Under the pieces are notes generated by a model. That model was not told where the DNA came from, made no database searches, and was given only the letters and a program-made list of their open reading frames with translations. Shown piece by piece: positions 1 through 64,000 of a stretch of DNA of 64,000 bases; within the stretch, counting starts at the first letter, position 1; each line of letters starts with the position of its first letter. The position numbers were made by a program, and so were the translations under genes. Source of the DNA: Limnochordia bacterium (lineage in GTDB: Bacteria; Bacillota; Limnochordia; DUMW01); the NCBI GenBank assembly GCA_023230925.1, contig JALNWK010000006.1, forward strand, positions 3,515 to 67,514. The letters run 5' to 3'.

Positions 1-10
1 ACGACGTATC

Positions 11-193
11 ATGTATCTTAACTTCGTTGCGGGAGTTGTGCGGGGTTTTGGAATTGCAGTCGGCTTTACGGTAGTGGGAGCGGTTTTTCTCCTGTTACTT
101 ACTCGTCTTGCTTCCTTAAATCTACCAGTGATCGGAGATTATATTGCGCAGCTTACTAAGATCGTCATGGAAAGACTAGCTACAGCACCGTAA
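11..193 (+). CDS. small hydrophobic membrane protein, unknown function
   Basis: 60-aa ORF with one or two predicted TM stretches. It lies upstream of the DksA/TraR-like gene. No recognisable family. Confidence 0.3.
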   Translation: MYLNFVAGVVRGFGIAVGFTVVGAVFLLLLTRLASLNLPVIGDYIAQLTKIVMERLATAP

Positions 194-210
194 AACAGGA
201 GGTATCTGTC

Positions 211-828
211 ATGAATCAACTATCTCATGAGGAATTGATGAAACTAAAGAGTCAATTGGTTGCCTACCAACACCAACTGCAGAACAGAATTGCGGGAATT
301 CAAGCCGGGCTAACACAGAGTATGACCCAATCGGTGGGTGAGCTTTCTGCCTACGACCAACATACCTCGGATTTAGGAGCAGAAATGTTTGAACGGAGTA
401 AGGATTTAGGACTAAAGGATAACCTAAACGTGCTTGCCGGAAAGGTGCAAGATGCCCTAGAGGCCATAGAAGAGGGTTCCTATGGGGTTTGTGATGGTTG
501 CGGTCAACCGATTGATTCCGATCGGCTCCGGGCCATTCCCTATACTACCTTGTGTTATGGGTGCAGTGAGAGATTGCCCGATGGAGACAGACGTCCTGTA
601 GAGGAGGAAGTGCTAAAACCTCCCTTCGGGAGAAGTTTCAAGGATGGACAAGACTATACTGGGTACGATGGAGAAGACGCCTGGCAAGAGCTTGCCCGGT
701 GGGGTAATGCCAACTCGCCCCAGGATGTACCCCCAGCGGTAGATGTCAGTCAGGCCTATGTAGATGCTGACGAACTCCAAGGTATAGTGGAAGAAGTCGA
801 AGGACTAAGCAGAAGGCCCCAGCATTGA
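211..828 (+). CDS. DksA/TraR-family C4 zinc-finger protein (YteA-like)
   Basis: RBS aggagg lies 7 nt upstream of the ATG. N-terminal coiled-coil region followed by a CxxC-x17-CxxC zinc finger (GVCDGCGQPI...LCYGCSE), typical of the DksA/TraR/YteA family that precedes lspA in Firmicutes. Confidence 0.65.
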   Translation: MNQLSHEELMKLKSQLVAYQHQLQNRIAGIQAGLTQSMTQSVGELSAYDQHTSDLGAEMFERSKDLGLKDNLNVLAGKVQDALEAIEEGSYGVCDGCGQPIDSDRLRAIPYTTLCYGCSERLPDGDRRPVEEEVLKPPFGRSFKDGQDYTGYDGEDAWQELARWGNANSPQDVPPAVDVSQAYVDADELQGIVEEVEGLSRRPQH

Positions 829-928
829 ATAAGCTAGGAATATGTGCTAAAATATTTTAGGCCTGTACTGGCTATTCCAACATTGTTTGGGCATCTTCAC
901 CGAAATTACTTTGCCGGGGGTAGGGGAT

Positions 929-1381
929 ATGCTATATGCGGTTATTGGGGCAATGGTAGTCATTTTGGATCAGGTGACTAAGCTTTTGGTGCAGTCCAAG
1001 ATGCATGTGGGGCAGTCCATCAAAGTGCTCCACCCGGTACTATATTTTACCTATGTGAAGAATCCAGGAGCAGCCTTTGGTATTTTCCCCGCTGGCTCCT
1101 TTTTATTTGTGATTATTACCTTCGTGGTCCTTGCAGGCGTCCTTTGGTATCTATACCGAGCCCGACCTAAAGATCCGCGTCTTCTCTGGGGGATTGTTTT
1201 TTGTGCCAGCGGTGCTTTGGGAAACGTGATTGATCGTCTGCGAATTGGCAAAGTAGTAGATTTCATTGATGTCCGGATTTGGCCAATTTTCAATGTCGCA
1301 GACATGGCGATTGTTCTCGGGGTTATTCTTGTACTCCTATATACCTTAAAGCAGCCTAGCAGTAAGGCTACTGTAGAATGA
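929..1381 (+). CDS. lspA: lipoprotein signal peptidase II
   Basis: MLYAVIGAMVVILDQVTKLLV N-terminus and conserved NxGAAFG, VVDFID, FNVADMAIV motifs. Start moved to the internal ATG at 929, which has a GGGTAGGGGA RBS. The track ORF is extended upstream to 887. Confidence 0.85.
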   Translation: MLYAVIGAMVVILDQVTKLLVQSKMHVGQSIKVLHPVLYFTYVKNPGAAFGIFPAGSFLFVIITFVVLAGVLWYLYRARPKDPRLLWGIVFCASGALGNVIDRLRIGKVVDFIDVRIWPIFNVADMAIVLGVILVLLYTLKQPSSKATVE

Positions 1382-1400
1382 ACGGTGGTGAGACGGTAAT

Positions 1401-2351
1401 TTGCACGATCTTGATCCTGCGGTAATGATTGTTTCTACTTCAGACAGCAACAAACAGCGTCTGGATATTTTTTTGACCAGGCACCCCCAAATTCCGTCTC
1501 GTTCCGTGGCACGGCGGCTGATCGATGAAGGCAAAGTGTTAGTCAACGGCGCAGTTTGCAAACCGAGTTACCGAACGAGTTACGGGGACCAGGTGGAAGT
1601 GTACATTCCCCGGGCCCGGGTGGTGGAGTTAGAGCCCCAAGATATCCCATTGGATATTATCTATGAAGATGAGGATTTGTTGCTAGTTAACAAACCAGCA
1701 GGGATGGTGGTACACCCAGCTCCGGGTAATGAGACGGGGACTTTAGTAAATGCTTTGTTGGCCCACTGCCAAGAGCTATCGCAAATAGGTGGTATAAAAC
1801 GCCCAGGGATCGTACATCGTCTGGATAAAGACACCTCGGGACTCTTGATTGTGGCCAAGAACGATAGGGCCCATATGGGCCTGGCGGAGCAGATGAAGTT
1901 GCGCACAGTACGCCGTGTGTATTGGGCATTGGTGCAAGGACAGGTCAGTTTAGATCAAGGGAAGATCGAAGCACCCATTGGACGACACTTCCTTGATCGC
2001 AGGAAGATGGCAGTAAGGTATGCCGGGGGACGAAACGCGATTACATACTATTACGTTAAAGAACGATTCTGTCATTTTACCCGGATAGATGCGCAGATCA
2101 TCACCGGACGGACCCACCAAATCCGCGTGCACCTGGCCTTCATCAACCATCCCATCGTGGGGGATACAAAGTACGGTGGAGGGGTGTTTAATTTGGGCCT
2201 GCAAAGGCAGGCGCTCCATGCAGCTGAACTTGAGTTTACCCATCCCTGTACGGGAAAACTGCTGCGGTTTAATGCTCCCTTACCCGAGGATCTTAAGGGT
2301 GTGATGGGGATTTTGCGCGGGCCAAGGTCAAAGGAGGAGCAAGGATGTTAA
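1401..2351 (+). CDS. rluD: 23S rRNA pseudouridine synthase, RluA/RluD family
   Basis: S4 domain (RLDIFL...SRS..RRLI) followed by the [11 protein letters not shown] catalytic motif. lspA-rluD-pyrR synteny as in Bacillus. TTG start at 1401 with a GGTGGTGAG RBS. The true start could be the ATG at 1428. Confidence 0.8.
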
Positions 2352-2887
2352 GATTTAAGAGACAAGTCTTAGATGAGAGGGAAATGGATCGGGTCTTAGA
2401 TCGCATTACCCATCAGATCCTAGAGCGAAGCGGTGGGGTGGAGAATCTTGTGGTGATAGGGATTCGCACTCGGGGCGTGCCCTTAGCGAAGCGTTTAGTG
2501 CAAAAGCTGGAAGCTGTGGAGGAAAGAGAGGTTCCCTTCGGGATCCTAGACATTAACCTTTACCGTGATGATCTTTCCCTAGCATCGGCCCAGCCAGTTA
2601 TTCGCACCACCGATGTGCCCTTCGATATTAATGGTAAAGTTGTAGTATTGGTGGATGATGTGCTGTTCACCGGTAGAACCGTGCGCTCAGCCCTTGATGC
2701 TCTAATTGATTTAGGTCGGCCTCGGGCAATCCAATTGGCCGTGCTTGTTGATCGGGGCCACCGGGAGCTACCGATTAGTGCTGACTTTGTAGGAAAAGAA
2801 GTACCGACTGCTAAAAATGAGGTTGTGAAGGTCTGCTTAGCCGAGATCGATGGTCAAGATGCGGTAAACTTGATGGAAAGATGCTGA
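2345..2887 (+). CDS. pyrR: bifunctional pyrimidine operon regulator / uracil phosphoribosyltransferase PyrR
   Basis: 180 aa with a PRTase motif ([13 protein letters not shown]). AAGGAGG RBS. Overlaps the rluD stop. Immediately precedes pyrB. Confidence 0.9.
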
Positions 2888-2900
2888 AGGAGGGGTTGGT

Positions 2901-3842
2901 GTGGGATTACGCGGTAAGGATCTGCTCGGGTTACAACCTTTGACACCGGAGGAGATCCAGTTAATCTTAGAAACAGCCAAACCTTGCAAACAGATTCTAA
3001 CCAGGGCTGTCAAGAAAACACCAGCCCTCCGAGGAAAGGTGGTCGCCAATCTGTTCTATGAACCTAGCACCCGGACTCGGAATTCCTTTGAGATGGCGGC
3101 AAAGGCCATGAGTGCCGATGTGATTAACGTGGCCGTGGCCCAAAGTAGTGTGCAAAAGGGAGAAAGCCTTCTTGACACAGCGAAAACGCTATGTGCCCTA
3201 GGAACAGACGTGATCATTTTGCGCCATTATGCGGCGGGTTCTTCCACTTTTTTGGCCCGGGAGGTGGATGTTAGTGTGATCAATGCCGGAGATGGCTGGC
3301 ACGAACATCCTACCCAAGCCCTACTGGACCTATTTACGATTCAGGAACACAAGAAGCAGATTGAAGGCCTGCGGGTTCTAATCATCGGGGACATTTTACA
3401 TAGTCGGGTGGCCCGATCAAATATTTGGGGGTTGTCTAAGCTGGGTGCTGATGTTTTTATAGCTGGTCCGCCCACCCTGATCCCTGCGGATATTGGAAAA
3501 CTAGGTGTTAAGGTCGTCTATGATTTGGACAAGTTCTTGCCTAGTATGGATGTAGTTAACCTGCTCCGGGTACAAAAGGAGCGGCATCATCGGGTGGCCT
3601 TTCCGTCTATACGGGATTATGTCAGTACCTTTGGCCTACACCGGGAACGTCTAGATTTCTTGCGTGATGATTGCTTGATTTTGCATCCCGGACCAACTAA
3701 TCTGGGGGTAGAACTGAGTCCTGTTGTGGCAGACGACCCCCGGGCAGTGATTACCGAGCAGGTTACCAATGGTGTAGCGGTACGTATGGCCCTTTTGTAT
3801 TTGCTTTTGGCGGGAGGTAGAATAGATGAGCCTGTTGATTAA
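2901..3842 (+). CDS. pyrB: aspartate carbamoyltransferase catalytic subunit
   Basis: STRTR and HPTQ motifs and the HPGP/LHP motif of ATCase. GAAGGAGG RBS with a GTG start. Confidence 0.9.
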   Translation: MGLRGKDLLGLQPLTPEEIQLILETAKPCKQILTRAVKKTPALRGKVVANLFYEPSTRTRNSFEMAAKAMSADVINVAVAQSSVQKGESLLDTAKTLCALGTDVIILRHYAAGSSTFLAREVDVSVINAGDGWHEHPTQALLDLFTIQEHKKQIEGLRVLIIGDILHSRVARSNIWGLSKLGADVFIAGPPTLIPADIGKLGVKVVYDLDKFLPSMDVVNLLRVQKERHHRVAFPSIRDYVSTFGLHRERLDFLRDDCLILHPGPTNLGVELSPVVADDPRAVITEQVTNGVAVRMALLYLLLAGGRIDEPVD

Positions 3843-5121
3843 AAACGCCTTGGTCATTGACCCGATTACAAATCTGGATCGGGTTTTGCTAGACATTTAC
3901 ATTGAGGATCAACAGATTGTGCAGATTGCACCTAGGATTGAGGAAATACCCGGGATGGAGGTATATGATGCTCATGGTCTTTGGGCGGCACCGGGGCTTG
4001 TGGATATCCATGTGCATCTGCGTCAGCCCGGGCGAGAGGATAAGGAGACCGTAAGAACCGGTACCTTGGCCGCAGCGGCGGGTGGGTTTGCTGCTGTTGC
4101 CTGTATGCCTAACACTCACCCAGTTCTTGACGGGGAGACCGTCTTAGGGTTTTTGCAGCAGGTTATTCAACAAGACGCCGTGGTTGATGTATACCCGATT
4201 GGTGCTATTAGCAAGGGACTCCAAGGTGAGGAACTAGCAGAGCTTACGGAGATGGCTAAAGCCGGTGTTCGGGCCTTCTCCGATGATGGACATTGTGTTA
4301 ACGATGGTTTCTTGATGCGCCAGGCGCTGGAATATGCCAAAATGCTAGATGTGCCCTTGATCTGTCATGCGGAGGATGCGAAACTAGCCGATGGTGGAGT
4401 GATGCACGAGGGGTATTGGTCTACGGTATTGGGTTTACCACCCATTAGTCCCGTTGCGGAGGAAGCCATCATTGCCCGGGACTTGCTTTTGGCAGAGAAG
4501 ATCGGCGCACGATTACATATTGCCCATGTGAGCACCGCAGGCTCTGTGGACTTACTCCGCTGGGGGAAGGCGCGCGGAATCAGAGTTACTGGAGAGGTGA
4601 CCCCCCATCATTTGACCTTGACCGACGAGGCGGTCAGTACCTTTGATACTAACACCAAGGTCAATCCGCCCTTACGATCTATTGAGGATGTACAGGCTGT
4701 ACGTCGGGGACTGGCCGATGGGACTATTGATTGTATTGCATCGGACCACGCACCCCATACCAGAGAGGAGAAGGAGCAGGAGTACATTCATGCACCCTTC
4801 GGCCTGATTGGTCTGGAGACAACGGTACCGGTGGTGATGTCTGAACTGGTGGGTCGGGGACATTTGGCGCCGCTGCGGGCGGTTGAAGCCCTCTCGACGA
4901 AACCGGCCAGTATTTTAGGCTTGGAGCCCTTTTCCATTGCGCCGGGTAGGATTGCCAACATCACACTGATTGATCCTAACCTGGAGAAGACCGTAAAGCC
5001 CGATGAATTCTACAGCAAAAGCTGTAATACCCCCTTTGCCGACAAGAGACTAAAGGGCTGGCCCAAGGCTTTGATCTATCATGGACAGATAATTATGCGG
5101 GATGGTGTTGTGGGTGATTAG
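3826..5121 (+). CDS. pyrC: dihydroorotase
   Basis: DIHVHLRQPG metal-binding motif. 431 aa. Overlaps the pyrB stop. Confidence 0.9.
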   Translation: MSLLIKNALVIDPITNLDRVLLDIYIEDQQIVQIAPRIEEIPGMEVYDAHGLWAAPGLVDIHVHLRQPGREDKETVRTGTLAAAAGGFAAVACMPNTHPVLDGETVLGFLQQVIQQDAVVDVYPIGAISKGLQGEELAELTEMAKAGVRAFSDDGHCVNDGFLMRQALEYAKMLDVPLICHAEDAKLADGGVMHEGYWSTVLGLPPISPVAEEAIIARDLLLAEKIGARLHIAHVSTAGSVDLLRWGKARGIRVTGEVTPHHLTLTDEAVSTFDTNTKVNPPLRSIEDVQAVRRGLADGTIDCIASDHAPHTREEKEQEYIHAPFGLIGLETTVPVVMSELVGRGHLAPLRAVEALSTKPASILGLEPFSIAPGRIANITLIDPNLEKTVKPDEFYSKSCNTPFADKRLKGWPKALIYHGQIIMRDGVVGD

Positions 5122-6049
5122 TTTCTCAGATCGTCTAGATCAGAAGATTACGGAAAAGCAAAGCCATGTGGTGGTGGGACTGGATCCCCGCTGGCACTTG
5201 ATTCCTGAGTATCTTAAGCAGGAGGCAACCAAACAGTTTGGTCAAGGACCGGAAGCGATCAAGGAGGTCTTGTTCCAGTTCGGCTTGGGGATTATGGAAG
5301 CTGTGGCTGAGTATGCTGTGGCTATTAAACCCCAGTTTGCCTTTTTTGAACAGTTCGGTCCCTGGGGGATGCTCGCCTTGCAGGAGTTAGTCTTGGAGGC
5401 GGGAAAGCTCGGACTTCTGGTAATTGGTGATGGAAAGAGAAACGATATTGGTTCCACAGCAGAGGCCTATGCCAATGCCTACCTCGGGAAGGTAGACATC
5501 TTTGAACAGAAGACCCAAGTATGGTCTATGGACGCATTAACGGTTAACGCTTATCTTGGGGTAGATGGAGTACGCCCCTTTATTAATGTTGCCAAAGAAC
5601 ATGGTAACGGCCTATTTGTTCTGCTTAGAACCTCGAACCCCTCTGCCAGTGACTTTCAGGATCTCACCTGTGCCAAAGGAAAGGCCTATGAGGCGGTGGC
5701 AGCAAAGGTGGCAGAATGGGTGGTCGGGGAAGAAATGGGCCAATGCGGTTACAGTTTTATTGGTGTAGTGGTTGGGGCTACCTATCCTGATGATGCAAAG
5801 AGACTACGAGAGTTATTGCCCCATTGCATCTTTTTGGTGCCTGGATATGGAGCCCAGGGGGCCGGTGCTTTGGAGGTATTGCCCTGTTTTGATGAGAACG
5901 GGAAAGGTGCTGTGGTAAACTCAGCCCGGGATATCATTTTTGCTTATACGAAGCCTGCCTATGCTGAATATGGGGAGCGCAACTTTGCTGATGCGGCCCG
6001 CCAGGCAGCAAAAACTATGCGGGATGACTTACTACGGGTTGTGGGTTAA
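5102..6049 (+). CDS. pyrF: orotidine-5'-phosphate decarboxylase (long, type-2 form)
   Basis: About 310 aa with a VVGLDP...KxQ core. Long-form PyrF as in Actinobacteria and some Clostridia. The start is uncertain; GTG at 5114 is also possible. Confidence 0.8.
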   Translation: MVLWVISFSDRLDQKITEKQSHVVVGLDPRWHLIPEYLKQEATKQFGQGPEAIKEVLFQFGLGIMEAVAEYAVAIKPQFAFFEQFGPWGMLALQELVLEAGKLGLLVIGDGKRNDIGSTAEAYANAYLGKVDIFEQKTQVWSMDALTVNAYLGVDGVRPFINVAKEHGNGLFVLLRTSNPSASDFQDLTCAKGKAYEAVAAKVAEWVVGEEMGQCGYSFIGVVVGATYPDDAKRLRELLPHCIFLVPGYGAQGAGALEVLPCFDENGKGAVVNSARDIIFAYTKPAYAEYGERNFADAARQAAKTMRDDLLRVVG

Positions 6050-6064
6050 GTGGGGGATGAACTG

Positions 6065-6874
6065 ATGCAAAGGGAATACTCAGGACTGCTTGTGGAAAAT
6101 TACAAAGTGGCTGAAGACTGCCATCTGTTTACGATTGAAAGTAGAGATCTTAAAGATGCAGAACCGGGGCAGTTTATCCATGTATTGCCACGGGCAGGGC
6201 ACCAAGTACCTGTATCGAGTGATCCCCTGCTACGGCGTCCAATTAGCATCTACGATATAGACGAGGAACAAAAGACCCTAAAGATCCTGTTTCGGGTGGT
6301 GGGAAGGGGAACCAAGGCTTTAAGTATGCTATCTCCTGGGGAACTCATTGATTTCCTTGGACCCATCGGTAGAGGTTTCGAACTCCCCACCACAGGGGGA
6401 TGCGAACTGGCCCTTGTGGGAGGCGGAATCGGTTTGGCCCCATTATTTTTGTTGGCCCGTCGGTTGATCCAGGCCGGTCACCGGGTGCGGGCATTCTTTG
6501 GCTTTCGAAGCCAAGCCGATTGCATCGATGTAGGTCCCTTTAGTGAAATTGGCTGTGCTGTAGAGGTATTCACGGAAGATGGTTCCCTCGGTGTTCAAGG
6601 ATTCCCCACGCAGGGGTTAGTCGAAGCCCTACCGGGTCTAGATGGCGTTTACGCCTGTGGTCCTGTGGGCATGTTGGCCGCGGTGGCACGATTTGCGAGG
6701 GACCTGCCTTGCCAAGTCTCCATGGAAGAACGAATGGGATGTGGGGTAGGTGCGTGCCTTGCCTGTGCCTGTAAAGTCAAAGGTCAAAAGGGCTATGTAC
6801 GGGTATGTGTGGACGGTCCTGTATTTAATGCGGCCGAGATAGACTTTGATCACTTACTGGGAAAACAGCGTTGA
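6065..6874 (+). CDS. pyrK: dihydroorotate dehydrogenase electron-transfer subunit
   Basis: FAD/NAD-binding ferredoxin-reductase fold. C-terminal Cys cluster (CGxGxCxAC...C) for a 2Fe-2S centre. Start set at the ATG at 6065 after a GGGGGATGA RBS. Confidence 0.85.
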   Translation: MQREYSGLLVENYKVAEDCHLFTIESRDLKDAEPGQFIHVLPRAGHQVPVSSDPLLRRPISIYDIDEEQKTLKILFRVVGRGTKALSMLSPGELIDFLGPIGRGFELPTTGGCELALVGGGIGLAPLFLLARRLIQAGHRVRAFFGFRSQADCIDVGPFSEIGCAVEVFTEDGSLGVQGFPTQGLVEALPGLDGVYACGPVGMLAAVARFARDLPCQVSMEERMGCGVGACLACACKVKGQKGYVRVCVDGPVFNAAEIDFDHLLGKQR

Positions 6875-6921
6875 AGGAGGGATGAACGGATGCATCCTTA
6901 AGGGGGCATCCGTTTGATTGC

Positions 6922-7845
6922 ATGAAACCTGATTTGTCTATTCAGATCGGCGCGCTATCCTTGATTAATCCGGTAATGCCAGCATCGGGTACCTTTGGTA
7001 GTGGGCGGGAATATGGCCAATACTTCCCACTGGATCTTTTGGGGGCAATTGTGGTCAATGGGGTAACCTTAGAACCAAAGGAAGGTAATCGGCCGAGGCG
7101 GATCACCGAAACCCCCAGTGGGATGCTCAATGCTATCGGACTGCAAAATGCGGGTGTGACCTCCTTTATTGAAGAAGACCTTCCCTTTCTTAGAGAATGG
7201 GATGTACCGGTGGTTGTTAATATCTCGGGCAATACCGCAAGGGAGTATGGTCAGTTGGCCGAGATGCTCAGCGATGCAGCTGGGGTTGCGGGAATTGAAG
7301 TTAACATTTCCTGCCCCAACGTGAAGGCCGGGGGTATGGCCTTTGGCACCAGTGCCAGTATGGCAGCTGAAGTGACAGAGCTTGTGCGTAGATCCACTAA
7401 GCTGCCGGTTATTGTGAAACTATCGCCCAATGTAACCAGTGTGAAAGAGATTGCCCGAGCGGTGGAGGAAGCCGGTGCCGATGCCGTCTCTTTGATCAAT
7501 ACCCTCTTAGGGATGCAAATTGATCTTAAGTACCGCCGTCCAGTGCTGGGTAATACCATGGGGGGACTTTCCGGTCCGGCGGTTCGACCTATTGCAGTAA
7601 GGATGGTCTATGAGGTGTATAAAGAGCTCTCGATCCCGATTATTGGTATGGGAGGCATTGACAGTACCGAAGCAGCTCTGGAGATGATTTTGGCCGGGGC
7701 CAGTGCTGTTGCCGTTGGTACGGCGAATTTCGTAGATCCCTTCACTATGCCGAAGATTATTGCGGGTTTGGAGAAATACTTGCAAGATCACGGCATAGAT
7801 AATATACGAGTGCTAATTGGTGCAGCACATCAAGAAGGGGGTTAG
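6922..7845 (+). CDS. pyrD: dihydroorotate dehydrogenase catalytic subunit (class 1B)
   Basis: TIM-barrel DHOD motifs (NTLLGMQIDL, GGLSGPAVRPIA, GMGGI). Confidence 0.9.
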   Translation: MKPDLSIQIGALSLINPVMPASGTFGSGREYGQYFPLDLLGAIVVNGVTLEPKEGNRPRRITETPSGMLNAIGLQNAGVTSFIEEDLPFLREWDVPVVVNISGNTAREYGQLAEMLSDAAGVAGIEVNISCPNVKAGGMAFGTSASMAAEVTELVRRSTKLPVIVKLSPNVTSVKEIARAVEEAGADAVSLINTLLGMQIDLKYRRPVLGNTMGGLSGPAVRPIAVRMVYEVYKELSIPIIGMGGIDSTEAALEMILAGASAVAVGTANFVDPFTMPKIIAGLEKYLQDHGIDNIRVLIGAAHQEGG

Positions 7846-7848
7846 CAA

Positions 7849-8137
7849 AGTGAATCTAAAGGTATTTTTTCTTGCTTTTGGCACGCTTTTCCTAGCAGAG
7901 TTAGGGGACAAAACACAACTAGCGGTATTTACCCTTGCCGCCCAATACAAATCGCCCTGGCTCGTATTCGCCGGTGCTTCCCTAGGACTTTTGACGGTAA
8001 CTCTAATTAGCACATTCATTGGGCAGACGATTGTCAGATACATTCCTGCAGCGTATATTCAATTGGCGGCAGGTATCTTGTTTGTGGTTTTGGGAGTCGG
8101 TATCCTCTTGGGTGCCGCCCGGGACATGTTCGCATAA
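7849..8137 (+). CDS. UPF0016/GDT1-family membrane protein (single repeat)
   Basis: ELGDKTQL signature motif of the TMEM165/GDT1 family. GTG start at 7849 with a purine-rich RBS. Only one repeat unit, about 96 aa. Confidence 0.55.
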
Positions 8138-8149
8138 GGGGGACTTACA

Positions 8150-9019
8150 GTGGGGATCGTATTCCAGATCTTTTGGATTATCATTGTCGTCTCTGCATTT
8201 TTACCGATGTTCAAGCAGCGCCGGCTGGAGAGGGCTCGGCTTACGCTGCATCGGTCCATCGAAAAGGAGCGGGGAAGTCGCCTAATTACTCTAATTCATC
8301 GTCAGGAGTCTATGAGCTTTCTGGGATTTGCCCTCCGACGGTTTATTGATATAGAGGACTCGGAGCAGATTCTGCGGGCGATTCGTTTTACCCCGGCCAA
8401 TATGCCCATTGATTTAATACTACATACACCGGGCGGTTTAGTGTTGGCCTCGGAGCAAATTGCCAATGCCATCAAGCGTCACCCGGGGAAAGTAACGGTG
8501 TTTATTCCCCATTACGCCATGTCAGGGGGAGTGTTAATCGCCCTTGCTGCCGATGAAATTGTGGTGGATGAGAACGCAGTCCTTGGTCCCGTTGATCCAC
8601 AAATAGGGAGTTACCCGGCAGCATCTGTGGTTAAGGTATTGGAGCAGAAGGACGTCAACAGGATTGACGATGAGACACTGATTCTCATTGACGTGGCGAA
8701 GAAGGCCCTATCCCAAGTAGAGCAAACGGTGTTTGATATCCTCAAGGATAAACTCGATGAAGGTAAGGCTAAAGAGCTAGCGGCCTTGCTTAGTCAAGGA
8801 CACTGGACCCATGATTATACGTTGTCCTGCCAGAAGCTGCAGGAACTGGGCCTGAATGTCATCTGTGGGCTGCCCCGTCGTATCTATGAGCTGATGGATC
8901 TATATCCTCAGCCAGCGCAAAGAAGATCTTCGGTTGAGTACATCCCTGTCCCCTACCGGGGGGGAGAATCGGAGTCCGCTGAGGGTAACTCGGATAGTTT
9001 AAGAGTCTGGTATAAGTAA
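8150..9019 (+). CDS. Clp-fold serine protease, SDH (serine dehydrogenase proteinase / DUF114) family
   Basis: N-terminal TM segment. The run HTPGGLVLASEQIANAIKRHPGKVTVFIPHYAMSGGVLIALAADEIV is typical of ClpP/SppA-fold SDH-family proteases. Confidence 0.6.
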   Translation: MGIVFQIFWIIIVVSAFLPMFKQRRLERARLTLHRSIEKERGSRLITLIHRQESMSFLGFALRRFIDIEDSEQILRAIRFTPANMPIDLILHTPGGLVLASEQIANAIKRHPGKVTVFIPHYAMSGGVLIALAADEIVVDENAVLGPVDPQIGSYPAASVVKVLEQKDVNRIDDETLILIDVAKKALSQVEQTVFDILKDKLDEGKAKELAALLSQGHWTHDYTLSCQKLQELGLNVICGLPRRIYELMDLYPQPAQRRSSVEYIPVPYRGGESESAEGNSDSLRVWYK

Positions 9020-9049
9020 TATACTTGGGTGAACGTTGGAGGGAGTAGG

Positions 9050-9565
9050 ATGACAAAGGAAGTTTTAGTAGGGATTGTAATGGGATCCGACTCGGATCTG
9101 CCTGTGATGGCTGATGCCGCATCTTTTCTAGATGAGGTAGGGGTAGGCTATGAAATGCGGATTATCTCTGCCCATCGCACCCCGGATTTGGCCTTGGAGT
9201 ATGCCAGGACTGCTGCAGAACGTGGTTTGAAGCTAATCATCGCTGGAGCGGGTAAAGCCGCCCATTTGGCGGGGGTCCTTGCAGCCTATACCCATCTACC
9301 AGTGATTGGTGTGCCAATCCTAAGCAGTACCCTGGCGGGGACTGATGCGTTGTATTCCATCGTACAGATGCCCACCGGCATTCCCGTGGCGTGCGTTGCC
9401 ATTAACGGGGCAAAGAACGCGGCGATCTTAGCTTGTCAGATTCTTGGTACCGCTGATGATGTCATGGCGGCGACGGTAAAGAGGTTTAAGCGGGGGCTAG
9501 CCGATGAGGTCAGGGCCAAGGATCAGAAACTGCAAGAGCGGGGTTGGCGTGCCTACACCGAGTAA
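9050..9565 (+). CDS. purE: N5-carboxyaminoimidazole ribonucleotide mutase
   Basis: [20 protein letters not shown] and GAGKAAHL motifs. GGAGGGAG RBS. Confidence 0.9.
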
Positions 9566-9640
9566 AGGGTTCTTGTAGCAGGGAATCTTTCCTGATTTGT
9601 GGAATGACTGTCCTAAAGTCTCGTTGAGGTGGTGGACTTA

Positions 9641-10320
9641 ATGGACTCAGGAGATCTTTCCTTGTGGGTAGCCTTTGGCGCGGGAGTAGCCTCGTTTTTC
9701 TCACCCTGTGTCTTACCTTAGTACCAAGTTATCTAAGCTATTTGACCGGCTATTCAGCCGGGGAACTGGCCTACAGCAAGAAGCTTGATCAGCTCTTCAC
9801 CAATGCAGTTGCTTTTGTGGTTGGGTTTAGCTTTGTCTTTACGCTCCTTGGTTTTCCCATGAGTTTCATTGGCCAGTGTTTGCTTGTTAACCTTGTGACT
9901 TTTCGTAAGGTGGCTGGGGTATTCATCGTTGTTTTTGGGTTGTATACTGCGGGGTGTTTCGGCTTCATCCCCTCCTTAAAGAGAGGCGGGCTGGCTATGT
10001 TTTAAAGGGTATGAGCATCTTCAACTCCTTTCCCCTGGGGGTGGCCTTCTCCTTTGGCTGGACTCCCTGTGTAGGTCCTATCCTTGGTTCTATTTTCATG
10101 TTTGCGGCGATGGGTGGGGCCATATCTAGAGGGGGACTTCTACCTATTCCTTTGGGCTGGCACTACCTTTCTTGGTTACGGCCCTAGGGGCTTCTTTTTT
10201 GCCACCCCATCTGCGCCGCTTTCATAAGCATCTAAGAACCGCAGAGATTGTCACGGGTGCTAGTGGGGATTTTGGTTTATACGGATTACTTTGCAATTCT
10301 ATCAGCAGGATGAGAGGAAG
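9641..10320 (+). pseudogene. ccdA: cytochrome c-type biogenesis protein CcdA (DsbD family), disrupted by multiple frameshifts
   Basis: Three consecutive reading frames each carry consecutive CcdA segments. The first ends SFFSPCVLP then hits TAG. The second is LVPSYLSYLTG...GFIPSLK, and the third LKERRAGYVLKGMS...FSFGWTPCVGPIL...SRGGLL. The remainder, LALPFLVTALGASFLPPHLRRFHKHL, continues in a third frame to a stop near 10320. Frame shifts lie at about 9728, about 9975 and about 10145. Confidence 0.6.
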
Positions 10321-10328
10321 ATAGACTG

Positions 10329-11246
10329 TTGGAGCATGCGCTAGCGGTTAAGGGGATCGGTAAAAGCTATGAAAAGCGCCGGGTGGTGGATGATATATCC
10401 TTTGAGGTTTACCCCGGTGAGATCATGGCCTTGCTTGGACCTAACGGAGCAGGGAAGACGACGATCATCCGGATTATCATGGGCATTGTGGGCCCGGATG
10501 AGGGAGACATCGGCTTTAGTTTGGGTTCGGGGGAGCGCTCAAAAACTATTGTGAAGAGCAAGGTTGGATATATGCCCGAGGAACGGGGATTGTATCGGGA
10601 ATCCAAAGTCATGGATGTTTTGGTGTTCTTAGCCGGTTTGAAAGGGGTACCGAAGAACCTAGCAAGGAAGAGGGCACAGAGTTGGTTAGCCCGCTTTGGA
10701 CTTGAGGACTATGCCGATGCCAAGGTACAGGAATTATCCAAGGGTATGGCCCAACGGATCCAGTTTATCGCTACTGTGCTGCATGAACCGAGTTTGGTGG
10801 TACTAGATGAGCCTTTTTCTGGCTTAGATCCCGTGAGCCAGGACATTTTCCTGGAGGAGATCCGGCGCCTAGCCCAAGGGGGTACCGCTGTGCTCCTTTG
10901 CAGTCACCAGATGAACCTGGTGGAGGCGGTAAGTCATCGCATTTTCTTGATTAATCGAGGCCAAAAGGTTCTCTATGGTCCCTTACAGGATATTAAGGCC
11001 CAATATGGGAACTACCGGGTCAATATGGTGATAGAAGGCGATAACAGTCAGTTATTCCGGCATCCTTTGGTAGCGGAGCACGACCAGAAGGATAATCGGT
11101 TGATGTTGTTGCTGCAGGATGGTGTCGAGCCGGCTGAGTTTGTCTCAACTTTGGATCCGGACCTTCCCATTGAGGAGATGTCCATTTCCCGCATTTCCCT
11201 CCACGATATTTTCGTTAGGATCGCCAGTGGGGAGGCGGCAATATGA
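10329..11246 (+). CDS. ABC transporter ATP-binding protein (ABC-2 type)
   Basis: Walker A GPNGAGKTT, signature LSKGMAQR and Walker B VLDEP. Confidence 0.85.
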   Translation: MEHALAVKGIGKSYEKRRVVDDISFEVYPGEIMALLGPNGAGKTTIIRIIMGIVGPDEGDIGFSLGSGERSKTIVKSKVGYMPEERGLYRESKVMDVLVFLAGLKGVPKNLARKRAQSWLARFGLEDYADAKVQELSKGMAQRIQFIATVLHEPSLVVLDEPFSGLDPVSQDIFLEEIRRLAQGGTAVLLCSHQMNLVEAVSHRIFLINRGQKVLYGPLQDIKAQYGNYRVNMVIEGDNSQLFRHPLVAEHDQKDNRLMLLLQDGVEPAEFVSTLDPDLPIEEMSISRISLHDIFVRIASGEAAI

Positions 11247-12427
11247 ACGGTACCCGACAAATCATGATGTGGGAGATCATGCGGAACCTACGGAACAAGC
11301 AGTTTCTACTAGGACTGATTCTCACCCCTTTGATTATCGTTGTCTTTGCTGGGATTCCCCTGCTGATAGAGAAGCTGGAGAAGCCAGAGATCGATACCTA
11401 TGTTGTTTTTGATGAACTAGGCCTTCTCGGTACCCTAGTGCAGTTGACGGAAAGCAGTAACATCGAAGTGAAGGGTTATGACGGGGAGGACTTGGCTGGC
11501 TATGCAGAGGAGATAAAGGCAAAGGGCTATTTTACCCTGACAGAGTCCTTCATCGAGACTGGTAGTGTGACAGTGCATATGGAAAAACCCCAGGGTATCG
11601 AGAAGCTACAAGCTCTATTGACTGCCCTGCTGCAAAATACCCGGATCCAGCAATCCGGAATAGACCCAAACTTGATCCAAAGATTAAGTGCTCCCTGTCA
11701 GGTGATCCCGGCTTATCCTAACGGTGATGCCGCAAAGCAGGCGCGGAACATGCTTGTATCGATGGTGCTTACGATACTGGTCGTTATCTTGATTCTCGCT
11801 ACCGGTGGTATGCTTCTATATAGTGCCCTACAGGAAAAACGGGACCGGATGGCGGAGGTGGTACTATCCTCGATTAGTCCCTTGGAGCTGATGCAGGGAA
11901 AGATCCTTGGCAACTTCGTACTGGGAGTTATTCAGTTTGGTCTATGGTTACTCTTAGGTGTGGGAGTAGCCAAATTTGGCTTCCACTTCCCTGTGGAGGA
12001 GTATATCGTGTGGCAACAGCTTCCAGTACTACTTGTCTTTGGACTGCTTGGTTATCTGCTGTACGCGTCGCTTTTTGTTGGGTTGGGTGCCACCATGGAG
12101 GATGTGCAAAGTGCAGGTAGCCTGCAAGGTCTGGCCTTTGCCTTGCCTAGTATTGGAGCCATCTTTATTGGCCCAGTAATCCAAAATCCCGATGGAATGA
12201 TTGCGACGATAGTAAGCTTGTTTCCCTTTACTAGTCCGTGGATTGTGATGATGCGTTCCGGTTTAACGGTGGTTCCCCTTTGGGAGCTGCTATTAAGTGC
12301 TGGGATTCTGTTGATTACCACCGTGCTCGTGATGTTCGCCGCGGCCAAGATCTTTCGTGTGGGGATGCTTATGTATGGGAAGACCGCCACTCCTAAAGAG
12401 ATCTGGAAGTGGTTTAGATATGAATAG
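11243..12427 (+). CDS. ABC-2 family transporter permease
   Basis: 394 aa with about 6 TM segments. Translationally coupled to the upstream ATPase (ATGA overlap). Confidence 0.7.
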   Translation: MNGTRQIMMWEIMRNLRNKQFLLGLILTPLIIVVFAGIPLLIEKLEKPEIDTYVVFDELGLLGTLVQLTESSNIEVKGYDGEDLAGYAEEIKAKGYFTLTESFIETGSVTVHMEKPQGIEKLQALLTALLQNTRIQQSGIDPNLIQRLSAPCQVIPAYPNGDAAKQARNMLVSMVLTILVVILILATGGMLLYSALQEKRDRMAEVVLSSISPLELMQGKILGNFVLGVIQFGLWLLLGVGVAKFGFHFPVEEYIVWQQLPVLLVFGLLGYLLYASLFVGLGATMEDVQSAGSLQGLAFALPSIGAIFIGPVIQNPDGMIATIVSLFPFTSPWIVMMRSGLTVVPLWELLLSAGILLITTVLVMFAAAKIFRVGMLMYGKTATPKEIWKWFRYE

Positions 12428-12471
12428 ACACAGACTGCCGATACCATGGGGTTTTGCCGGAGTAGTTTTGT

Positions 12472-12500
12472 TTGACAAAACTAGTAGTGTTTGCTAAACT
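12472..12500 (+). promoter_or_regulatory. candidate sigma-A promoter (TTGACA-17-TAAACT) driving the purM leader
   Basis: TTGACA at 12472-12477, a 17-nt spacer, then TAAACT at 12495-12500. It lies upstream of the structured leader. Confidence 0.35.
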
Positions 12501-12544
12501 GAAGGCGCCAAAGCTGGTTAGAATTCCGGCTTCGGGAGAAGAAT

Positions 12545-12690
12545 AACTATGAAAGTGCATCTAGGGTTCCGCCTGTTTTAGGGACTGTGACCGAGTGATG
12601 CAGGCATGCTTTTTTAATGCCACACCTTAGCGGGATAAAAACCCTGGCGGGCAGGTTTCATGGAAATAGACCGTGCCTGCCTTTTTTTAT
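12545..12690 (+). ncRNA. ykkC-family riboswitch-like leader (probably subtype 2 / PRPP class) with an intrinsic terminator expression platform
   Basis: Contains CUAGGGUUCCG (12561-12571), recalled from memory as the ykkC-family hallmark, which needs a covariance-model check. P1 pairs UGCAU with AUGCA. The ACCGAG element and the GGGAUAAAAACCC hairpin are followed by a GGCAGG...CCUGCC stem and a U7 tract. The 3' aptamer strand overlaps the terminator 5' strand. Sits upstream of purMNHD. Confidence 0.45.
12646..12688 (+). terminator. rho-independent terminator (expression platform of the purM leader)
   Basis: GGCGGGCAGG...CCUGCC stem followed by TTTTTTT at 12682-12688. Confidence 0.6.
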
Positions 12691-12822
12691 ATTAATTTTG
12701 CTAAAGGCCAATCCAACATGGTGTTTGGTAGATGCTAGTACTAAGAGTTGCTCCGGGACAACCCCGGTAGCATTCCTTTGTATCACTTAAACTGATTTAC
12801 CCAAGATAATGGAGTGAGGGAT

Positions 12823-13869
12823 ATGAGCAGTATTGACAATTCAAAAAAGCTAACTTACAAAGACTCCGGCGTTGATATCCATGCGGGGTATGAGACGGTA
12901 CGTAGGATCAAGGTCCATGCTAAATCAACCTATGGTCCTGAAGTGCTGAATGACCTTGGCTCCTTTGGTGGTCTGTTTGCCTTTGACCAAGGCAAGTTTG
13001 AGGAGCCTGTATTGGTATCAGGTACCGATGGGGTGGGTACAAAGCTTAAGATTGCTTTTCTCATGGACAAACATGATACCGTGGGTCTTGATCTTGTAGC
13101 CTATTGTGTCAATGACATTATTTGCCATGGGGCCAAGCCGTTGTTTTTTCTCGACTATCTGGCGGTGGGCAAGCTAGCCACCGATACCGCTGAACAGATC
13201 GTCGCTGGCATTGCCGCGGGATGCCGAAAAGCAGGTTGTGCTCTCATCGGTGGGGAGACTGCGGAGATGCCCGGCTTCTATGCCCCAGGGGAATATGATC
13301 TGGCCGGGTTTGCCGTAGGTGTAGTGGATAAGAGTAAGATTATCGATGGCAGTACTGCCGAGCCTGGGGATGTACTTGTTGGCATCGGCTCTACGGGACT
13401 ACAGTCCAGTGGTTTTTCCTTGGTGCGCAAAGCCCTACTAGAAAAGTTCACCGTGGATACCTTCGTACCGGAGTTCGGCAGGAGTTTGGGTGAGGAACTT
13501 CTAGAGCCCACAGGTATTTATGCTAAGCAAATAAATAAGCTAGTGGAGAAATACCCGATTAAGGGTATTGCCAATATTAGTGGGGGTGGGCTTCCGGAAA
13601 ATCTGCCCAGAAGCTTGGCCGATGGGTGTGGGGTGCTCATCAAGAAGGGAAGCTGGCCTGTGTTGCCTGTATTTGATCTGCTACAGCGGGAAGGTAATAT
13701 CGATGAGGATGAGATGTATAACACCTTCAACATGGGTATTGCTATGGTTTTAGTTGTTTCCGGGGAGGACGTGGACTCAGTACAACAGGATCTGAAAAAG
13801 ATGGGCGAGCAGAGCTTTGTCATTGGAGAGGTTGTCCGGGGTGAGAAAACAGTTGCATTCGCCAGATAA
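12823..13869 (+). CDS. purM: phosphoribosylformylglycinamidine cyclo-ligase (AIR synthetase)
   Basis: YKDSGVDI start region and GGLFA..GTDGVGTKL motifs. ATG at 12823 with a GGAG RBS 8 nt upstream. Confidence 0.9.
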   Translation: MSSIDNSKKLTYKDSGVDIHAGYETVRRIKVHAKSTYGPEVLNDLGSFGGLFAFDQGKFEEPVLVSGTDGVGTKLKIAFLMDKHDTVGLDLVAYCVNDIICHGAKPLFFLDYLAVGKLATDTAEQIVAGIAAGCRKAGCALIGGETAEMPGFYAPGEYDLAGFAVGVVDKSKIIDGSTAEPGDVLVGIGSTGLQSSGFSLVRKALLEKFTVDTFVPEFGRSLGEELLEPTGIYAKQINKLVEKYPIKGIANISGGGLPENLPRSLADGCGVLIKKGSWPVLPVFDLLQREGNIDEDEMYNTFNMGIAMVLVVSGEDVDSVQQDLKKMGEQSFVIGEVVRGEKTVAFAR

Positions 13870-13886
13870 TGGAAGGATGAAGTGCA

Positions 13887-14507
13887 TTGCTTAACTTAGG
13901 CATCCTTGCCTCGGGCCGGGGCAGCAACCTGCAAGCCATTATTGATGCCATTGAAACTAGCCAGTTACAAGCGCAGGTTAGCGTAGTGATTAGTGATCGG
14001 ACCGATGCCTTGGCCTTAGAGCGGGCAGAGAAACACGGAGTTGCCACCGAGGTCATCCTCAGGGAAGACTATCCGGACAAGCAGTCTTTTGAAGAAGCAT
14101 TGTATAAGTGTCTGGTGGCTCATAAGGTTGAACTTGTAGTCTTAGCGGGGTATATGCGGTTAGTGTCGGGCTGGTTTTTGGATAGATTCAAATGGCGGGT
14201 GATTAACATTCATCCTTCCCTACTTCCATCCTTTCCGGGGCTAAATGCGCAAAGACAGGCCCTTGAATATGGAGTGCGGGTCTCGGGGTGCACAGTTCAC
14301 TTCGTGGATGAGGGGATGGATTCTGGCCCGATTATCCTGCAGCGGACGGTACCTGTTTTTGACGATGATACGGAGGAGACCCTTTCTACCCGCATCCTTG
14401 AACAAGAGCATATTGCCTATCCGCAGGCAATCCAATTATATGCACAAGGAAGTTTGAACATCGAAGGCAGACGGGTGCGGATCCTAGAGGATCAGGACTC
14501 CCACTAA
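13887..14507 (+). CDS. purN: phosphoribosylglycinamide formyltransferase
   Basis: ILASGRGSNLQAI, the NIHPSLLP motif and HFVDEGMDSGPII. TTG start with a GGAAGGATGAAG RBS. Confidence 0.9.
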   Translation: MLNLGILASGRGSNLQAIIDAIETSQLQAQVSVVISDRTDALALERAEKHGVATEVILREDYPDKQSFEEALYKCLVAHKVELVVLAGYMRLVSGWFLDRFKWRVINIHPSLLPSFPGLNAQRQALEYGVRVSGCTVHFVDEGMDSGPIILQRTVPVFDDDTEETLSTRILEQEHIAYPQAIQLYAQGSLNIEGRRVRILEDQDSH

Positions 14508-14554
14508 AGATACACCTACAAAAGGAGGGAACCGCGGTCATTCGCGGGAGTTAG

Positions 14555-16105
14555 ATGATTAAGATTAGACGAGCTTTGTTAAGCGTCTCAGATAAGACGG
14601 GACTTGCGGAGTTTGGAAGTTCACTGAGCAGACTAGGTGTTGAGCTAATCTCCACCGGTGGTACTCACAAAACACTACAAGATGCTGGTGTTAATGTGGC
14701 ATACGTCTCAGAGGTAACTGGCTTTCCCGAGATCCTGGAAGGACGGGTGAAGTCGCTACACCCTAAGATCCACGCGGGAATCTTGGCCCGCAGGGACAAA
14801 GAAGAGCATCTAAAACAGTTGGATGAGCTAGGCATTGGAACCATTGATCTTGTGGTGGTCAATCTCTATCCCTTTGAAGCGACGGTGGCCAAACCCGATG
14901 TAACCATGGAAGAAGCCATTGAGAACATCGATATTGGGGGGCCAACCCTCATCCGGGCCGCCGCAAAAAATCACGCGGGGGTTGCTGTTGTGGTCGACCC
15001 TAGCGACTACGCCAAGATCATCCAGCTGCTAAAAACCGAAGGAGGACTAACCGACGAGTTTTGCAGGGATCTAGCGCTGAAGGCCTTTAGGCACACGGCC
15101 CGCTATGATGCACTGATCGCCAGATTCTTAGGGCAGGATGCAGCGTTTCCTGAGACCTTGACCCTTCCTTGGGATAAGGTGGCAGACCTGCGTTATGGTG
15201 AGAACCCCCACCAGAAAGCGGCATTCTATCAAGAACCGGGTCATGGACCATATACCCTAGCTGCGGCAAAACAGCTTCATGGGAAAGAGCTGTCCTTTAA
15301 CAATATCAATGACACCAATGGGGCCTTGGAATTACTGAAGGAGTTCACAAATCCCACGGTGGTGGCCAGCAAACATACAAATCCCTGTGGGGTAGCCTCG
15401 GCAGATGATTTGGCCACAGCTTTTCGGTTAGCCTACGAAGGTGATCCGGTGTCCATTTTCGGTGGGATTATTGCTGTTAATCGGGTGGTGGATGCCGAAA
15501 CGGCAAAGCAGATGAGTGAGATCTTCTTAGAAGTTGTCGTCGCCCCAGGCTTCACGGCAGAAGCTTTAGAGATCCTCACCGTGAAGCCCAATATTCGCCT
15601 GCTACAAATTGAGGGATTAGACGAAGCCTGTGGAGCTAAGCAGAAACCTTGGTGGGACTACAAACGGGTGGCCGGGGGGCTTTTGGTACAGGCAGTGGAC
15701 CTTGGAGATTTGGACCCGGACAAACTACAGGTTGTTACTAAAGTGACACCAACCCCACAACAGCTTGAGTCTATGTTATTCGGTTGGAAGGTAGTAAAAC
15801 ATGTAAAGTCCAATGCGATTGTCCTCGCCTCAGGCACACGGACGGTGGGGGTAGGGGCCGGGCAGATGAACCGAATCACCGCTGCAGAGCTTGCCATTGC
15901 GGGGGCCACAGATAAAGCCCAAGGCGGTGTGATTGCTTCCGATGCCTTTTTCCCCTTTGATGATGTGGTAAAGGCCGTGGCTAAGGCGGGCGTCAAAGCG
16001 ATCATCCAGCCCGGTGGTTCGGTGCGGGATCAGGATTCCATTGATGCGGCTAACGAGCACGGTATTGCGATGGTCTTTACAGGAGTTAGGCATTTTAAGC
16101 ACTAA
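14555..16105 (+). CDS. purH: bifunctional AICAR transformylase / IMP cyclohydrolase
   Basis: 516 aa. MGS-like N-terminal domain (RALLSVSDKTGL) plus the AICARFT domain. Confidence 0.9.
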   Translation: MIKIRRALLSVSDKTGLAEFGSSLSRLGVELISTGGTHKTLQDAGVNVAYVSEVTGFPEILEGRVKSLHPKIHAGILARRDKEEHLKQLDELGIGTIDLVVVNLYPFEATVAKPDVTMEEAIENIDIGGPTLIRAAAKNHAGVAVVVDPSDYAKIIQLLKTEGGLTDEFCRDLALKAFRHTARYDALIARFLGQDAAFPETLTLPWDKVADLRYGENPHQKAAFYQEPGHGPYTLAAAKQLHGKELSFNNINDTNGALELLKEFTNPTVVASKHTNPCGVASADDLATAFRLAYEGDPVSIFGGIIAVNRVVDAETAKQMSEIFLEVVVAPGFTAEALEILTVKPNIRLLQIEGLDEACGAKQKPWWDYKRVAGGLLVQAVDLGDLDPDKLQVVTKVTPTPQQLESMLFGWKVVKHVKSNAIVLASGTRTVGVGAGQMNRITAAELAIAGATDKAQGGVIASDAFFPFDDVVKAVAKAGVKAIIQPGGSVRDQDSIDAANEHGIAMVFTGVRHFKH

Positions 16106-16126
16106 TACTGGTGGGAGTGACGGTAA

Positions 16127-17404
16127 TTGAAGGTATTGGTAATCGGCAGTGGTGGCAGGGAGCACGCCTTAGTCTGGGCTATGTCCAAAAGCCCTAAGGT
16201 CAAGACGATTTACTGTTACCCTGGAAATGCCGGAATCGCACATCTAGCAGAGTGTCCAAAACTACCGTCAAGCAAGGTAGGCTCCATTGCTGATTGGGCG
16301 CAGGCTGAGCAGATTGACTTGACCGTTGTGGGACCGGAAGCTTACCTAGCCCAGGGGATCGTGGATGAGTTCGAAGGACGAGGGCTACGCATCTTCGGAC
16401 CAAGTAAGAGAGCTGCCCAACTGGAATCAAGCAAGGTCTTTGCTAAAGAGCTCATGAGAAAATACGGTATTCCCACCGCGGATTACCGGGTTTTTTCGGA
16501 TCTAGAAAAGGCCTTGGATTATGTAACAAGCGCCACCCTGCCTATTGTAATCAAGGCCGATGGTTTAGCTGCTGGAAAGGGTGTAATTGTTGCTGCTACC
16601 CGGGAGGTTGCCCAAGGGGCCCTGCTGGATTTGATGGCGGATAAGGTTTTTGGCCAGGCGGGAGAGCAGGTGGTCATTGAGGAGTTCCTTCAAGGGGAAG
16701 AGGCTAGTCTCCTAGCCTTTACCGATGGTAAGACCATTATTCCCATGGTTTCTGCCCAGGACCATAAGCAGATCTATGAGGGGGGACAAGGTCCCAATAC
16801 TGGGGGCATGGGGGCCTACTCCCCAACACCGGTACTGAACGAGGCCTTGATCCAAGAAGTCTACAACCAGATCCTAGTGCCTACGGTGGCGGGCCTAAGG
16901 AAAGAAGGGATCCTTTATAAAGGAGTTATCTATGCTGGCCTGATGGTCCATCAAGGAAAGGCCAAGGTGGTGGAGTTTAATTGCCGCTTCGGGGATCCCG
17001 AGGCCCAGGTGGTGCTGACGAGATTGCTTACGGATCTAGTTGATGTGATGGATGCGGTAATCGATGAGTGCCTAGAGGAGATTGAGCTTCGCTGGGATCA
17101 GCGGGCTGCGGTTTGTGTTATTCTCGCTTCTGGAGGCTATCCGGGCGAGTATCGGAAGGGATATCCCATCAGTGGACTTGCCGATGTTGAAGGAATGCAG
17201 GATGTATATGTGTTCCACAGCGGTACTAGGTTTGAAGATGAAGACATGGTCACCGATGGGGGGCGGGTCCTCGGGGTAACGGCTTTGGATTTGGATGTGT
17301 CTGAGGCGATCAAAAGGACTTACGCCGCGGTGGAGCAGATCCAGTTTAAGGACGCGTATTACCGCAAAGACATTGCTAGTCGTGCTTTGGAATCTTTGGA
17401 TTAA
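16127..17404 (+). CDS. purD: phosphoribosylamine--glycine ligase
   Basis: MKVLVIGSGGREHAL N-terminus and ATP-grasp motifs. TTG start. Confidence 0.9.
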   Translation: MKVLVIGSGGREHALVWAMSKSPKVKTIYCYPGNAGIAHLAECPKLPSSKVGSIADWAQAEQIDLTVVGPEAYLAQGIVDEFEGRGLRIFGPSKRAAQLESSKVFAKELMRKYGIPTADYRVFSDLEKALDYVTSATLPIVIKADGLAAGKGVIVAATREVAQGALLDLMADKVFGQAGEQVVIEEFLQGEEASLLAFTDGKTIIPMVSAQDHKQIYEGGQGPNTGGMGAYSPTPVLNEALIQEVYNQILVPTVAGLRKEGILYKGVIYAGLMVHQGKAKVVEFNCRFGDPEAQVVLTRLLTDLVDVMDAVIDECLEEIELRWDQRAAVCVILASGGYPGEYRKGYPISGLADVEGMQDVYVFHSGTRFEDEDMVTDGGRVLGVTALDLDVSEAIKRTYAAVEQIQFKDAYYRKDIASRALESLD

Positions 17405-19166
17405 CATTGATTGTACGGTAGTTTTCGTAGATAACAAAGCCTGGCCGTGCACCACTTGGTTTTCTGACGTATTTCACGAAGGTATAGTCCACGGGGATGT
17501 TTTGCCCTTGGCGGGCCTTACTAAAGTACGCGGCGATTTGGGCGGCATATACGAGCACATGTTCCGGGATCTCCGTCAGATCACCCATTTTACGCTCCGC
17601 GCGGATGATCACATGGGATCCTGGAATTTGCTTGGTATGGAGCCAAATATCATGGGGACGGGCCAGCTTTAAAGTTAGCTGGTCATTCTCCTTATTGTTC
17701 CGACCCACCTGGATGAGGACGCTATCTGGTCCCCGGAAGATGAGGGGTTGGGATCTTTTTCCCTCACGGCTCTTCTGGGAGGGTGTGGCAATGTATCCTT
17801 GCTCCATCAACTCGGCCTTAATTCGCTCAAGATCCTCCACTGTCTCTCCAAGTTCAATGTGGGTTTGTACCGTTAGCAGGTAATCTATCTCCTCGCGAAC
17901 ACTCTCTAGGTGTTCCTCGGTGATCTTTCTTCCCCTTTTCGCCTTTTGGTACATGCGGAAGTATTGTTCGGCCATGGCCGCCGGAGTAAACTTTGGATCC
18001 AATTCAATGGCGACTTCCCTTTGATTTGGATCATAATAGTCTGTGACTTTAATTATTGTTTGTCCCCGTTTGACTAGATGCAAATTGGCGGTAAGTAGTT
18101 CCCCTAGTTTACGAAACTCATCGGCATTTTCTGCCCGGGCTAAGGCATCGTTTAGATCAACTACTTTTCGCTGGCAATTTTTCAACTGGTTGGAGATTAC
18201 CGACATCAACTGGGTTTGTAGCTGGGCGCATCTTCTTAGGTCTGCTTTTATCCGGAAATAGTCACTAACTAAGGCACTTGGACTCGTGTATGACTTCTTT
18301 GTTGTATGGGCTAGATGGTGAATTCGTGTTGCCGCGATGTCCAGTGGCTTTCCATCTTGATCCATAATCATTGTGGGGGAGAAGTGGCCCCCCGCTATTG
18401 CTTTTCCGAAAGATTCCAGCTCCTGGTGCAACCGCGTAATCATCGATTCATCAAGGGTATGGGCCGGAAGACTGGGACTAATCTCGCTCCGATAAAGAAT
18501 TTCGGCGATAAGTAAGGGACTCAACCCCAATAATCCTTGCAGGAGCGCGTTATCAATTTGTTTGGAGCTATCTAAGCTGCTAGTTAGCTCCTGCTTACTT
18601 AATGGATAAAAAGGTCTTCTCTTTGCGGCTGGTGGTTGAATATATCGCAGGCCCGGTAGTACCTGCCGGTACCGGCTCATTCGCTCGGTTACGGGCTTTA
18701 AGACTGCCAAGATCTCCCTGGTCCTTGTATCGACCGCAATGAGGTTGCTGTGACGTCCCATGATCTCCGCCACCAGATCGATGGTTCCTTCTTCTGTCTC
18801 GACGCGCAGATGAAAAAGACGATCCCAATCTGGTTGCTTTGTGTCCACTATCTGCCCACCGATAAGTATTTTGCGAAGGGCAAGGCCAAAGGCATAGATC
18901 GACTGTTCAAAGGGCTGTTGGACCAGATGGAGGCGTGCATCAGTTGGTTCTGTGGAGAACAATAGCTGATACTCCTCATCGGGTCGCCGCAGGCCAAGGA
19001 CCACCGTTGTCGGATCCGGTTGATAGATCCTGGCAATGCGCGCTCCTAAAATTGAAGGTGTAATCTCATGGCTAATTGCTGCTAGCATAACTCCATCAAA
19101 GGGCATAGGGATCCTTCCTTGTAGATCAATTATACTATCTAGAATAACATATTTTGCGAAACGCAA
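17376..19166 (-). CDS. fibronectin-binding protein A / NFACT-family ribosome quality control protein (RqcH-like)
   Basis: 596 aa. NFACT-N, coiled-coil middle and NFACT-R/DUF814 C-terminal architecture (HVLV...PGFV). Its 3' end overlaps purD convergently by 29 nt. Confidence 0.75.
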   Translation of the reverse strand: MRFAKYVILDSIIDLQGRIPMPFDGVMLAAISHEITPSILGARIARIYQPDPTTVVLGLRRPDEEYQLLFSTEPTDARLHLVQQPFEQSIYAFGLALRKILIGGQIVDTKQPDWDRLFHLRVETEEGTIDLVAEIMGRHSNLIAVDTRTREILAVLKPVTERMSRYRQVLPGLRYIQPPAAKRRPFYPLSKQELTSSLDSSKQIDNALLQGLLGLSPLLIAEILYRSEISPSLPAHTLDESMITRLHQELESFGKAIAGGHFSPTMIMDQDGKPLDIAATRIHHLAHTTKKSYTSPSALVSDYFRIKADLRRCAQLQTQLMSVISNQLKNCQRKVVDLNDALARAENADEFRKLGELLTANLHLVKRGQTIIKVTDYYDPNQREVAIELDPKFTPAAMAEQYFRMYQKAKRGRKITEEHLESVREEIDYLLTVQTHIELGETVEDLERIKAELMEQGYIATPSQKSREGKRSQPLIFRGPDSVLIQVGRNNKENDQLTLKLARPHDIWLHTKQIPGSHVIIRAERKMGDLTEIPEHVLVYAAQIAAYFSKARQGQNIPVDYTFVKYVRKPSGARPGFVIYENYRTINVNPKIPKHD

Positions 19167-19213
19167 CTAATGGAAAGCGAAAAAACGCGGATGCCTCAGG
19201 GGAGCATAACGCG

Positions 19214-19243
19214 CTACGGGGGCGGTAGAAACCGCCCCCGTAG
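19214..19243 (-). terminator. perfect GC-rich palindrome downstream of the SBP-fusion gene (possible terminator)
   Basis: CTACGGGGGCGG-TAGAAA-CCGCCCCCGTAG, a perfect 12-bp inverted repeat. No clear U-tract follows. Confidence 0.35.
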
Positions 19244-19258
19244 CCATTGGTTCGGAGA

Positions 19259-21190
19259 TTAGTAGGGTGTAAGTTGCCAGTCACTAAAGACGGCTTTTCC
19301 GGTTTTGGTTGCCGCATGGGATGTTGAAGCTGGGCCGACCAACACCTTTTCTGGTAGGTCGATATCCACAGTACCCAACGTGACCCAGACTTTCCCGTCG
19401 AAGGACATTTGGCCTGTGACAGTGAATTCCCTGCGGATTAATTTCAAGTACACCGGCTCTCCATTAGTCCAAGAGACGCTCTTGACCTGGGTGGCATAGT
19501 CGCCTACCCCTTGCCGTTCTTGCATTACCAGACCATTCTTACCCGTACCTAGCACAGTGACGTTGGCTGATTCTGCGGTGGCCTCACTACGCAGCATGAT
19601 ACCTGATTTGGACCAGGGATCTGTATCCGGCGCGGAGTGGAGGCACAGGACTGCTTCGAAATCGCCTGCAACTTCCTGGTAGACAAATCCGAAGCCATCT
19701 CTGTATGACCAGATGTCGGCTCCTGCGGCCTCAATGACGAGCTTACCATCCTTTTGCACCACGGCTGACCCAGGTATTGCGGTGTTAAGGTCTTGACTTA
19801 TCCAGTCTTGACCTTGCCATTTCACTTCCCTGCGCACAGGTCCCTGGGCAGTTGATGCAAGGGTGCGATTCATGGCGGCGATGGCCTCAGACCAAGTAGG
19901 ACCAACAGGTGCGCCTTGATCGAAGATCTTTGTATACGCATCTTTAAAGGCCCTTTCACTGACCATCGGATCTGAGTAAATTACCTCTGGATGGGCGTAG
20001 GCCCCTGCGTCAGTGAAGACAAAAGTATTAATGTCATACACATCCATGTTTAGCACCCGCATGAGATCTAGGTACTCCGGTGCCACATCACGATGGGCCG
20101 GTGCTAAGGCCAGGTACTTGGCCTTGATTTCATTGGCCATTGGACCAGCGAGGAACTTCAACAGGGCGTATGCTTCTTCGGGATGCTTTGTATTCTTGTT
20201 GATCCCGTATCCGTCGTTGGTAGCTAAGGTGGAGCGCTCCCCTGAGGGACCAATGGGCATGGGGAACAGGTTCCACTCAAAGGAGACCTTTGGTCGCCCG
20301 TCCTTTTGTAGCCCGAGGAAGCTAACTAGGCTCCAGGACCCATCTTCCATAATGGCGGCTTGGCTTTGGAGCCAGCTTGTTGGGGCATTGGGCGGTGCCA
20401 TTACTTGGGATTCCCAACGAAGACCCTGCAGGAATTCTAAAGCCTCGATTGCTTGGGGATTATCCAGGGTACTTACTGTTTTCTCCTCGTTCCCATAAAA
20501 GTCTGTACCAGCGGCCTTCATCCAATAATGAATTCGATCAGTTGCGGTCATCCATTTGGTGAATCCCCACACATCGGTGACTCCATCACCGTCAATATCT
20601 TGGGTTAGTTTCTTGGCAATTGCTTCAAAATCTTCCCAGTCCATTGTGCTTTGATCGGCCCGCGGCTCGGGATTATGGATCCCATGAGCAGCGAACATAT
20701 CCGCATTGTAGTACATGGCGATGGTTCCTAAGTACTGGGGAAGCCCGAATAGCTGTTCTTGATGCTTGAACGCCTCAAACTGTGGTGGCCAATAGCATTG
20801 CTCTACTTCCTCGTAAATGCCATCCTTTTCTAGTAATGGTTTTAGGTCGACGAACCCGCCTTGCCTCCCTAAGTTGATAAAGGCATGTCCCATCCCATTG
20901 ACGATATCCGGTCCCTTTCCGCCGATGATCATTACCGTCATTTGCTCCATACTTCCTGTCCGGAAGACTAGATCAACATAAGGGTACTCCTTCTGGAATT
21001 CCTGGGTTAGGATCTCCGTCCATGGGGTGGTCCCATAGTCTTGTACTACGTTCACATTGGGATTACGTCCTGCTGTAAGGACGACTTCAAGGGTAATCCG
21101 TTCTTGCTCTGCATTTATGTGCGTAGGTAAGAGGATTACCGATAGCATACATACAAAGACTAACCAGCGACGAATACCTCTAAAATGCAT
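19259..21190 (-). CDS. secreted extracellular solute-binding protein (family 1 SBP) fused to a C-terminal ConA-like DUF1349 domain
   Basis: ATG at 21190 with an AAGGAGG RBS. Signal peptide MHFRGIRRWLVFVCMLSVILLPTHINA. About 400-aa SBP_bac_1-like core. C-terminal about 200 aa with GDFEAVLCL...SGIMLR, the DUF1349 / beta-xylosidase C-terminal lectin-like fold. No adjacent permease genes. Confidence 0.6.
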   Translation of the reverse strand: MHFRGIRRWLVFVCMLSVILLPTHINAEQERITLEVVLTAGRNPNVNVVQDYGTTPWTEILTQEFQKEYPYVDLVFRTGSMEQMTVMIIGGKGPDIVNGMGHAFINLGRQGGFVDLKPLLEKDGIYEEVEQCYWPPQFEAFKHQEQLFGLPQYLGTIAMYYNADMFAAHGIHNPEPRADQSTMDWEDFEAIAKKLTQDIDGDGVTDVWGFTKWMTATDRIHYWMKAAGTDFYGNEEKTVSTLDNPQAIEALEFLQGLRWESQVMAPPNAPTSWLQSQAAIMEDGSWSLVSFLGLQKDGRPKVSFEWNLFPMPIGPSGERSTLATNDGYGINKNTKHPEEAYALLKFLAGPMANEIKAKYLALAPAHRDVAPEYLDLMRVLNMDVYDINTFVFTDAGAYAHPEVIYSDPMVSERAFKDAYTKIFDQGAPVGPTWSEAIAAMNRTLASTAQGPVRREVKWQGQDWISQDLNTAIPGSAVVQKDGKLVIEAAGADIWSYRDGFGFVYQEVAGDFEAVLCLHSAPDTDPWSKSGIMLRSEATAESANVTVLGTGKNGLVMQERQGVGDYATQVKSVSWTNGEPVYLKLIRREFTVTGQMSFDGKVWVTLGTVDIDLPEKVLVGPASTSHAATKTGKAVFSDWQLTPY

Positions 21191-21911
21191 AATGACTACT
21201 CCTCCTTTAGATTGATAGACCCCAACCAGGGAAGGCTCTCCAGGTTTGCGATACTGCTTTTGATGACAACCCTCCTTCATATTCGACTGCAACCTGATCT
21301 GTCCCAGGCGTTTATATTCCTGTGTTCTGTAACTGATCTGTTCTAAGTGGCGGCGATTGTATAACAAAGAGTTTGTGCACCAAAACAATTGGCTGGGCTG
21401 TACGACGATGCTCTCGCGGTTTGATGGGCGTTGTTCAGCTTGACATTCATAAAGAATTTATTAATCGATGATTACATAAACATACTTCGCCAAAGGTTCA
21501 CGTTTTCCTGCAGTAATCGAAAGTTAATTGGTTCGAAAAAGAAGGCAGACGAACTAATCGAAGTGATGTGGCTGGTCATGTCATGATTGGTGAGGTTATC
21601 AAGTACGGGGATATGTGGGAGCCAAAGACTGGCTGCGTTGAGTAAGTGTGGTACATGATAAACTGTGGTAGCATAGAAAATCAAGAACATGCACGTGTGG
21701 CAGCATAGCCCAAGCTACATAGGATGGAGTTTTGGGAAGCAAAGCATCCGGTTCTAGATGGTTCTAGGGTCTCTTCTATTTCCAAAAACAGATGAGGCGA
21801 TACGGCATGGTAGCGATGAGAAGTTCAGCAGGAATATAGGGGTTTCATAGCCAACGTAGATAATGAAACGGAAATTTCTTCGTGCGACGCGGAGGTGGTG
21901 GTTTTTCGGCT

Positions 21912-22322
21912 ATGGAGTTGCGGACAGATGCATACCACGCCACCAAAGAAAAGGCTGCTTTAGAAATATGTGGAGGCGGTTTTGACTATACACGATGTTC
22001 AAAGAACAGTCGTTTAGGGCCTGGGGCGTATTTTTTCGATGACATTGACCGTGCGATCCGGTATACTAAGAATGCAAGCCACTTACGCGACCATCGGTGT
22101 TCGGTGCTCTCGTGTGTGATCCGTTGTTCGCCGGAACATTTACTGGACTTGACCAAAATAGCACAGCGGAACGAACTAAAAAGAGTCGTGGCTGTTATAG
22201 TCAAGAAAACACCTGAATTGAACAATAAACAAGCGGAATCGGTAGCGGTGCAGATGGTTTCAGAATCGCAAGGGGTTGGAGTGGTCAAAATGATCATGCC
22301 CTCAGGATGGAACAGGATATAA
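21912..22322 (+). CDS. hypothetical protein; candidate toxin of a TAC-like module
   Basis: 136-146 aa ORF (the track begins at GTG 21882) in an AT-rich islet. Motifs DAYHAT, GGGFDY, GPGAYFFDD and SPEHL occur in H...Y...E order, reminiscent of a minimal ART/KptA-like fold (speculative). Confidence 0.35.
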   Translation: MELRTDAYHATKEKAALEICGGGFDYTRCSKNSRLGPGAYFFDDIDRAIRYTKNASHLRDHRCSVLSCVIRCSPEHLLDLTKIAQRNELKRVVAVIVKKTPELNNKQAESVAVQMVSESQGVGVVKMIMPSGWNRI

Positions 22323-22464
22323 TAAACTAGGGTATATGAACGATGAGTATTTGATTTACTGTGTGAAGAGACCGGGATTTATTTTCGACGTTCGTGTGGC
22401 GAGATGTCACTCCGAGCTTGAGGGAGCGTAAAGGTATCAAGTTAAAAGGTGGAGGTGGGGAGAA

Positions 22465-22704
22465 GTGTTAACCCGTGAAATTGCTGATCGGTTGATCGAG
22501 CAATTTGAAAACATGTCAGAGGCGGATAGAGATGCTCTATTTGAGAGGGCCGGAGTACGATTTTTGGCCGATGACATCCAGGATCTCGTAGAGGAATATG
22601 AGCAAGAAGTCTGCTACTACAACCGCCTTTCTTCGTACCGGTTTGATTTTGCTGATGGGTTGAGTGCAAAAGGTATTTTTTTTACTGGTGTTGATGCCGC
22701 ATGA
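22465..22704 (+). CDS. small acidic protein; candidate antitoxin / chaperone-addicted partner
   Basis: GTG start after a GGTGGAGGTGGGG RBS. 79 aa, highly acidic, with an aromatic-rich C-terminus (YRFDFADGLSAKGIFFTGV). Its stop overlaps the start of the SecB-like gene (ATGA). Confidence 0.35.
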   Translation: MLTREIADRLIEQFENMSEADRDALFERAGVRFLADDIQDLVEEYEQEVCYYNRLSSYRFDFADGLSAKGIFFTGVDAA

Positions 22705-23180
22705 CGGGTCTAGATAAGATTAAGCGCGTGTTTGAATTCCGGTCCTATACAATTGAACAACTAGAGCTTTCGATAGACCCGGAGAGAATGTTTCGTAAGG
22801 ACGAGGAAATTGAGCTTAGGACGTTTTTGGGGAGATCACAAGTCCTAAGCGGCAGCGGGGATACGGGTGTTGTCCGTCTCTTCTGTCGAATCCAATCGGA
22901 TTTTCAAGATGAAGATACTCCTACGCTTTTGCTCAGCTTGACACTTCAAGGTCTTTTTGGATTTAATGACGAAGAGGAACTGCCTGTAGAGGTCAAAAAG
23001 GAATTGCTCGACAGGAACGCTGTTAGTGTACTGTTTCCTTATCTGCGCTCGACTATCAGCAGCGTCACACAGGCTGCAGGCATTCAGCCAATTGTTTTGC
23101 CTATCATCAATCCCGCTACAATAGATGAAGTTAGCCATAGTCCAACCGACAGTGTACAATCTGCTTCGGACAGCGAATAG
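22701..23180 (+). CDS. SecB-like chaperone (protein-export chaperone SecB family)
   Basis: 159 aa. The C-terminal block VSVLFPYLRSTISSVTQAAGIQPIVLPIINP aligns with E. coli SecB [29 protein letters not shown]. Upstream beta-sheet region (YTIEQLELSIDPERMF). Translationally coupled to the upstream small ORF. Confidence 0.65.
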   Translation: MTGLDKIKRVFEFRSYTIEQLELSIDPERMFRKDEEIELRTFLGRSQVLSGSGDTGVVRLFCRIQSDFQDEDTPTLLLSLTLQGLFGFNDEEELPVEVKKELLDRNAVSVLFPYLRSTISSVTQAAGIQPIVLPIINPATIDEVSHSPTDSVQSASDSE

Positions 23181-23390
23181 GTGGATGCGGTTTCGCCGGG
23201 TACAGGCCCCGGAATCTTCTGGGGCTTCTTCTACGTTCAAAAGTAGATGCTTTTGGTCCAGGTACATACCCGATCTGACTTTGCTGGGGTCTTGGATTGG
23301 GTACTTGCCATCCTTGCCTCATGGAAGTAGGACTGGTAAAATAGGATGAGGAACTGGCTTTGATCTTAGGCTAGACCGAATGAGAATGGG

Positions 23391-24155
23391 GTGGCTAGAT
23401 TGAAGAAGAAGTTACTGATTGGCATACTGGTGGTTTTGGTCCTTTTTACCTATATAACTCCCCTTAGTGCAAGGATAGATAGCATTGAGGAATATGTAAA
23501 GACAATCCTGGACACCTATACACTTTGGTTAGTCCATCTTGGTATAGATAACCTAGAGGTTGCCTCAGGCCAATTGGAGCAGGCTACCTCCAGTTACCCC
23601 GATGGCGCCCATCAGCACTTGCTCCTAGCCACGTCATACCTTGGTCAGGGCAAGGCGAAAGACGCGATCTCAGCCTACCAAAAGGTTGTAGATATGGGTC
23701 CTGAGTATTACTGGGTAAAGGCTCTTATTGGTGAGGTTTATTTGAAGCAGGAAGACTACGATCAGGCTGAAGAACTTTTCCTTGAAGTGATCGCAGAGGA
23801 TGAGAACTCGGCCCTTGCCCTAAAGGGTTTGGGTCTTTGCAGCCAGCATCGGCAGGAAGATGAAACTGCGATGGAGTATTACGAGCGGAGCTTGGAGATT
23901 GCTCCCAATGCTCCCGAAGTATATCTGGAATTGGCGTTGTTGAAAATCAAGGCGAATGAGCAGGAAGAAGCTCTGACGATTCTAGAGACCGGCAGGCTTT
24001 TCAATCTTGATGATCCTCGGATTCATTACTATCTTGGTATGCTGTATGAGGAAAAGGGAGATTTAGAGGCTGCTTCCCATGAGTATTACCGGGCGGTGCA
24101 GTTAGATCCCCAAAACGATCCAGCGGCAAAGCGCCTTGAGAATATGCCCAATTAA
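23391..24155 (+). CDS. membrane-anchored TPR-repeat protein
   Basis: N-terminal TM/signal anchor, then several TPR repeats (AISAYQKVVDMGPEYYWVKALIGEVYLKQEDYDQAEELF...). Confidence 0.6.
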   Translation: MARLKKKLLIGILVVLVLFTYITPLSARIDSIEEYVKTILDTYTLWLVHLGIDNLEVASGQLEQATSSYPDGAHQHLLLATSYLGQGKAKDAISAYQKVVDMGPEYYWVKALIGEVYLKQEDYDQAEELFLEVIAEDENSALALKGLGLCSQHRQEDETAMEYYERSLEIAPNAPEVYLELALLKIKANEQEEALTILETGRLFNLDDPRIHYYLGMLYEEKGDLEAASHEYYRAVQLDPQNDPAAKRLENMPN

Positions 24156-24169
24156 GGGTTGCTTAGGAC

Positions 24170-24207
24170 GACCCGTCGGTTCCCATGGAACTGACGGGTC
24201 TTTTTTA
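24170..24207 (+). terminator. rho-independent terminator after the TPR gene
   Basis: GACCCGTCGGTTCC...GGAACTGACGGGTC hairpin followed by TTTTTT. Confidence 0.7.
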
Positions 24208-24268
24208 TGGCCCCAGTGAATATTGATTAACTTGAGGTTAGTTTTATCTTGTCCTGGGGAGTTGTGCT

Positions 24269-26932
24269 ATGACGGATAAATGGTATCAGGGTTCTATAGG
24301 CGAGGTACTGCAAAAGCTTGATACAGACGCGGGGCGGGGACTGAGCCAGAAAAAAGCCGATGAACGGCTGGCCAAGCATGGTCCTAATCACCTGCGGCAA
24401 TTGAAGAAGATATCGCCCCTTGGTCTTTTCTTGTCCCAGTTTCAGGATTTCATGGTGGTTATTCTCCTATGTGCCATGCTCATATCTATTCTCCTCGATG
24501 AAATGGCCGATGCGTGGGCGATTATCGCCATTGTACTTCTAAACGGATTTCTGGGCTTCATCCAAGAATACCGGGCAGAGAGATCCCTGGAGGCACTGCG
24601 CAGACTAACTGCACCTCGCACCAAGGTGTTCCGGGACGGCTCCGTGCAGCAGATACCCGCGGAACTATTGGTACCCGGAGATATTATTCTCCTAAACAGT
24701 GGCGACCGGATACCGGCCGACTGTCGTCTGGTTGAGTCTTTTTCCCTGTATACCGATGAGTCTGCTTTAACCGGGGAATCCCTCCCCATATCCAAGGACT
24801 ACCAATGGATTGGAACGGGGGAGACGCCCTTAGGTGATCGCAAAAACAGTCTCTATATGGGTACTGTGGTGACCGCTGGTCGGGGTGTGGCGGTGGTTAC
24901 CGAAACAGGCATGTCAAGTGAAGTAGGAAGGATTGCTGCTATGCTGCAGGATGCTGGTCGGCTTGCGACACCGTTGGAGGTAAGACTTGCTCAGTTGGGA
25001 CGTTGGTTAGTTGCCGCTTGCCTTCTTCTTGTGGTAGTGGTATTTGCCAGTGGGGTTTGGCGGGGTATACCGGTACTAGAGATGTTTATGATTGCCGTAA
25101 GTCTGGCTGTGGCCGCCATTCCCGAGGGACTTCCTGCTGTGGTGACCATTGCCCTGGCCTTAGGGGTACAAAGGATGAGTCGCCGGGCCGCGATTATCCG
25201 CAGATTACCTGCGGTGGAAACCTTAGGCTGTACCGACATCATCTGTTCAGATAAGACCGGAACCCTTACGGAAAACAGAATGCAGGTGCAACGTCTTTGG
25301 ATTGGAGGAGCAGTTCACAAAGGGCAAGGACTGCTAGACCTTGGCATACCCCAGGAGGGCACCGACCTATTCTGGGCATTGCGTGTTTGCGGTTTGTGCA
25401 ATAGTGCGAATATAGAACACAGGGCATCCTTTACCGGTGGGTTAGTTGTGCAAGGGGATCCCACCGAAGCGGCTCTGGTCCAGTTGTCTCATCTCTTGAC
25501 TAAAGAGGTGGATAAACATCACCGGGAATACCTTCTCCTAGGTGAGCTGCCCTTTAGCTCGGAGCGGAAACGCATGACGGTACTCTATAGTCTTAAAGGC
25601 GAAGGGGTGGGCCTAACCAAGGGCGCCTGGGAGGTTATTTTAGCCCGTAGCCGATACATTCATTGGGGAAGGGAGCGGATCCCCCTAACGGCGCTAAGCA
25701 GGCAAAGGATTTCCGAAATTGCCGAGGAAATGGCCCGGGATGCCCTGCGGGTAATGGCCTTAGCCTACAAGAAGGCAGATGGGTTAAAGGATATAGAAGA
25801 GGGTCTAACCTTTGTAGGACTTGTTGGACTTTATGATCCCCCCCGGCGCGAGGTAAAAGCAGCGATTAGAAAGGCGGAACAAGCGGGGATACGGACGATT
25901 ATGGTTACCGGCGACCACAAGACCACGGCTACGGCCATTGGAGTTGAGTTAGGTCTCGTCCAAAAGACAGCATCGGTGCTGACTGGTCATGAGTTGGATC
26001 GGCTCACGGATCGAGAGTTGATTATGCACCTTCAGCACGTAAGTGTATTTAGCCGTGTGTCACCGGAACACAAACTGCGGATTGTGCGCTGTCTAAAATC
26101 CATGGGGCATATTGTGGCTATGACCGGTGATGGGGTGAACGATGCTCCCGCGGTTGCCGAGGCAGATGTGGGTATTGCCATGGGTCAAGGAGGGACCGAC
26201 GTGACTAAGGAAGCATCGGACATGGTGCTTGCTGATGATAACTACGCCACAATCATCCATGCTATTGAAGAAGGACGGGGAGTCTACACTAACATAAGAA
26301 AGTTTGTCGGGTACCTACTTACCTGTAATGTTGGTGAAGTCCTCACGATGCTGGTGGCAACCTTGTTGAAACTGCCCTTACCCTTAGTTGCAGTGCAGAT
26401 CCTGTGGATGAACTTAGTGACCGACGGACTCCCCGCGGTGGCTTTGGGTATGGATCCACCTGGGGAAGACGTAATGAGAAAAAAACCCCGGCGGATCAAT
26501 GAACACATCCTATCGGGTGGTATGGCCCGGAGGATCTTCGGTCGGGGTAGTCTCCTTGGGCTATCCACCGTTGGGGTCTTTGCCATTGGCCTATGGCTTT
26601 ATCCGGGGAATATGGCCCGCGCCCGTAGTCTGGCCTTCTGTACCATTGTGTTGGCCCAGTTGCTCCACGCCTTTGAATGTAGTACCTATGGTGCTGGTCC
26701 CCGGGGTATCGTGGCTAATCCGTTGTTGGTTAGTGCGGTAAGTGTGAGTATCCTTATGCAGTTTGCCGTAGTCTATGTTCCCCTGCTGCGTAACTTGTTC
26801 CGTACCGTGGTGCTCTCACCCATGGACTGGGGGCTGATTCTACTGTTCGCCGGTTGGCCGTTGGTTCTTAACTGGACACTGAGGTTGCTGCGAAACCTTG
26901 CTTCCCCAAGGGTTAGCTGGCTACGTACTTGA
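24269..26932 (+). CDS. P-type Ca2+-transporting ATPase (SERCA/YloB type)
   Basis: 887 aa. DKTGTLT phosphorylation site, TGDHKTTA and TGDGVNDAPA motifs, 10 TM helices. Same position as B. subtilis yloB. Confidence 0.9.
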   Translation: MTDKWYQGSIGEVLQKLDTDAGRGLSQKKADERLAKHGPNHLRQLKKISPLGLFLSQFQDFMVVILLCAMLISILLDEMADAWAIIAIVLLNGFLGFIQEYRAERSLEALRRLTAPRTKVFRDGSVQQIPAELLVPGDIILLNSGDRIPADCRLVESFSLYTDESALTGESLPISKDYQWIGTGETPLGDRKNSLYMGTVVTAGRGVAVVTETGMSSEVGRIAAMLQDAGRLATPLEVRLAQLGRWLVAACLLLVVVVFASGVWRGIPVLEMFMIAVSLAVAAIPEGLPAVVTIALALGVQRMSRRAAIIRRLPAVETLGCTDIICSDKTGTLTENRMQVQRLWIGGAVHKGQGLLDLGIPQEGTDLFWALRVCGLCNSANIEHRASFTGGLVVQGDPTEAALVQLSHLLTKEVDKHHREYLLLGELPFSSERKRMTVLYSLKGEGVGLTKGAWEVILARSRYIHWGRERIPLTALSRQRISEIAEEMARDALRVMALAYKKADGLKDIEEGLTFVGLVGLYDPPRREVKAAIRKAEQAGIRTIMVTGDHKTTATAIGVELGLVQKTASVLTGHELDRLTDRELIMHLQHVSVFSRVSPEHKLRIVRCLKSMGHIVAMTGDGVNDAPAVAEADVGIAMGQGGTDVTKEASDMVLADDNYATIIHAIEEGRGVYTNIRKFVGYLLTCNVGEVLTMLVATLLKLPLPLVAVQILWMNLVTDGLPAVALGMDPPGEDVMRKKPRRINEHILSGGMARRIFGRGSLLGLSTVGVFAIGLWLYPGNMARARSLAFCTIVLAQLLHAFECSTYGAGPRGIVANPLLVSAVSVSILMQFAVVYVPLLRNLFRTVVLSPMDWGLILLFAGWPLVLNWTLRLLRNLASPRVSWLRT

Positions 26933-26998
26933 GTTTGCTGCTAGGTTTACATTTTATCACCTTTATAGTAGAATATTGATGAAATCGAGGGGATTATT

Positions 26999-27871
26999 TT
27001 GGCGCTCTTCAGTATGACAGGCTACGGCAATGTTGATACTGCCGATGCCAAGGTACAAGTGCGCATGGTAAATCATCGCTATCTGGATATTGTTGTAAAG
27101 ATGCCCAGTTATCTCCTGTGTTTGGAGGAACGGGTTAAACAAACGGTGCGAGAATTTGTCCAGCGCGGTCGTGTCGAGATTGATATAGAGATCAAGGGAA
27201 CAGCTCAAATCTCAAAGAATGTGTTGGTGGATTTGGCTTTGTGCCGCAGCTATGCCGCGGCTGCAAACCAGATTTGTGAACAGATAGGCGCCACCGGTGT
27301 CCTTGATATCAATACGTTATTGGGTCTGCCAGAGGTGTTCAGATTTGAGGAGAGTTTCTGTCCAGAACAGGCTTGGGATGTGATCCAAAAGCCCCTGACC
27401 GAGGCAATGGCCCAAGGGGTTCTTATGCGCTCCCGGGAAGGAGAGCGCTTAGTTATTGATCTCCAAGGTCATCTAGATATGATTCAGAAAATATTGGAAA
27501 GTATCAAGGGCGCAACGCAAAATCTAACGGAGCAATATCGTAGCAAATTACAGACTAGGATTGGGGAATTGCTCGGCCCTAAACTGCCCGATGATCTGAT
27601 GCAGCGACTGGCCGCTGAGGTGGTCTTTTTAGCAGAACGCGCTGATATTAGTGAGGAGATAGCGCGGATCGAAAGCCACTTAAGCCAGTTTAGGCACAGT
27701 ATGGACAAGGAGAGAGTGCAGGGTACCAAATTGGATTTTTTGGCCCAAGAGTTGCTTAGAGAGTTTAATACCATTGGAGCAAAGGCAACAGACTCGCATA
27801 TAACGGGACTGGTGGTCGAAGCAAAGACGGTAGTGGGCAAAATAAGAGAACAGGTACAGAATGTAGAATAA
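26999..27871 (+). CDS. yicC: YicC-family stress-induced protein (endoribonuclease YloC-like)
   Basis: SMTGYG N-terminus of the YicC_N domain. DUF1732 C-terminal (ISEEIARIESHL...EFNTIG). Confidence 0.85.
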   Translation: MALFSMTGYGNVDTADAKVQVRMVNHRYLDIVVKMPSYLLCLEERVKQTVREFVQRGRVEIDIEIKGTAQISKNVLVDLALCRSYAAAANQICEQIGATGVLDINTLLGLPEVFRFEESFCPEQAWDVIQKPLTEAMAQGVLMRSREGERLVIDLQGHLDMIQKILESIKGATQNLTEQYRSKLQTRIGELLGPKLPDDLMQRLAAEVVFLAERADISEEIARIESHLSQFRHSMDKERVQGTKLDFLAQELLREFNTIGAKATDSHITGLVVEAKTVVGKIREQVQNVE

Positions 27872-27905
27872 CTGTATATTCCTTTGCTAAGAGGGAGGGT
27901 TACCC

Positions 27906-28214
27906 ATGAGTCTTCCCCGATTGACCCCGGAAGAGAAGCGGCGGGCCTTAGAAAAGGCGCGTTGGATACGAAGCGAACGGGCAAAACTAAAGGTTCAGCT
28001 GAAGAAAGGAACCGTAAGCCTGGCAGAAGTCCTGGAGAAAGACGATGATGCGGTAGTTGCTGGAATGAGAGTGAGGCATCTATTAGAGTCATTGCCCCGG
28101 GTCGGCAAGATCACCAGCGAGAGGATTATGCAAGAAGTTGGTATTAATGGAACAAGAAGGGTTAGGGGATTAGGTGTTCGACAACGGAGTGAACTATTAA
28201 GGAAACTAGGTTAG
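27906..28214 (+). CDS. actinobacterial-type integration host factor (mIHF/sIHF-like)
   Basis: 102 aa. LPRLTPEEKRRALEKA...LLESLPRVGKITSERIMQEVGI...RRVRGLG matches Streptomyces sIHF / M. tuberculosis MihF (LTPEQRAAALEKA...LLESLPGVGKVRAKQIMERLGI..RRVRGLG). Adjacent to gmk-rpoZ as in Actinobacteria. Confidence 0.6.
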   Translation: MSLPRLTPEEKRRALEKARWIRSERAKLKVQLKKGTVSLAEVLEKDDDAVVAGMRVRHLLESLPRVGKITSERIMQEVGINGTRRVRGLGVRQRSELLRKLG

Positions 28215-28238
28215 TGACCTATTCAGGAGGTTTGAATC

Positions 28239-28520
28239 TTGGCTTTGGAACTGGTGAATATTGGATTTGGGAATATCGTAAGTGCAAATCGGATAGTGGC
28301 TATTGTCTCTCCGGAATCAGCGCCCATTAAGAGACTAATACAAGATGCCCGGGAACGGGCCATGCTGATCGATGCTACCTACGGTCGTCGCACCCGCGCT
28401 GTGATCATTACAGATAGCGATCACGTAATTCTATCCGCGGTGCAACCAGAGACTGTCGCCCATCGTGTTGGGGGAAAGGAAGCCCCTTTAATTGAAGACA
28501 AGGATGGTCAACTGAAGTGA
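28239..28520 (+). CDS. remA: extracellular matrix/biofilm regulator RemA (DUF370)
   Basis: 93 aa, [35 protein letters not shown]. RemA/YlzA position between yicC and gmk. Confidence 0.85.
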
Positions 28521-29134
28521 GTAAAGGCACATTATTAGTGGTTTCAGGACCCTCCGGTGTAGGGAAGAACACTGTCCTAGAGGAGTTTTGCCGAAGACAT
28601 CCTTCGGTCATCTACTCTATTTCTGCAACAACACGTACTCCCCGGGCCCATGAGGTCGAGGGGAAGGATTATTACTTTCTTACCACCGAGGAGTTTGAGG
28701 AGAGAATTAGACGGGACGGTTTCCTAGAGTGGGCTGAGTTTTGTGGTAAGCTCTACGGGACTCCTGCGGATTTTGTGCATGAGCAGCTCTTTAATGGTCA
28801 TGATCTGGTCATGGATATTGAGATCCAAGGGGCACTACAGGTTAAACAGCGTTTGCCCCAGGCGGTGCTGGTATTTCTTCTACCTCCGAGTCTTGAGGAA
28901 CTGCGGAAAAGGATTGAAGGTCGAGGAACCGAAGATGAGCGTAGTGTAACTGCTCGGTTGGATGTGGCCATCCAGGAATTGAAAACGGTAGAACGGTATG
29001 ACTACGCGGTAGTAAACAATGATGTGGGACAAGCGGCAGATGAGTTGTGGAGTATTCTTGTGGCCACAAAGGCAAGAATAAAGGGTAACTATCGTACCGT
29101 GTTAGGACAATATTGGCAGAGTATTCCATTTTAG
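28517..29134 (+). CDS. gmk: guanylate kinase
   Basis: P-loop GPSGVGKNT plus GK motifs. GTGA overlap with remA. Confidence 0.9.
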
Positions 29135-29223
29135 TTTGGGGTTTACAAAGGCACATCTAATTATGATAGGAGGGAAGGTGCCGCCATCCTAAGCGAAAGC
29201 GGGGACTGGTCTGGCACGACCTT

Positions 29224-29424
29224 ATGAATCAACCATCAATAGATCGATTGCTAGGTAGAGTAGATAGTCGGTATACTGCAGTAGTAGCTGCGGCAAAAAG
29301 GGCGCGACAGTTATCTGAAGGAGCGGAACCATTAGCTGATGTACAGACTAATAAGCCTGTCACAGTTGCTCTTTATGAACTGGGTTCTGGTACTGTTAGG
29401 TACGAACGGATCCGTAAAAGTTGA
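29224..29424 (+). CDS. rpoZ: DNA-directed RNA polymerase subunit omega
   Basis: 66 aa, MNQPSIDRLL...RYTAVVAAAKRARQL. Confidence 0.85.
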   Translation: MNQPSIDRLLGRVDSRYTAVVAAAKRARQLSEGAEPLADVQTNKPVTVALYELGSGTVRYERIRKS

Positions 29425-29485
29425 AGCAGCATGCACAAAACGAGTATTGGACAGCTGTGATCTTCTGTGACTTAGAGGTGAGACT

Positions 29486-31756
29486 ATGCCCGGGTATGCG
29501 CAAGTCATCGTAGATGTACGAGTGCGACGGGTGGACCGTTGTTTTTGCTACAGCATTCCCAAGAAGCTGAAAAATCACCTGCGCCCAGGGCACCAGGTGC
29601 TAGTTCCTTTCAATAATCGACAAGTTATTGGTTATGTGATTGCTCTTGCGGATCAAGCCGAGGTCCCGGGGGTAAAACCCATCCTACGAATTTGTACACA
29701 AGACCCAGTTCTGACTTCAGAGATGCTAACCCTGGCCCAGTGGATGGCCGACTACTACGGCTGTCTCCTCGTGGATGCCCTGCAGTGCTTCATTCCTCCG
29801 GGAATGCGTCATCTTGGTCAAACCTCAGGGCATCGCTACCTGAAGACCTTTGAGATCAAGGTAGCGGGAGAGGAACTAAGGCAAGCCAAGGAAATGGTCC
29901 GGCGAGCTCCACGGCAACAGGAGGTCTTAAGCTACTTTGAAAAGACATGTCTATCACAGCGATGTGAGGGGAATTGTCCCTGTGAGAAGGTGACCCTCTC
30001 CTTCTTGAGACAAAAGGGGTTATCCTATCACGCCCTTAGGGCCTTAGAGGACAAGGGTTACCTAGCCAGTGGACAGATTGTACTCTATCGGGATCCCTTA
30101 GCGGAAGTCACCAAGCAAGGAAGTAGCACACCCCTAGCTCTAACCCCGGACCAACAGAGGGTCTTCGAGCAAATTAAAGACCAAATTCGCCGGCAGACGG
30201 GCGGTGTGTATCTTTTGCACGGGGTAACGGGAAGTGGTAAGACCGAGGTATATATGCAGCTTATTGACGAAGTCCGGTCCCATGATCAATCAGTGATCTT
30301 ACTTGTCCCGGAGATCTCCATGACTCCCCAGATGCTGGGACTATTCAAAAGCAGATTTGCCGACGATGTTGCTGTTTTGCACAGTCGGTTGTCCGATGGA
30401 GAACGTTTTGATGAGTGGCAACGTATTGCCTCCGGTGAGGCTGGTATTGTGATTGGTGCTCGTTCGGCGGTTTTTGCTCCGGTACGAAATCTCGGTTTGC
30501 TAATCCTTGATGAGGAACATGAGACCACGTACAAGCAGGCTGAGGGGCAACCGCCTTATCATACCCGGGATGTGGCGATAAAGCGGGCGGAGCTTAATCG
30601 GGCAGTGGTGTTGTTAGGCAGTGCTACCCCCTCTTTGGAATCCTACTATATGGCCGAGCAGAAAGTATATAACTTAGTGACATTACCAAGACGGATCAAC
30701 AACCTTCCCCTACCGCAGGTAGACATAATCGATATGCGAGAGGAATTAAAGGCAAAAAACCGTTCCATGTTTAGTCGCACCCTCCAGCAGGGGATCAGAA
30801 CAGCCCTAGCTCGTAGGGAACAGGTGATCCTGTTTATTAACCGCCGAGGAACCCTAGGTTTTATTCTATGCCGGGAATGCGGTCATGTGTTGCACTGTGA
30901 AAATTGCGCTGTTTCCCTAACGTACCATGAGGATATCAACCGGTTGTGCTGTCATTACTGTGGACTGGAACGGGAGATACCAACCACATGCCCTGAGTGC
31001 GGCAGCAGGAGTTTAAGGGGTTTTGGGGCGGGGACTCAGCGTGTGGAGCGGCAACTGGCCAATCTTTTTCCTCAAGCCCGCATCGCCCGCATGGACGGAG
31101 ATACCACCCGCAGAAAGGGAGCCTTTGGACGTATCCTAGGGGACTTCCGTAACCATGATTTGGATGTCCTTATTGGCACACAAATGGTGGCCAAGGGGTT
31201 AGATTTTCCCCAAGTAACCTTGGTGGGAGTGATGGCCGCGGACCTCACGTTGAATATCCCGGATTACCGGGCGGCGGAGCGTACCTTTCAGCTTCTGACC
31301 CAGGTAGCCGGTCGGGCCGGCCGGGGCACGCGGCCCGGTCGGGTAATCGTGCAGACATATAATCCCGAACATTACAGTATCAAGGCCGCACAACATCATG
31401 ATTACGTTGGGTTTTACAAACAAGAAATTGCCTTTCGCTCTAAGGTAAACTACCCACCAGTAGCCAATCTAGTTCGGCTTGTGTTTTCTGCGGAAGATGA
31501 GGAAGCAGTAGTTAAAGCAGCAAAGGAACATCTGATTGCGATGCAGCAAGGCCAGGACTACCATAATCAGGCGGTGGGTGTTTTGGGACCGGTGCCCTGT
31601 CCGCTAAGTCGACTGCAAGGCCGCTATCGCTGGCAGATTATGGTGAAGGGACCCGAACTGGCTACTTTACGAAAGGCGGCTCTTATTGATAGAATAAGAA
31701 AGGTGGCACCGGATGTAGCTGTTTTTGTTGATATCAATCCGGTTTCCATGTATTAA
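29486..31756 (+). CDS. priA: primosomal protein N' (replication restart helicase PriA)
   Basis: 756 aa. 3'-DNA-binding N-terminal domain, Walker A GVTGSGKTE, DEEH box and a Cys-rich zinc-binding region (CRECGHVLHCENC...CHYCG...CPECGS). Confidence 0.9.
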   Translation: MPGYAQVIVDVRVRRVDRCFCYSIPKKLKNHLRPGHQVLVPFNNRQVIGYVIALADQAEVPGVKPILRICTQDPVLTSEMLTLAQWMADYYGCLLVDALQCFIPPGMRHLGQTSGHRYLKTFEIKVAGEELRQAKEMVRRAPRQQEVLSYFEKTCLSQRCEGNCPCEKVTLSFLRQKGLSYHALRALEDKGYLASGQIVLYRDPLAEVTKQGSSTPLALTPDQQRVFEQIKDQIRRQTGGVYLLHGVTGSGKTEVYMQLIDEVRSHDQSVILLVPEISMTPQMLGLFKSRFADDVAVLHSRLSDGERFDEWQRIASGEAGIVIGARSAVFAPVRNLGLLILDEEHETTYKQAEGQPPYHTRDVAIKRAELNRAVVLLGSATPSLESYYMAEQKVYNLVTLPRRINNLPLPQVDIIDMREELKAKNRSMFSRTLQQGIRTALARREQVILFINRRGTLGFILCRECGHVLHCENCAVSLTYHEDINRLCCHYCGLEREIPTTCPECGSRSLRGFGAGTQRVERQLANLFPQARIARMDGDTTRRKGAFGRILGDFRNHDLDVLIGTQMVAKGLDFPQVTLVGVMAADLTLNIPDYRAAERTFQLLTQVAGRAGRGTRPGRVIVQTYNPEHYSIKAAQHHDYVGFYKQEIAFRSKVNYPPVANLVRLVFSAEDEEAVVKAAKEHLIAMQQGQDYHNQAVGVLGPVPCPLSRLQGRYRWQIMVKGPELATLRKAALIDRIRKVAPDVAVFVDINPVSMY

Positions 31757-31802
31757 TCCAAAACTAAGGGGGCGTCGGGCATCTAGGTATGCCCAAGTGG
31801 AA

Positions 31803-32255
31803 ATGGCACAACTGGAAGTAGTAGTGGAGGGCGATTCGGTCCTTCGTCAAACCGCCCAGCCGGTTAAACGGGTGACGAAGAGATTGGTTACCCTGATCAA
31901 GGATATGGGAGAGACCATGTATGCAGCCAATGGGGTTGGCCTTGCCGCTCCCCAGGTTGGTGAATCAATTAGGGTAATTGTGGTTGATCCTGGGGATGGA
32001 CTGATCGCGGTGGTGAATCCTGTGATTACCGCTGGCAGTGGGGAAGATATTGAGGTTGAAGGATGCCTGAGTATTCCTGGAGTGAGCGGGTATGTACAAC
32101 GCTTTGCCCGTGTTGAGGTTGATGGATTGAATGAAAAGGGCAGGCCAATCAGGATTCAGGCCGATGGTTTGTTAGCGAGGATCTTACAGCATGAGATTGA
32201 TCACTTAGATGGCATACTCTTCATTGATAAAGCCACCTGCCTGTCCCAAGACTAG
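31803..32255 (+). CDS. def: peptide deformylase
   Basis: GVGLAAPQVG, EGCLSIPG and HEIDHLDG motifs. Start set to the ATG at 31803; the track ORF is extended to 31725. Confidence 0.9.
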   Translation: MAQLEVVVEGDSVLRQTAQPVKRVTKRLVTLIKDMGETMYAANGVGLAAPQVGESIRVIVVDPGDGLIAVVNPVITAGSGEDIEVEGCLSIPGVSGYVQRFARVEVDGLNEKGRPIRIQADGLLARILQHEIDHLDGILFIDKATCLSQD

Positions 32256-32276
32256 GCAAAAGGAAGGAGCCTGGAT

Positions 32277-33212
32277 GTGCGTTTTGTTTTCATGGGAACA
32301 CCGGACTTTTCTGTTCCTACTCTAAAGACCTTGGCCAAGAGGCACGAGGTGGTTTTGGTTGTAACTCAGCCTGATCGACCCCGGGATCGGGGCCAACGGG
32401 TCAAACCATCACCGGTAAAGGCAGTAGCAAAAAAACTGCAGATACCGGTGGTCCAGCCTGAGCGGGTTAGTGATCCTGAGTTTATTGCCAAGCTTGCAGC
32501 TTACGATGTTGATGCCATCATTGTTGTGGCCTTCGGACAGAAGATTCCGGAGGAAATCCTGCAAATGGGGAAATATGGTTGTATCAATGTCCATGCTTCG
32601 CTGCTACCAAAGTATCGGGGGGCAGCGCCAATTCAGTGGGCCATCCTCAAGGGTGAGACGACCACCGGGGTGACTGTCATGCAAATGGATACCGGTTGGG
32701 ATACGGGGGATATTCTCATGCAACGGGAGATCGTTTTATCTCCAGAGGAAACTGGAGGAACGTTACATGATCGGCTGGCAGCTTTGGGGGCAACGGCCTT
32801 AATTGAGGCTCTCGCAGGTTTAGCTAAGGGGGACCTTACGCCAAGGCCCCAGAATGATCAGCTGGCAACTGTGGCTCCGAAGCTAACCAAGGAAAGGGGA
32901 CGTATCCAGTGGGACAGGCCAGCCGATGAAATTGAACGGTTAGTCCGTGCTATGAATCCTTGGCCCCTTGCCTATTGTACTCATCGGGACCTACGTTTGC
33001 GTGTTTGGCGGGCCGGAGTTGATGCTACTAGTCACCGGGCACAGCCAGGAGCTGTTTTGCGTATTGATCCCCAAAAAGGGATAGCAGTTGCCTGTGGGTA
33101 TGCTATGGTATGGTTAGAAGAGGTACAACCCCAAGCCCGTAGACGCATGGGCGCACAGGACTACGTAAATGGTTATGGTATTACTATTGGAGAGGTCTTA
33201 GGCAATGGGTAA
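32277..33212 (+). CDS. fmt: methionyl-tRNA formyltransferase
   Basis: MRFVFMGTPDFS N-terminus and the NVHASLLPKYRGAAPI motif. GTG start with an AAGGAAGGAG RBS. Confidence 0.9.
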   Translation: MRFVFMGTPDFSVPTLKTLAKRHEVVLVVTQPDRPRDRGQRVKPSPVKAVAKKLQIPVVQPERVSDPEFIAKLAAYDVDAIIVVAFGQKIPEEILQMGKYGCINVHASLLPKYRGAAPIQWAILKGETTTGVTVMQMDTGWDTGDILMQREIVLSPEETGGTLHDRLAALGATALIEALAGLAKGDLTPRPQNDQLATVAPKLTKERGRIQWDRPADEIERLVRAMNPWPLAYCTHRDLRLRVWRAGVDATSHRAQPGAVLRIDPQKGIAVACGYAMVWLEEVQPQARRRMGAQDYVNGYGITIGEVLGNG

Positions 33213-33975
33213 AACCAGCTCTTACCAAGATAGCCCACGGTTGATTGTTGGGCTCCTTGCCGCAGCATTTGGGTTTGTGGTATTATTGACCTGGTTAATC
33301 CTTTATCTGCCAAACCTTGGGGACCAGCTGGTCGTGGTGTTTTCTGCCCTTAAGATTGGCTTAGGTGTAATGCTTATAGTCTTATTGATTGGGATCATCG
33401 CCTTAGTGTGGATGCTAAGGAAACACCGCTTCTTGGCGATATTTGATGCCCCCATCCAGTGGACCTTGCGGGTCCTATTGCCGGTTGCCATGTTCTTAGG
33501 AAGACTTCTAAAGGTTCCTAAGGATCTCATTCGCCGCTCTTACATCGGGGTTCACAACCGACTAACCCAGATTCGCAAACAGATAGGTGTTGTACCGGAT
33601 CGGCTATTGGTTCTAGTACCTGCCTGTTTGCAGCGGTTTGAATGTAGGATGAAGGTAACCGGTCGGGTGGAAAACTGTCAGAAATGCGGCGCTTGTCCCA
33701 TCGGAGACCTGTTAGCTTTGCGCGAACGACTTGGATTTCAACTTGTTGTTAGTGCCGGAGGGACCCAGGCGAGAAGGGCAGTAGTGGAGTATCAGCCCGA
33801 GGCGGTGGTAGCAGTGGCCTGTGAAAGGGATTTGGTGAGCGGGATATGCGATGTTGATCCTCGGCTAAATGTCCTTGGGATTATTAACCAAAGACCCAAG
33901 GGCCCTTGCTTTGAGACCGAGGTTGATTTGAGACAGCTGGAAAATGCTGTGTTGAGTTTACTTGCCCCAAGATAA
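33205..33975 (+). CDS. DUF116-family membrane protein with Cys-rich domain
   Basis: N-terminal TM helices followed by conserved Cys (CLQRFEC...CQKCGAC). Commonly paired with fmt in Clostridia. Confidence 0.6.
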   Translation: MGKTSSYQDSPRLIVGLLAAAFGFVVLLTWLILYLPNLGDQLVVVFSALKIGLGVMLIVLLIGIIALVWMLRKHRFLAIFDAPIQWTLRVLLPVAMFLGRLLKVPKDLIRRSYIGVHNRLTQIRKQIGVVPDRLLVLVPACLQRFECRMKVTGRVENCQKCGACPIGDLLALRERLGFQLVVSAGGTQARRAVVEYQPEAVVAVACERDLVSGICDVDPRLNVLGIINQRPKGPCFETEVDLRQLENAVLSLLAPR

Positions 33976-34003
33976 GGTAAGGATAGGAAGAGGAGGAGAA
34001 GAC

Positions 34004-34702
34004 ATGTATATTCTGCAGTACTATGCGACATGGATTGTATTGCTTCCTGCGCTAGTTTTAGCAATGTATGCCCAGCTGAAGGTGCAAAGCACTTTTTCCA
34101 GGTATTTACGGCATCCAGCATACATTGGCAAAAGTGGCGCCCAGGTAGCGAGGGAGCTTTTAGATCGGAACAACCTATCCGATGTACGGGTAGAGAGGAC
34201 CGGTCGTACCCTAGGAGATCACTATGATCCCAGGGTACGGGTGCTTCGGTTGTCCCCCGAAGTATATGAGGGTCGTTCAATTGCTGCTCTTGGTGTAGCC
34301 GCCCATGAGACCGGTCATGCCTTGCAGCACGCAGCCAACTATTTACCTCTGGGATTGCGAAACAGCATCTTCCCTGTGGCTAGCTTTGGTTCTCAGCTGG
34401 CTCTGCCCTTGTTCTTCGTAGGATTACTCTTCCAGGGTGCCGGGCTAGGTTGGTTAACGGACCTGGGTATTTTGCTGTTCATGACGGCGATCTTATTCCA
34501 GTTGGTGACTTTGCCCGTCGAGTTTAATGCCAGTAGAAGAGCCATGGCTCTTCTATCACAGGGTGGGTATATTACCCGCGCGGAGGCGGGAAAAACAAAA
34601 GAGATCCTCAGTGCAGCGGCCTTGACCTATGTGGCAGCAGTTGCCGTTTCCATTGGCCAACTACTAAGATTGCTACTAATCCGGGGCCAACGACGGGACT
34701 GA
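34004..34702 (+). CDS. putative neutral zinc metallopeptidase (Zn_peptidase_2 family, membrane)
   Basis: HETGHALQH zinc-binding motif. Membrane protein of about 230 aa. ATG at 34004 after a GGAAGAGGAGGAG RBS. Confidence 0.7.
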   Translation: MYILQYYATWIVLLPALVLAMYAQLKVQSTFSRYLRHPAYIGKSGAQVARELLDRNNLSDVRVERTGRTLGDHYDPRVRVLRLSPEVYEGRSIAALGVAAHETGHALQHAANYLPLGLRNSIFPVASFGSQLALPLFFVGLLFQGAGLGWLTDLGILLFMTAILFQLVTLPVEFNASRRAMALLSQGGYITRAEAGKTKEILSAAALTYVAAVAVSIGQLLRLLLIRGQRRD

Positions 34703-34706
34703 TTTT

Positions 34707-36098
34707 ATGGGTAAGGGTCCTAGCACTAATGTCTCCCCCGCAAGACAGGTTGCCCTTGCTGTTTTGATGGAGGTTGAAGGAAAAAGAGCCTATGCTACCT
34801 TGGCTCTAAATGAGAAGCTGCCCGGTCTTACCAAGAAAGACCGGGCGCTAGCTACTGAGATCGTATGTGGCACCCTACGGAACAGAAGCCTACTAGATTG
34901 GCACATTAGACAGGTGGCCGATCGTCCTCTAGAGACGATGTCCCCTCCAGTTCGCAATATACTACGCCTAAGCACCTACCAGATCCTGTTTCTGGATTCC
35001 ATAGGTGACTATGCCATTGTGGACGAGGCTGTGCGGCTGACTAAGTCCTCCTCCCGCAAAGCAGCGGGGTTTGTCAATGGGGTGCTGCGTAACCTCCTAC
35101 GTAAACTACCAGGGTTTTCCTTGCCCTGTTTGGCAGACGATCCGGTGGCGTATGTCTCGATCAAGTATTCCCATCCGGCGTGGCTGGTGGAAAGATGGAT
35201 TGCCAACTTCGGAATCCAGCATACCATTGCCTATTGCCAAGCCAATAACGAGACTCCTCCTACTGTGATTAGGACCAATACACTAAAGATCTCCCGGGAA
35301 GAGTTATTTACTTCCTTGGGAAAAGCAGGAATAAACGGTTGGTTTACAGAATATGTACCGGAAAGCATCGTCGTGGAAAAAACCGGGTCGCCCGAGGCTT
35401 TACCGGGTTACCATGAAGGTTGGTTTTTCATTCAGGATGAGAGTTCTATGATTGCGGCCCACTGTATGGATCCGAAACCCACAGATGTGGTCTATGACCT
35501 ATGTAGCGCTCCTGGAGGGAAAGCCACCCATTTGGCTCAGTTGATGGGAAATCATGGGGAGATATTGGCCGTGGACATCCATGAGCATCGGCTGAAGCTA
35601 ATCGAGGAGAATGCTAGGCGACTTGGTATCACTAACATAGAGACCGTCCTCAGTCCCGCAGAGAAGCTACCGGAGGAATTTTTCGGCAAGGCACAGCGGG
35701 TGCTAGTGGATGCTCCTTGTTCGGGGTTGGGGGTTTTACGCCGAAGGGTTGACGCCCGTTGGCATAAGAGCGAAGCGGATATAGTAGATTTACAACAGAT
35801 TCAGCGGAGTATTTTGAGTCGGGCAGCTAGTTTAGTAGCTCCTGGAGGTATCCTAGTATACACAACATGTACCCTGGAACCGGAGGAGACCCTGGATAAT
35901 GTAGCTTGGTTTCTGTCTAGTTTTCCAGATTATTTCCCTGGGGGTACTCTATCCTCTAGGTTTAGTCGTTTTGCGCCCTCCCGTCTGTATCGGGTCTTAT
36001 CCATACAACGAGAGGTACAGCGATGTATCGCCGCCCTAGCGCCCCATTTGGATGGAACAGATGGCTTTTTCATTGCGCAGTTTGAGAAGAAGCAATAA
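34707..36098 (+). CDS. rsmB: 16S rRNA (cytosine967-C5)-methyltransferase RsmB/Sun
   Basis: NusB-like N-terminal domain and a SAM MTase domain (DLCSAPGGKATH, DAPCSG, TCT). 463 aa. Confidence 0.9.
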   Translation: MGKGPSTNVSPARQVALAVLMEVEGKRAYATLALNEKLPGLTKKDRALATEIVCGTLRNRSLLDWHIRQVADRPLETMSPPVRNILRLSTYQILFLDSIGDYAIVDEAVRLTKSSSRKAAGFVNGVLRNLLRKLPGFSLPCLADDPVAYVSIKYSHPAWLVERWIANFGIQHTIAYCQANNETPPTVIRTNTLKISREELFTSLGKAGINGWFTEYVPESIVVEKTGSPEALPGYHEGWFFIQDESSMIAAHCMDPKPTDVVYDLCSAPGGKATHLAQLMGNHGEILAVDIHEHRLKLIEENARRLGITNIETVLSPAEKLPEEFFGKAQRVLVDAPCSGLGVLRRRVDARWHKSEADIVDLQQIQRSILSRAASLVAPGGILVYTTCTLEPEETLDNVAWFLSSFPDYFPGGTLSSRFSRFAPSRLYRVLSIQREVQRCIAALAPHLDGTDGFFIAQFEKKQ

Positions 36099-36114
36099 GA
36101 AGGGGTGGGAGGAT

Positions 36115-36897
36115 GTGTTAAGAGTTCTCATAGTTGATAATAATGCAGACTTATGCCAACAGCTAGAAGAATATCTCGCACAGTCGCCAGACATTGAACC
36201 CTGTGGTGTGGCCTATGATGGGGAGATGGCCCTTGAGTTAATCCAAGAACTCGAACCCGATGTGGTACTTTTGGATCTAACTATGCCTAAACTAGATGGT
36301 ATAGGTGTGATGGAAGGTCTGTCTAATTTAGACTTAGATACGTATCCGGATGTCATTGTGTTGACAGCCTTTGCCCGGGATGAAATGGTGGAGCGGATGA
36401 CCGAACTGGGCGCGAAATATTTCATTGTGAAGCCAATTAACCTGAGTATCCTAGCTGAACGGATCCGGCAATTCGGGGCGTCTGACAACTCGAACCAAAT
36501 GGGGGGAAGGTTGCCAAATAGTACCGCCTCACCCCTAGGTACAATTCGGCGTTCAGAGGCGATGCTTACAGATCTGCTGCACCAGATCGGGCTACCGTCT
36601 CATTTCAAAGGACATGTGTATCTAAGAGAAGCGGTGTTAATGGTTATGGATAACCCTGCCTTACTTGGAGGGCTGACGAAACAGGTTTACCCGGTGATTG
36701 CAGAGCGTCATAGTACTACGCCATCGGGGGTTGAATCTGCGATCCGAAATGCTCTTGTCACGGCATGGAATAGGGGTAACCGTGAGTTTCTGGTGACTCT
36801 GATGGGAATACATATGACCAACAACGGAGAGGCCCAAATGCCCACTAATTCCGTTCTTATAGCAAAGCTTGCGGATCGATTACGCCTAGCTAAGTAG
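36115..36897 (+). CDS. spo0A: sporulation master regulator Spo0A homolog
   Basis: Receiver domain (LIVDNN...LLDLTMPKLDG...LTAF...KP) plus a Spo0A-specific C-terminal DNA-binding domain. HFKGHVYLREAVLMV and ESAIRNALVTAWNRGN match Spo0A IKGYLYLREAI and ERAIRHAIEVAWSRGN. The start is uncertain; GTG at 36115 fits the usual Spo0A N-terminus, and ATG at 36052 or 36061 is also possible. Confidence 0.8.
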   Translation: MLRVLIVDNNADLCQQLEEYLAQSPDIEPCGVAYDGEMALELIQELEPDVVLLDLTMPKLDGIGVMEGLSNLDLDTYPDVIVLTAFARDEMVERMTELGAKYFIVKPINLSILAERIRQFGASDNSNQMGGRLPNSTASPLGTIRRSEAMLTDLLHQIGLPSHFKGHVYLREAVLMVMDNPALLGGLTKQVYPVIAERHSTTPSGVESAIRNALVTAWNRGNREFLVTLMGIHMTNNGEAQMPTNSVLIAKLADRLRLAK

Positions 36898-38410
36898 TCT
36901 GTGAACGGGTGCTTAGGCTTAGTCTCGGTAGCACAAACACCAAGAGTAGAAAGACGAGAAGCATCCGGGGTAGGGAATAAAGCAAGCTCCAGCCGTAAGC
37001 CCTAAGCGCAATAGTTGGACCATATTCGAAGAACAAATCAAGGTTATTCAGCCCAGCAATAAGGGTTAGCTTATCCTCGGTGAGTATGACTGACTGGATG
37101 AATTGGTATTGAGCAAAGCTCTGTGCGAAGGAAGTCAAGATTACCACAAGACAGGCAGGACCCAAATTGCTGGGCTGTCTGTGTGCAAAAAATAGTCGAA
37201 AGATGAAGATACTAAGGGGTGATGCGCCAAGAGTTAGCGCGATGGCCCAAAGGTTGTCAAATAATCCGATATTGAACAACACGATGCGCAGGAACGGTGT
37301 TAGTACCAAAGGGAAGAGGAAGAGGGGGGCTGTCAGAAACAGTGAGGCTACTCTACTTCCCACGGGCTTAATGACGTTGAGAGAATAGCCAGCCATAGCT
37401 CCCAGTAACAGCTGAAGCCCGGCGACTACCCCTCCGACTAAAAGACCGTTTGTGGTCCATCTACGAAAGGGAAGTCCTAGGGAGGATGGACCTTCGGAAA
37501 ACTGCTGCGCAATTAGCAAAGCCAACGTGGGCACAAGTAACAGTACCACTACGATTAAGGGAATATAGACCGCCCATGTGGGTTGTGTGCTGTTTTTCCG
37601 ATGGAGGGTGCTACTTGGAGCGAGCAGTGGTTGTTGTTGCTCCATGATCCACCACACAACAATACCTAAAATGAGTAAAGGGATAGCGAGAACTACACCA
37701 GCGGCAGCGGCTAATTCCTGGGCGGTCACGCCCCCTTGGAGATTGGTGTTGATAAACGCAGCGATGGTTTGGTCTAATACCAAATGGCTGGTTACCAAGC
37801 CAAAGGCTAGGAAGAAGATAATGCTCAAAGCAAAGGCCGATGGTTGACTGGCATATTTAAAGGTATTGTTCTCCGTTAGGCTGGTAATGACGTATCCAAG
37901 TAATATGGCTAAGGGCAGGATGAAAAGTCCATCAAGGACGATCCCCTTAAGTAAAGCCAGGGGACCGGGGCCGAAAATTCCAAGATTTATGTTTCGGCTT
38001 AATAGAAATATATACGATCCTTGGAAAATACCATAGAAAAGACCTGCTGAACCAAGGAGGGTAACTAGGCTTAAGGATAACTTGTACAGGTTTGACTGAT
38101 TGCGATATGAGGCACTACTGTGACCTAACCAAAGGCCAAGACCTGTAAAAACCAACTTGCCAAGGACAACGAAGACTGTTATTTTAAGGGAATGGTTAAA
38201 GGTCCCATCGGCAAAGAGGGTTTGGAAATGAGCTAGACCCACGTACGTGCTTCTTGCTCCGGCTAAGTCGATAGCAGACATGCTCATCCGCACTAGTCCA
38301 ACCAAGGGCATCCAGCTAAAAAAGCCGATGGCAACACAGGCGGGAAGCAGGAGAAGCCAGCCTAATAGGCTGCTGAATAATCGTGTAGTGAAACGACCTT
38401 CATTAACCAT
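36890..38410 (-). CDS. polytopic membrane protein (12+ TM), unknown function; possibly a fused transporter permease
   Basis: 506-aa highly hydrophobic ORF. No confident family assignment. Confidence 0.35.
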   Translation of the reverse strand: MVNEGRFTTRLFSSLLGWLLLLPACVAIGFFSWMPLVGLVRMSMSAIDLAGARSTYVGLAHFQTLFADGTFNHSLKITVFVVLGKLVFTGLGLWLGHSSASYRNQSNLYKLSLSLVTLLGSAGLFYGIFQGSYIFLLSRNINLGIFGPGPLALLKGIVLDGLFILPLAILLGYVITSLTENNTFKYASQPSAFALSIIFFLAFGLVTSHLVLDQTIAAFINTNLQGGVTAQELAAAAGVVLAIPLLILGIVVWWIMEQQQPLLAPSSTLHRKNSTQPTWAVYIPLIVVVLLLVPTLALLIAQQFSEGPSSLGLPFRRWTTNGLLVGGVVAGLQLLLGAMAGYSLNVIKPVGSRVASLFLTAPLFLFPLVLTPFLRIVLFNIGLFDNLWAIALTLGASPLSIFIFRLFFAHRQPSNLGPACLVVILTSFAQSFAQYQFIQSVILTEDKLTLIAGLNNLDLFFEYGPTIALRAYGWSLLYSLPRMLLVFLLLVFVLPRLSLSTRSQTT

Positions 38411-38465
38411 GGTAACCCTCCCGGAAAGAAAGAAAGCACCGTCAAATTCGGTGCTAGATTAAGAA

Positions 38466-38543
38466 TGGTCGGGGTGGCGAGATTTGAACTCGCGGCCTCA
38501 TCGTCCCGAACGATGCGCGCTAGCCAAGCTGCGCTACACCCCG
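38466..38543 (-). tRNA. tRNA-Pro (anticodon CGG), CCA encoded
   Basis: The reverse complement folds as a canonical cloverleaf. Acceptor CGGGGTG/CACCCCG, D-arm GCGC-AGCTTGGCTA-GCGC, anticodon stem CATCG with loop TTCGGGA (anticodon CGG), T-arm GCGAG-TTCAAAT-CTCGC, discriminator A and a 3' CCA. Confidence 0.9.
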
Positions 38544-38683
38544 GCATTTAGGAAAAAATAACGTCACAGAGATTATACTTTATGATAAAATATATGTCAA
38601 TAGACGGGGTTGGGGTTTTACCCGACCTTGGTATAGTTTGGTAGCAATTCTGGGATAATAGTTCATATAAAGAAGGTGCAACA

Positions 38684-39724
38684 TTGACCGATCTGATACC
38701 TTTAAAGGATCTATCAGTAGGAGCATTGGAAAGTCTACTAGAGGATTGGGGGTATCCCAAATATAGGGCCCGTCAGCTGATGAGGTGGATGTACCAGGAA
38801 AGAGAATCGGATTTTGCAAACATGACGGATTTGCCGTTGGAGTTACGCCAGCAGCTGAAAAAGGAGGCAGAGGCCAAACCGTTAAGGGCGCGGCAGAAAC
38901 GGAAGTCAAAGGACGGCACGATCAAATTTCTCCTTGAGGCCAATGACGGTCAAAAGATCGAGACTGTCCTAATTCCCGCGGAAGAGCAGAAGCGGACCAC
39001 GGTGTGCATTTCCAGCCAGGTAGGTTGTGCTATGGGTTGTTCAATTTGTGCAACGGGGAAGATGGGCTTTTCCAGGAATCTATCCTGTGGTGAGATTATA
39101 GAACAGGTTATTTTAGCTGAGCAGTATGCAAAGCAGTCAGTAACAAATATTGTGTTTATGGGGATGGGCGAACCTTTGGCCAACTATGAGGCAGTGCTCG
39201 AAGCTATTTTCGCCATGATTGATCCCGAACGACTGGCATTAGGGAGCAGACGGATCACGGTGTCGACCTGTGGGTTAGTGCCGCAAATGCGCAGGTTGGC
39301 CGATGAAAAGTTGCAGATTGGGTTGGCGATCTCCCTCCATGCGCCGGAGGATGGGCTGCGGGATCAGCTGGTACCAATCAACAAAAAGCACCCGATCAAA
39401 GAGGTCTTAGAGGCGGCATCTTACTATGTAAGCAAGACCAACCGTAGGGTTACTTTTGAATATGCGTTGATCGATGGGGTGAACGACAGCACAGTGCACG
39501 CAAGTAAATTGGGCGAGTTGTTGGTAGGTTTACTGTGCCATGTTAACCTCATTCCAGTGAACCCTGCCAACGGGTTTTCCCGATCTTCGGAGGAGGCAGT
39601 TCTCTCCTTCCAGGAAGTGGTTAGAAATGCGGGAATACCGGTTACCGTACGCTCTGAACGTGGGGTTGACATCAGTGCTGCCTGTGGGCAGCTGGCCATT
39701 GCCGCAGCGAGAGTGGAAAGGTGA
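38684..39724 (+). CDS. rlmN: 23S rRNA/tRNA m2A methyltransferase RlmN (radical SAM)
   Basis: CxxxCxxC radical-SAM motif (GCAMGCSIC) and MGMGEPLAN. TTG start with an AAGGTG RBS. Confidence 0.9.
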   Translation: MTDLIPLKDLSVGALESLLEDWGYPKYRARQLMRWMYQERESDFANMTDLPLELRQQLKKEAEAKPLRARQKRKSKDGTIKFLLEANDGQKIETVLIPAEEQKRTTVCISSQVGCAMGCSICATGKMGFSRNLSCGEIIEQVILAEQYAKQSVTNIVFMGMGEPLANYEAVLEAIFAMIDPERLALGSRRITVSTCGLVPQMRRLADEKLQIGLAISLHAPEDGLRDQLVPINKKHPIKEVLEAASYYVSKTNRRVTFEYALIDGVNDSTVHASKLGELLVGLLCHVNLIPVNPANGFSRSSEEAVLSFQEVVRNAGIPVTVRSERGVDISAACGQLAIAAARVER

Positions 39725-39730
39725 GCAAAC

Positions 39731-40489
39731 ATGTCCATGATTGAACGGGTGGAGACAGCACTAAAAACGTTCATGCATCGCCTATTCGGCACACGACTGC
39801 AAGGACCGTATATCCCTATTCAAATTGGTAAGGAGCTTTCTTTGGTGATGCAAAGACAGAGAAAGGTTAGTGTTAGCCGCATATATGTGCCGAATCGATA
39901 TGACGTCAGACTACATTCTGCGGACTTTGTGCATATAGAGCCGATCAAGCAGACCCTCGCCGAGGAAATGTGTCAGCATTTAGCGGGAATAGCCCAGCGG
40001 GAAGGATTACACTTCTTGTCCCTGCCGCAGGTTAGCTTTATACAGGAGGAGCAGCTTAAACCAGGTCATATCCATATCGAGACCTTCTTTGATGATGTGG
40101 AGTCTGGCTCAACAAGAAGGATTCCTGAGCTTGATGATACTTTGACCGATGAAGGGGAAGTGGATGAGGTAACGCGGATTTACGAGGGCGAATCCAGACC
40201 TTTCTTAGTATGTCTTTCCGGTGCTAAAGAGGATGTGCGCTATGGGTTGCCAAATCAGGGCAGATTTACCATTGGGCGTGAGCTAGACAATGATCTGGTG
40301 TTGGATGATCCTTGTGTCTCCCGCAAACACGCCCTGATTACCGTACATGGGGATCAGGTTACCTTGAAGGATTTAGGAAGTAGGAATGGTACTTACCTTA
40401 ACGACGTACGAATTGAGGAGGGCGACCTCACTCATGGTAGCAGGATCGTGATTGGTAACACGTTGCTGCGGTTTTCGGCAGGAGAGTAG
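39731..40489 (+). CDS. FhaA-like protein (DUF3662 N-terminal domain plus C-terminal FHA domain)
   Basis: N-terminal MSMIERVETALKTFMHRLFG resembles the DUF3662 start of actinobacterial FhaA. C-terminal FHA domain (FTIGRELDNDLVLDD..VSRKHALI...LKDLGSRNGTYLN). Confidence 0.65.
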   Translation: MSMIERVETALKTFMHRLFGTRLQGPYIPIQIGKELSLVMQRQRKVSVSRIYVPNRYDVRLHSADFVHIEPIKQTLAEEMCQHLAGIAQREGLHFLSLPQVSFIQEEQLKPGHIHIETFFDDVESGSTRRIPELDDTLTDEGEVDEVTRIYEGESRPFLVCLSGAKEDVRYGLPNQGRFTIGRELDNDLVLDDPCVSRKHALITVHGDQVTLKDLGSRNGTYLNDVRIEEGDLTHGSRIVIGNTLLRFSAGE

Positions 40490-40490
40490 G

Positions 40491-40967
40491 ATGTACCTAT
40501 TAATCTGGTTAGGACGTTTGGTTTTTCTTTATCTACTTTACCGGTTTCTATCGCAGTTCCTTCGAGTTTTGTCGAGGGATAATGGTGACTTAGGCCTAGT
40601 TTTTGTCAGAGGCGAACCGGCTTTGCCTCCGGTGGTATGTCGCAGGATCCTCCCAGAGAACGGGGAGCAGATGTCCTGTGAACAGAAGCAGGAGGTCGTT
40701 CCCGGAGAGTACCTACAGGCAGATACAATTAGTATGGGACGGGCGCCCTTAAATGATGTGCAACTGCGGGAAGCTGAAATCGCCTTGTTCCATCTGCGCA
40801 TTGAGAAACAAGAGGGATTCATAATCAGGAAAATAGATCGGAACCCCATATATCTCAACGGAGATCCGGTGGAAGAGGACGCTGTTCTTTCGTTAGGAGA
40901 TGTGCTTAGTATAGGAAGTTATCTTTTTGTGGTGGTGAAGGGTTTTGCGCATACGCGTAGGGGCTAG
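40491..40967 (+). CDS. membrane-anchored FHA-domain protein (FhaB/FipA-like)
   Basis: N-terminal TM helix (LLIWLGRLVFLYLLY), then an FHA domain (ISMGRAPLNDVQL...RKIDRNPIYLNGDPV). ATG at 40491 with a GGAGAGTAGG RBS. Confidence 0.6.
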   Translation: MYLLIWLGRLVFLYLLYRFLSQFLRVLSRDNGDLGLVFVRGEPALPPVVCRRILPENGEQMSCEQKQEVVPGEYLQADTISMGRAPLNDVQLREAEIALFHLRIEKQEGFIIRKIDRNPIYLNGDPVEEDAVLSLGDVLSIGSYLFVVVKGFAHTRRG

Positions 40968-41679
40968 GACCGATACTGGGCTGATGAGGTCCAATAACGA
41001 GGACGGGTACTTGGTGCGGGAATGGTTGTTTGCTGTGGCTGATGGAATGGGAGGTCACAGTGCAGGTGAGGTAGCTAGTTATCAAGCGTTACTTGGGCTC
41101 TCTGAGCTATGCAAGACTGATGGTATTCCCGGGGATGAAGGGGTTCTTGAGAATCATCTTCGTCAGGTCTTTGAGCGGGTTAATCAAGATGTACATAACC
41201 AAGCACGGGCTTGTCCAGGATGTGACGGTATGGGGACTACCTTGACGGCCATGGGGCTGACAGAACGAGGCTATGCCTATGCCCATGTAGGGGACAGTCG
41301 ATTGTACTTGTTTCGTGATGGTCTGCTAACACAGGTCACTTCTGATCATTCCCTAGTTGCGGAACTTGTGCGCAACGGTACGCTATCTAGGGCGGAAGCC
41401 TATGATCACCCCTTAAGCAATGTGCTCAGCCGGGCCATTGGCGTTGAGCCTGAGGTTAAGGTGGAAACTGGTCAGGGAGAGATCTATCCAGGGGATGTCT
41501 TTCTGCTTTGCACCGATGGGATCGCCGGACCTGTAGAGGACCGATGGGTATCGTCGCTCTTATCCGAGGAACTATCTCCACAGAGTAAGGCGGAGAAACT
41601 AGTAGAACGTGCCCTAGAACTAGGGAGCACGGATAACGTCACCGCCGTGGTAGTGCAGGTGGATAAGGACAAAGGATAA
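40945..41679 (+). CDS. PP2C-family Ser/Thr protein phosphatase (PrpC/PstP-like)
   Basis: TDTGLMRSNNEDG, ADGMGGH and DNVTAVVV motifs. 244 aa with no TM domain. Confidence 0.85.
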   Translation: MRIRVGARTDTGLMRSNNEDGYLVREWLFAVADGMGGHSAGEVASYQALLGLSELCKTDGIPGDEGVLENHLRQVFERVNQDVHNQARACPGCDGMGTTLTAMGLTERGYAYAHVGDSRLYLFRDGLLTQVTSDHSLVAELVRNGTLSRAEAYDHPLSNVLSRAIGVEPEVKVETGQGEIYPGDVFLLCTDGIAGPVEDRWVSSLLSEELSPQSKAEKLVERALELGSTDNVTAVVVQVDKDKG

Positions 41680-41737
41680 GGGAGCCTACTGTCTCTTGTA
41701 TCAAAAGCATAGAAACTAAAGGTGGACGGGACCTAGG

Positions 41738-42973
41738 ATGATAAAGATCCATGGAAAACTATTTGTCGACGCTATTTTAGTGGGAAGTCTGGGCATGTTT
41801 TCTGTGTGGCTGTTGCAGCCATTTAATCCTTGGTTCTTTCTGCTTTATATCGGTCCTACAGCAGTTGGGTTTTGCATGCTGTATGGGCGCCAGGATCGGA
41901 TTGATCCGTTGTTGTTTGCTCCGGCGGTCTTATTATGTGGAGTGGGACTAACCATGGTTGCGCGATTGGCTCCGGGACTGTTATGGCGACAGCTTGTGGC
42001 GTACCTAGTCGGGTTGTGCAGCTATCTGCTTCTTAGCATCTGGGGAGGTAGGATTCGGTGGGAACGGTTCGGATACTTGTGGGGCCTTCTGGGAGCTTTG
42101 CTGCTTTTAGGTACCTCGCTATTTGGTGTTCGGGTGGGCGGCAGTCGTGCCTGGATCCGCTTTCTTGGATTTAGCTTCCAACCGATAGAGCTTTTCAAAT
42201 TACTGTTGATCTTGTTTTTAGTTGCTTCTTTAACCGAGGAGAGTACCAGCATAGTCCTGCGCGAACGACGGGGCTTATTCGCCCATATGAGCCTGTGGGG
42301 GCCTTCGCTTTTGCTGTGGCTCCTGGGGGTACTTGCCCTAGGTATACAGCGGGATCTAGGTGGGATGATTTTGCTATCGGGGATCTTTTGGGGGACCATA
42401 TATGTGGCGGAGGGTCGCCTAGCTACCGTACTAATTGGGTTACTCTTGGGGTTAGGTGGTTTTACATTATCTTATTGCTTGTTTCCCCATGTACAATCAC
42501 GCCTGGGAAACTGGCTTGACCTGTGGCGCGGTGACCAAGTGTATCATCAACTGCAACAGGGACTCTTCGCGGCTGCTTCCGGTGGGTTTACGGGAACGGG
42601 CCTGGGCCTGGGACACCCTTACCTAATTCCCCAGGTACATACAGATTTTCCCCTGATGGCCATTTGGGAAGAACTGGGTTTACTAGGTGCTGTAGGTATT
42701 CTGGGTTTGTATATGCTCATGGTGGTCTATTTGTTTAAGAAGGCCATTAATTCATATTGTCTTCGGCACCGATTGCTCTGTGCCGGGGTAGCTGTGATGA
42801 TTGGCTTGCAGGTGTTACTAATTGCCGGGGGAAATCTAGGCCTGGTGCCCTTAACCGGCATTACCTTGCCCTTTATCAGCTACGGAGGTAGCTCAGTGAT
42901 TGTCCTTTGGTCGGCCCTTGGTTTGACCGGGGCGATACCAAGACTAAGGAGGCAGTGCCGATTAGAAGTCTGA
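41738..42973 (+). CDS. SEDS-family peptidoglycan glycosyltransferase (RodA/FtsW)
   Basis: 411 aa, 10 TM helices. QPIELFKLLLILFLV, DFPLMAIWEELG and ITLPFISYGGSS motifs. Confidence 0.85.
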   Translation: MIKIHGKLFVDAILVGSLGMFSVWLLQPFNPWFFLLYIGPTAVGFCMLYGRQDRIDPLLFAPAVLLCGVGLTMVARLAPGLLWRQLVAYLVGLCSYLLLSIWGGRIRWERFGYLWGLLGALLLLGTSLFGVRVGGSRAWIRFLGFSFQPIELFKLLLILFLVASLTEESTSIVLRERRGLFAHMSLWGPSLLLWLLGVLALGIQRDLGGMILLSGIFWGTIYVAEGRLATVLIGLLLGLGGFTLSYCLFPHVQSRLGNWLDLWRGDQVYHQLQQGLFAAASGGFTGTGLGLGHPYLIPQVHTDFPLMAIWEELGLLGAVGILGLYMLMVVYLFKKAINSYCLRHRLLCAGVAVMIGLQVLLIAGGNLGLVPLTGITLPFISYGGSSVIVLWSALGLTGAIPRLRRQCRLEV

Positions 42974-44334
42974 ATAATCTTCTGAAGCTGTTTACGGGAT
43001 GCTTCCTACTGATGATTCTAGCTGGGGGGTTCTTCCAAGTGCTCTGGGCCCCTTCCTTGGCAACGTCGGTGGGCAATCCTCGGGTACAGTTGGCCCGGGA
43101 ACAGATTCTTCGGGGAGGTATTTTCGATTATTCTGGGCGTGCCCTGGCACTGCCCGGTGACCACCAGATGCGTTACGTAGGCCCTATTTCCTTGGCTGCC
43201 ATTGTTGGGTACAGTGATCTCATTTTGGGACAGAGCGGCTTAGAGAAAGCCTATGATCGGGTCTTACTAGGACTGGATGGACTATCGTTCTACCTTTACC
43301 AGTGGCGGGTTCATCAAGGTCAGAGTCATTACGGGGGTCACATCATTACGACGATTGATTACGCGATGCAGCGGATTGCCGAAGAGGCCTTGGGCCAAAG
43401 GAAGGGTGCGGTGGTGATACTAGAGCCTAAAAGTGGTGCTATTAGAGCTTTGGTCTCCTTCCCGAGTTTTGATCCAAATCGGGTCTATGAAAAATGGTCG
43501 TTCCTCAGGGATGACAAAGACGCACCTCTACTACATCGAGCAGTCCAAGGGCTTTATCCTCCTGGTTCGGTTTTTAAGATGCTGATCTTGGCTGCCGCCT
43601 TGGAGGAAGGAGGAGTGCGGCTGGATACCACGTATATAGATCAAGGGGAGTTCAGGGTGGAGGGTTATCGACTAACAAATGCCTATACCACCCAACCGGG
43701 GCCGATTACTCTTATGCAGGCCTTTGCTAATTCCTCGAATGTGATCTTTGCACAATTGGCCTTGGAACTAGGAGAAAACAAGTTATTTGACTATGTAGAC
43801 AGGTTTGGTTTTGGTAACCTGCAGGGTCTACGGGTTGCCACCTCCCCGGCGAGGATCTTTCCGCCGGGTTCCAAAGCTGAGCTTGTGCAATTTGCCATTG
43901 GACAAGGTAACCAGTTGGTTACCCCTTTGGACATTGCGGTACTGACGGCGACAATTGCCACCGGTGGCCTACAATTCAAAGCCTTCTTGGTGCAAGAACT
44001 GGTTGATTCGTTTGGCGGAAGAAGACAACATGTAAAAGCTATGCCAGAACGGGTACTGAGTAGCTTCACCTCATACCAAGTTACACGGGCGATGCTCGGG
44101 GTGGTTGAGAATGGTACTGGAACAAGGGCCCAAGTCAAGGGAGTAAGTATTGCTGGAAAAACCGGAAGTGCTGAGAACCCCCATGGGAAACCCCACGCGT
44201 GGTTTACCTGTTTTGCACCAGCGGATGATCCGCAACTGGTTGTTACAGTCATTGTGGAGAATGCCGGGTCCGGTGGCCAGGTGGCTGCACCCATCGCCCA
44301 GGAGATCCTTGGGAGACTACTAGGTGGGGGATGA
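42907..44334 (+). CDS. class B penicillin-binding protein (PbpA-like transpeptidase)
   Basis: PBP dimerisation plus transpeptidase domains with SVFK (SxxK), SSN and KTGSA (KTG) motifs. The start is uncertain; GTG at 42955 gives less overlap with the upstream gene. Confidence 0.8.
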   Translation: MVGPWFDRGDTKTKEAVPIRSLNNLLKLFTGCFLLMILAGGFFQVLWAPSLATSVGNPRVQLAREQILRGGIFDYSGRALALPGDHQMRYVGPISLAAIVGYSDLILGQSGLEKAYDRVLLGLDGLSFYLYQWRVHQGQSHYGGHIITTIDYAMQRIAEEALGQRKGAVVILEPKSGAIRALVSFPSFDPNRVYEKWSFLRDDKDAPLLHRAVQGLYPPGSVFKMLILAAALEEGGVRLDTTYIDQGEFRVEGYRLTNAYTTQPGPITLMQAFANSSNVIFAQLALELGENKLFDYVDRFGFGNLQGLRVATSPARIFPPGSKAELVQFAIGQGNQLVTPLDIAVLTATIATGGLQFKAFLVQELVDSFGGRRQHVKAMPERVLSSFTSYQVTRAMLGVVENGTGTRAQVKGVSIAGKTGSAENPHGKPHAWFTCFAPADDPQLVVTVIVENAGSGGQVAAPIAQEILGRLLGGG

Positions 44335-44373
44335 GGAATATTCCTGTTTGTTGTATAATGTTGAAGGTAAGGG

Positions 44374-46389
44374 GTGGATGAATTGCTGGGAAGAGTCCTT
44401 GCTGACCGATACGAAATCGTTCAAGAAGTTGGATCCGGCGGAATGGCCGTGGTATACCTGGGCCAAGATCGCCTGCTCTGTCGACCTGTGGCTATTAAGA
44501 TTCTACGGGACGTCCATGCCAAAGATGAGGATTTCGTCCGTCGTTTTCGCCTCGAGGCCCAAGCGGCAGCCAGTCTTTCCCATCCTAATGTGGTTAATAT
44601 GTACGATGTTGGCGAGGAAAATGGTATTTACTACATCGTGATGGAATACCTGAATGGGACGGATCTTAAGACTCTGATTAGACAGTATGGGCAGTTTTCC
44701 GTTGGCCAGGGACTCTGGGTAGCGGCAGAGATAGCAAAGGCGTTGGAGCATGCTCATTCCCATAAGATCGTGCATAGGGACATTAAACCCCATAACATAA
44801 TTCTGACTAATGATGGTCGGATTAAGGTAACCGATTTTGGTATTGCCCGGGCCGTGAGTAGCTCTACCTTGACCCAAACAGGTTTTGTTCTCGGCTCTGT
44901 TCACTATTCATCCCCCGAGCAGGTCAGTGGTGGTCAGATTAGTGGGGCATCGGATCTGTATTCCTTGGGTGTGGTAATGTACGAAATGTTCACCGGTAGA
45001 TTACCCTTTGGGGGCGAAACCCCGGTGAGTATTGCTCTGAAACATCTGCGAGATCAGCCACCGTCCCTTAGAGAGTTGCGTGGGGATCTACCCGATGGAG
45101 TGGCATTGATTGTTGAGACGGCTATGGCAAAGGAGCCCAAAGATCGATATCCCAGTGCAGCAAGATTGTTACAGGCGATTCAAAAGACCGGGATGATGTC
45201 TTTGGGGTTTGCCTCGGAAGAAGCGCCGGAGCAGACGGCATTAATGGAAACAACGAAGGTCCTCGCCAGTGTAAATGGGGAGGAACTAGAACCGACGGAG
45301 ATGGTACCCGTTCAGCAAAAGAAAAAACGTTCTACAGGAGCTAGGTTTTTGACTGTTGTTGCAGTGCTCTTGGCCATAGGTGGGCTATCATGGGTAGGCT
45401 TGTTGCAGGCCCGAAAGATGATCTTCCCACCGGATTTGCCGGTTCCTGAGGTTTCCGGCCGTTCCCTAGAGGAGGCCAGTGAGATATTATCGGAGATGGG
45501 GTTTAAACCCAGTGTCGATGGACGAGTCTTTAGTCATGATGTGCCCGAAGGATGGGTAGTATCACAGAACCCCGTTGAAGGAAGAATCGTGAAGAAATGG
45601 CGAACAGTTGAACTGATTGTCAGTAAGGGCCCCCAGATGGTAGAGGTGCCAAATATTGTCGGATATTCTTTGCGGGATGCCGCATTGATGTTAGATGAAC
45701 AAGGTCTAAAGCTAGGTGTTCCCGAGGAGGAGATCAATGAACAGGCCGCAATAGATGAAGTCCTATTCCAGGAGCCGTCATCGGGCAGTGTTCCTGTAGG
45801 AAGTAGTATTAATGTAGTTATCGCCGTTCGGCAGAAGTCTACGGTTCTTTTGGTCCCTGATATCCGAGGATCATATCTGGACCAGGCGCAAAAGGACCTT
45901 GCAGAGTACGGGTTGTCCATTGGAAAAAGTTTTCCTGATTTCTCTGACGAAATCCCCCAAGGGATGATCATCGATCAGAACCCCCGACCCCAGGCTTCAG
46001 TACAAAAAGGGACCGCCATCGATGTAGTCTACAGTAACGGACCAAGGAATAGGCAAGAACCTAGGGAAGATGAAACAGGTGTTGGTACTCCACCAGTTCC
46101 ACCTGTAGGTGAGCTTGAACCCGGGGAGGATACAGATGCCCAAACGCCACCGGAAGCACCAAATGATGGGCAAAAGAGGGCGACAATATCCATTAGGGTA
46201 CCCGATGGGCCGCCCCAGGAGGTCTTGATTTTGGTGGTCGATGATATTCGGGTGGGGATTAAGCAAGTGATGCAGGCCATGGTGGATGGGGGCGAGACGA
46301 TTACCCGGGTGGTGGTTGGGTATGGTCCTGAAGTAAGGGTGCAAGTCTATTTGGGTGGTTGGTTAATCGAAGAGGAATACCTAAGGTAA
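44374..46389 (+). CDS. PASTA-domain Ser/Thr protein kinase (PknB/PrkC-like)
   Basis: Hanks kinase motifs (GSGGMAVVY, AIK, HRDIKPHNI, DFGIA). TM segment, three PASTA repeats and a C-terminal Pro-rich linker plus a small beta-domain. Confidence 0.9.
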   Translation: MDELLGRVLADRYEIVQEVGSGGMAVVYLGQDRLLCRPVAIKILRDVHAKDEDFVRRFRLEAQAAASLSHPNVVNMYDVGEENGIYYIVMEYLNGTDLKTLIRQYGQFSVGQGLWVAAEIAKALEHAHSHKIVHRDIKPHNIILTNDGRIKVTDFGIARAVSSSTLTQTGFVLGSVHYSSPEQVSGGQISGASDLYSLGVVMYEMFTGRLPFGGETPVSIALKHLRDQPPSLRELRGDLPDGVALIVETAMAKEPKDRYPSAARLLQAIQKTGMMSLGFASEEAPEQTALMETTKVLASVNGEELEPTEMVPVQQKKKRSTGARFLTVVAVLLAIGGLSWVGLLQARKMIFPPDLPVPEVSGRSLEEASEILSEMGFKPSVDGRVFSHDVPEGWVVSQNPVEGRIVKKWRTVELIVSKGPQMVEVPNIVGYSLRDAALMLDEQGLKLGVPEEEINEQAAIDEVLFQEPSSGSVPVGSSINVVIAVRQKSTVLLVPDIRGSYLDQAQKDLAEYGLSIGKSFPDFSDEIPQGMIIDQNPRPQASVQKGTAIDVVYSNGPRNRQEPREDETGVGTPPVPPVGELEPGEDTDAQTPPEAPNDGQKRATISIRVPDGPPQEVLILVVDDIRVGIKQVMQAMVDGGETITRVVVGYGPEVRVQVYLGGWLIEEEYLR

Positions 46390-46426
46390 CTAGCGTTGGT
46401 ATACCTGTGTGATGGGGAGGCACACG

Positions 46427-47308
46427 ATGCAAAAAGGCATTGTGATAAGGGCTATTGGTGGCTACTACTTTGTGCAAACGGAGCAAGGGCAAGTGTATCA
46501 GTGTTTGCTTCGGGGGAAGCTCAAACGGCAACACCAACGGATCCTGGTGGGTGATTGGGTGCATGCGCGGCCTACTTCCTCGTCCGAAGGGGTGATTGAG
46601 GAGGTTTTACCGCGGCGGCTGGAACTGTCTCGTCCACCGGTGGCCAATCTTGATATTTTGGTTGTTGTCAATTCTGTGGTCCATCCAAGTGTGAATTTAG
46701 TTCTTCTAGATCGGATCCTACTAGCTGCACGGCAACAAGGGCTGAGGTGTATTCTCTGCTGGAATAAGGTAGATCTAGAACAGGAAGATCCACAGTTATC
46801 GGGGTATATTCAGGCTTACTTGCAGCAAGGGTATGATTGTGTTAGAACCAGTGCGCTTACCGGAGAAGGAATAGACAGATTGATTGAGCTTCTATCGGGA
46901 TCTATGGCTGTTTTGACTGGTGATTCGGGAGTTGGAAAATCTGCCTTGCTCAATCGAGTACTAGGCCAAACGGTTCAGGAAGAAGGTGACATTAGCCAAC
47001 GGCTGAAGCGGGGTCGTCATACCACTAGGGAGGTTGTATTGTATCCCTTGGGTAATGGCGGGTTTATTGCCGATACACCGGGCTTTACTAGGATGCCGTT
47101 GGTTGGTGTTGAACCAGTTGTTTTAGAAGATTTCTTTTTCCGAGAGTATTTTTCCGGTTGTTACTACTCCGATTGCCGTCATCGAAATGAACCTGAATGC
47201 GCGGTAAAGGAAGCAGTTGCCAAAGGGGATATTCCGTCTTGGCGTTACGATAATTATCTGTTCCTTTTGGATGAGCTTGTTGACAGCCAAGAAGGGCAGT
47301 GGAAATGA
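46427..47308 (+). CDS. rsgA: ribosome small-subunit-dependent GTPase A (RsgA/CpgA/YloQ)
   Basis: OB-fold N-terminus, circularly permuted GTPase (NKVDL...GDSGVGKSAL) and a C-terminal zinc finger (C..C.H..EP.C). Confidence 0.85.
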   Translation: MQKGIVIRAIGGYYFVQTEQGQVYQCLLRGKLKRQHQRILVGDWVHARPTSSSEGVIEEVLPRRLELSRPPVANLDILVVVNSVVHPSVNLVLLDRILLAARQQGLRCILCWNKVDLEQEDPQLSGYIQAYLQQGYDCVRTSALTGEGIDRLIELLSGSMAVLTGDSGVGKSALLNRVLGQTVQEEGDISQRLKRGRHTTREVVLYPLGNGGFIADTPGFTRMPLVGVEPVVLEDFFFREYFSGCYYSDCRHRNEPECAVKEAVAKGDIPSWRYDNYLFLLDELVDSQEGQWK

Positions 47309-47318
47309 GGTAGAAACC

Positions 47319-47978
47319 TTGGTGAAAATAGCGCCTTCAATCTTGGCGGCTGATTTCGCCCATTTGGCGGAGGATGTTGCCAAGATTAGCAATGCAGATA
47401 TGCTCCATGTGGATATTATGGACGGTTCCTTTGTTCCTAATTTGACGATTGGCCCACCGGTGGTATCTGCCTTACGAAAGACTACGGACTTGGCCTTTGA
47501 CTGTCATCTGATGGTCAGTAACTGTGATGTATTGTTAGAGCCCCTCGCTGCAGCGGGAGCTGACTATGTTACTGTCCATGCCGAGGCCTGTGTCCATTTG
47601 CACCGTACGTTGATGTATATTAAGAAACTAGGGATGGGTTGTGGTGTTGCTCTTAACCCCTCAACACCGTTAACGAGTATCGAGTGGGTGTTGGATTTAC
47701 TTGATCTGGTCCTGATTATGACTGTCAACCCCGGTTTTGGCGGACAGAGCTTTATAACCCGTTCAGTGGAGAAGATTGCACGGCTCCAGGAGGAAATAAA
47801 GGTTCGAGGTCTGAAAACCCTGATTGCGGTGGATGGGGGAATCAACTTAGAGACGGCACCGGTAGTACATAGGGCCGGAGCAGACGTTCTGATCGCTGGT
47901 TCTTACGTTTTTTCTAGCCCTGATCCAGCGCTGGCGGTAGAACAATTACGGGCGGTGACGGATAAAGTGGGTAAATAG
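47319..47978 (+). CDS. rpe: ribulose-phosphate 3-epimerase
   Basis: VKIAPSILAADFA N-terminus, HVDIMDG and VNPGFGGQ motifs. TTG at 47319 after a GAGGT RBS. The track ORF is over-extended to 47217. Confidence 0.85.
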   Translation: MVKIAPSILAADFAHLAEDVAKISNADMLHVDIMDGSFVPNLTIGPPVVSALRKTTDLAFDCHLMVSNCDVLLEPLAAAGADYVTVHAEACVHLHRTLMYIKKLGMGCGVALNPSTPLTSIEWVLDLLDLVLIMTVNPGFGGQSFITRSVEKIARLQEEIKVRGLKTLIAVDGGINLETAPVVHRAGADVLIAGSYVFSSPDPALAVEQLRAVTDKVGK

Positions 47979-48028
47979 ATACTGGATTTACCCAGTAGAC
48001 AATACGAATCCAGGAGCATTTACTTCTT

Positions 48029-48054
48029 AACGTCCCGAAAGGGGCGTTTTCTTC
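48029..48054 (+). terminator. rho-independent terminator after rpe
   Basis: ACGTCCC-GAAA-GGGGCGT stem-loop followed by a TTTCTTC tract. Confidence 0.5.
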
Positions 48055-48095
48055 ATGCAATCTGGTACAGCAGAGCTAAACCCCAGATTAAGTAT

Positions 48096-48124
48096 TTGCA
48101 TACAGGGTGTAGAGGGGGTATAAT
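48096..48124 (+). promoter_or_regulatory. strong sigma-A promoter upstream of the Tad/Flp locus
   Basis: TTGCAT (48096-48101), exactly 17 nt, then TATAAT (48119-48124). Sits about 65 nt upstream of the first Flp pilin start. Confidence 0.6.
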
Positions 48125-48188
48125 AGGGTCGGACGTTGGACAGACTCACCTAATATACGGGCAGCCGTCCCAAGGGAGGGGAGGTGAT

Positions 48189-48341
48189 ATGGGGTCTTTT
48201 GGTGACAAGGGTCAGGCGGCAGCCGAATTTGCACTGCTGGCTGCCGCGTTGGCTACGGCATTGCTGCTAGTTAATCAACAGTTTACCCAAGCTCTCAATT
48301 TGTACTTTCAGAAGTTGTTTTATTTGCTTCAGCTTTCTTAG
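48189..48341 (+). CDS. Flp/Fap-family pilin (variant 1)
   Basis: 50 aa. GGGAGGGGAGGTG RBS then ATG. Leader MGSFGDKG, then QAAAEFALLAAALATALLLV, a Flp-like G/xxxxEF(Y) processing motif plus a hydrophobic helix. The track ORF starts inside the promoter and is rejected as over-extended. Confidence 0.55.
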   Translation: MGSFGDKGQAAAEFALLAAALATALLLVNQQFTQALNLYFQKLFYLLQLS

Positions 48342-48422
48342 CCTTGCGTATTTGAGCTGCGGGGTGAAAGGGGTGATGAATCGGTAGATAACCCAGCAGT
48401 ATCAAGGAGGAGGTGTTCATGC

Positions 48423-48596
48423 TTGCAGAAAAACGTAAGGCGGTTGTTCCAAGACGAAACAGGGCAAAGCATGGCCGAATATGGTCTGCTTACCGCTCTG
48501 ATTGCCGTTGTCACCATTGCAGCGGTAAAGGCAATTGGTACAAGCATTAGTACCAAGTTCAATACACTAGCACAAGAAATTTCAGGTACACCATAA
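48423..48596 (+). CDS. flp: Flp-family pilin (canonical)
   Basis: TTG start 8 nt after an AAGGAGGAGGTG RBS. 57 aa, MQKNVRRLFQDETG / QSMAEYGLLTALIAVVTIAAV. Classic Flp prepilin G/xxxAEYGLL motif. Confidence 0.7.
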   Translation: MQKNVRRLFQDETGQSMAEYGLLTALIAVVTIAAVKAIGTSISTKFNTLAQEISGTP

Positions 48597-48710
48597 TATC
48601 TAACTCCCAGTTGGAGTGGGAGGCTTTCCGGCATAAACATGGATTGATTGCGTAGATTTGCAGGGAGAAGGCCAGGGGAATCCCTGGCCCATCCTTTTTG
48701 GAGGGGTTTT

Positions 48711-49193
48711 ATGGTCCCGAAGATCATTAACACTAGCTTGATATTGGGGCTGCTCTATAGCAGTTATACGGACTATCGGACGAACCGAATTTATAATATC
48801 GTTACCATACCCTTAATTGGGTTCGGTTTTGCAGCAAACAGCATTTACTATGGGTTCACTGGTTTGGTTTCTTCTTTGCTAGGATGTTTACTGTCTTCAG
48901 CACCCCTCTTCATTGCTTTTCTGCTAGGTGGTCTCGGTGGCGGTGATGTGAAACTAATGGCGGCCGTTGGTGCGTTAAAGGGCATAGACTTCGGTATTCT
49001 GGCCTTGTTTTTCACCGTGACCGTAGGGGCATTGTGGGCGTTAGTTCTTTTAGCCAAACATGGGGAATTGGGTTCCTTGATCCAGCGGCTTGTAACAGGA
49101 AGGTTAACAGACTGCTCGTCCAAGCTCACCCTTCCCTATGGAATAGCTATTACCTGTGGCTCTTTGCTGGCCCTGGGAGTATCTTGGCTATGA
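48711..49193 (+). CDS. prepilin peptidase CpaA/TadV (A24 family)
   Basis: Multi-TM protein with D...YRTNRIYN and the second catalytic Asp motif GGGDVKLMAAVGALKG. Start at the ATG at 48711, with GGAGGGG upstream. Confidence 0.75.
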   Translation: MVPKIINTSLILGLLYSSYTDYRTNRIYNIVTIPLIGFGFAANSIYYGFTGLVSSLLGCLLSSAPLFIAFLLGGLGGGDVKLMAAVGALKGIDFGILALFFTVTVGALWALVLLAKHGELGSLIQRLVTGRLTDCSSKLTLPYGIAITCGSLLALGVSWL

Positions 49194-49220
49194 AAGAGGC
49201 CAGACAAAGGAGGGGAAAAC

Positions 49221-49604
49221 ATGATAGACCTTAGTTGTGACCGGGGTCAAGTTCTACTGGAGGCGGCGATTGTGTTACCCTTGCTATTGCTAGTCACGAC
49301 AGGGATTATTTACCTGGCCATTGTGTTTAACGACGGGTTAGTTCATCGTTATATTACTTTTGATGCCGTTCGTGAGGCTGCTGTTGCGGGGGGTGTTGAG
49401 TTTTATGCACAGAACTTATACACAGCCCATAGTTTGCTTATGTTTCGGGGCGGTGCCCAACTGGACTTTGCGGTGGAGAACAACCAGGTAGCTGGCCAAG
49501 GGACTCTCTACCGATACTTGCAGTTTCCTGTTTTCCTACGCAAGGTTCCCGCTGCTTTGTTCCGTACCAAGTATCGGTTAACATGTAGTCCCAGAACTAA
49601 CTAA
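49221..49604 (+). CDS. TadE-like pseudopilin
   Basis: N-terminal RGQVLLEAAIVLPLLLLV, the TadE/TadG G-Q...E signature with a hydrophobic helix. Confidence 0.65.
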   Translation: MIDLSCDRGQVLLEAAIVLPLLLLVTTGIIYLAIVFNDGLVHRYITFDAVREAAVAGGVEFYAQNLYTAHSLLMFRGGAQLDFAVENNQVAGQGTLYRYLQFPVFLRKVPAALFRTKYRLTCSPRTN

Positions 49605-49780
49605 GGGGTCATCTACTAACGGGCTATTTCCCATCCTGAGAGCAAGTACCCTGGGCACACAAAGCGAAGGTGCAGGTTCTTTGCCCGGTAGATTAACATC
49701 ATGGATTCCTCTTTTGACGATGGGTATGACCTCTATTCCATCTAAAATATAGTCAGCATTTATGCTATCGCGCTAAGGAG

Positions 49781-50536
49781 GTGATGGGCCTATTGTTTGA
49801 TTCCGCCGGAAGGTGGAATCGTGGCCCAGTTTGTATGAGTAAATTACATCGAAGGGAGAAGCAGGCACTAACCCAAAACCGAAAGTCATCTGTGTTCCCC
49901 CAGTGTCAAAGCGGTCAAGCGGGCATTATGGTTGCTTTGATTCTAGCTGTGGCTGTGCTGTGTGCTGCAGCTGTTTCCCACACCGGGGAGCTGACCTTGG
50001 CCAAAATGCAAGCACAGATTGCAGCGGATGCAGGCGCACAAACCGCGGCGGCAGTTCTAGCCGATGGATTGAATACCGTGGCAATTACCAATGTCATTTT
50101 GGTGGGAGGAACCCTTTTGGTGCCGATCACCGAGGGATTAAGCGGTGCATTAGCACGGGGTGCCCATGTGGCCCAGCAAGTTGCGGTCAACACAACACCC
50201 GCGCTTAGTATTACCCTTGGAGAAACTGCTGCCTTTAATAGCGGAGCCGATTTTGCCGTCCCAACGGTGCTACCGGAGATGCATCTACAACGGGCGGCAT
50301 TGGGATACGAGGATCTGCTATCATACCAGGATAAAAACGTTCGACATGTCGGCTTTGCAGCCATGAAGGAACCGAAAAGTATTGCCAGTGGTTTTGCGGG
50401 TAACTTGGTGGATAAATGGAAGAAGGCATCAATGATTTCCTACGCCAAAGGCGTAGTGATTTGGGATGGCTTCGGTTTGGAGATGATCCGGTCCTTTATA
50501 CCCGCTTACGAAGCAGGCTTGACGACTAATCTTTAG
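49781..50536 (+). CDS. TadG-like / pilus assembly protein
   Basis: SGQAGIMVALILAVAVL N-terminal helix, then an Ala/Thr-rich extracellular domain. AAGGAGG RBS before the ATG at 49784. Confidence 0.5.
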   Translation: MMGLLFDSAGRWNRGPVCMSKLHRREKQALTQNRKSSVFPQCQSGQAGIMVALILAVAVLCAAAVSHTGELTLAKMQAQIAADAGAQTAAAVLADGLNTVAITNVILVGGTLLVPITEGLSGALARGAHVAQQVAVNTTPALSITLGETAAFNSGADFAVPTVLPEMHLQRAALGYEDLLSYQDKNVRHVGFAAMKEPKSIASGFAGNLVDKWKKASMISYAKGVVIWDGFGLEMIRSFIPAYEAGLTTNL

Positions 50537-50552
50537 AAAGTGAGGACTCTGG

Positions 50553-50939
50553 ATGGATAGTGAAAGGGGACAAGCTTTGCTAGAAATGGCTGTGCTCCTA
50601 CCCCTGCTGTTGGGTCTTTTCTTTGCCATCGCCCAAGTTGGGCTATTGTACAACACTAAGCAACTAATGTATATGGCGGCCCACCATGGCGCGTTGGTAG
50701 CAGCCTCAGGTGGTGATGGAGTATTTGAGGCCAGGGACTTGCTGCTAGAAAACGGCATTCATGAAAACCGGATTAGTCGGGTTGAAGAGCAACGGAATGG
50801 GAACCTAGTTACCTTGACTATCCAGTGTTCAGTTCCTCCGCTATTTGGACTTGAACCCTTCGGACAAAGAGAACACATCCTTACCGCACAGGTAACCATG
50901 GGCCAACAACTCATCCCCCGTATTCCGGGGGATGGTTGA
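50553..50939 (+). CDS. TadE/TadF-like pseudopilin
   Basis: ERGQALLEMAVLLPLLLGLFF N-terminal signature. Confidence 0.65.
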   Translation: MDSERGQALLEMAVLLPLLLGLFFAIAQVGLLYNTKQLMYMAAHHGALVAASGGDGVFEARDLLLENGIHENRISRVEEQRNGNLVTLTIQCSVPPLFGLEPFGQREHILTAQVTMGQQLIPRIPGDG

Positions 50940-50994
50940 TGGGACAATCCAGGAAGTCTTCTACCTGTAAATTATGTTTTAGGAGAGTGAGAAC

Positions 50995-51609
50995 TTGCAG
51001 TATTTACGGGTCTTCGCAGTGGTCGGTATGGTCTTGGGCCTCCCATCGACTGTCTGTGCCCAATCATACATATATGCCGATGCCGAGACTACAATCTCCT
51101 GGCTGACCAAAACCATTGAGTCGCCCCAGGAGCTCAGTGATATCCTACATTGGCTTTTTCATCGGTTTAGCTCGGATGATGTGTTGCTATCTCTGTGCCC
51201 CGTTAATGCTTCCTTGGAACTTCAGATATTGGCAAAGACCTCAGCATCATCGGTCTCATTGGAAGTCCCCCTGCCGGCGGATAGTAGGTTGCTTGCCATT
51301 TTACGTTCTGTGGGGCAGGGATACCTAGTTGAGACCATGGCCTTCTATACCCCTTGGTCACCTAGCAAAGTGGCTGAGTTTTACCAGATGGGACTGGTCG
51401 AATCCGGATGGAGTCCGGTGTACAACCTGCGTCACACTGATGGAATGATCCCTAGGAGAGTCTTATCCTTTGTGAAGGGATCAGAGGGGAGGTACATCAT
51501 GATTGATGAGGGTATTGATCCTTTAACTTTCGTACAGCTAGTTTGCTACCGAGTAGTGACCAGTCAGTATGATGCGGTATTCAAAGGAGGGATGAGTCAT
51601 GCACAATAA
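50995..51609 (+). CDS. secreted protein of unknown function within the Tad locus
   Basis: Signal peptide (VFAVVGMVLGLPSTVCAQS). No recognisable family. TTG start with a GGAGAGTGAG RBS. Confidence 0.4.
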   Translation: MQYLRVFAVVGMVLGLPSTVCAQSYIYADAETTISWLTKTIESPQELSDILHWLFHRFSSDDVLLSLCPVNASLELQILAKTSASSVSLEVPLPADSRLLAILRSVGQGYLVETMAFYTPWSPSKVAEFYQMGLVESGWSPVYNLRHTDGMIPRRVLSFVKGSEGRYIMIDEGIDPLTFVQLVCYRVVTSQYDAVFKGGMSHAQ

Positions 51610-52456
51610 GCGTCGTTTCCTGATTGCCTTGGCACTGGCGATCTTGGCGGCATTGTTTGCCGTTCGACACTTGCAGGCAGTTGAAACGCGGAAAATACTA
51701 GGCAACCAATCCGGTCGAGCGATCGTGACCGTAAAACCAGTATCCAAGGGGACTAAGATCACGCCGGATGTGATAGCCTATCTACCCATAGCCGAGGAGT
51801 TGATTCCTGCAAACGCGTTCATTGATGTAGAGACAATCCTGGGACGAACAACAGCAAGGGATCTACCCAAAGGAAGCCTGTTGCTAGAAGAACACTTGAT
51901 TACGGGGCGAACCCTAGCACAACGCTTAGCTGGTTCCTTGTATGGTTTTACTCTATCTGTGGATGAGCGAAATGCCATCGCTGGTTTGCTACGTCCAGGA
52001 GACTATGTGGATGTAATCAGTGTCCTTGCTGGGCGCGCCCTTACTGGAGCAGCAAGTGTCACCGTATTACGCCAGGTTCCGGTCATGGCTGTTAACGGTG
52101 TCCTAGGAGGGGATAGTCTGACATCGGGAACCGGACGAACAACGGTCACCCTTGGCCTTTCTTTGCACGAGGCCCAGACGTTGGCCTTATTCGAAGAGTA
52201 TAGCACATTGAGGTTGATCCTGTGTTCCGAACTAGGGGATGGCGGCACAGGTTCAGTAGAACCAACTGAATTGGAGCAGGTTCTATCCCAACAGGGTATC
52301 AACCTCAGGGATGAATTTTCTACCGACACAACGGACTGGAACAGTCTATTACAGGGAATTAGTTGGCCTGGTACTTCCACCATAGTTGATGGTTCACTAG
52401 GTACCGGTGGAGAGGTCATCCGGGGAACTACTGTGGAAAGACGAGATCTTAACTAG
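51599..52456 (+). CDS. cpaB: Flp pilus assembly protein CpaB/RcpC (SAF domain)
   Basis: N-terminal TM, then a SAF/RcpC domain (RAIVTVKPVSKGTKITPDVI...LPKGSLLL..). AAAGGAGG RBS. Confidence 0.75.
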   Translation: MHNKRRFLIALALAILAALFAVRHLQAVETRKILGNQSGRAIVTVKPVSKGTKITPDVIAYLPIAEELIPANAFIDVETILGRTTARDLPKGSLLLEEHLITGRTLAQRLAGSLYGFTLSVDERNAIAGLLRPGDYVDVISVLAGRALTGAASVTVLRQVPVMAVNGVLGGDSLTSGTGRTTVTLGLSLHEAQTLALFEEYSTLRLILCSELGDGGTGSVEPTELEQVLSQQGINLRDEFSTDTTDWNSLLQGISWPGTSTIVDGSLGTGGEVIRGTTVERRDLN

Positions 52457-52479
52457 AAATGACTGGAAGGAGTAGATAG

Positions 52480-53643
52480 ATGCGCAAACTAATACAGGCA
52501 ATCATCGTTGGTTTACTGGTGGTGGGTTTGGTCAGTCTTTGCAGTGGTGAAGTCATTAGTGTCGCAGAGCATTGCTCCCTTGTGATACCAGGTAGTAGGT
52601 TAGAACGGGTAGCTGTGGGAAATCCCCGGGTGGCTGATGTGCAGCTGATCAGTTCCACCGAGTTTTTGGTTAATGGCAAGAGCCCCGGGAGAACTAACAT
52701 CTTAGTGTGGGACGAGGATGAAGTAAGAGAGTATACCGTGTATGTGACCACAAATGATGAGCAACTCCCGGAGGAATGGTTTGAGGAAGTCGGTCAACAA
52801 CTCCATCGATGGGGAATCGATCTAAGAAAAGTCGGCCCGGTGGCGATACTGGAGGGGGAGACGGCAACCGCAGCACAGCTAGCCGCTGCCGAGCATATTA
52901 CAAGCCGACTTTTTGATGATGTGGCCAGTCTAGTAAGGTTGTCTACAGATGAGACTCCTGTATTTGACGACTACAGCCAGATCCAGTTAATCACTTATAT
53001 TGTTGAGCTAAGCGAAGGGTCCCTGCGAACCCTGGGTATCGATTGGCAAAGGACCATTGCCTCTGATGAGTTTGGTTTGCTTAATCTAGCTAGTGTTGCT
53101 CAATTAAGTGCATTGATCAACAAGATCGAAATGATGGAGCAGACCGGCAAGGCTTCAATACTTGCCAATCCTGTTCTGCTGGTAACCAGCGGGAAACCAG
53201 CGCGTTTTCTGGCCGGGGGGCAAGTGCCTATCCCCGTCGAAAGCGGCGAGAACCTACAGATTCAATGGAAGGAATACGGGGTTTCGGTCCAGGTTACAGC
53301 CAGGATAGAGGAGGATACGATTGTGATCAAGATTGAGCCGGAGGTGAGCTCCCTTGATTGGGCCAATGCGGTAAACACCAAGGGTGGTACCATACCTGCC
53401 TTGCGTACCCGGAGCTTGTATACCGAAGTGCGAATGCTTCCCCATGAAACCCTAGTGTTAGGCGGTCTTTTCATTCAGGAAGAAGCTAAAAGTCACGATA
53501 AGGTACCTTTGCTAGGAAGCTTGCCGTTGCTTGGTGGACTGTTTAGGACATCCTCCATTGAAAAAAGAAACACGGAACTAGTAATCCTGCTCTCAGCATT
53601 TCCAAAAACGAAAGGTCTAGGGAGAGTGAGCAGTCTTGACTAG
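52480..53643 (+). CDS. cpaC: secretin (CpaC/RcpA, type II/III secretion system secretin family)
   Basis: Signal peptide. The C-terminal secretin domain ends in the hallmark VPLLGSLPLLGGLFRTSSIEKRNTELVILLSAFP. N-terminal BON/secretin-N like region. Confidence 0.8.
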   Translation: MRKLIQAIIVGLLVVGLVSLCSGEVISVAEHCSLVIPGSRLERVAVGNPRVADVQLISSTEFLVNGKSPGRTNILVWDEDEVREYTVYVTTNDEQLPEEWFEEVGQQLHRWGIDLRKVGPVAILEGETATAAQLAAAEHITSRLFDDVASLVRLSTDETPVFDDYSQIQLITYIVELSEGSLRTLGIDWQRTIASDEFGLLNLASVAQLSALINKIEMMEQTGKASILANPVLLVTSGKPARFLAGGQVPIPVESGENLQIQWKEYGVSVQVTARIEEDTIVIKIEPEVSSLDWANAVNTKGGTIPALRTRSLYTEVRMLPHETLVLGGLFIQEEAKSHDKVPLLGSLPLLGGLFRTSSIEKRNTELVILLSAFPKTKGLGRVSSLD

Positions 53644-55648
53644 AGATAAACCACTGATTTTCGCTGTGACGGGGGCCAAAGGCGGGGTAGGTTGCACTCA
53701 TCTTGCCACCCAGTTGGCACAATCCTTTGCTTTGGCTGGCAAGAGCACTGTGATCTGTGATCTAAACTGGCGGACGGGAGGGGATGTTCATCTATTTCTT
53801 GGTACCCCGATAGAAACCTCTGTCTACGACTGGCTGCAGACCAAACAGACCGGGAGACGCTCTAGCATCAGTGCCTACTTACAGCTTCATGAAAGTGGGT
53901 TGCAGGTTCTGGCAACACCATCCTTCGGCATGAAAATCGGGTACGGACAGGATGTATGTGAGCTTGCTTCCGCTTTGACTCCCTTAGCTGAAGTGGTCGT
54001 ATTTGATTGTGGTACGGCGCTAGATGAAGTCACGATGTCTGCGATGGATGCTGCGGATGTCGTCTTGTTAGCAACTACCGGTGATGTTGTTGCTTTGGAG
54101 AATCTGCTAAACCGGATTGAACGCTTACGGGAGTTGCAGTACGTGCAGGATCGGTTTCGTCTGGTTTTGAATGAACGATCCCGCCTCGAGATTTCTTTCT
54201 CTGAGATGAAGGCGCTTCTGGGTGGTGAGTTCTATGGGATTATACCTGAGGGACTTTCGGAAGCCTTCATGGCAATCAGGGAAATCGCGGAGCGTCTATG
54301 GAGTGAACACGTCGATGGGGTCCTTTTTCCCCAGATAGAAAAGAAGGAGTCCTTCTTTTCTAGATTGGTTCCGAAATTGAGGATACGGTCGCCCAAAAAG
54401 CAGGAAGAGCCACCGATTGAGGAATCCGTAGATGCGATTGGTCTCAGGAAGATCAAAATCGAGGTACATCAACAACTCATGGACCGAATCGATATCAGGA
54501 AGATTGACCTTGCTCCCGATACAGGAGAAAACTTGCGTAAACAGGTGGAGCAGCACGTTACAGATATCTTATCCGGATACCGCCAGCTAAAAAACAACCG
54601 GCCCCTCCGGTTAACCTTGGTCAAAGAGATCGTCAATGAGGTATTGGGGCTAGGTCATCTTGAAGAGTTCTTACAGGATCCTGAGGTAACAGAGATTATG
54701 GTCAATGGAGCTGAACAGGTTTACGTGGAAAGAAGGGGAAGGATCGAGTTGACTGATCGTACCTTCATTAATGATGCCCAAGTCCTACAGATCCTAGAGC
54801 GGATCCTCGCACCTTTAGGTCGCCGGATTGATGAAAGCTCCCCCATGGTAGATGCCCGGCTGCCCGATGGTTCTCGGGTCAATGCGGTTATTCCGCCCTT
54901 AGCTGTCGATTGTCCAACATTGACGATCCGTAAGTTTGAGGTAGTACCTTTTACGATGAAGGACCTAGTGCTGAAAGGAACCATTGATAGACAAACAGCT
55001 GACATCGTCAGTGAGGCCGTCAGAGCCAAGAGGAACATTATCATCTCAGGGGGCACAGGTTCAGGGAAGACTACGTTGCTCAATGTGCTTTCGGACTTCA
55101 TTGGTAGGGATGAGCGGATTATTACCATCGAGGATGCTGCGGAGTTGCGACTAAAACAGGCCCATGTGATTCGTCTAGAGGCTAGACCCGCTAACATTGA
55201 AGGAAAAGGCGAGGTCGCCATTAGGGATTTGGTACGTAATGCGCTGCGCATGCGACCTGATCGGATTATTGTTGGAGAGGTCCGGGGTGGTGAAGCTTTG
55301 GATATGCTCCAAGCTATGAATACAGGACACAAGGGCTCATTAAGCACCATCCATGCAAACTCGCCAAGGGATGCCATTTCCAGGCTAGAGACCATGGTCC
55401 TTATGGCCGATGTGGACCTTCCCCTTGGGGCCATTCGCAATCAGATCGCCTCAGCGATTGACCTAATCATCCATATGAGCCGCCAAAGTGATGGTTCCCG
55501 GCGGGTAATTAGTATGGCACAGATTAAGGGAATAAGGGAGGGAGAGATCGTCCTAGGTGATCTACTCAGAACCCCGGCAAAGGCTTCTGAGGAGTACGAA
55601 GGCCCTCATTCTCAAGCTGTCTCTGCGGTGGGAGATATCGGAGGCTAG
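53636..55648 (+). CDS. fused CpaE/TadZ-like ParA/MinD ATPase and CpaF/TadA secretion ATPase
   Basis: Residues 1-250 form a deviant Walker A MinD/ParA domain (VTGAKGGVGCTHLA). Residues about 270-670 form a T2SSE/VirB11-like ATPase (Walker A GGTGSGKTT, Asp box, Walker B, His box). A single 670-aa ORF with a Lys/Pro-rich linker. Confidence 0.75.
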   Translation: MTRDKPLIFAVTGAKGGVGCTHLATQLAQSFALAGKSTVICDLNWRTGGDVHLFLGTPIETSVYDWLQTKQTGRRSSISAYLQLHESGLQVLATPSFGMKIGYGQDVCELASALTPLAEVVVFDCGTALDEVTMSAMDAADVVLLATTGDVVALENLLNRIERLRELQYVQDRFRLVLNERSRLEISFSEMKALLGGEFYGIIPEGLSEAFMAIREIAERLWSEHVDGVLFPQIEKKESFFSRLVPKLRIRSPKKQEEPPIEESVDAIGLRKIKIEVHQQLMDRIDIRKIDLAPDTGENLRKQVEQHVTDILSGYRQLKNNRPLRLTLVKEIVNEVLGLGHLEEFLQDPEVTEIMVNGAEQVYVERRGRIELTDRTFINDAQVLQILERILAPLGRRIDESSPMVDARLPDGSRVNAVIPPLAVDCPTLTIRKFEVVPFTMKDLVLKGTIDRQTADIVSEAVRAKRNIIISGGTGSGKTTLLNVLSDFIGRDERIITIEDAAELRLKQAHVIRLEARPANIEGKGEVAIRDLVRNALRMRPDRIIVGEVRGGEALDMLQAMNTGHKGSLSTIHANSPRDAISRLETMVLMADVDLPLGAIRNQIASAIDLIIHMSRQSDGSRRVISMAQIKGIREGEIVLGDLLRTPAKASEEYEGPHSQAVSAVGDIGG

Positions 55649-55704
55649 TCTGAGATTAGTCAAATTCAATGTTTCTTCCTAAACGAGAAAAGGAGGTGGT
55701 GATC

Positions 55705-56487
55705 ATGATTGTCATTGTGGCTGGTCTTGTGTTCGGCGCGGTTTTTCTGGCGACTTCCAGTGGTTGGCCCTATCTTGAACGTATCTGGCGGTGGATACAA
55801 CCCTTAGGTAAAAACCCCCTTTTCCTTGGATTAGGGGTGTTTCTGGTGGTGTATGCACTACGGGGCAGTATTAGTCTAGGTCTGTTGCTTTCATTGAGTA
55901 TTGTTAGCGCAGTAAAGGTAAAATCGATGTACTTGCGAAGACGCCGTTTTCATGCATTGGATAGTCAGTTAGCCGATGGTCTTCTGTTATTGTCAAACGG
56001 CCTCAAAGCAGGTTTTAGTCTACGCCAAGCCCTGGAGATGGTGGGGCGGGAAATGGCAGATCCCTTGGGAGCTGAGATACGGGTGCTGGTCCATGAACTG
56101 GACCTAGGAATTTCGTTGCCCGAGGCCATGCGCCGTTTTTCTATTTCAGCGGAGCATCCAGATGTAGAGCTGGCTGTTACCGCTATTCTTGTACAGCGGG
56201 TGACTGGGGGCAATTTGGCCGTAGCCTTAGAGCGGATCGCCGGTACGATAAATGAACGTAGGCGGTTAGTCGGTAAGGTGCGGGCTATGACAAGCCAAGG
56301 CCGCCTTACAGGGGTGATTATTTCCTTGATGCCTGTAGTCTTGATGCTATTGCTTTTGCTCATCGCTCCGGACTTTGTGGCACCGCTGCTCTTTACTACC
56401 CAAGGGCGCTTACTGCTCACTCTAGGGGCCATGATGCAAGCCATCGGAGCGTTGTTGGTATGGCGGATTTGCTCTGTGGAATTGTAG
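55705..56487 (+). CDS. tadB: Flp pilus assembly membrane protein TadB (T2SS-F family)
   Basis: T2SSF domain membrane protein. ATG at 55705 after an AAAGGAGGTGGTG RBS. Confidence 0.75.
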   Translation: MIVIVAGLVFGAVFLATSSGWPYLERIWRWIQPLGKNPLFLGLGVFLVVYALRGSISLGLLLSLSIVSAVKVKSMYLRRRRFHALDSQLADGLLLLSNGLKAGFSLRQALEMVGREMADPLGAEIRVLVHELDLGISLPEAMRRFSISAEHPDVELAVTAILVQRVTGGNLAVALERIAGTINERRRLVGKVRAMTSQGRLTGVIISLMPVVLMLLLLLIAPDFVAPLLFTTQGRLLLTLGAMMQAIGALLVWRICSVEL

Positions 56488-56576
56488 TGGAACGTCAATG
56501 GAATAGAAAGGGTTCTATTTAGTGAGCGAGTATTCCTATAGAAAGGCGGTGTGGCGACCTTTGGTCGCTTAATTCT

Positions 56577-57434
56577 ATGCAGGTTATCCTGGTTGGTATT
56601 TTAGTCGGTTCTGCTGTATTCTTTGCGGTTGCGGGAATACTACCCTCGGAGCAAAGAACCAGAAGACTTCTCAATTGCAAGCAGCAAGAGACTGTCTATG
56701 GTCATCTGAAGACACCATGGCGTGTTCTACTGGAGATCGTCTGCGGGATGGGGCGGCTCTGTCGGCATATACTTCCTAAAAGCTACCTAGGCAAATGTCA
56801 GGATTTATTAATAATGGCAGGAGAACCCTTGGGGATTGATGTATACTGCGGACTTGGTGTTGTTGTACTATGCTTAGCCATGGGTTTTGGCCTGGCAGCA
56901 TCAAATTGGATGGTTACCTTCTTTGCTATTATTCTAGGGTTAGTCTCCATGCGGATATGGCTTGTGGCCATGGTTCGGCGCAGAAGAAACTGCATATCCC
57001 GGACACTACCCTTTGCTTTGGATCTCTTAACCATCTGTGGAGAGGCGGGACTCGGTTTTGATAGTGCATTGTCCCGCTATGTGGAAAGCAGCGACGAGGG
57101 ACCACTTAGGGAAGAGTTTGTGGGACTCCTCCAAGATATGCGGTCGGGAAAGTCACGGTATCAGGCGTTGAAGGATTTTGCCGAGCGACTAAAAAGTCCT
57201 GAGATAGACTCCTTTTGCCTGACGATGATGCAGGCTGATCAACTAGGGACTAGTATTGGCACTGTGTTGCGGATGCTGGCAGATCAAACTAGAACACGCA
57301 GGAGTCAGCAAATAGAAGGTCTAGCCATGCGGGCGCCTGTTAAGATGCTATTTCCCCTATTATTCTTCGTCTTTCCTGCGGTTTTCATCGTCTTCTTTGG
57401 TCCTATTTTGCTAAATGGTCTTTTCCTTACCTGA
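56577..57434 (+). CDS. tadC: Flp pilus assembly membrane protein TadC (T2SS-F family)
   Basis: Second T2SSF-domain membrane protein, immediately after tadB. Confidence 0.7.
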   Translation: MQVILVGILVGSAVFFAVAGILPSEQRTRRLLNCKQQETVYGHLKTPWRVLLEIVCGMGRLCRHILPKSYLGKCQDLLIMAGEPLGIDVYCGLGVVVLCLAMGFGLAASNWMVTFFAIILGLVSMRIWLVAMVRRRRNCISRTLPFALDLLTICGEAGLGFDSALSRYVESSDEGPLREEFVGLLQDMRSGKSRYQALKDFAERLKSPEIDSFCLTMMQADQLGTSIGTVLRMLADQTRTRRSQQIEGLAMRAPVKMLFPLLFFVFPAVFIVFFGPILLNGLFLT

Positions 57435-57675
57435 TATTCAGAAGGTATTTGTCGATCGACGTGGAAGTAATTACTTAAAATGGATTGGAGATGGATGGAG
57501 TCCACTGTCCTTATGGGCAAGGGGACGATCTCGGTCAGGTGTGTTTCCGGAATCTGTACCATGCCGGATAACTAGGCGGGCCGTTCTACTGGTTCATAGT
57601 CAATCTAGCATTGGGTGATTCGTGCTAGGTGAGTTGTGGCGGCTGCCTAATCGAACGTTTAGTGAAGGTGTTAGG

Positions 57676-58320
57676 ATGGACTATGCTGATTATTCCGTGG
57701 TTTTGACCAACGGGACGGTTTCCGATTTGACGTTTTACCGACCGTTCTTGGAGGAGGCAAATTTTATCATTGCCGCAGATGGGGGAGCTACTATCGCAAC
57801 AAGGTTAGGCGTGCGCCCATCGGTGCTTATTGGTGACTTTGATTCCCTTCCTGAAGAGGACCAAGACGTTCTTTCAGCTCAGGAGGTAAAGGTGATTAGG
57901 TATCCGGTCCATAAAGATAAGACAGATAGTCACTTGGCTGTTGAGTATGCTCTGAAACTATCACCAAGGAACATTATTATACTGGGGCCCTTGAGGGGCC
58001 GGCTTGATCATACTCTAGCTAATGTGGGCCTATTGTTTTTGATTCGCTCGGCTGGGAAAAAGGGTTATCTTGTGGATGAGACTAACTTCTGTCAGCTGAG
58101 TGGAAGTGAATGTTGGATTACAGGAAATATTGGACAGTTGGTATCTCTAATTCCTTTGTCCGAGGAGGTCAAAGGAGTATCTACTATTGGGTTGGGTTAT
58201 CCTTTAACGGGTTCTACGTTAAGGCGATGTGATTCCCTGGGGGTAAGTAACTTTCTTGTCGAGGCACAGGCACGGGTTGCGGTAACTAGTGGTGACTTGC
58301 TCATTGTCCAGGTTCGATAA
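57676..58320 (+). CDS. thiN: thiamine pyrophosphokinase
   Basis: VVLTNGTVSDLTFY...FIIAADGGA...LIGDFDSL TPK catalytic motifs. Same position as B. subtilis thiN (yloS) after rpe. Confidence 0.85.
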   Translation: MDYADYSVVLTNGTVSDLTFYRPFLEEANFIIAADGGATIATRLGVRPSVLIGDFDSLPEEDQDVLSAQEVKVIRYPVHKDKTDSHLAVEYALKLSPRNIIILGPLRGRLDHTLANVGLLFLIRSAGKKGYLVDETNFCQLSGSECWITGNIGQLVSLIPLSEEVKGVSTIGLGYPLTGSTLRRCDSLGVSNFLVEAQARVAVTSGDLLIVQVR

Positions 58321-58387
58321 GTCGCGAATGTCAACCGCGAGACAGTCTATTTTAACCTGTGGCATCAATATGGAAGGGGGAAGGAAA

Positions 58388-58546
58388 ATGCCAAAGAAGT
58401 GTAAAGATTGCGGCGCCGAGAGCCCAAACTGGGAGACTACATGCAAAAGCTGTGGAGCGGATTTTCCACCGTTGCTGAAGCAGGTTGAACCGGAGAAGAA
58501 GAAAAAAGGTCTGTTTGGTAAGCTATTCGGCAAAAAGGACGAATGA
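58388..58546 (+). CDS. small zinc-ribbon protein with Lys-rich amphipathic tail
   Basis: 52 aa, CKDCGAESPNWETTCKSCGA, a 2xCxxC zinc ribbon, then KKKKGLFGKLFGKKDE. GGAAGGGGGAAGG RBS. Confidence 0.5.
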   Translation: MPKKCKDCGAESPNWETTCKSCGADFPPLLKQVEPEKKKKGLFGKLFGKKDE

Positions 58547-58666
58547 GATCGGCTCGTATTTATTAGTTTCTATGGACTTAGCGTTTCATCACACGATGGT
58601 GTTCTACTGTGGGGTGAGACGCTATTATTTTTCGTGAGAACACCTTATGTACTGGGAGGTCCAGCA

Positions 58667-59932
58667 ATGCTGGTTAGAGATCCTATTCACGGGGACATTT
58701 ACTTAACGGAGGAAGAGACCCGGGTACTGGATACTGCCCCCATGCAAAGACTGCGGGGTATCAAGCAGTTAGGCATGGCGTACTTGGTCTATCCCGGTTG
58801 CATGCACACTCGTTTCGAACACTGCTTGGGCACTTTGGCCATGGCCCAGAGAATTCTAGAAGCCCTGATGCGTAATGGATATCGCATTTCCCAGGAAGAA
58901 CAGTGTCTAGTGCGTATGTCCGCCTTGGTCCATGATATCTCCCATATTCCCTTTGGGCATACCTTCGAGGACGAACGGGCGATTTTCCCCCGCCATGACT
59001 CCAAGGAACGGGTGATGTCGTTCCTTGAACGAGGAGACTTGCAGACTCTATTAGGTAAGTACGGTCTTCTGCAGCATGTCCTTTCGATTATCTTAAGACA
59101 GCCCAATAGTCCCTTTGCTCCCTGGGTGGGTGAGATCGTATCTAGTACTTTGGATGCGGATCTTCTGGATTACTTAAGGCGGGATGCGTATTACTCCGGT
59201 TTGTCTCAAACCTATGATGACCGCATCATCGATCATTTTGTGATTTGCGATGGGAAACTTGCGATAAACATGCAAAAACATGGGATGGATCGCCCCGATA
59301 TTCGCTCCGAAATCCTTCATCTGCTTCGCATGAGGTACGTCCTTACGGAACGGGTCTACTATCATCATACAAAAGTCGTAGCTGGCGCCATGCTCTCTAA
59401 GGCTTTGGAGTTAGCAAAAGTCGATGTAAGGGATCTGTACTCCCTGGGGGATTGGCAGCTTCTTGACTACCTTCTGCAGGTGAGTCGGTATAAAGGGATC
59501 CCAGGCGTGAAGCGGCTTGTTAAACGACTAACAAGCCGGGATTTACTAAAGCGGGCCTACGTGATATCGCTGGCTACGGTATCGCCACGCAAGCAAGCGC
59601 ATCTAATCTCCCTCTATTCTCATCCCCGAGGAATTAGGCTAAAGACCGAGCGAGAGATTGCAAGAAGCCTGGCACTGGAGGAAGATGAGGTTATAATCTA
59701 CTGTCCACCTAAGACTGCTCTGCAGGAGACAGCAGTCTTAGTTAACTCAGCGGCCGGTCTACGACCTTTGAACACACCTGGATTCTGTGAGGAAGCCAAC
59801 ATAGCGCTGCTGGAGAGTCAGTATGAAGCGCTATGGCGTCTGTATGTCTTTGCCCCGAAAGAAAAACGGGCCGACGTCCGGAGGATATGTCAATCCCTCT
59901 TCAATCTCCCTAGTGAGTATCAATTCAGCTAG
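58667..59932 (+). CDS. HD-domain phosphohydrolase (dNTPase-like)
   Basis: HTRFEHCLGT...HDISHIPFGHTFED HD motif. ATG at 58667 after a GGGAGG RBS. Confidence 0.7.
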   Translation: MLVRDPIHGDIYLTEEETRVLDTAPMQRLRGIKQLGMAYLVYPGCMHTRFEHCLGTLAMAQRILEALMRNGYRISQEEQCLVRMSALVHDISHIPFGHTFEDERAIFPRHDSKERVMSFLERGDLQTLLGKYGLLQHVLSIILRQPNSPFAPWVGEIVSSTLDADLLDYLRRDAYYSGLSQTYDDRIIDHFVICDGKLAINMQKHGMDRPDIRSEILHLLRMRYVLTERVYYHHTKVVAGAMLSKALELAKVDVRDLYSLGDWQLLDYLLQVSRYKGIPGVKRLVKRLTSRDLLKRAYVISLATVSPRKQAHLISLYSHPRGIRLKTEREIARSLALEEDEVIIYCPPKTALQETAVLVNSAAGLRPLNTPGFCEEANIALLESQYEALWRLYVFAPKEKRADVRRICQSLFNLPSEYQFS

Positions 59933-60007
59933 AAAAGCTGGTATTGCCAGCCGGAAAGGCCTGTTCGTTTAAGTGCCAGAATAGTATAATGGCCTTGGTA
60001 ATGGGGA

Positions 60008-61051
60008 GTGGAGATTGTGGAGAATGCAGTTAAGGTACGGAGAGTGATTTTCCTAGTTATCATATGTATAGCCTTAATAATTGGAGGGGCCTTCCGCTAT
60101 TTATCCTCTAATCTGGTGAATGCTCCAAAGACTGCTGTAATCCGGGAATTCCTGATGGATACCCTCGTAGAAATCCAGGTAGAGGAACATGATCAGGAAA
60201 AGGCGGTCTTGGCTATGGATAGAATGCGTAGCCTTGCCCTTGTGTTCGATCCTCACTCCGGTGATATAGCGCGGATTAATGATTCTTTTGGGCCTGTGCA
60301 TGTTTCCGATGAGGTCTATGAATTGCTAGAACTGGTTTTGGCCTATAGCCCGGTTACCCAAGGTGGGTTCAATATCACCATAGGAAGCTTGATTGAATTG
60401 TGGGGATTCACTGAGGACACCCCGTCGGTACCTGAGGCCGGTGTCCTTGCTGGCGTCGTATCCGAAATTGCTTCTTTTGGGTTTACCCTAGATCCCGAGG
60501 AAAAGACCGTGGCGAAATCCCATCCAAACATGAAGATTGACGTAGGCGGTATTGCCAAGGGATATATCGTCGATCAGGCAGTACTTATGCTTGCTGAGCA
60601 GGGTGTGCAGTCTGCTTTAATTAACGCGGGGGGAGACCTCTATGTCCTAGGAAGCCGTCCCCAAGGACATGATTGGCGGATTGCGGTGAGGCATCCCCGT
60701 GACCTAGGTGGTTTCTTAGGCACTCTAAAGATCAAGGACTGTGCAGTGGCAACTTCTGGGGATTACCAACGCTTCTTCATTGAAGACGGTCGGCATTACC
60801 ACCATATTCTAGACCCAGCCACAGGAATGCCGGCAAATAAGTGCATTAGTGTCACTATCCTTTCGAATTCAGTAACCTTAGCAGATATGTTGGCCACCAC
60901 AGTATTTGTCTTAGGGCCAGATGTAGGAATGTCATTAGTTGAAGGACTAGAGAACACAGAGGCGATCATTGTAGATCAAAAGGGCCGAGTGCTCCTGTCG
61001 TCGGGGATCGACAGTAGTCATTGGCCCAAGCAGATTGAGGTGGCGCAATGA
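60008..61051 (+). CDS. apbE: FAD:protein FMN transferase (ApbE family)
   Basis: N-terminal TM/lipoprotein-like anchor. ApbE motifs (MDTLVEI, GGIAKGY, GDYQRFF..HHILDPATG). Confidence 0.8.
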   Translation: MEIVENAVKVRRVIFLVIICIALIIGGAFRYLSSNLVNAPKTAVIREFLMDTLVEIQVEEHDQEKAVLAMDRMRSLALVFDPHSGDIARINDSFGPVHVSDEVYELLELVLAYSPVTQGGFNITIGSLIELWGFTEDTPSVPEAGVLAGVVSEIASFGFTLDPEEKTVAKSHPNMKIDVGGIAKGYIVDQAVLMLAEQGVQSALINAGGDLYVLGSRPQGHDWRIAVRHPRDLGGFLGTLKIKDCAVATSGDYQRFFIEDGRHYHHILDPATGMPANKCISVTILSNSVTLADMLATTVFVLGPDVGMSLVEGLENTEAIIVDQKGRVLLSSGIDSSHWPKQIEVAQ

Positions 61052-61593
61052 GTCGGGATCTCTTCAAGATGGTTAGGCTCGGTCTACTCCTTGGGTTGGC
61101 CATGGCCCTGTGGCTTCTTGAAGGTCTATTGCCCATAAATCACGTTATTCCCGGTGCTAAACTGGGTTTGGCCAATGTAGTCATACTGATCATAGTACTT
61201 CGCTTTGGCCTTAAGGAAGCGTTGATGATTAACTTATTGCGGTGCTTTATTATTTCCCTGTTTACAGGGACAACCTTTGGCTTTACTTTTGTTCTTAGTC
61301 TCGGTGGAGGGATATGCGCCGCGCTGGCTATGGGCGCCATCGGTCGGTGGGGAATGAAGCACGTTAGCGTCATCGGGCTTAGCATTGCCGGTGCCTTCGC
61401 CCATAACATTGCTCAAGTTATCTTAGCTTGTATCATGCTAGGGCATCGAGGTATTTTAGTATATCTACCATATTTTTTAGTTTTTTCTTTACCCACGGGC
61501 TTCTTTACCGGATTGGTGACCCATTACGTTCTACAGGCTACAGGTTGGCAGGATGTATTTCAGTCAGAAAGGGGCGGTGAGAAGAGTGCGTAG
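61048..61593 (+). CDS. Gx transporter family protein (HepS/ heptaprenyl diphosphate synthase component I-like)
   Basis: 5-6 TM protein, translationally coupled (ATGA) to apbE. Typical apbE-Gx-NusG_II cluster. Confidence 0.6.
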   Translation: MSRDLFKMVRLGLLLGLAMALWLLEGLLPINHVIPGAKLGLANVVILIIVLRFGLKEALMINLLRCFIISLFTGTTFGFTFVLSLGGGICAALAMGAIGRWGMKHVSVIGLSIAGAFAHNIAQVILACIMLGHRGILVYLPYFLVFSLPTGFFTGLVTHYVLQATGWQDVFQSERGGEKSA

Positions 61594-61996
61594 CTGTTTG
61601 TCACTCCTTAAGAAGGGGGATTTTGCCATTATGGGTATTGTGTTGTGTTCAGTGTTGATGTCCTTTGCTGCGCTGAATTCCAGGCAGGATGACAAGCAGC
61701 TGGAGATTATTGTAACGATCAATGGAGAAGAGGTATATCGCCAGCCGTGGTCTAGGGAGCAGACCTACACAATTGGTCTTAATTTGCCAAAGGGGGCTAA
61801 AGCCTTCTTAGATGTGACCCCAGAAGGAGTCCAGATGCAGCCTTTGCCCTTTGAGGTTTGTCCTGCCCAGATCTGCAGCCATATGGGGAGAATATCAAAA
61901 CCGGGGCAAGTTATCCTTTGTGTGCCCAATAAGCTCATTGTGGAAATAGCCCGGGTGGGATCCCTTCAGTTAGATATTGATGGAATTACAGAGTAG
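61553..61996 (+). CDS. NusG domain II-containing protein (DUF1312)
   Basis: N-terminal TM, then the NusG_II-like beta domain (EIIVTINGEEVY...VILCVPNKLIVEI). The true start is probably internal, at GTG about 61583 or ATG 61629. Confidence 0.55.
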   Translation: MYFSQKGAVRRVRSCLSLLKKGDFAIMGIVLCSVLMSFAALNSRQDDKQLEIIVTINGEEVYRQPWSREQTYTIGLNLPKGAKAFLDVTPEGVQMQPLPFEVCPAQICSHMGRISKPGQVILCVPNKLIVEIARVGSLQLDIDGITE

Positions 61997-62022
61997 TACA
62001 TATAGCTAGATATTGATCACTT

Positions 62023-63168
62023 GTGAGGGAGCGATATTCCATTAGCACAGTCATTTTGGTTAAAGCTAAAGACTATGAGCGACAGACAATCACAAAAGCG
62101 ATGGAGGAGCTTTTTGGTCATTTGGAGGAGCAGGGTTTTAGCCTCCTAGATACTAAAACTATGATTAAGCCCAATCTGCTTTGTGCTGCACCTCCCACCT
62201 CCGCGGTGTGCACCCATTTTAGTGTGATTCATGGGCTTGTTGAGCAGTTGCACAAAAGAGATATCTTTGATCTATCCCTGGGAGATAGCCCCGGCTTTGG
62301 TAACTTACAGCGGGTTGCCGAAGCAGCAGGAATTAGTCAGGTATGCCAAGAGACCGGGGTCAAATTGCAGAGACTCAGCCCTGGAGAAGAGGTCAGCGTT
62401 GATGATGGGAAAATGGTACGCCGGGTGGTTGTGGCAAGGCCAGTTGTAGAATCGGATCAAATAATAAATGTAGCCAAACTGAAGACCCATGGTTTAATGG
62501 GTTTTACCGGTGCGGTAAAAAATCTCTTTGGTTGCGTTCCCGGTAGTGATAAGGCTACGCTTCACTTTCGTTTATCCCACCGGGATCACTTTGCCGAAAT
62601 GCTAGTGGATTTGTACCTGCTCATCAAGCCTCGACTATCGATTATCGATGGGATTGTGGGTATGGAGGGTCAAGGACCTCGGCAGGGAAATCCCCGTCCC
62701 CTTGGGGTGCTCATCGCGGGTACAGACGCCGTTGCAGTTGATGCCGTTGCCTGTGCAGTAGTGGGGATCGATCCCATGTCTATTCCTACTATCTATTTGG
62801 CCGACAGTAGAGGGGTTGGACAGGGGAGATTGGAGAATATTAGGATTATTGGAGCAAACCTAGACGATGTACAGGTCAATGATTTTAGAAAAGCAGATAC
62901 CCAGGCAACCTTACGGGGCATACCGCAACCAGTAATGACATTGTTGCGCAAGCAACTTACATCAAGACCGTACATTATTGAGGAAAAATGCGTCGGTTGC
63001 GGTATATGTGTCCATTGTTGTCCGGCAGATACCATATTGCTCGAAAAGACAGCCCGCATAGTAGATTCTCAGTGTATTCGTTGTTATTGCTGTCATGAGC
63101 TTTGTCCCCAAGATGCGGTGGGCCTTGTTCCAGGGTTTCTTCAACGAGTCATTGGCTTATTTAGATAA
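62023..63168 (+). CDS. DUF362-domain protein with C-terminal 2x[4Fe-4S] ferredoxin domain
   Basis: DUF362 core plus CVGCGICVHCCP and CIRCYCCHELCP ferredoxin-type clusters. Confidence 0.65.
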   Translation: MRERYSISTVILVKAKDYERQTITKAMEELFGHLEEQGFSLLDTKTMIKPNLLCAAPPTSAVCTHFSVIHGLVEQLHKRDIFDLSLGDSPGFGNLQRVAEAAGISQVCQETGVKLQRLSPGEEVSVDDGKMVRRVVVARPVVESDQIINVAKLKTHGLMGFTGAVKNLFGCVPGSDKATLHFRLSHRDHFAEMLVDLYLLIKPRLSIIDGIVGMEGQGPRQGNPRPLGVLIAGTDAVAVDAVACAVVGIDPMSIPTIYLADSRGVGQGRLENIRIIGANLDDVQVNDFRKADTQATLRGIPQPVMTLLRKQLTSRPYIIEEKCVGCGICVHCCPADTILLEKTARIVDSQCIRCYCCHELCPQDAVGLVPGFLQRVIGLFR

Positions 63169-63214
63169 AAGGTATGCGACCGGGTGTGGTCGCATACCTT
63201 AAAAAGCAACTTAA

Positions 63215-63523
63215 TTACATTTCAGCTGGATTATGTGCGCTGGATATTTTGCTACCCTGTGCGTCTGGCTCGAGGCCAAAGCGAGGCTTCTGTCCGCTTG
63301 CGGCTTGGTTCATCAAGGATTGCTCGGCAGCAGCAATCATCCTACGAACCATATGTCCACCAACGGCACCACACTCTCGAGAAGAGATGTTGCCCCAGTA
63401 CCCCGACTGATACTCAGGGTTAATCCCAAGCTCCGATGCAACCTCGTACTTGAACTGATCAAGAGCCTGCAATGCACCGGTAACTACAGGTTGGTTCCTG
63501 CTGGTTTCCTGACCTAATGCCAT
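63215..63523 (-). CDS. alpha/beta-type small acid-soluble spore protein (SASP), extended C-terminus
   Basis: ATG at 63523 preceded by AAAGGAGGTGA. ALDQFKYEVASELGI and SRECGAVGGHMVRRMIAAAEQ match the two conserved SASP alpha/beta signature blocks. About 102 aa, longer than the typical 60-75 aa. Confidence 0.75.
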   Translation of the reverse strand: MALGQETSRNQPVVTGALQALDQFKYEVASELGINPEYQSGYWGNISSRECGAVGGHMVRRMIAAAEQSLMNQAASGQKPRFGLEPDAQGSKISSAHNPAEM

Positions 63524-63695
63524 TTTGTCACCTCCTTTCGGTCTTAGCATTACCAACGTTCTTCAACGCATACGAGTTAATTGTTACCGAAGTTAGGTTC
63601 CAAGTGGGTCTTTGGTCACAAAGCAGTAGAACGAAAAGTGGCGGACATACTTTGCACAGACCATTATAGGCTTAGATAATACGTCCTAGCAGACT

Positions 63696-63989
63696 TCATG
63701 TTAGTCGAAGGAGCTGTTGTAGCATTTTCGCATTTTGGACTGCCTTTCCCTGATAATGATTATTCATACTGACATATACCGTATCGGTATGGGCTTTGAG
63801 CCTCTCCAGTTTTGGTACCCACTCTCTAAGCTCCTGTTCAGTATATAGGTAATCGTATCTTTGGTAGGATTGCTCGTGCTTGTACCAGTGTTCTTTGTTT
63901 CGTCCATGGAATCGAACATACCCAATACTGGTTGTGGCCACAGCCAAGGCAGGTAACAACCCCTTAATCCGGGGTTGATCGACACACAC
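63696..63989 (-). CDS. DUF72 (YecE-like) family protein, C-terminal part (gene continues beyond window)
   Basis: IGYVRFHGRN...YVSMNNHYQGKAVQNA is typical of DUF72. The ORF runs off the window end. Confidence 0.5.
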   Translation of the reverse strand: MCVDQPRIKGLLPALAVATTSIGYVRFHGRNKEHWYKHEQSYQRYDYLYTEQELREWVPKLERLKAHTDTVYVSMNNHYQGKAVQNAKMLQQLLRLT

Positions 63990-64000
63990 AAAACCCAGTT

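Follow-up and report, generated by a model that had tools for sequence, protein, structure and literature searches.

Organization of the locus

In the present study, a window of 64,000 nucleotides (the whole stretch of DNA analysed) was found to carry three consecutive open reading frames (ORFs) on a single strand, in the order toxin, antitoxin and chaperone. The genes and associated features are as follows; L numbers denote related loci.

21882-22322 (GTG start, 146 aa) or 21912-22322 (ATG start, 136 aa), forward strand: ORF1, toxin-like, a truncated cmdT-like ADP-ribosyltransferase gene
22294-22433, forward strand: 3' part of the ancestral toxin gene, now displaced into the +1 frame, in which it is open and codes for ...QDGTGYNKLGYMNDEYLIYCVKRPGFIFDVRVARCHSELEGA up to the ancestral toxin stop, TAA, at 22431-22433
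22303-22314, forward strand: junction left by the loss of 14 bp that are present in L003, with the break at about 22308/22309 between ...CCCTCAGGAT and GGAACAGG..., as seen when the DNA of the window is aligned with that of L001, L002 and L003
22452-22458, forward strand: ribosome-binding site GGAGGTG, 6 nt 5' of the antitoxin GTG and kept in L003
22465-22704, forward strand: cmdA-like antitoxin ORF, 79 aa, GTG start, acidic and conserved towards its N-terminus, with an aromatic tail (CYYNRLSSYRFDFADGLSAKGIFFTGVDAA) whose last two residues are Ala-Ala
22676-22683, forward strand: T8 homopolymer inside the 3' end of the antitoxin gene, T7 in L001 and L002
22701-23180, forward strand: cmdC-like chaperone ORF of the SecB type, 159 aa

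The three ORFs of the original prediction are thus present with the sizes given there, and the antitoxin and chaperone genes overlap in the sequence ATGA. The tripartite toxin-antitoxin-chaperone (TAC) module with a SecB-like chaperone, as it had been proposed, is borne out by this gene order together with the Pfam, PADLOC and PDB profile matches described below. The generic TAC arrangement is observed, namely a SecB-type chaperone gene directly 3' of, and coupled to, an antitoxin with a C-terminal extension. The module lies in a low-GC stretch bounded by rqcH and a Ca-ATPase gene in a Bacillota-type chromosome. Scans of positions 21300-23500 for promoters, terminators and repeats revealed nothing convincing, with no clear sigma-70 promoter 5' of the toxin and no att-like repeats.

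The SecB-like chaperone

The SecB block predicted in the 159-aa protein is real and above chance. The protein exceeded the gathering cut-off of Pfam SecB PF02556 (28.3 bits against 26), and a profile of the chaperone family searched against the PDB returned E. coli SecB as the best match (E = 1.7e-3), with H. influenzae SecB and Mycobacterium tuberculosis Rv1957 (E = 0.069) also among the top matches. In this comparison, the block LfpYLRs...iqPivlPvin pairs with the C-terminal block of E. coli SecB. The SecB domain of the E. coli and H. influenzae proteins (PDB 1qyn, 5jtl and 1fx3) aligns over approximately residues 26-140, including the LFPY-R motif. Only the family profile recovered SecB from the PDB, a search with the single chaperone sequence finding none, and the AF2 model (pLDDT 46.6) did not confirm a SecB fold. 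The PADLOC CmdC model PD-T4-9_C covered residues 10-145 at an E-value of 4.2e-16 (57.4 bits), and the phage protein family phrog_21664 matched at 6e-14. PD-T4-9_C likewise matches the chaperones encoded by L008 and L012.

The Pfam match might also be read as that of a housekeeping SecB export chaperone with unrelated neighbours. However, the probability of this reading is close to nil: the NCBIfam SecB equivalogs (TIGR00809, NF00439x) scored only 15.7-29.2 bits, far under their cut-offs of 102.8-223, the CmdC score is twice the Pfam SecB score, the gene is translationally coupled to an antitoxin in a toxin-antitoxin operon and not in a secB housekeeping context, and the trio of genes is kept in distant relatives.

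The antitoxin

The 79-aa antitoxin was predicted to be acidic with an aromatic C-terminus, consistent with the composition observed herein (pI 4.17; 18 Asp and Glu versus 8 Lys and Arg; 7 of the 11 aromatic residues within the last 31). The C-termini of the family end in Ala-Ala in six of seven members and in Leu-Ala in the remaining one (L009), and the ChAD of CmdA also ends in Ala-Ala (Mets et al., bioRxiv 10.1101/2024.02.24.581848). Judged by its sequence, the Ala-Ala terminus is a CmdA-like end of the ClpX-degron type, the features of the protein would fit the CmdA layout of N-terminal helices followed by a disordered, aromatic ChAD, and the suggestion that the antitoxin carries a C-terminal addiction-type tail is likewise supported. 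Searches of the Pfam, NCBIfam and PADLOC profile libraries, including the PADLOC CmdA model (PD-T4-9_B), yielded no significant match for this protein. An NCBIfam match to ZorA was non-significant (E = 0.19) and was rejected.

Assignment of the toxin family

The original prediction of an ART-type toxin is supported by a Pfam PARP match of ORF1 (26.7 bits, exactly at the cut-off) and by profile links to CmdT-like ADP-ribosyltransferases (ARTs); ORF1 has an ART fold. The His (AYHAT) and Tyr (GAYFF) motifs of ORF1 are kept and fall on invariant columns of the CmdT-like family. The checks of whether the 159-aa protein is other than SecB-like and whether the upstream ORFs match housekeeping families unrelated to toxin-antitoxin systems, both named in the original prediction as refuting, came out in favour of a tripartite module with a SecB-like chaperone and an ART-type toxin. 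Nothing favoured the suggested KptA-like enzyme over the PARP/diphtheria-toxin-type ARTs, and a match to PF01885 was not obtained. Other toxins of toxin-antitoxin systems with an ART fold, namely MbcT/RES (6fkg), ParT (6d0h) and DarT (7omu, 8baq), differ in their motifs (R-E-S in the case of RES) or target (DNA thymidine in the case of DarT) and are only 8-11% identical to the window toxin; none has a SecB-like chaperone partner, and Pfam places the window toxin in PARP, not in RES.

No PADLOC or NCBIfam model matched the window toxin, and the PADLOC CmdT models were unmatched even by the reconstructed toxin; a PDB search with the single toxin sequence gave nothing significant (PARP10 at E = 0.12). 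A word-indexed homologue search returned only two toxin relatives and four chaperone relatives, and the bridge to the CmdT-like proteins was obtained by exhaustive search, not by word-indexed search. The exhaustive search ties the window toxin to the small ARTs P0014, P0015, P0017 and P0019, which match PADLOC PD-T4-9_A. In addition, hhalign of the window toxin clade against 50 CmdT-like proteins, 47 of which match PD-T4-9_A, gave a probability of 99.6% and an E-value of 1.9e-23, with 157 columns aligned and the displaced tail among them. This profile-profile and transitive evidence argues that the window toxin is homologous to CmdT. The toxin clade is rare, with only three clusters at E <= 1e-10 among 1.84 billion representatives.

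A 14-bp deletion in the toxin gene

A single intact toxin ORF with all three catalytic positions is absent from the window. The toxin of 177 aa is intact in L003 and L004, and the window, L001 and L002, three independent assemblies, share the 14-bp deletion and the TAATAA double stop that the frameshift creates at the end of ORF1. L001 and L002 are independent metagenome contigs and can be regarded as independent data because single-nucleotide differences separate both of them from the window. The gap of approximately 140 nt described between the first two ORFs is therefore not intergenic, as its +1 frame codes for the conserved C-terminus of the toxin, about 40 residues long. Within this displaced tail, the segment NDEYLIYCV bears the Glu (of NDEY) that is predicted to be catalytic, and the ICV strand conserved at the C-terminus lies in the tail as well. 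The product stops at residue 136 and lacks its last 40 or so residues, among them the strand that bears the third catalytic residue; on its sequence, the window toxin is therefore most likely inactive.

The original prediction had described the ORF of 136-146 aa as a toxin with DAYHAT, GPGAYFF and PEH motifs in H-Y-E order. The three motifs are present; the ORF is not a complete toxin, and the third catalytic residue, which had been placed at the Glu of PEH, lies instead in the displaced NDEYLIYCV segment. An intact and working TAC, in which ORF1 is complete, the PEH Glu is catalytic and the 140 nt are a spacer, might be proposed on the basis that ORF1 alone attains the Pfam PARP cut-off and that two further assemblies contain the same ORF of 146 aa. 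However, we consider this very improbable. The toxins of L003, L004 and L008 continue without interruption into a C-terminal segment that is conserved and that is encoded in the +1 frame in the window. When this segment is aligned with the CmdT-like family, it matches the ICV strand conserved at the C-terminus of that family. PEH sits just ahead of the conserved LDL motif, at positions not conserved across the family, and a double stop immediately past a 14-bp indel is what a frameshift typically leaves.

The displaced tail is stop-free, with a dN/dS of 0.07 relative to L003, suggesting that the disruption is recent. The stop-free and conserved condition of the tail would fit a recent event and would also allow some recoding. 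The locus probably belongs to the CmdTAC (PD-T4-9) family as a divergent representative and is a recently disarmed remnant, with a frameshifted toxin and, in the window, intact genes for the antitoxin and the chaperone.

Relatives of the locus

The toxin-antitoxin-chaperone order was also observed in L003, L004, L008 and L012; the toxin of L008 is 38% identical to that of the window, and the toxin of L012 is the CmdT-like protein P0017. A phage-type HNH endonuclease adjoins the intact L003. A scan of genome contigs and scans of viral contigs revealed no close relative, and tblastn against phages gave one weak partial match. Neither the antitoxin nor the chaperone shows damage in the window, L006 or L007. 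The T7 tract of L001 and L002 shifts the antitoxin frame, with loss of the ...GVDAA terminus, and the chaperone of these two loci carries A107V at an otherwise invariant residue. Within the lineage, the changes in the antitoxin and chaperone (three nonsynonymous, one synonymous and one indel) are not numerous enough for a test of relaxed selection.

Comparison with known systems

CmdTAC (PD-T4-9) has been described in E. coli ECOR22 and O112ab:H26 (Vassallo 2022, PMC9519451; Vassallo 2024, PMC11618068; Mets 2024, bioRxiv 10.1101/2024.02.24.581848), and homologues in Gram-positive species were reported by the same authors (PMC9519451, PMC11618068, bioRxiv 10.1101/2024.02.24.581848). The window locus shares with this system the gene order, a small ART of the PARP/diphtheria-toxin type with the triad H-Y-[E/D/Q], a small antitoxin with an aromatic and putatively disordered tail ending in Ala-Ala, a SecB-like chaperone matched by the PADLOC CmdC model at 4e-16, and the association of relatives with prophages. 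Several differences have also been observed. The window toxin clade is very divergent, rare and without a direct PADLOC CmdT match, the PD-T4-9_B profiles reveal no recognisable homology between the antitoxin and CmdA, the host chromosome is of the Bacillota type, and the toxin gene bears the 14-bp frameshifting deletion, so that the system is probably dead.

A SecB-like chaperone that guards an antitoxin through a C-terminal addiction tail is also found in HigBA1-SecB(TA) of M. tuberculosis (Rv1955-Rv1957), and that tail likewise makes contacts through aromatic residues and ends in an aliphatic ClpXP degron (Bordes 2011, 2016; Texier 2021, as cited in later papers); its chaperone Rv1957 is the PDB match noted above. 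However, the toxin of this system is the RNase HigB and not an ART, the antitoxin is of the HigA helix-turn-helix type, and both the gene order and the antitoxin fold differ from those of the window.

In E. coli CmdTAC, the ADP-ribosyltransferase toxin is bound and neutralised by the small antitoxin, whose disordered aromatic Ala-Ala tail renders it a ClpXP substrate unless the tail is held by the SecB-like chaperone tetramer. Upon infection, a phage structural protein displaces the antitoxin tail from the chaperone by competition, the antitoxin is degraded, and the free toxin ADP-ribosylates mRNA, resulting in the block of translation and the abortion of infection (PMC11618068; bioRxiv 10.1101/2024.02.24.581848). 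By analogy, the intact form of the window system would follow the same biochemical mechanism, and the ClpXP and phage-trigger steps may apply to the window family as well. In the window, the deletion near 22308/22309 has shifted the toxin frame, most likely leaving a disarmed remnant in which the antitoxin and chaperone genes are still intact.

Significance of the probably disarmed locus

The locus is most likely not a new kind of system. The pair of an ART toxin and a SecB-like chaperone, which had been put forward as a new cargo for such chaperones, is that of the published CmdTAC (PD-T4-9), and no new mechanism is involved, the design and its mode of action having been published in 2022-2024. 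Nevertheless, several points are of interest. First, the range of CmdTAC-type defence includes a rare clade of high divergence in a chromosome of the Bacillota type, as well as, incidentally, methanogen genomes. Second, this clade is missed by the PADLOC toxin and antitoxin models and is detected by the chaperone model alone. Third, the locus would provide a clear case of a defence toxin disarmed while the antitoxin and chaperone persist, which bears on counts of "functional" defence systems made from chaperone or partial matches. For annotation, the 146-aa ORF is best flagged as a pseudogene that arose by a frameshift, rather than as a small toxin of a new type.

Possible retained immunity or recoding

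Explanations beyond simple decay are unlikely, namely that a rare +1 slip at CCC-U (22299-22302) might yield trace amounts of full-length toxin, as an attenuated abortive-infection switch, or that the antitoxin and chaperone might form an anti-addiction TAC remnant. In the form in which selection keeps the antitoxin-chaperone pair after toxin loss, as protection against an intact copy on an incoming prophage or plasmid, this immunity is rather improbable. The HNH endonuclease beside L003 and the phage families matching the toxin and the chaperone indicate that mobile intact copies exist, and the undamaged antitoxin and chaperone of the window, L006 and L007 are consistent with such selection. 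However, the antitoxin frameshift and chaperone A107V of L001 and L002 look like ongoing decay, the toxin tail is also undecayed, so that too little time has elapsed to tell, and the few changes in the antitoxin and chaperone within the lineage offer little guidance.

A recoded toxin appears highly doubtful. Here, the peptidyl-tRNA-Pro would slip by +1 from CCC (22299-22301) to CCU and restore the frame of the tail, giving ...MIMPQDGTGYNKLGYMNDEY..., or the enzyme would be split, with an ATG at 22336 opening MNDEYLIYCV..., and the module would be functional and attenuated. Between 22294 and the ancestral stop, no stop codon interrupts the +1 frame, which is still fully conserved, the CCC-U site is placed exactly where a +1 shift would work, and the antitoxin and chaperone of the window are intact. 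However, a stimulatory element is missing, the codon that follows CCC is UCA, which is neither a slow codon nor a stop, and the ATG at 22336 lacks a convincing Shine-Dalgarno sequence. Moreover, intact relatives need no frameshift, which points to an accident and not a conserved mechanism, the frameshifted product would still be without five loop residues, and the antitoxin of L001 and L002 is also frameshifted, a state that an active toxin would make lethal. The trans-frame peptide expected from such a slip is predicted to be MIMPQDGTGYNK.

Operon layout and family assignment

Three co-oriented ORFs had been predicted, and the ORF listing and direct reading of the sequence bear this out.

Features of the module and of the gene preceding it
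19259-21388, minus strand: 709-aa SBP_bac_1-DUF1349 protein, between rqcH and the module
21882 (GTG) or 21912 (ATG) to 22322, plus strand: toxin-like ORF, 146 or 136 aa
22465-22704, plus strand: antitoxin ORF, 79 aa; GTG start, with a GGAGGTG ribosome-binding site 6 nt before
22701-23180, plus strand: chaperone ORF, 159 aa; ATG overlapping the antitoxin stop as ATGA

First, the SecB-like block quoted for the 159-aa protein is real (Pfam SecB, 28.3 bits; gathering cut-off 26), and PADLOC PD-T4-9_C, the CmdC model, matched residues 10-145 at double that score (57 bits, 4.2e-16). The top PDB sequence matches of the chaperone-family profile, aligned over about residues 26-140, included E. coli SecB (5jtl, 1qyn; E 0.0017), H. 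influenzae SecB (0.0042) and the M. tuberculosis TAC chaperone Rv1957 (0.069). That the protein is a housekeeping SecB can be practically dismissed, as it scores far under every cut-off of the NCBIfam housekeeping-SecB models. It also matches the phage protein family phrog_21664, and is 72% and 65% identical to the chaperones of two relatives with an intact toxin, L003 and L004, respectively.

Second, the toxin-like ORF scores at the Pfam PARP cut-off (26.7 bits) and matches phrog_14664. An exhaustive HMMER toxin search of 1.84 billion representatives gave only 16 matches at E<=1e-3, among which the small proteins (P0014, P0015, P0017 and P0019) match the PADLOC CmdT model PD-T4-9_A. A profile built from these four retrieved 280 proteins of about 170-215 aa; 47 of 50 sampled matched PD-T4-9_A, and hhalign aligned the toxin clade of the window with the 50 nearly end to end (99.6% probability, E 1.9e-23, 157 columns). 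The toxin-antitoxin-chaperone order recurs in the more distant locus L008 (38%-identical toxin, 78-aa ORF, 149-aa SecB-like protein) and around P0017 in L012, and both chaperones match PD-T4-9_C.

Third, the 79-aa protein is acidic with an aromatic C-terminus, as predicted (pI 4.17; 7 of 11 aromatic residues within the last 31), and ends in ...GVDAA. Antitoxins of the family had no match in the profile libraries; their C-terminus is Ala-Ala in six of the seven examined and Leu-Ala in the other (L009). The Ala-Ala terminus of the CmdA chaperone-addiction tail has been tied to ClpXP-dependent triggering (Mets et al., bioRxiv 10.1101/2024.02.24.581848). Because of the chaperone and toxin profile matches, the recurring operon and the antitoxin Ala-Ala ends, the locus is, judged by sequence, a divergent CmdTAC.

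The original prediction of a new cargo for a SecB-like chaperone therefore falls, since an ART toxin with such a chaperone is exactly the published CmdTAC design. CmdTAC, originally named PD-T4-9 (bioRxiv 10.1101/2024.02.24.581848), was discovered in 2022 (PMC9519451), its mechanism was solved in 2024 (PMC11618068; bioRxiv 10.1101/2024.02.24.581848), and its authors noted homologues in Gram-positive bacteria (PMC11618068). Novelty is modest and lies in two points: the PADLOC CmdT and CmdA models miss this toxin and antitoxin clade, which is rare and very divergent, and a toxin-gene inactivation is documented in which antitoxin and chaperone are kept.

Probable inactivation of the toxin

The supposed spacer of about 140 nt upstream of the antitoxin gene is the displaced toxin tail, which reads ...QDGTGYNKLGYMNDEYLIYCVKRPGFIFDVRVARCHSELEGA and then a stop in the +1 frame. 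L003 and L004 encode a single uninterrupted 177-aa toxin, ...VVKMIMPQGF(L/Q)(E/Q)SKRTGYDKLGYMNDEYL(I/V)YCVKKPGFVFDV..., and the L008 toxin is likewise intact when a TTG start is taken. The DNA alignment reveals a 14-bp deletion in the window at about 22308/22309, which produces ...MIMPSGWNRI followed by TAATAA. The deletion is a real allele, not an assembly error, because it is shared by L001 and L002, JGI metagenome contigs that match the window at 99.7-99.8% identity yet carry distinguishing SNPs.

In alignment, the displaced tail corresponds to the conserved C-terminal strand of CmdT-like proteins, where ICV is nearly invariant. From this alignment and general knowledge of ART folds, the Glu of NDEY is predicted to supply the third residue of the CmdT triad, H-Y-[E/D/Q] (PMC11618068). 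PEH, earlier proposed as the triad Glu, lies in non-conserved columns ahead of the LDL motif, and an intact short toxin using it is thus very improbable. Equally doubtful is an active enzyme that is split, or recoded through a +1 slip at CCC-U (22299-22302). The truncated toxin, which is without the catalytic strand, is most likely inactive. The disruption appears recent, because the tail has a dN/dS of 0.07 against L003, equal to the antitoxin and chaperone values, and has acquired no further stops. Thus, this degenerate CmdTAC member is most likely an antitoxin-chaperone remnant after toxin loss; retention of the two genes by selection as anti-addiction immunity is improbable.

Decay may be ongoing. 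Near the 3' end of the antitoxin gene, the T8 homopolymer at 22676-22683 is one nucleotide shorter (T7) in L001 and L002; the resulting frameshift eliminates the ...GVDAA terminus and yields an 83-aa call overlapping the chaperone. True decay, phase variation and homopolymer error are all possible causes. The L001 chaperone also carries A107V at an invariant position, and together these very few variants hint at continuing decay.

Automatic gene calls clip intact toxins at an internal ATG (L008 6001-6474, L003 358-660, L004 667-969; 157 or 100 aa versus about 177-179 aa intact), and the His motif is therefore under-represented in database entries for the family.

Proposed mechanism of the intact form

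For the intact ancestral form we adopt the published CmdTAC mechanism, with all biochemistry by analogy; what is seen directly at this locus is limited to architecture, homology and the Ala-Ala end. The antitoxin would both aid folding of the ART toxin and neutralise it, and a SecB-like tetramer would keep ClpXP away from the antitoxin C-terminal tail. A phage structural protein, which in E. coli CmdTAC is the T4 major capsid protein (PMC11618068; bioRxiv 10.1101/2024.02.24.581848), would compete for the chaperone; upon antitoxin degradation, the toxin would ADP-ribosylate mRNA, stopping translation and aborting infection.

Genomic context and related modules

Upstream lie purN, purH and purD, then an RqcH/FbpA-like gene and the SBP_bac_1-DUF1349 gene (both minus strand), the latter encoding an extracellular solute-binding domain fused to a C-terminal DUF1349; downstream lie genes for a TPR protein and a Ca2+ P-type ATPase, a YloC-family gene, gmk and priA. 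The neighbourhood reads as Bacillota-type core chromosome on the basis of the known B. subtilis yloA-yloB-yloC synteny. The stretch that holds the module has a lower G+C content (0.44-0.47) than the flanks (about 0.52). No integrase or flanking repeats were found around the module, and the scan of GTDB species representatives revealed no close relative that carries it. Intact relatives seem to be mobile or linked to defence, given the phrog_14664 and phrog_21664 matches, a phage-type HNH endonuclease directly downstream of the L003 module (Pfam HNH 5.6e-10; about 1440-1810) and an AAA_15/AbiEii-type ATPase gene downstream of a related chaperone (L005 996-1391), which suggests a defence-island setting. 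The L003 endonuclease gene has an in-frame TAG stop.

At 21750-21771, some 140 nt ahead of the toxin start, is a tandem 10-nt direct repeat, GGTTCTAGAT GGTTCTAGGG, that contains a TCTAGA palindrome; this possible operator is not conserved in L003. Elsewhere in the window, a 506-aa ORF with no Pfam match (36890-38410, minus strand) interrupts a forward-strand region and adjoins its sole tRNA gene (38469-38543, minus strand).

In two methanogens, a CmdT-like ART with YHGT / FHGT ... G.G.YFF motifs precedes a small ORF, with a SecB-like chaperone third (Methanothermococcus MAG, L015 4854-6267; Methanimicrococcus blatticola DSM 13328, L017 4926-6435); these are predicted CmdTAC-type modules in archaea. 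A different SecB-like-chaperone module was observed in L013 316-1648, L014 5205-6420 (Phocaeicola MAG), L016 4868-6204 and L019 5182-6387 (IMG/VR), comprising a protein of ~133-157 aa with an R..ADY motif (phrog_5176, a family of unassigned function), a partner of ~129-190 aa ending in AA or AS, and the chaperone gene third.

Follow-up and report, generated by a model that had tools for sequence, protein, structure and literature searches.

The stretch of DNA analysed here, called the window, comprises 64,000 nucleotides (64 kb) from a Limnochordia bacterium, and the interval under study extends from position 21191 to 23390. Reading from left to right, an SBP gene on the minus strand is followed by an AT-rich spacer, by three small plus-strand genes in the order toxin, antitoxin and chaperone, and by the gene of a TPR protein, which is the conserved partner of a Ca-ATPase gene (Table 1). 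The three small genes, described in the initial annotation as TAC-like, indeed form a toxin-antitoxin-chaperone (TAC) cassette that resembles CmdTAC; in public records they are named hypothetical, hypothetical and "protein-export chaperone SecB".

Table 1. Positions of the features in and around the interval, in window coordinates, with the basis of each assignment.
Feature	Position	Strand	Basis
Lineage-variable slot, from rqcH promoter region to TPR promoter	~19170..23297		Homology limits versus nearest relative
Perfect hairpin after SBP stop (14-bp stem, 4-nt loop, 100% complementary)	19213..19244	-	Inverted repeat I8
SBP_bac_1 + DUF1349 fusion gene, accessory, inside slot	19259..21190	-	Pfam
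AT-rich spacer between divergent SBP gene and TAC cassette	21191..21885		GC 0.438; no coding or RNA feature detected
Terminator-like relic (hairpin 21753-21768, U-rich tail to ~21783, homology to 21800)	21753..21800	+	Terminator scan, fold, L128 homology
CmdTAC-like cassette, block homologous to L128	21886..23245	+	BLASTN
Truncated toxin ORF, 136 aa, PARP-like / H-Y-[E] class ADP-ribosyltransferase	21912..22322	+	Pfam PARP, family profile
Deletion point (14 nt missing after 22308) and out-of-frame toxin C-terminal remnant	22309..22441	+	L128 alignment
Antitoxin candidate, 79 aa	22465..22704	+	Position; 73% identical to L128 middle gene
SecB-like TAC chaperone (CmdC-like)	22701..23180	+	PADLOC, Pfam
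Intrinsic-terminator-like hairpin of cassette (10-bp stem, U-rich tail)	23204..23235	+	Fold; L128 homology
Promoter-like site of TPR gene, TTGCCT-17-TAAAAT with TG, conserved backbone	23314..23342	+	Promoter scan; kept in nearest relative
TPR protein gene, right-hand backbone flank	23391..24155	+	Adjacency to Ca-ATPase gene kept in relatives

The SBP gene matches the Pfam family SBP_bac_1 with E = 3.8e-30, and its DUF1349 part scores 31 bits, which is under the cut-off of 32.4 bits. Translation starts with the ATG at 21190, which is preceded by an AGGAGG site, although the reading frame can be extended to a TTG at 21388; the perfect hairpin after its stop codon is likely to be its terminator. 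Homologues with 57-64% identity occur in unrelated sugar-utilisation loci and look like paralogues, for which reason the gene was dropped as a synteny anchor.

The interval had been described as an AT-richer islet, set against about 52% GC outside. Windowed GC and k-mer calculations bear out the dip and correct the reference value: the mean GC of the window is 0.498, that of the islet 21191-23390 is 0.460 (1.5th percentile), and that of 21191-21881 is 0.438, the lowest of any 690-bp stretch in the 64 kb and a level reached by 0.1% of such stretches. The tetranucleotide distance from the window average has its maximum here as well, with z = +3.5 in 2.2-kb windows starting at 20801-21001, the top value of the 64 kb. 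The compositional contrast is modest, 3-6 GC points. When the other intergenic stretches of the window are taken as control, their GC is found to vary between 0.35 and 0.54 (0.448, for example, in 12428-12813), which means that the low GC of the spacer is largely typical of non-coding DNA in this genome. The reduced GC of the TAC genes, with a GC3 of 0.41-0.48 compared with 0.51-0.55 in neighbouring genes, is the more relevant compositional signal.

The slot between rqcH and the TPR gene

In the nearest relative (L135/L137), RqcH, the TPR protein and the ATPase are 66%, 73% and 75% identical at the protein level to those of the window, and the gene pairs purD-rqcH and TPR-ATPase are both retained. 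Homology with this relative covers some 55 nt of upstream sequence at rqcH and some 95 nt at the TPR gene and then stops; the slot in between is there filled with 8-9 kb of different genes, arranged differently from strain to strain, among which the closest counterpart of the SBP gene is only 26% identical; the SBP gene and all three TAC genes are absent at this place. In L140 the slot contains a single gene. The adjacency of the TPR and ATPase genes is retained in L134-L136 with 73% identity and in L140 with 31% identity. Scans with RqcH of genome and metagenome contigs returned only relatives of at most 37% identity, which were used for deep synteny, and in distant Firmicutes rqcH lies directly beside the Ca-ATPase gene or yicC. 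None of the strains compared has an empty site.

The initial annotation placed the interval between conserved chromosomal genes. This is correct for the TPR gene, which belongs to the conserved backbone, but not for the SBP gene, which is accessory and has no orthologue in the slot of the nearest relative; in the comparison of loci that the annotation had proposed, the slot of this relative is filled with other genes.

In a strain of 99.65% identity from another sample (L007), a UPF0236 transposase gene occupies the place of the cassette to the left of the TPR gene, and the breakpoint of this IS, at 23296/23297, coincides with the edge of the backbone. The promoter-like site in front of the TPR gene is situated right of this breakpoint. 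Other contigs of the present species that span the site have the same arrangement as the window. No integrase, att site or repeats, tRNA or target duplication marking an insertion was found at the slot. A 15-nt perfect inverted repeat (21381-21395 and 23085-23099) was considered as a pair of terminal repeats and rejected, because its second arm is coding sequence of the chaperone, is not kept in the homologous cassette L128 described below, and is matched with a BLAST E value of 0.13.

The toxin-antitoxin-chaperone cassette

In another metagenome, a homologue of the cassette (L128) adjoins an HNH-endonuclease-like ORF, and BLASTN aligns 21886-23245 of the window with L128 100-1469 at 75% identity over 1377 columns. 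A 35%-identical homologue (L129) is found in a third context, and the order toxin-antitoxin-chaperone is common to all three. That the cassette has homologues in two other contexts and is absent from the nearest relative, where the flanks are kept, agrees with the original suggestion of a probable horizontal insertion carrying a small mobile or defence module.

The hairpin near the right end of the cassette is homologous to the L128 terminator, and the fold of 23195-23260 has a z-score of -2.15. The homology block begins just 26 nt ahead of the toxin start and has a hairpin at its end, which is why an integron gene cassette was also considered. It was rejected because the flanking hairpins are plain terminators, with stems of 6-11 bp followed by U-rich tails, which lack the inverted R''/L''-L'/R' cores of an attC site (their structure being judged by eye); an integron integrase or attC array was found nowhere in the 64 kb, one of the two analyses behind this result having covered 19000-24400. 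Protein and motif scans of viral contigs gave no match that would point to a viral origin, and tblastn with the chaperone gave one weak phage match and no plasmid match.

The chaperone is matched by two PADLOC models of PD-T4-9_C, PDLC04072 (E = 4.2e-16) and PDLC04071 (E = 2.5e-8), and the chaperones of L128 and L129 match CmdC models as well. Its Pfam SecB score is 28.3 bits, compared with a cut-off of 26 bits. A housekeeping SecB, as implied by the NCBI name, was rejected, the best NCBIfam SecB score being 29 bits against cut-offs of 103-223 bits. The gene in front of it, whose stop codon overlaps the chaperone start by 4 nt, encodes a protein whose N-terminal part is acidic and probably helical and whose C-terminal tail, YYNRLSSYRFDFADGLSAKGIFFTGVDAA, is rich in aromatic residues, as judged by inspection, and L129 has a 78-aa gene at the same position. 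Profile searches with this protein, including Pfam, NCBIfam and PADLOC, gave neither a family match nor an HTH; its position and the description of CmdA (PMC11618068) suggest that it is the antitoxin.

The toxin gene probably starts with the ATG at 21912, as also called by NCBI and in one JGI contig, and its reading frame ends at TAA TAA (22317-22322). The product scores 26.7 bits with Pfam PARP, exactly at the cut-off, and its family profile finds PARP10 (E = 4e-4) followed by PARP12, tankyrases and exotoxin A; the motifs YHAT (H9) and GPGAYFF (Y40) both align with PARP10. An exhaustive HMMER search at E <= 1e-3 detected 14 relatives among 1.84 billion representatives, and a word-index protein search returned only the toxin itself and P0002. 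The PADLOC model of CmdT, PD-T4-9_A, matches neither the window toxin nor the 177-aa L128 toxin nor P0003, even at E <= 10. It does match two of the 14 relatives, P0009 and P0012 (E = 5.9e-7 and 1.1e-3), and these two proteins match the window toxin with E values of 3e-5 and 4e-4, respectively. An AlphaFold2 model of the 136-aa product is too poor (pLDDT 63.6) to judge the fold by, and Foldseek found nothing in the PDB at E <= 0.001.

When the toxin gene is aligned with L128, there is a gap of 14 columns, TTCTGGAATCAAAA, after which the remnant reads in the +1 frame and ends in ...DGTGYNKLGYMNDEYLIYCVKRPGFIFDVRVARCHSELEGA*. The "intergenic" 142 bp after the ORF thus hold the C terminus of the toxin (22323-22441), and full-length toxins with this C terminus comprise 177 aa in L128 and about 178 aa in P0003/L129. 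A conserved acidic residue in an [ED]-[YW]-x-I strand (NDEYLIY), a Glu assigned as catalytic by motif resemblance only, lies behind the frameshift and outside the ORF, and the H-Y-[E/D/Q] triad is incomplete in the window and complete in the L128 homologue. The truncated toxin occurs in at least 11 independent contigs from NCBI, JGI, ENA and Logan. The gene has lost 14 nt, is frameshifted and stops at residue 136, and since the strand with the conserved acidic residue comes only after this point, we most likely see a relic that was disarmed recently, which still encodes antitoxin and chaperone and the toxin of which would have lost its activity. A pseudogene, which the initial annotation had considered possible in the 690-bp stretch, is accordingly present at the locus in another form, as the toxin gene with its deletion and frameshift.

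Because the window toxin matches Pfam PARP and PARP10 rather than CmdT profiles, and because only those 14 relatives were detected, one may also think of the toxin and its few relatives as a separate, very rare lineage, which became joined with SecB-type chaperones independently of canonical CmdT. This is conceivable and, on balance, unlikely; if true, the toxin would represent a new family among TAC toxins, and its substrate might differ.

The spacer and alternative readings

The initial claim that about 690 bp lack a convincing ORF holds for the whole of 21191-21881. The longest stop-free segments of the spacer are 80, 60, 54 and 53 aa, and no ORF of at least 20 aa has a credible ribosome-binding site, the sole pass being a 20-aa TTG ORF with a 4-nt AAGG match. 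With the probable toxin start at 21912, the gap between the genes becomes about 721 bp, which is the longest between called genes in the surrounding 20 kb; the next-longest called gap, 351 bp, actually holds rpoZ. (These lengths were taken from the L001 gene calls; a greedy ORF map fills the gaps with spurious ORFs.) The spacer lies outside the L128 homology block, and the relatives available for it are either near-identical or very distant.

Promoter scans of the spacer gave weak promoter-like sites on the minus strand (21383-21356 and 21684-21655) and on the plus strand (21558-21587 and 21697-21725), none of them a convincing sigma-70-type promoter. As none is of consensus quality, the divergent promoters proposed for this stretch are still presumptive: both the SBP gene and the cassette are presumably transcribed from promoters within the spacer.

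Two copies of ggttctag, noted previously as direct repeats, are present at 21750-21757 and 21761-21768. They are trivial alone, yet they fall within the region of a terminator-like hairpin with a homologue elsewhere. Positions 21754-21800 align (E = 4e-4, small local database) with L128 1433-1479, the terminator that immediately follows the SecB-like gene of that locus, and the two share the exact 20-mer GGTTCTAGGGYYTYTTCTAT, for which the expected number of matches is 0.03 per window. With the TAC terminator of the window itself, the relic has a weaker similarity (76% over 33 nt). The homology to L128 is short, 47 nt with 74% identity.

Suppose that the 690-bp stretch consists of one or more decayed genes of a delivering element, i.e., an integrase, a transposase, a phage gene or a second TAC copy, of which only the terminator can still be recognised. 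This would account for a plus-strand hairpin (21753-21783) that is homologous to a TAC-cassette terminator and is not preceded by a gene, and it would fit with the position of the stretch as the lowest in GC and most atypical of the window, with the gene decay seen in the neighbouring toxin, and with one marginal PHROG match of unknown function (E = 0.0018) in the stop-free segment 21425-21583. However, Pfam and NCBIfam searches on six-frame pieces detected no integrase, transposase or other protein remnant in the spacer, nor did tblastn, for which 2,350 translated ORFs from related loci and the window's own proteins, those of the TAC genes included, served as queries, and blastn found no DNA similar to the spacer in phages, in plasmids, in the rest of the window or in the related loci compared. 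The PHROG match is taken as chance, because tblastn gave it no support in 50,697 phage records, and a 74%-identical terminator next to coding DNA decayed beyond detection would be an unlikely pairing. We regard decayed genes in the stretch, among them the degraded integrase or transposase suggested at the outset, as quite improbable. Less probable again is an unannotated regulatory RNA, either an sRNA that ends at the same hairpin or, for the SBP gene, a long structured leader. The hairpin, with its U-rich tail, is located about 130 nt upstream of the toxin start, both weak plus-strand sites are upstream of it, and the minus-strand site 21684-21655 would yield an SBP leader of about 460 nt. 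All of these promoter candidates are nevertheless far from consensus, diverged copies for covariation are absent, the fold energies are like those of shuffled sequences (z = -0.30, -1.46 and +1.01), and Rfam 15 matches nothing in the stretch at E <= 1 on either strand, its only two matches in 19000-25000, both at chance level (E = 0.69 and 0.95), being located at the SBP terminator (19072-19245). The sRNA of the initial annotation thereby loses its footing, and a spacer RNA that ends at the duplicated terminator and controls the cassette is less likely than the separate toxin lineage.

Suppose, instead, that nothing was acquired horizontally, that the SBP gene, the spacer and the three small genes have all long belonged to this lineage, and that the dip in GC reflects a long intergenic region next to short genes. 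The spacer GC is then, as observed, within the range of other intergenic DNA, the contigs of this species that span the site all agree, and there is neither a mobility gene nor a flanking repeat to account for. But the nearest relative is without all four genes at this place, a copy of the cassette elsewhere is 75% identical when the backbone proteins of that relative are only 66-75% identical at the protein level, the 99.65%-identical strain has a different left neighbour of the TPR gene, and the GC3 of the TAC genes is 5-10 points under that of their neighbours, all of which makes long residence very improbable. It is just as hard to believe that the toxin still functions, be it as a 136-aa product or by programmed frameshifting across 22293-22317. 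Some PARP-family enzymes are active without the catalytic Glu, the truncation is fixed in all sampled contigs, and the remnant is about 79% conserved with respect to L128, compared with 80% for the in-frame part. Such equal conservation is, however, expected from a recent deletion, and the 14 nt are missing in relation to both L128 and the outgroup P0003, which argues for a mutation and not a recoding signal. Inspection of the 24-nt overlap window reveals no slippery heptamer, and the 136-aa product, besides being modelled poorly, is without the last strands of the ADP-ribosyltransferase fold.

Interpretation and known systems

The reading that we favour, and think likely, is that of a variable slot with an SBP gene, a featureless spacer and an acquired CmdTAC-type cassette, disarmed by the 14-nt deletion in its toxin gene. 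The slot lies between the conserved blocks purD-rqcH and TPR-Ca-ATPase-yicC-gmk-priA, with the interval as its right-hand part. Besides the accessory SBP-DUF1349 gene it contains the spacer, about 0.7 kb long, and the cassette, which would have been acquired horizontally. The 690-bp stretch would be junction DNA left between two independently arranged units, no recognisable gene graveyard, with the terminator-like hairpin kept as its one scar. By analogy with E. coli CmdTAC (PMC11618068), an intact cassette would act as an abortive-infection switch, in which the SecB-like chaperone would hold an unstable antitoxin folded via the C-terminal tail of the latter. A newly made phage structural protein would titrate the chaperone, the antitoxin would be degraded, and the freed H-Y-[E/D/Q] ADP-ribosyltransferase would modify RNA and so halt translation. 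As the toxin gene is frameshifted, the system in the window is probably inactive.

The locus is ordinary genome flux and no new kind of element, and it opens no long-standing question. Its value lies mostly in annotation, since public records miss both the defence cassette and the toxin pseudogene. It would extend CmdTAC-like systems to Limnochordia, uncultured here and represented by MAGs and metagenome contigs, several of them from biogas and fermentation samples, it illustrates cleanly how TAC decay begins, with the toxin lost and antitoxin and chaperone kept, and it shows that cargo is accommodated in this lineage at the rqcH/yloB junction, which is deeply conserved. For a divergent PARP10-like RNA/protein ADP-ribosyltransferase toxin, the full-length homologue in L128 is the version of interest.

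With M. tuberculosis HigBA1-SecB(TA) (Rv1955-Rv1957) and E. coli HigBAC, the cassette shares the tripartite logic and the order toxin-antitoxin-chaperone. In TAC systems of this type (bioRxiv 10.1101/2024.02.24.581848), dependence on the SecB-like chaperone goes through the C-terminal ChAD tail of the antitoxin. They have, however, an RNase, HigB, as toxin and an antitoxin with an HTH, in contrast to the ADP-ribosyltransferase and the family-less antitoxin of the window. DarTG resembles the cassette in having an ADP-ribosyltransferase toxin as abortive-infection effector on mobile DNA, but DarT modifies DNA, its macrodomain antitoxin neutralises enzymatically and no chaperone takes part; the window has no macrodomain gene, and its toxin belongs to a different ADP-ribosyltransferase clade.

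CmdTAC (PD-T4-9) is known from E. coli ECOR22 / O112ab:H26 (Vassallo et al. 2022; PMC11618068; bioRxiv 10.1101/2024.02.24.581848), where a phage structural protein is the trigger and the toxin ADP-ribosylates mRNA (PMC11618068). The cassette is like it in being a three-gene operon of toxin, antitoxin and chaperone with a SecB-like chaperone that matches PD-T4-9_C, in its small toxin of the H-Y-[E/D/Q] (diphtheria-toxin/PARP) class, where H9 and Y40 of the window may be compared with Y41 of CmdT, in its short, family-less antitoxin with an aromatic-rich C-terminal tail, and in its location on mobile or variable DNA, which in E. coli is that of prophages. According to the published calling rule, the toxin matches CmdT/PD-T4-9_A and lies within two genes of CmdC (PMC11618068); in the window, the toxin does not conform to this rule, and the chaperone match and the gene order, with a short antitoxin in the middle, agree with CmdTAC. 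The cassette differs further in that its toxin and the full-length homologue, both without a PD-T4-9_A match, are linked to CmdT via distant relatives only, in that the toxin comes from a very small clade (14 matches in 1.84 billion), in its host, a Limnochordia bacterium, and in the frameshift of its toxin gene.

With a size of only 4 kb, and with one defence system beside a sugar-binding protein gene, the slot differs from a chromosomal hotspot or defence island; it resembles one in its fixed core flanks (rqcH on one side, TPR-ATPase on the other), in its varying cargo, in the IS activity at its edge and in the defence system that it carries.

Gene order and composition

The genes of the region are listed in the table, and the conserved backbone continues past the Ca-ATPase gene with yicC, remA, gmk, rpoZ, priA, def and fmt. 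The SBP gene, a fusion of SBP_bac_1 and DUF1349, starts with the ATG at 21190, which has an AGGAGG site ahead of it, and the most likely start of the putative toxin gene is the ATG at 21912. The genes purD and rqcH are convergent and their 3' ends overlap by 29 nt (17376-17404), as they do by 22 nt in the nearest relative. A 66-aa ORF with the look of rpoZ (it reads MNQPSIDRLLGRVDSRYTAVVAAAKRARQL…) lies at the position of rpoZ in the relatives and is not among the genes called on the Logan contig.

Features of the region around the rqcH–TPR interval
Feature	Position	Strand
purD	16127-17404	+
rqcH/NFACT	17376-19106	-
Terminator of the SBP gene	19213-19244	
SBP_bac_1 + DUF1349 fusion	19259-21190	-
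Stretch without credible ORF	21191-21881	.
Terminator-like element	21754-21800	
146/136-aa ORF, Pfam PARP match	21882 or 21912 to 22322	+
79-aa ORF	22465-22704	+
SecB-like ORF	22701-23180	+
Cassette terminator	23204-23235	
TPR gene	23391-24155	+
P-type Ca-ATPase	24269-26932	+
rpoZ-like ORF	29224-29424	+

The initial annotation described the interval 21191-23390 as an AT-richer islet against about 52% GC outside. The mean GC of the window is instead 0.498, and the islet is indeed AT-richer, with a GC of 0.460 (1.5 percentile), while the 0.438 of the ORF-free stretch is the lowest value among all 690-bp windows (0.1 percentile). The tetranucleotide deviation has its 64-kb maximum in the 2.2-kb windows that start at 20.8-21.0 kb (z = +3.5). 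Elsewhere in the window, intergenic GC values range from 0.35 to 0.54, and the dip in the spacer is mostly the effect of a long non-coding piece; the more relevant signal, although of modest size, is the lower GC of the three small genes (GC3 0.41-0.48, versus 0.51-0.55 in their neighbours). As the initial annotation had stated, the stretch is without a convincing ORF: its stop-free segments do not exceed 80 aa, and the number of ORFs of at least 20 aa with a credible ribosome-binding site is zero. The next-largest gap nearby, of 351 bp, contains the uncalled rpoZ, and from this follows that the spacer is an outlier in length. Both copies of ggttctag are present as well (21750-21757 and 21761-21768). 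What had been observed is confirmed, and what had been concluded from it is partly supported.

A variable slot between conserved blocks

In about 60 distant Firmicutes, rqcH is divergent and adjoins the Ca-ATPase gene or yicC, and in those loci that were checked none of the slot genes lies between them. The nearest relative found (six loci, including GCA_012839765.1), with protein identities of 66% for RqcH, 74% for PurD, 73% for TPR and 75% for the ATPase, has kept both the purD-rqcH and the TPR-ATPase pair, and has between rqcH and the TPR gene 8-9 kb of other genes, namely two for FAD oxidoreductases, one for a PL8 lyase and one for a 441-aa SBP with an identity of only 26%, in an arrangement that varies between samples. 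A more distant relative has a single mutase-like gene there. When contigs of the nearest relative that encode identical RqcH are compared, two gene orders appear upstream of rqcH (SBP-FAD-FAD-PL8 lyase, and 241 aa-PL8 lyase-LacI-227 aa-SBP-FAD), and its slot is therefore also rearranging at the strain level.

On the rqcH side, homology with the nearest relative ends about 55 nt upstream of the gene, and on the TPR side about 95 nt upstream, where the conserved portion includes a promoter-like site, TTGCCT-17-TAAAAT. These endpoints define a variable slot at about 19170-23297, which contains the SBP gene; this gene, previously taken as a conserved flank, has its homologues of 57-64% identity in unrelated sugar loci. 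It is an orphan, with no permease or ATPase genes nearby, and has its own terminator with a perfect 14-bp stem. Its family has many copies of 48-64% identity on Limnochordia-like metagenome contigs, often adjoining LacI, AraC or RpiR regulators and glycoside hydrolases.

The TPR-side edge is also where a contig from another sample (L007, Logan SRR31066035, 1-1876) departs from the window. It is 99.65% identical to 23297-24152, across the TPR gene, and breaks off at 23296/23297, the edge of the conserved backbone; in place of the cassette, its left part has a UPF0236 (ISLre2-like) transposase gene together with a membrane-protein gene of which the 3' end is present. This shows IS activity or rearrangement precisely at the backbone edge.

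The cassette and its toxin

The three small genes had been noted as TAC-like, and the chaperone bears this out: the SecB-like protein matches the PADLOC model PD-T4-9_C, that of CmdC, with E = 4.2e-16, and scores far under the cut-offs of housekeeping SecB models. The toxin matches Pfam PARP exactly at the cut-off, and a profile built from the toxin and its relatives matches PARP10 (E = 4e-4), PARP12, tankyrases and exotoxin A in a shared region, YH[AG]T ... GxGxYF. The toxin is rare: HMMER, run exhaustively on 1.84 billion representatives, gave 14 matches at E <= 1e-3. Its predicted structure is a poor model (pLDDT 63.6), with which Foldseek gave no match. Since the toxin has no direct match to the CmdT profiles, yet two of its distant relatives do, the cassette is best labelled CmdTAC-like, where the chaperone is a family member and the toxin falls outside the CmdT profiles.

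A homologous toxin-antitoxin-chaperone cassette occurs on a Logan contig (L128), with 75% identity over window positions 21886-23245. There the toxin ORF has 177 aa, ending ...GYDKLGYMNDEYLIYCVKKPGFVFDV..., and in comparison the window gene has lost 14 nt (TTCTGGAATCAAAA) after 22308, which shifts the frame into TAA TAA at 22317-22322. Read in the +1 frame, the remainder (...GYNKLGYMNDEYLIYCVKRPGFIFDVRVARCHSELEGA*) still extends to 22441, which is 23 nt ahead of the antitoxin start. Because the long form is found also in a more distant homologue (P0003, from locus L129), the deletion is the derived state, and because the truncated protein is encoded by at least 11 contigs from four sources, it is no assembly error. 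The remnant and the in-frame part are equally similar to L128, which indicates a recent event. The lost part includes an [ED]-[YW]-x-I strand whose conserved acidic residue is probably the third catalytic one, as suggested by resemblance to the PARP 'NEYIVY' and to the CmdT triad. The gene is read as a pseudogene, and that the toxin should still be active is most improbable.

Near the 3' end of the antitoxin gene (22676-22683) there is a T8/T7 length variant, which rewrites the last residues from ...GIFFTGVDAA to ...GIFLLVLMPHDGSR; T7 occurs in contig L005 and in P0193 and P0195, variants of 83 aa (five contigs, JGI and Logan). If the polymorphism is true, it may be a sign that the cassette is decaying further; otherwise it is a homopolymer error.

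The spacer and the origin of the interval

For the spacer (21191-21885) the initial annotation had considered an integrase or transposase remnant, an sRNA or divergent promoters. Nothing was found when six-frame pieces were compared with Pfam and NCBIfam, when all related-locus ORFs and the window's own proteins were used in tblastn, or when blastn was run with the spacer on phage and plasmid DNA, on the remainder of the window and on all loci; PHROGs gave one marginal match, of unknown function, which tblastn did not support among phages. A decayed mobility gene within the stretch has at most a slight chance. A hidden regulatory RNA is just as hard to credit, with nothing in Rfam at E <= 1 and folding z-scores of -0.30, -1.46 and +1.01. 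In this stretch, same-species contigs depart from the window sequence by just two substitutions and one 3-bp indel. As for divergent promoters, the promoter-like sites in the spacer are weak. A 15-nt perfect inverted repeat (21381-21395 / 23085-23099, CAAAACAATTGGCTG / CAGCCAATTGTTTTG) brackets most of the cassette and was judged to be due to chance, since its second arm lies within the coding sequence of the chaperone and L128 does not share it.

What the spacer does contain is a terminator-like element that includes the ggttctag repeat. Over 47 nt it shares 74% identity with the L128 terminator hairpin that lies directly 3' of the chaperone gene; an exact 20-mer, for which 0.03 matches per window are expected, is part of this match. 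Its likeness to the window's own cassette terminator is weaker, and it still folds into a hairpin with a U-rich tail. The block in common with L128 excludes the spacer, as its first position is only 26 nt from the start of the toxin gene. We read the element, from three examples, as a scar of cassette turnover at the site; its source could be a related cassette that was there earlier, or a junction formed by recombination. Downstream of the distant cassette, at L129 11290-11620, a promoter-like repeat of about 50 nt, GGTT(C/T)(T/C)AGCCC-A5-6-…TATAAT…, occurs twice, with only the octamer GGTTCTAG in common with the window element.

Searches for marks of an insertion gave neither a strain with an empty site nor an integrase, a tRNA or repeats at the flanks. 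In L128 the cassette is directly followed by an HNH-endonuclease-like ORF (1457-1830), which suggests a phage-like context, and in L129 it lies among sugar-transport and regulatory genes. The L128 ORF is broken by an in-frame TAG (…RFWD*SNWQPLCKPCHSRK…) and may be a pseudogene. Vertical origin of the interval is given very little weight; taken together, these comparisons lend good support to a horizontal acquisition of the cassette by a slot that is prone to recombination. We regard an explanation in three parts as probable: a slot with variable cargo, enclosed by conserved blocks; a CmdTAC-like cassette that was disarmed recently; and a plain spacer, in which neither a gene nor an RNA could be detected, that bears a terminator relic and presumably the promoters of the two divergent units.

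The main use of the analysis is in annotation correction. In CmdTAC, which is PD-T4-9, an unstable antitoxin and a SecB-like chaperone restrain an H-Y-[E/D/Q] ADP-ribosyltransferase toxin until competition for the chaperone by a phage capsid protein sets it free (PMC11618068; bioRxiv 10.1101/2024.02.24.581848). By analogy the cassette would work in the manner of this family, and the locus is a degenerate representative of a known kind of system.

Follow-up and report, generated by a model that had tools for sequence, protein, structure and literature searches.

A predicted diderm-type Tad pilus operon between rpe and thiN in an uncultured Limnochordia bacterium

The genes rpe and thiN are neighbors in Bacillus, and in the bacterium described here the same two genes are separated by a 9.3 kb locus encoding a Tad/Flp pilus. 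The placement of an adhesion locus within the conserved ylo region raises the questions of whether it is a recent arrival or a long-standing part of the chromosome, and whether it encodes a complete and working pilus. Gene calls, profile matches and comparisons with related loci, all centered on a 64-kb stretch of DNA (the window, to which the coordinates below refer), point to a Tad (tight adherence, type IVc) pilus operon of the diderm type that is functional, inherited with the chromosome of an uncultured Limnochordia bacterium and placed at an old, lineage-wide position, a reading to which we give a probability of roughly 85%.

Gene content of the locus

The locus spans coordinates 48096–57434 and contains 12 genes, all on the plus strand, as are the flanking genes and the expression signals described below. 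They encode two Flp pilins, TadV, two TadE proteins, a TadG-like protein, a 204-residue orphan, CpaB, an RcpA/CpaC secretin, a fused TadZ/CpaE-CpaF protein, TadB and TadC. A complete Tad/Flp locus between rpe and thiN had been proposed from the letters of the sequence and their open reading frames (the sequence-only reading), and all of the genes it listed are recovered by gene calls and domain matches. Every gene of the operon is intact and under purifying selection, with pN far below pS, as it is in the flanks. To the left is rpe (ribulose-phosphate 3-epimerase; 47271–47978), with a 251-bit match to Pfam Ribul_P_3_epim and an ambiguous start (47217, 47271 or 47319), and rsgA also lies upstream of the locus. 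To the right is thiN (thiamine pyrophosphokinase; 57676–58320), which matches Pfam TPK_catalytic (100 bits) and TPK_B1_binding (44 bits).

The first gene, flp1 (48189–48341), encodes a divergent 50-residue Flp-type prepilin with the cleavage motif G|QAAAEF, and its match to Pfam Flp_Fap (25 bits) is under the 32.2-bit cutoff. The gene and its motif are nonetheless kept in L002, L070 and L078, making four lineages with the window, and pN is 0.17 compared with a pS of 0.71. The second gene, flp2 (48423–48596), has a TTG start and encodes a canonical Flp prepilin of 57 residues with the motif G|QSMAEY and a 41-bit match to the same family (cutoff 32.2); its core GQ[SG]MAEYGLLTALIA is invariant across the four lineages. 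The prepilin peptidase gene tadV/cpaA (48711–49193; 160 aa) has a GGGD motif and matches Pfam Peptidase_A24 (64 bits), and the product is a short A24 peptidase with no additional domain. Gene calls place its true start at the ATG at 48711 rather than at 48648, behind the ribosome binding site GGAGGGG. Three pseudopilin genes follow. Two encode TadE-like proteins, the first (49221–49604) with the motif G|QVLLE and a Pfam TadE score of 25 bits against a cutoff of 22.9, and the second (50553–50939) with the motif G|QALLE and a score of 36 bits. Between them is a TadG-like gene (49784–50536; start ambiguous at 49781, 49784 or 49835) with the motif G|QAGIM; this assignment is weak, as the product scores 15.9 bits to PF13400, under the 22.3-bit cutoff, while the L070 orthologue reaches 26 bits against the same cutoff and an N-terminal BLASTP match has E=8e-5.

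The next gene (50995–51609) encodes a secreted protein of 204 residues with an N-terminal signal-like segment and no family match, searches of Pfam, NCBIfam and PHROG all coming back empty. An exhaustive phmmer search of 1.84 billion representatives returned five matches, one of which, a eukaryotic fn3-repeat protein, we judged uninformative. The pN/pS ratio of the orphan is about 0.2, and AlphaFold2 gives a pLDDT of 47 from a three-sequence alignment. In one of the two clades of relatives discussed below (clade B) a protein of 265–271 residues, also unassigned, occupies the same position, with no detectable homology to the 204-residue orphan.

The remaining genes encode the machinery. The cpaB/rcpC gene (51599–52456) begins within the last 11 nt of the preceding gene, and its product has an equivalog-level match to TIGR03177 (113 bits, cutoff 71) together with the Pfam domains RcpC and SAF. 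The Tad secretin of the RcpA/CpaC type (52480–53643; 387 aa) matches Pfam Secretin (132 bits) and T2SS-T3SS_pil_N (58 bits), and its best match in the PDB is RcpA (8odn; 136 bits). It is followed, with an 8-nt overlap, by a gene (53636–55648) that fuses a TadZ/CpaE-like ParA/MinD domain to a CpaF/TadA ATPase in a single 670-residue product (Pfam T2SSE 223 bits, AAA_31 34 bits). The sequence-only reading listed 'CpaE-CpaF', and both domains are present in one open reading frame. The ParA/MinD domain covers residues ~8–205, has the Walker A motif KGGVGCT, a 26-bit match to CbiA and no receiver-like domain; at 38 bits this TadZ/CpaE part is below the NCBIfam cutoff of 154 for CpaE homologues, and the Walker A motif of TadZ is described as atypical (PMC6668835). 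The ATPase part covers residues ~300–645, has the Walker A motif GGTGSGKT, and matches CpaF in the PDB (9e24/8rkd) with 363 bits over residues 299–645. The fusion is kept in L002, L003, L070 and L078; an apparent split in L002, where a 378-residue gene had been called, was rejected as it reflects start-codon choice only and the full fused frame is open. The platform proteins TadB (55705–56487) and TadC (56577–57434) match Pfam T2SSF with 66 and 76 bits.

The locus thus holds what defines a Tad/Flp (type IVc) system: a prepilin, TadV, CpaF/TadA, TadB with TadC, a TadZ/CpaE domain, RcpC/CpaB, a secretin and pseudopilins of the TadE/G types. The pilotin TadD and the RcpB/CpaD lipoproteins are present in model systems and are not universal, and neither has a family match in Pfam or NCBIfam among the proteins of this locus. 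The sole TPR protein in the window (23391–24155) lacks a lipobox cysteine and was for that reason discounted as a possible TadD.

The rpe/thiN junction in relatives

The same 12-gene order is found at the rpe/thiN junction in L002, L003, L070, L072 and L078, and at seven further metagenome loci. The flanking proteins of some of these relatives are about 68% identical to those of the window and of others about 43–48%, the relatives forming two deeply diverged clades (A and B), and the Tad proteins diverge in step with the flanking proteins. GC content is 0.47–0.51 in locus and flanks alike, and at the locus we found neither integrase nor transposase genes, no tRNA gene next to it and no direct repeats on its two sides; the window's only tRNA is at 38466–38543. 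Because the position is shared by relatives, the GC content resembles that of the flanks and signatures of mobility are absent, we interpret the location as an old inherited arrangement. The idea that the locus is instead a recent, horizontally acquired adhesion island in the conserved ylo region draws on the 9.3 kb of extra DNA after rpe, relative both to the Bacillus-type order and to L076, and on the frequent horizontal movement of Tad systems (Denise et al., PMC6668835). None of the marks of a genomic island is seen, however: composition is not deviant, there are no signs of mobility, and the locus is already at this site in the nearest sampled relatives, as well as in those at 43–48% flank identity with a matching Tad divergence. 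This explanation is largely refuted and we regard it as very improbable. The sequence-only reading had presented the locus as a notable insertion, and while it does lie between two genes that are adjacent in Bacillus, the inherited position takes away its standing as a striking one. The same reading had named in advance an ancestral arrangement in relatives as the observation that would speak against it, and the junction comparison finds just that, the same locus at the same site.

The distribution of the locus is patchy. L073/L074, another metagenome-assembled genome with the Limnochordia label, and L076 do not have a Tad locus at the junction; in L073/L074 an aminotransferase gene and a C39 peptidase gene are there instead, and in L076 the order is rsgA-rpe-...-rpmB. 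Two small open reading frames after rpe in L076 were considered as pilin relics and rejected, as they are not Flp-like. The locus is thus absent from the junction in some genomes that are equally distant, and the two Tad-positive clades, A and B, are at least as far from one another as from the Tad-negative genomes. The length of the secretin also differs strongly between the clades (387 aa versus 979–998 aa). A scan of genome contigs anchored on Rpe gave, among the matches listed, distant phyla only, which reflect conserved motifs or chance and say nothing about this lineage.

This patchiness, the different cargo of L073/L074, the relationship of the two clades and the disparity of their secretins could all be accounted for if the junction were prone to recombination and the locus had been acquired or replaced there several times over, each time independently. 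We consider this quite unlikely, as the two clades have an identical 12-gene order that includes the two pilin paralogues, the position of the unassigned gene and the TadZ-CpaF fusion, and the divergence of the flanks is tracked by that of the Tad proteins. The comparisons indicate that the operon has long stood between rpe and thiN across the lineage and was not inserted recently, its distribution being patchy and its site fixed, and from them we infer a single ancestral presence followed by losses.

Expression signals around the pilin genes

Transcription of rpe is predicted to end at an intrinsic terminator found by a hairpin scan (48029–48058; AACGTCCC-GAAA-GGGGCGTT followed by TTCTTC), and L002 has the equivalent hairpin together with a T-run. 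Shortly beyond it, a sigma-70-type promoter-like site (48095–48124; 10 of 12 matches) has a perfect TATAAT, and its -35 element may be either TTTGCA with an 18-nt spacer or TTGCAT with a 17-nt spacer, with 3–4 of the 6 consensus positions. L002, L070 and L078 have promoter-like sites at the corresponding position. The description of this site as a consensus sigma-A promoter is thus apt for the -10 hexamer but too generous for the -35. We note that the region is not enriched over shuffled sequence in promoter-like sites (11 versus 12.0) or terminator-like sites (13 versus 10.5).

Two stem-loops lie between flp2 and tadV. The one previously proposed as terminator-like, CTCCCA and TGGGAG around a 7-nt loop (48604–48622), exists, but it is the weaker of the two, with a 6-bp stem of -9.9 kcal/mol that is followed by GCUUUCC and no U-run, which disqualifies it as a Rho-independent terminator, and it is kept in L002 only. 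The second, GGCCAGGG-GAAT-CCCTGGCC followed by CATCCTTTTT (48670–48699), is the top-ranked terminator-like site, with a stem of 8 bp (7 of them GC) and -17.7 kcal/mol, and UUUUU begins 5 nt past the stem at 48670–48689. All four lineages have a stem-loop following flp2: L002 shares the stem of the window, and L070 and L078 have different strong stems there. Because the U-run is confined to the window lineage, conservation does not support termination over stabilization of the RNA, and the stem-loop at 48670–48699, lying between the pilin genes and tadV, is likely to be either an attenuator or an mRNA-stabilizing element. The earlier suggestion that a post-pilin stem-loop could raise expression of the pilins relative to the machinery is reasonable, with this element the stronger of the two. 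In Rfam, neither the whole window nor the pilin leader and spacer nor the clade B spacer matched a known RNA family, be it a riboswitch for c-di-GMP or one of another kind.

A pilin gene in first place followed by a stem-loop is also a feature of the model diderm Tad loci. For the tad locus of Aggregatibacter actinomycetemcomitans, Kram et al. in 2008 reportedly described a 'termination cascade', a precedent for the post-pilin stem-loop.

Host envelope, pilus assembly and known Tad systems

The secretin and RsgA of the window are 100% identical to proteins labelled 'Limnochordia bacterium' (GCA_028686625.1 and GCA_028705855.1), the label being the depositors' taxonomy. Limnochordia are a class of Firmicutes with an outer membrane, as electron microscopy and marker genes attest, and because of that membrane a CpaC secretin is expected here. 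A Spo0A homologue is encoded within the 64-kb window and a SASP gene is nearby. Given the Limnochordia label and the diderm class, the host is not a Bacillus-like monoderm spore-former. One might still suppose that the host is effectively monoderm and that the secretin is a relic or works elsewhere, for example in the outer membrane of a forespore, as the sporulation genes and the failure to find any outer-membrane biogenesis gene (Bam, Lpx, Lpt, OmpM) in the window would allow. We regard this as extremely improbable given the label on the contig, the outer membranes of the class, the purifying selection on the secretin (pN 0.20 versus pS 0.79) and its apparent translational coupling to the ATPase gene through the 8-nt overlap. 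A literature search found no useful reports on pili of Limnochorda pilosa.

A working of the diderm-type Tad pilus can be proposed from homology. Transcription would start at the sigma-70-like promoter just past the rpe terminator, and the two Flp prepilins would be made in excess because the stable stem-loop downstream of flp2 either ends part of the transcription or stabilizes a short pilin transcript. TadV would cut the prepilins and the TadE and TadG-like pseudopilins after the conserved glycine, and a CpaF hexamer, carrying an N-terminal TadZ/CpaE-like scaffold with a degenerate Walker A motif, would drive assembly on the TadB/TadC platform. CpaB would connect the complex in the inner membrane with the RcpA/CpaC secretin, through which the pilus would pass the Limnochordia outer membrane.

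The locus shares with the flp-tad-rcp genes of A. actinomycetemcomitans, pilA-cpa of Caulobacter crescentus and flp-rcp-tad of Pseudomonas aeruginosa the Flp motif G|xxxxEY, TadV/CpaA, pseudopilins of the TadE/F/G types, RcpC/CpaB, the RcpA/CpaC secretin, CpaF and split TadB and TadC. It departs from the model diderm loci in the fusion of TadZ/CpaE to the N-terminus of CpaF without a receiver-like domain, in having neither the TadD pilotin nor RcpB/CpaD, in the orphan secreted protein encoded upstream of cpaB, and in the placing of the pseudopilin genes, which precede the machinery genes instead of closing the locus. In a more speculative account the operon is a vertically inherited relic of a diderm ancestor, lost in Tad-negative relatives, and its machine was remodelled for a membrane without TadD/RcpB-type lipoproteins, the orphan being a new factor for secretin assembly or alignment and the TadZ-CpaF fusion replacing a free polar hub. 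We hold this to be doubtful, although if it were true the junction could mark envelope evolution in the Firmicutes.

Tad loci of the monoderm type in Firmicutes and Actinobacteria, such as that of Bifidobacterium breve and the secretin-less loci that the comparison also recovered, resemble the locus in a close Flp2-type pilin, in CpaF (about 55–61% identity) and in the order CpaB, CpaE, CpaF, TadB, TadC, but have no secretin and are not beside rpe. Tad systems with secretins have been described in the diderm Firmicutes Halanaerobiales and Negativicutes (Denise et al. 2019, PMC6668835), which are alike in being outer-membrane hosts that keep the secretin. Limnochordia, a third diderm class of Firmicutes outside that statement, would join the lineages that keep a secretin-dependent Tad pilus, and a fixed rpe/thiN position is not described there. 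The Tad operon is an ordinary inherited trait of its lineage and leaves the general view of Tad pili unchanged; what retains some interest is the orphan component, the lack of known pilotins and a distribution that is patchy yet fixed in site. Finally, a biogas metagenome-assembled genome, GSMM966 (PMC9347119), resembles the window in habitat (anaerobic digesters) and in a Tad gene set that includes cpaC, for which a role in biofilms was proposed from a KEGG-level listing with no analysis of synteny or regulation. The chromosomal address of the Limnochordia operon is stable in abundant, uncultured digester bacteria, which bears on biofilm formation in reactors.

Gene content of the Tad locus

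ORF listing and profile searches show 12 contiguous same-strand genes from the end of rpe (47978) to the start of thiN (57676), and confirm the complete Tad operon (48096-57434, +) that the sequence-only reading had spotted and itemised between them. Flp1 (50 aa; Pfam Flp 25 bits, under the 32-bit cutoff) and Flp2 (57 aa; 41 bits) carry the readable prepilin motifs G↓QAAAEF and G↓QSMAEY, and they are accompanied by an A24 prepilin peptidase (160 aa) with a readable GGGD motif and by two TadE-domain proteins with prepilin motifs G↓QVLLE and G↓QALLE. The sole match of the 250-aa TadG-like protein is sub-threshold (PF13400 'Tad', 15.9 bits), but the orthologue of a distant relative, with which it shares N-terminal similarity (E=8e-5), scores above threshold (26 bits). 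TIGR03177 identifies CpaB (113 bits, cutoff 71). The locus also encodes two T2SSF platform proteins and a secretin of 387 aa (Secretin 132 bits, T2SS-T3SS_pil_N 58 bits), for which the nearest solved structure is the Tad secretin RcpA (8odn). It has every core defining feature of a diderm Tad system except TadD and RcpB/CpaD, both absent from it.

The predicted CpaE-CpaF pair is present as domains, although these are fused: one ORF of 670 aa encodes a ParA/MinD-like domain followed by a CpaF ATPase (T2SSE 223 bits; 363 bits to a PDB CpaF). Walker A, as read in the sequence, is intact in the CpaF half (GGTGSGKT) and degenerate in the TadZ-like half (KGGVGCT), in keeping with the atypical Walker A described for TadZ (PMC6668835). 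Such a fusion is not unusual, since proteins of about 700 aa bearing both domains are found in many phyla. The TadZ-like motif is degenerate by a different route in each of two clades of relatives, with Cys replacing the P-loop Lys in the window clade (KGGVGCT; window 53636-53720) and Arg replacing the signature Lys in the second (GRGGVGKT; L070 10001-10100). The 700-aa fused ATPase of L070 also occurs alone, without other Tad genes and in a completely unrelated context, in a 1.7 Mb record (GCA_900198705.1, FZPS01000123.1) that appears to be a chimera or a concatenation of assemblies. The secretins likewise fall into two length classes, 387-389 aa in the window clade (window 52480-53643) and 979-998 aa in the second (L070 6969-9965; L078 7026-9965), the latter with additional sequence between the N-terminal and secretin domains and a faint BON match.

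The secreted protein encoded before cpaB (204 aa) begins with a signal-like segment and matches no family, and its AlphaFold model is unusable. It is lineage-specific, with only five matches among 1.84 billion representatives. Overlaps of 11 nt between its gene and cpaB, and of 8 nt between the secretin and ATPase genes, suggest that each pair is translationally coupled.

A probably inherited position between rpe and thiN

The gene order in Bacillus is cpgA-rpe-thiN-rpmB, and in one relative (L076) it is rsgA-rpe-two small ORFs-rpmB, so that the window has extra DNA after rpe relative to both. To this extent the locus is inserted, as had been claimed, but the insertion is not recent. Its GC content is that of the flanks, and no mobility genes, nearby tRNA or flanking repeats were found at the locus. 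Comparison of the junction across relatives, which the sequence-only reading had proposed, finds the same 12-gene order at the same site in L002 (GCA_012839765.1) and L003, the closest relatives sampled (flank proteins 67-75% identical), and in L070/L072 and L078 (GCA_012798695.1; 40-48%), which form a second, deep clade with Bacillus-like downstream synteny (yuaJ-thiN-rpmB-asp23-dak2-degV). The divergence of the Tad proteins parallels that of the flanking proteins: most are 53-82% identical to those of L002 (37% for the 204-aa protein), and those still detectable in L070 are 25-47% identical. In every Tad gene pN is far below pS, as in rsgA, rpe and thiN.

In metagenomes, a scan for the invariant Flp2 core gave seven more contigs in which rpe immediately precedes the pilin genes; rsgA is also kept upstream in four of these, all four of which encode a secretin. 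None of about 25 other Flp2-type loci reaching the machinery genes has a secretin or an upstream rpe, and five other secretin-bearing loci also lack rpe upstream. The distribution is patchy though fixed in site, because at this junction a further MAG with the Limnochordia label (L073/L074) carries genes for an aminotransferase and a C39 peptidase and L076 is nearly empty, and the RsgA and Rpe pairwise identities between the two Tad-positive clades do not exceed those with these Tad-negative relatives. This pattern could reflect repeated acquisition at a permissive junction, but we consider that improbable given that both clades share an identical gene order, the TadZ-CpaF fusion, a pair of pilin paralogues and the site, and that their Tad proteins co-diverge with the flanks, all of which favour a single old acquisition followed by losses. 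The placement, previously judged notable, was inherited and is ordinary for a diderm Firmicute, the same locus occupying the same site in relatives.

Promoter-like sites and stem-loops

A clear rpe terminator (48029-48058) precedes a promoter-like site (48095-48124) with a perfect TATAAT; the description of this as a consensus sigma-A promoter is too strong, because the -35 matches at just 3-4 of 6 positions. Promoter-like and terminator-like sites are no commoner in this region than in shuffled sequence, and these carry weight by position and conservation: L002, L070 and L078 also have a promoter-like site between rpe and flp1, preceded in L002 by a clear rpe terminator and in the other two by a hairpin and T run. 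The motif ACTCACC recurs slightly 3' of the -10 of the flp promoter (window 48144-48150; L070 ~2480; L078 ~2460) and may represent an operator, a leader element or chance.

The hairpin previously described as terminator-like after the pilins (48604-48622) exists but is weak (6 bp, -9.9 kcal/mol, without a U-run). A far stronger stem-loop (48670-48689; 8 bp, seven of them GC, -17.7 kcal/mol), followed by CAUCCUUUUU, lies immediately 5' of the tadV ribosome-binding site. The stem, though not the loop, is shared by L002, and at the equivalent place L070 and L078 form stems that are unrelated and stronger still, so that a structured element following the pilin genes is conserved; among these four, a U-run follows only in the window lineage. 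The stem-loop matches no Rfam family, and may act in transcription termination or else in stabilisation of the pilin transcript. The flp2-tadV spacer (ACCTCTTCAGGGCATGGCTGGTGAT...CATACCTGGGTTAGGATGAC) is near-identical over about 60 nt in L070 (2945-3010) and L078 (2947-3010) even though their RsgA proteins are only 67% identical; it too lacks an Rfam match, and may be a cis-regulatory RNA of second-clade Tad operons.

The gap between tadE1 and the TadG-like gene is unusually long (180-230 nt; 49605-49834), and the start codon of the latter is ambiguous (49781, 49784 or 49835). The gap contains a promoter-like site (ATGACC, 16-nt spacer, TATAGT; 49726-49753), which is not conserved, as the L002 gap is only ~40 nt.

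Host envelope and neighbouring genes

The window is identical to part of a 69.5-kb contig from run SRR6484323, and its secretin and RsgA are identical to proteins filed in NCBI as 'Limnochordia bacterium' (GCA_028686625.1, GCA_028705855.1). Limnochordia are among three Firmicute lineages having a lipopolysaccharide outer membrane, according to marker genes (Taib et al. 2020, as cited elsewhere), and the membrane has been seen by electron microscopy in cultured members (PMC11456536); no outer-membrane biogenesis genes were found within the 64-kb window. Tad systems with secretins, as here, were earlier reported in Halanaerobiales and Negativicutes (PMC6668835). A Tad gene set that includes cpaC has also been listed, at KEGG level and with a suggested function in biofilms, for an anaerobic-digester MAG (GSMM966; PMC9347119). 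A Spo0A homologue (36052-36897, +; Response_reg and Spo0A_C, 99 bits) lies between rsmB and rlmN, with another at the same position in a second Limnochordia MAG (L073 673-1455), and the SRR6484323 contig has a SASP gene just downstream, beyond the window edge. A diderm Firmicute therefore carries regulators of the sporulation lineage, and such a host explains both the spore-former-like context and the secretin.

Directly upstream of rsgA and rpe, within the Firmicute ylo region, is a cluster (39731-46389, +) encoding FhaA(FHA), FHA, PP2C, RodA/FtsW, PBP transpeptidase and PASTA Ser/Thr kinase proteins; it is also found in L074, and its order is similar to that of the fhaA-fhaB-pstP-rodA-pbpA-pknB genes of actinobacteria. 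A 506-aa ORF (36890-38410, -), which adjoins the sole tRNA in the window (tRNA-Pro, 38466-38543, -) and has no Pfam or PHROG match, breaks a series of housekeeping genes that otherwise lie on the + strand. A small protein (21882-22322, +) scores right on the Pfam cutoff (26.7 bits) for a PARP catalytic domain, and a SecB-like protein (22701-23180, +; 28 bits against a cutoff of 26) adjoins a TPR protein. Directly downstream of thiN, a 52-aa zinc-ribbon ORF (CxxC...CxxC; 58388-58546, +) without family assignment is 83% identical in L002 and L003.

Follow-up and report, generated by a model that had tools for sequence, protein, structure and literature searches.

The secretins RcpA of Pseudomonas aeruginosa, known from the RcpA-TadD complex (PDB 8odn), and CpaC of Caulobacter are built in the same order, with a pil_N beta-domain followed by N-domains and a secretin core. 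Their loci encode Flp, a prepilin peptidase, RcpC/CpaB, TadA/CpaF, TadB/C and TadE-like pseudopilins. Proteobacterial loci usually also encode accessory outer-membrane lipoproteins, the pilotin TadD and RcpB/CpaD, which are not found everywhere. Within the diderm Firmicutes, six type IV filament systems with a secretin (two Tad, three T4aP and one T2SS) have been described from Halanaerobiales and Negativicutes, in a survey that left the Limnochordia unsampled (Denise et al. 2019, PMC6668835), and PilQ is found in every member of the Negativicutes and the Halanaerobiales (Antunes et al. 2016, PMC5007114). In addition, a Tad gene set including cpaC was reported at the level of annotation in the digester MAG GSMM966, with a proposed role in adhesion and biofilm formation; that report does not discuss the cell envelope (PMC9347119).

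The gene studied here lies in a window of 64,000 nucleotides on a contig assigned to a Limnochordia bacterium. Domain content, operon composition, structural relatives, purifying selection, gene order shared with related MAGs and the taxonomic label together make it very probable that this gene encodes the outer-membrane secretin of a chromosomal Tad/Flp pilus, and that its host is a diderm Firmicute of the class Limnochordia that forms spores. Diderm Firmicutes and digester MAGs had earlier yielded Tad systems with a secretin, and the window adds a Limnochordia example. As in the systems surveyed by Denise et al. (PMC6668835), a secretin of ordinary domain architecture is set in an otherwise Firmicute-type pilus locus, and the Firmicute that carries it would have an outer membrane; the lineage, however, is a third one, the Limnochordia. 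The locus shares with GSMM966 both its gene set and the type of habitat, anaerobic digesters and biogas reactors (PMC9347119). The relatives of the window come from biogas metagenomes.

A sequence-only reading of the window had placed an outer-membrane-type secretin, with an N-terminal signal peptide and a C-terminal secretin signature, at positions 52480-53643, and an open reading frame of 387 aa is present exactly there. Profile comparison bore out the assignment: Secretin PF00263 matched residues 219-372 with 132.3 bits (E 1.7e-38, cut-off 27.5) and T2SS-T3SS_pil_N PF13629 matched residues 28-89 with 58 bits (cut-off 23; both Pfam), scores that are far beyond chance. The C-terminus of the translation, ...VPLLGSLPLLGGLFRT...ELVILLSAFP, carries the signature. 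The N-terminus, MRKLIQAIIVGLLVVGLVSLCSG|E, is by inspection a signal peptide, in which MRK is followed by a 17-residue hydrophobic stretch and CSG|E. An AF2 model built from 40 homologs (mean pLDDT 82.5) places a helix at residues 2-20, corresponding to the signal, and then a beta-domain at 24-90 with its first strand at 24, small alpha/beta N-domains at ~98-236 and the long beta-hairpins of the secretin core at 240-376. When this model was compared with the PDB using Foldseek, the top 40 matches were all secretins (probability 1.0). The global TM-score against solved secretin protomers was low (~0.3), as expected because the model of an isolated monomer was compared with protomers of an oligomeric barrel.

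Secretins also serve T2SS, T4aP and Com-type machines for secretion or DNA uptake, and membership of such a machine instead of a Tad pilus would fit the observation that the NCBIfam models GspD, PilQ, SctC, MshL and HofQ all match the C-terminus of the protein. These matches cover only the shared core and fall far under their cut-offs (GspD, for example, 102 bits versus 351), and the protein is therefore a secretin of none of those subtypes. The top PDB sequence matches were instead Tad secretins (RcpA, 8odn, E 2.4e-38; 8jvb, E 8.8e-36), with PilQ (~6e-20), GspD (1e-17 or weaker) and InvG far behind. The pil_N domain and these best matches are Tad-specific, and the neighbouring genes are all Tad components, which makes a non-Tad machine extremely unlikely. 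By its PDB and NCBIfam scores the protein is closer to Tad secretins than to those of T2SS, T4aP or T3SS, and on this evidence it is a genuine Tad pilus secretin of the CpaC/RcpA type. Its identity with RcpA and CpaC over the core is only ~30-40%. Judged from its translation it is a compact version of the family, with RcpA/CpaC secretins being longer (416-560 aa).

The secretin gene is contained in a complete Tad/Flp operon that runs on one strand from 48189 to 57434 (Pfam, NCBIfam and gene calls). The set of genes expected around a Tad secretin (Flp pilin, prepilin peptidase, CpaB/RcpC, CpaF/TadA and TadB/C) is all present, as are the TadE-like pseudopilins, so that the partners are the same as in RcpA/CpaC loci (Table 1). 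The CpaB partner named in the sequence-only reading is real, with a TIGR03177 score well over its cut-off. Unlike the RcpA/CpaC loci, the window has no TadD or RcpB/CpaD nearby, its CpaE and CpaF are fused, and its host is a spore-forming Firmicute.

Table 1. Features of the window, with positions in the window, strand and supporting matches
Feature	Position	Strand	Evidence
Spo0A, sporulation master regulator	36052..36897	+	Spo0A_C 99.2 bits, Response_reg 80.7 bits
Flp-type prepilin 1, 50 aa, processing motif G/QAAAEF (cut at /)	48189..48341	+	Flp_Fap 25 bits, under the 32.2 cut-off (Pfam)
Flp-type prepilin 2, 57 aa, motif G/QSMAEYGLL (cut at /)	48423..48596	+	Flp_Fap match; translation
CpaA/TadV prepilin peptidase (Peptidase_A24)	48648..49193	+	PF01478 63.7 bits
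TadE-like pseudopilin 1	49221..49604	+	TadE PF07811 25.1 bits, cut-off 22.9
Membrane-anchored protein, putative TadG-like	49781..50536	+	Position; N-terminal similarity to equivalents in L017 and L024
TadE-like pseudopilin 2	50553..50939	+	Pfam TadE 36 bits
Orphan secreted protein, 204 aa	50995..51609	+	11-nt overlap with the start of cpaB
CpaB/RcpC periplasmic coupling protein (SAF + RcpC)	51599..52456	+	TIGR03177 113 bits, cut-off 71; RcpC 54 bits, SAF 32 bits
CpaC/RcpA-type secretin, 387 aa	52480..53643	+	Signal peptide; pil_N 28-89; small alpha/beta N-domains ~98-236; core ~219-376
Fused CpaE (ParA/MinD-like, ~8-210) and CpaF/TadA ATPase (~325-640), 670 aa	53636..55648	+	T2SSE 222.6 bits, AAA_31, CbiA; TIGR03819 341 bits
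TadB inner-membrane platform protein	55669..56487	+	Pfam T2SSF 66 bits
TadC inner-membrane platform protein	56577..57434	+	Pfam T2SSF 75.8 bits
Alpha/beta-type SASP, spore DNA-binding protein	63215..63556	-	Pfam SASP 93 bits

For comparison, 80 loci were drawn from GTDB species representatives by a genome scan with an alignment of four secretin sequences; the species of the window itself is not among them. The second prepilin is 36-66% identical to flp genes in loci L009, L010, L017 and L024 of this set (tblastn). The membrane-anchored protein between the two TadE-like genes matched no Pfam or NCBIfam family; it is 37.5% identical to a product of L017 over 80 aa (tblastn), an open reading frame of L024 (5043-5687) occupies the same position, and it may be TadG-like. 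The cpaEF start overlaps the cpaC stop by 8 nt, and this junction, together with that between the gene for the 204-aa protein and cpaB, suggests co-translation of each pair. Gene callers start the CpaA/TadV gene at 48711.

By analogy with the known Tad pathway, the CpaA peptidase would begin by cutting both Flp prepilins after the conserved glycine, and the CpaF ATPase, here fused to its localisation partner CpaE, would polymerise them together with the TadB/TadC platform. The TadE-like pseudopilins would prime the fibre, CpaB would span the periplasm, and CpaC multimers in the outer membrane would form the channel by which the fibre leaves. Since the Lol pathway is largely missing from diderm Terrabacteria, the compact secretin probably needs no lipoprotein pilotin for its assembly.

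In agreement with the sequence-only reading, which saw no TadD, neither a TadD-like lipoprotein nor RcpB or CpaD homologs were found within the operon or elsewhere on the 80-kb contig (Pfam/NCBIfam and ORF annotation). The Lol pathway is near-absent from Terrabacteria, whose Bam and Lpt machines have no outer-membrane lipoprotein subunits (bioRxiv 10.1101/2021.05.31.446380), and LolA and LolB are both missing in Negativicutes (PMC5007114); a lipoprotein pilotin is therefore not expected in the window's host. A TPR protein at 23391-24155 was rejected as a candidate TadD: it matches generic TPR models only, below their cut-offs, lies 25 kb from the operon and has no lipobox because it contains no cysteine. 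A self-piloting 'liposecretin' is not supported: the context of Cys21 in the secretin, V-S-L-C, is no canonical lipobox, and the cysteine is missing in two homologs (P0003 and P0004).

The suggestion of the sequence-only reading that the 204-aa secreted protein might substitute for TadD found no support and is kept as a lead only, with the near-absence of Lol already explaining the missing pilotin. The protein has a signal peptide and no family match (Pfam, NCBIfam), a database search returned only the protein itself and no other homolog, and its AF2 single-sequence model is unusable (pLDDT 34). The same slot between tadE and cpaB is filled by secreted proteins of 260-271 aa in L017 and L024. 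A weak pairwise match links the 204-aa protein to its L017 counterpart (E 5e-5 over 63 aa), and no significant match was found to that of L024 (BLASTP). It is unlikely, although conceivable for a diderm host without Lol, that this fast-evolving protein is a new, non-lipoprotein pilotin for the compact secretin. The locus has modest value for the study of secretin targeting and assembly in Terrabacteria that lack Lol and outer-membrane lipoproteins, as its operon encodes no pilotin.

The genes for Spo0A and an alpha/beta SASP, on which the sequence-only reading had based its surprise at the secretin, are real, and a further sporulation gene, ytxC, lies directly outside the window on the contig. 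Two NCBI MAGs (GCA_028686625.1 and GCA_028705855.1) have contigs that encode an identical secretin, which several metagenomes also contain; it carries the NCBI label 'MAG: ... [Limnochordia bacterium]', as does the 204-aa orphan. Independently of this label, the relatives of the window Spo0A that bear names are Limnochordia/Limnochordales MAGs, unclassified Firmicutes/Bacillota MAGs, Thermaerobacter, Symbiobacteriaceae and Capillibacterium. The submitters' label and these named neighbours support the placement of the host in Limnochordia. Three Firmicute lineages have an LPS outer membrane, and this class is among them (bioRxiv 10.1101/2021.05.31.446380). According to Taib et al., as cited in PMC11456536, the outer-membrane gene cluster occurs in 46 of the 46 UBA Limnochordia genomes analysed, and an outer membrane was seen by TEM in three cultured genera, Limnochorda, Geochorda and Carboxydochorda (PMC11456536). 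In its reference list, the title of Watanabe et al. 2016 calls L. pilosa a spore-former that is Gram-negative. Limnochordia are thus known diderm spore-formers, and a secretin together with Spo0A and SASP is expected in them and presents no paradox.

The sequence-only reading had offered two hosts, a diderm, Limnochordia-like spore-former or a monoderm with an unconventional use of the secretin, and had granted that a standard diderm envelope would leave the secretin unremarkable. The first host is the one that the MAG labels and the class literature support, and the diderm envelope known at class level removes most of the surprise, although the 80-kb contig itself shows no outer-membrane genes: after nearly all window ORFs of at least 150 aa had been annotated and the search had been extended to both contig ends, none of BamA, TamB, Lpt, LpxA-D or OmpM was found. 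Their absence from the contig is uninformative, because 80 kb is a small part of a genome.

That missing set of genes would also suit a monoderm host, as Thermaerobacter and Symbiobacterium are (both monoderm, deep-branching Bacillota), in which the secretin would have an unusual place, for example within a thick wall or S-layer, or spanning the paired forespore membranes at engulfment. Thermaerobacter and Symbiobacteriaceae are among the named relatives of the window Spo0A, and the literature describes several deep-branching Bacillota lineages that are Gram-negative in stain yet have no outer-membrane genes. Against this stand the Limnochordia labels of two independent MAGs with the identical secretin and the class-wide outer membrane reported from genomes and cultures. 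Moreover, adaptation of Tad systems to monoderms goes with loss of the secretin (PMC6668835), whereas purifying selection acts strongly on the window secretin and related MAG loci have conserved it, and its gene lies in a Tad operon and not in a sporulation operon. A monoderm host is very unlikely on this evidence; if true, it would be the first use of a secretin of its kind, and the evidence points the opposite way. It is just as improbable that this digester lineage of the Limnochordia has lost its outer membrane, as Thermaerobacter and Symbiobacterium have, and keeps a selected-for secretin in another layer or in the double membrane around the engulfed forespore. That the host is diderm we infer from its class label, from what is published on the class as a whole and from the upkeep of the secretin. 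On its own the window secretin is of little consequence; it is a further sign, at the level of genes, of a diderm envelope in uncultured Limnochordia from digesters. The Tad pilus is also of modest value for understanding how such pili help Limnochordia, abundant inhabitants of biogas reactors, to adhere and to form biofilms. The GC content of the window lineage is ~50%, compared with roughly 69-70% in cultured Limnochordales.

The secretin gene is under purifying selection. Across seven assemblies of the species it shows at most one difference, which is synonymous, and because this variation is too little for the purpose, dN/dS was estimated against the nearest homolog, a sequence of 69% identity from a biogas-fermenter metagenome. 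In this comparison dN was 0.25, dS was saturated (~2.4 by LWL85, undefined by NG86) and 64% of four-fold sites differed. The resulting dN/dS did not exceed ~0.1 in any domain and was 0.07 in the core, values that are of an upper-bound style because of the saturated dS.

Tad loci are frequently transferred horizontally (PMC6668835), and outside the species the closest secretins in the database reach only 30-37% identity and are spread over many phyla. Both observations would be compatible with a recent gain of the operon from a classical Gram-negative donor, with the secretin as a passenger that need not work. The low dN/dS argues against a passenger, and the GC content of the operon is indistinguishable from that of the remainder of the window. 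Furthermore, the best matches among the 80 loci (L010, L024, L017 and L019) are from Limnochordia/Bacillota MAGs, with 43-46% identity in the secretin core and 65-67% in the CpaF domain. In the window the operon is flanked by rpe and the gene for thiamine pyrophosphokinase (thiN), which belong to a block of core genes conserved in Firmicutes, prkC-rsgA-rpe...thiN. The Tad operon of L024 occupies this slot too (prkC-rsgA-rpe-[Tad]-thiN), L017 has the same tadC-thiN junction, and the CpaE-CpaF fusion is common to all three loci, with Tad proteins that are 33-67% identical to those of the window. The shared slot and fusion, the nearest MAG relatives and the dN/dS together indicate an old, vertical residence in the clade. 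A recent transfer is accordingly highly improbable, and the operon looks, from these comparisons, to have been inherited vertically.

In the larger secretins of L010, L024 and L017 (482-993 aa), BON-domain repeats separate pil_N from the core, where the window secretin has one or two small alpha/beta domains. A Tad secretin from a Negativicutes MAG (L007) is also among the best genome matches of the window secretin.

The Tad operon of the window occupies a chromosomal position that recurs in a related locus. The arrangement prkC-rsgA-rpe-[Tad]-thiN is common to the window (44374-58320) and to L024 (3-16269), which with L010 and L017 belongs to the related Limnochordia/Bacillota metagenome-assembled loci. 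The tadC-thiN junction is also retained in L017 (6639-15460). Protein identity across the Tad loci sharing this slot is only 33-67%.

Compared with the secretins of these three loci, the 387-aa secretin of the window is a compact version. In each of the longer proteins, BON or BON-like repeats separate the pil_N domain from the secretin core. One possibility is that periplasm width underlies the wide length range of these Tad secretins.

Immediately downstream in the window, CpaE and CpaF are fused, as they are in L024 and L017. L010 differs, in that an open reading frame with a receiver domain and CpaE (10905-12191) lies ahead of CpaF. No full-length match to the fusion was found in the Tad loci of Negativicutes (L007) or Armatimonadota (L009).

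The record title of L017 (DYFA01000016.1) is 'Aneurinibacillus sp.', a monoderm genus of the Bacillus class. The locus has 66.5% GC and carries a Limnochordia-like Tad operon, secretin included. The label is probably wrong; were it true, L017 would represent a secretin in a monoderm.

In the window, L024 and L017, the interval between tadE2 and cpaB holds a fast-evolving secreted protein. A weak '(E/R)FY..L...GW' region is common to the window and L017 proteins (pairwise E 5e-5), and the L024 protein gave no significant match.

Coordinates of features in the window and the compared loci
Feature	Locus	Position	Detail
SBP_bac_1 + DUF1349 protein	window	19259-21388 (-)	709 aa; extracellular solute-binding domain, C-terminal DUF1349
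SecB-like protein	window	22701-23180	Pfam SecB 28.3 bits, cut-off 26
TPR protein	window	23391-24155	exported or anchored, no cysteine; follows SecB-like gene
Polytopic membrane protein	window	36890-38410 (-)	506 aa; abuts spo0A, convergent
FHA/PASTA-kinase cluster	window	39731-46389	FhaA-like (FhaA_N + FHA), second FHA protein, PP2C phosphatase, FtsW/RodA, transpeptidase PBP, PASTA Ser/Thr kinase
Secreted protein, tadE2-cpaB slot	window	50995-51609
Secreted protein, tadE2-cpaB slot	L024	6186-7001
Secreted protein, tadE2-cpaB slot	L017	8375-9157
Tad secretin	L024	7931-10912	993 aa
Tad secretin	L010	8129-10972	947 aa
Tad secretin	L017	9872-11320	482 aa
CpaE-CpaF fusion	window	53636-55648	670 aa; ParA/MinD-like CpaE + CpaF/TadA ATPase
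CpaE-CpaF fusion	L024	10941-13061	706 aa
CpaE-CpaF fusion	L017	11307-13199	630 aa
Ku + LigD	L090	12498-15159	non-homologous end-joining; LigD primase-polymerase, ATP-dependent ligase; just past window's 3' end

SecB is mostly a protein of diderm bacteria. The SecB-like protein of the window passes the Pfam cut-off; the NCBIfam SecB models score far under theirs.

Upstream of the Tad genes, a Firmicute rsgA-rpe block is joined to the FhaA-like/PASTA-kinase cluster, which resembles the actinobacterial fhaA-fhaB-pstP-rodA-pbpA-pknB operon. The polytopic membrane protein beside spo0A is without a Pfam or NCBIfam match. The plus strand is strongly favoured in the window, and the solute-binding protein gene is among the few on the minus strand. 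In L090, the same contig extended past the window's 3' end, the Ku/LigD genes adjoin the SASP gene and lie near YtxC (PF08812), a sporulation-associated family.
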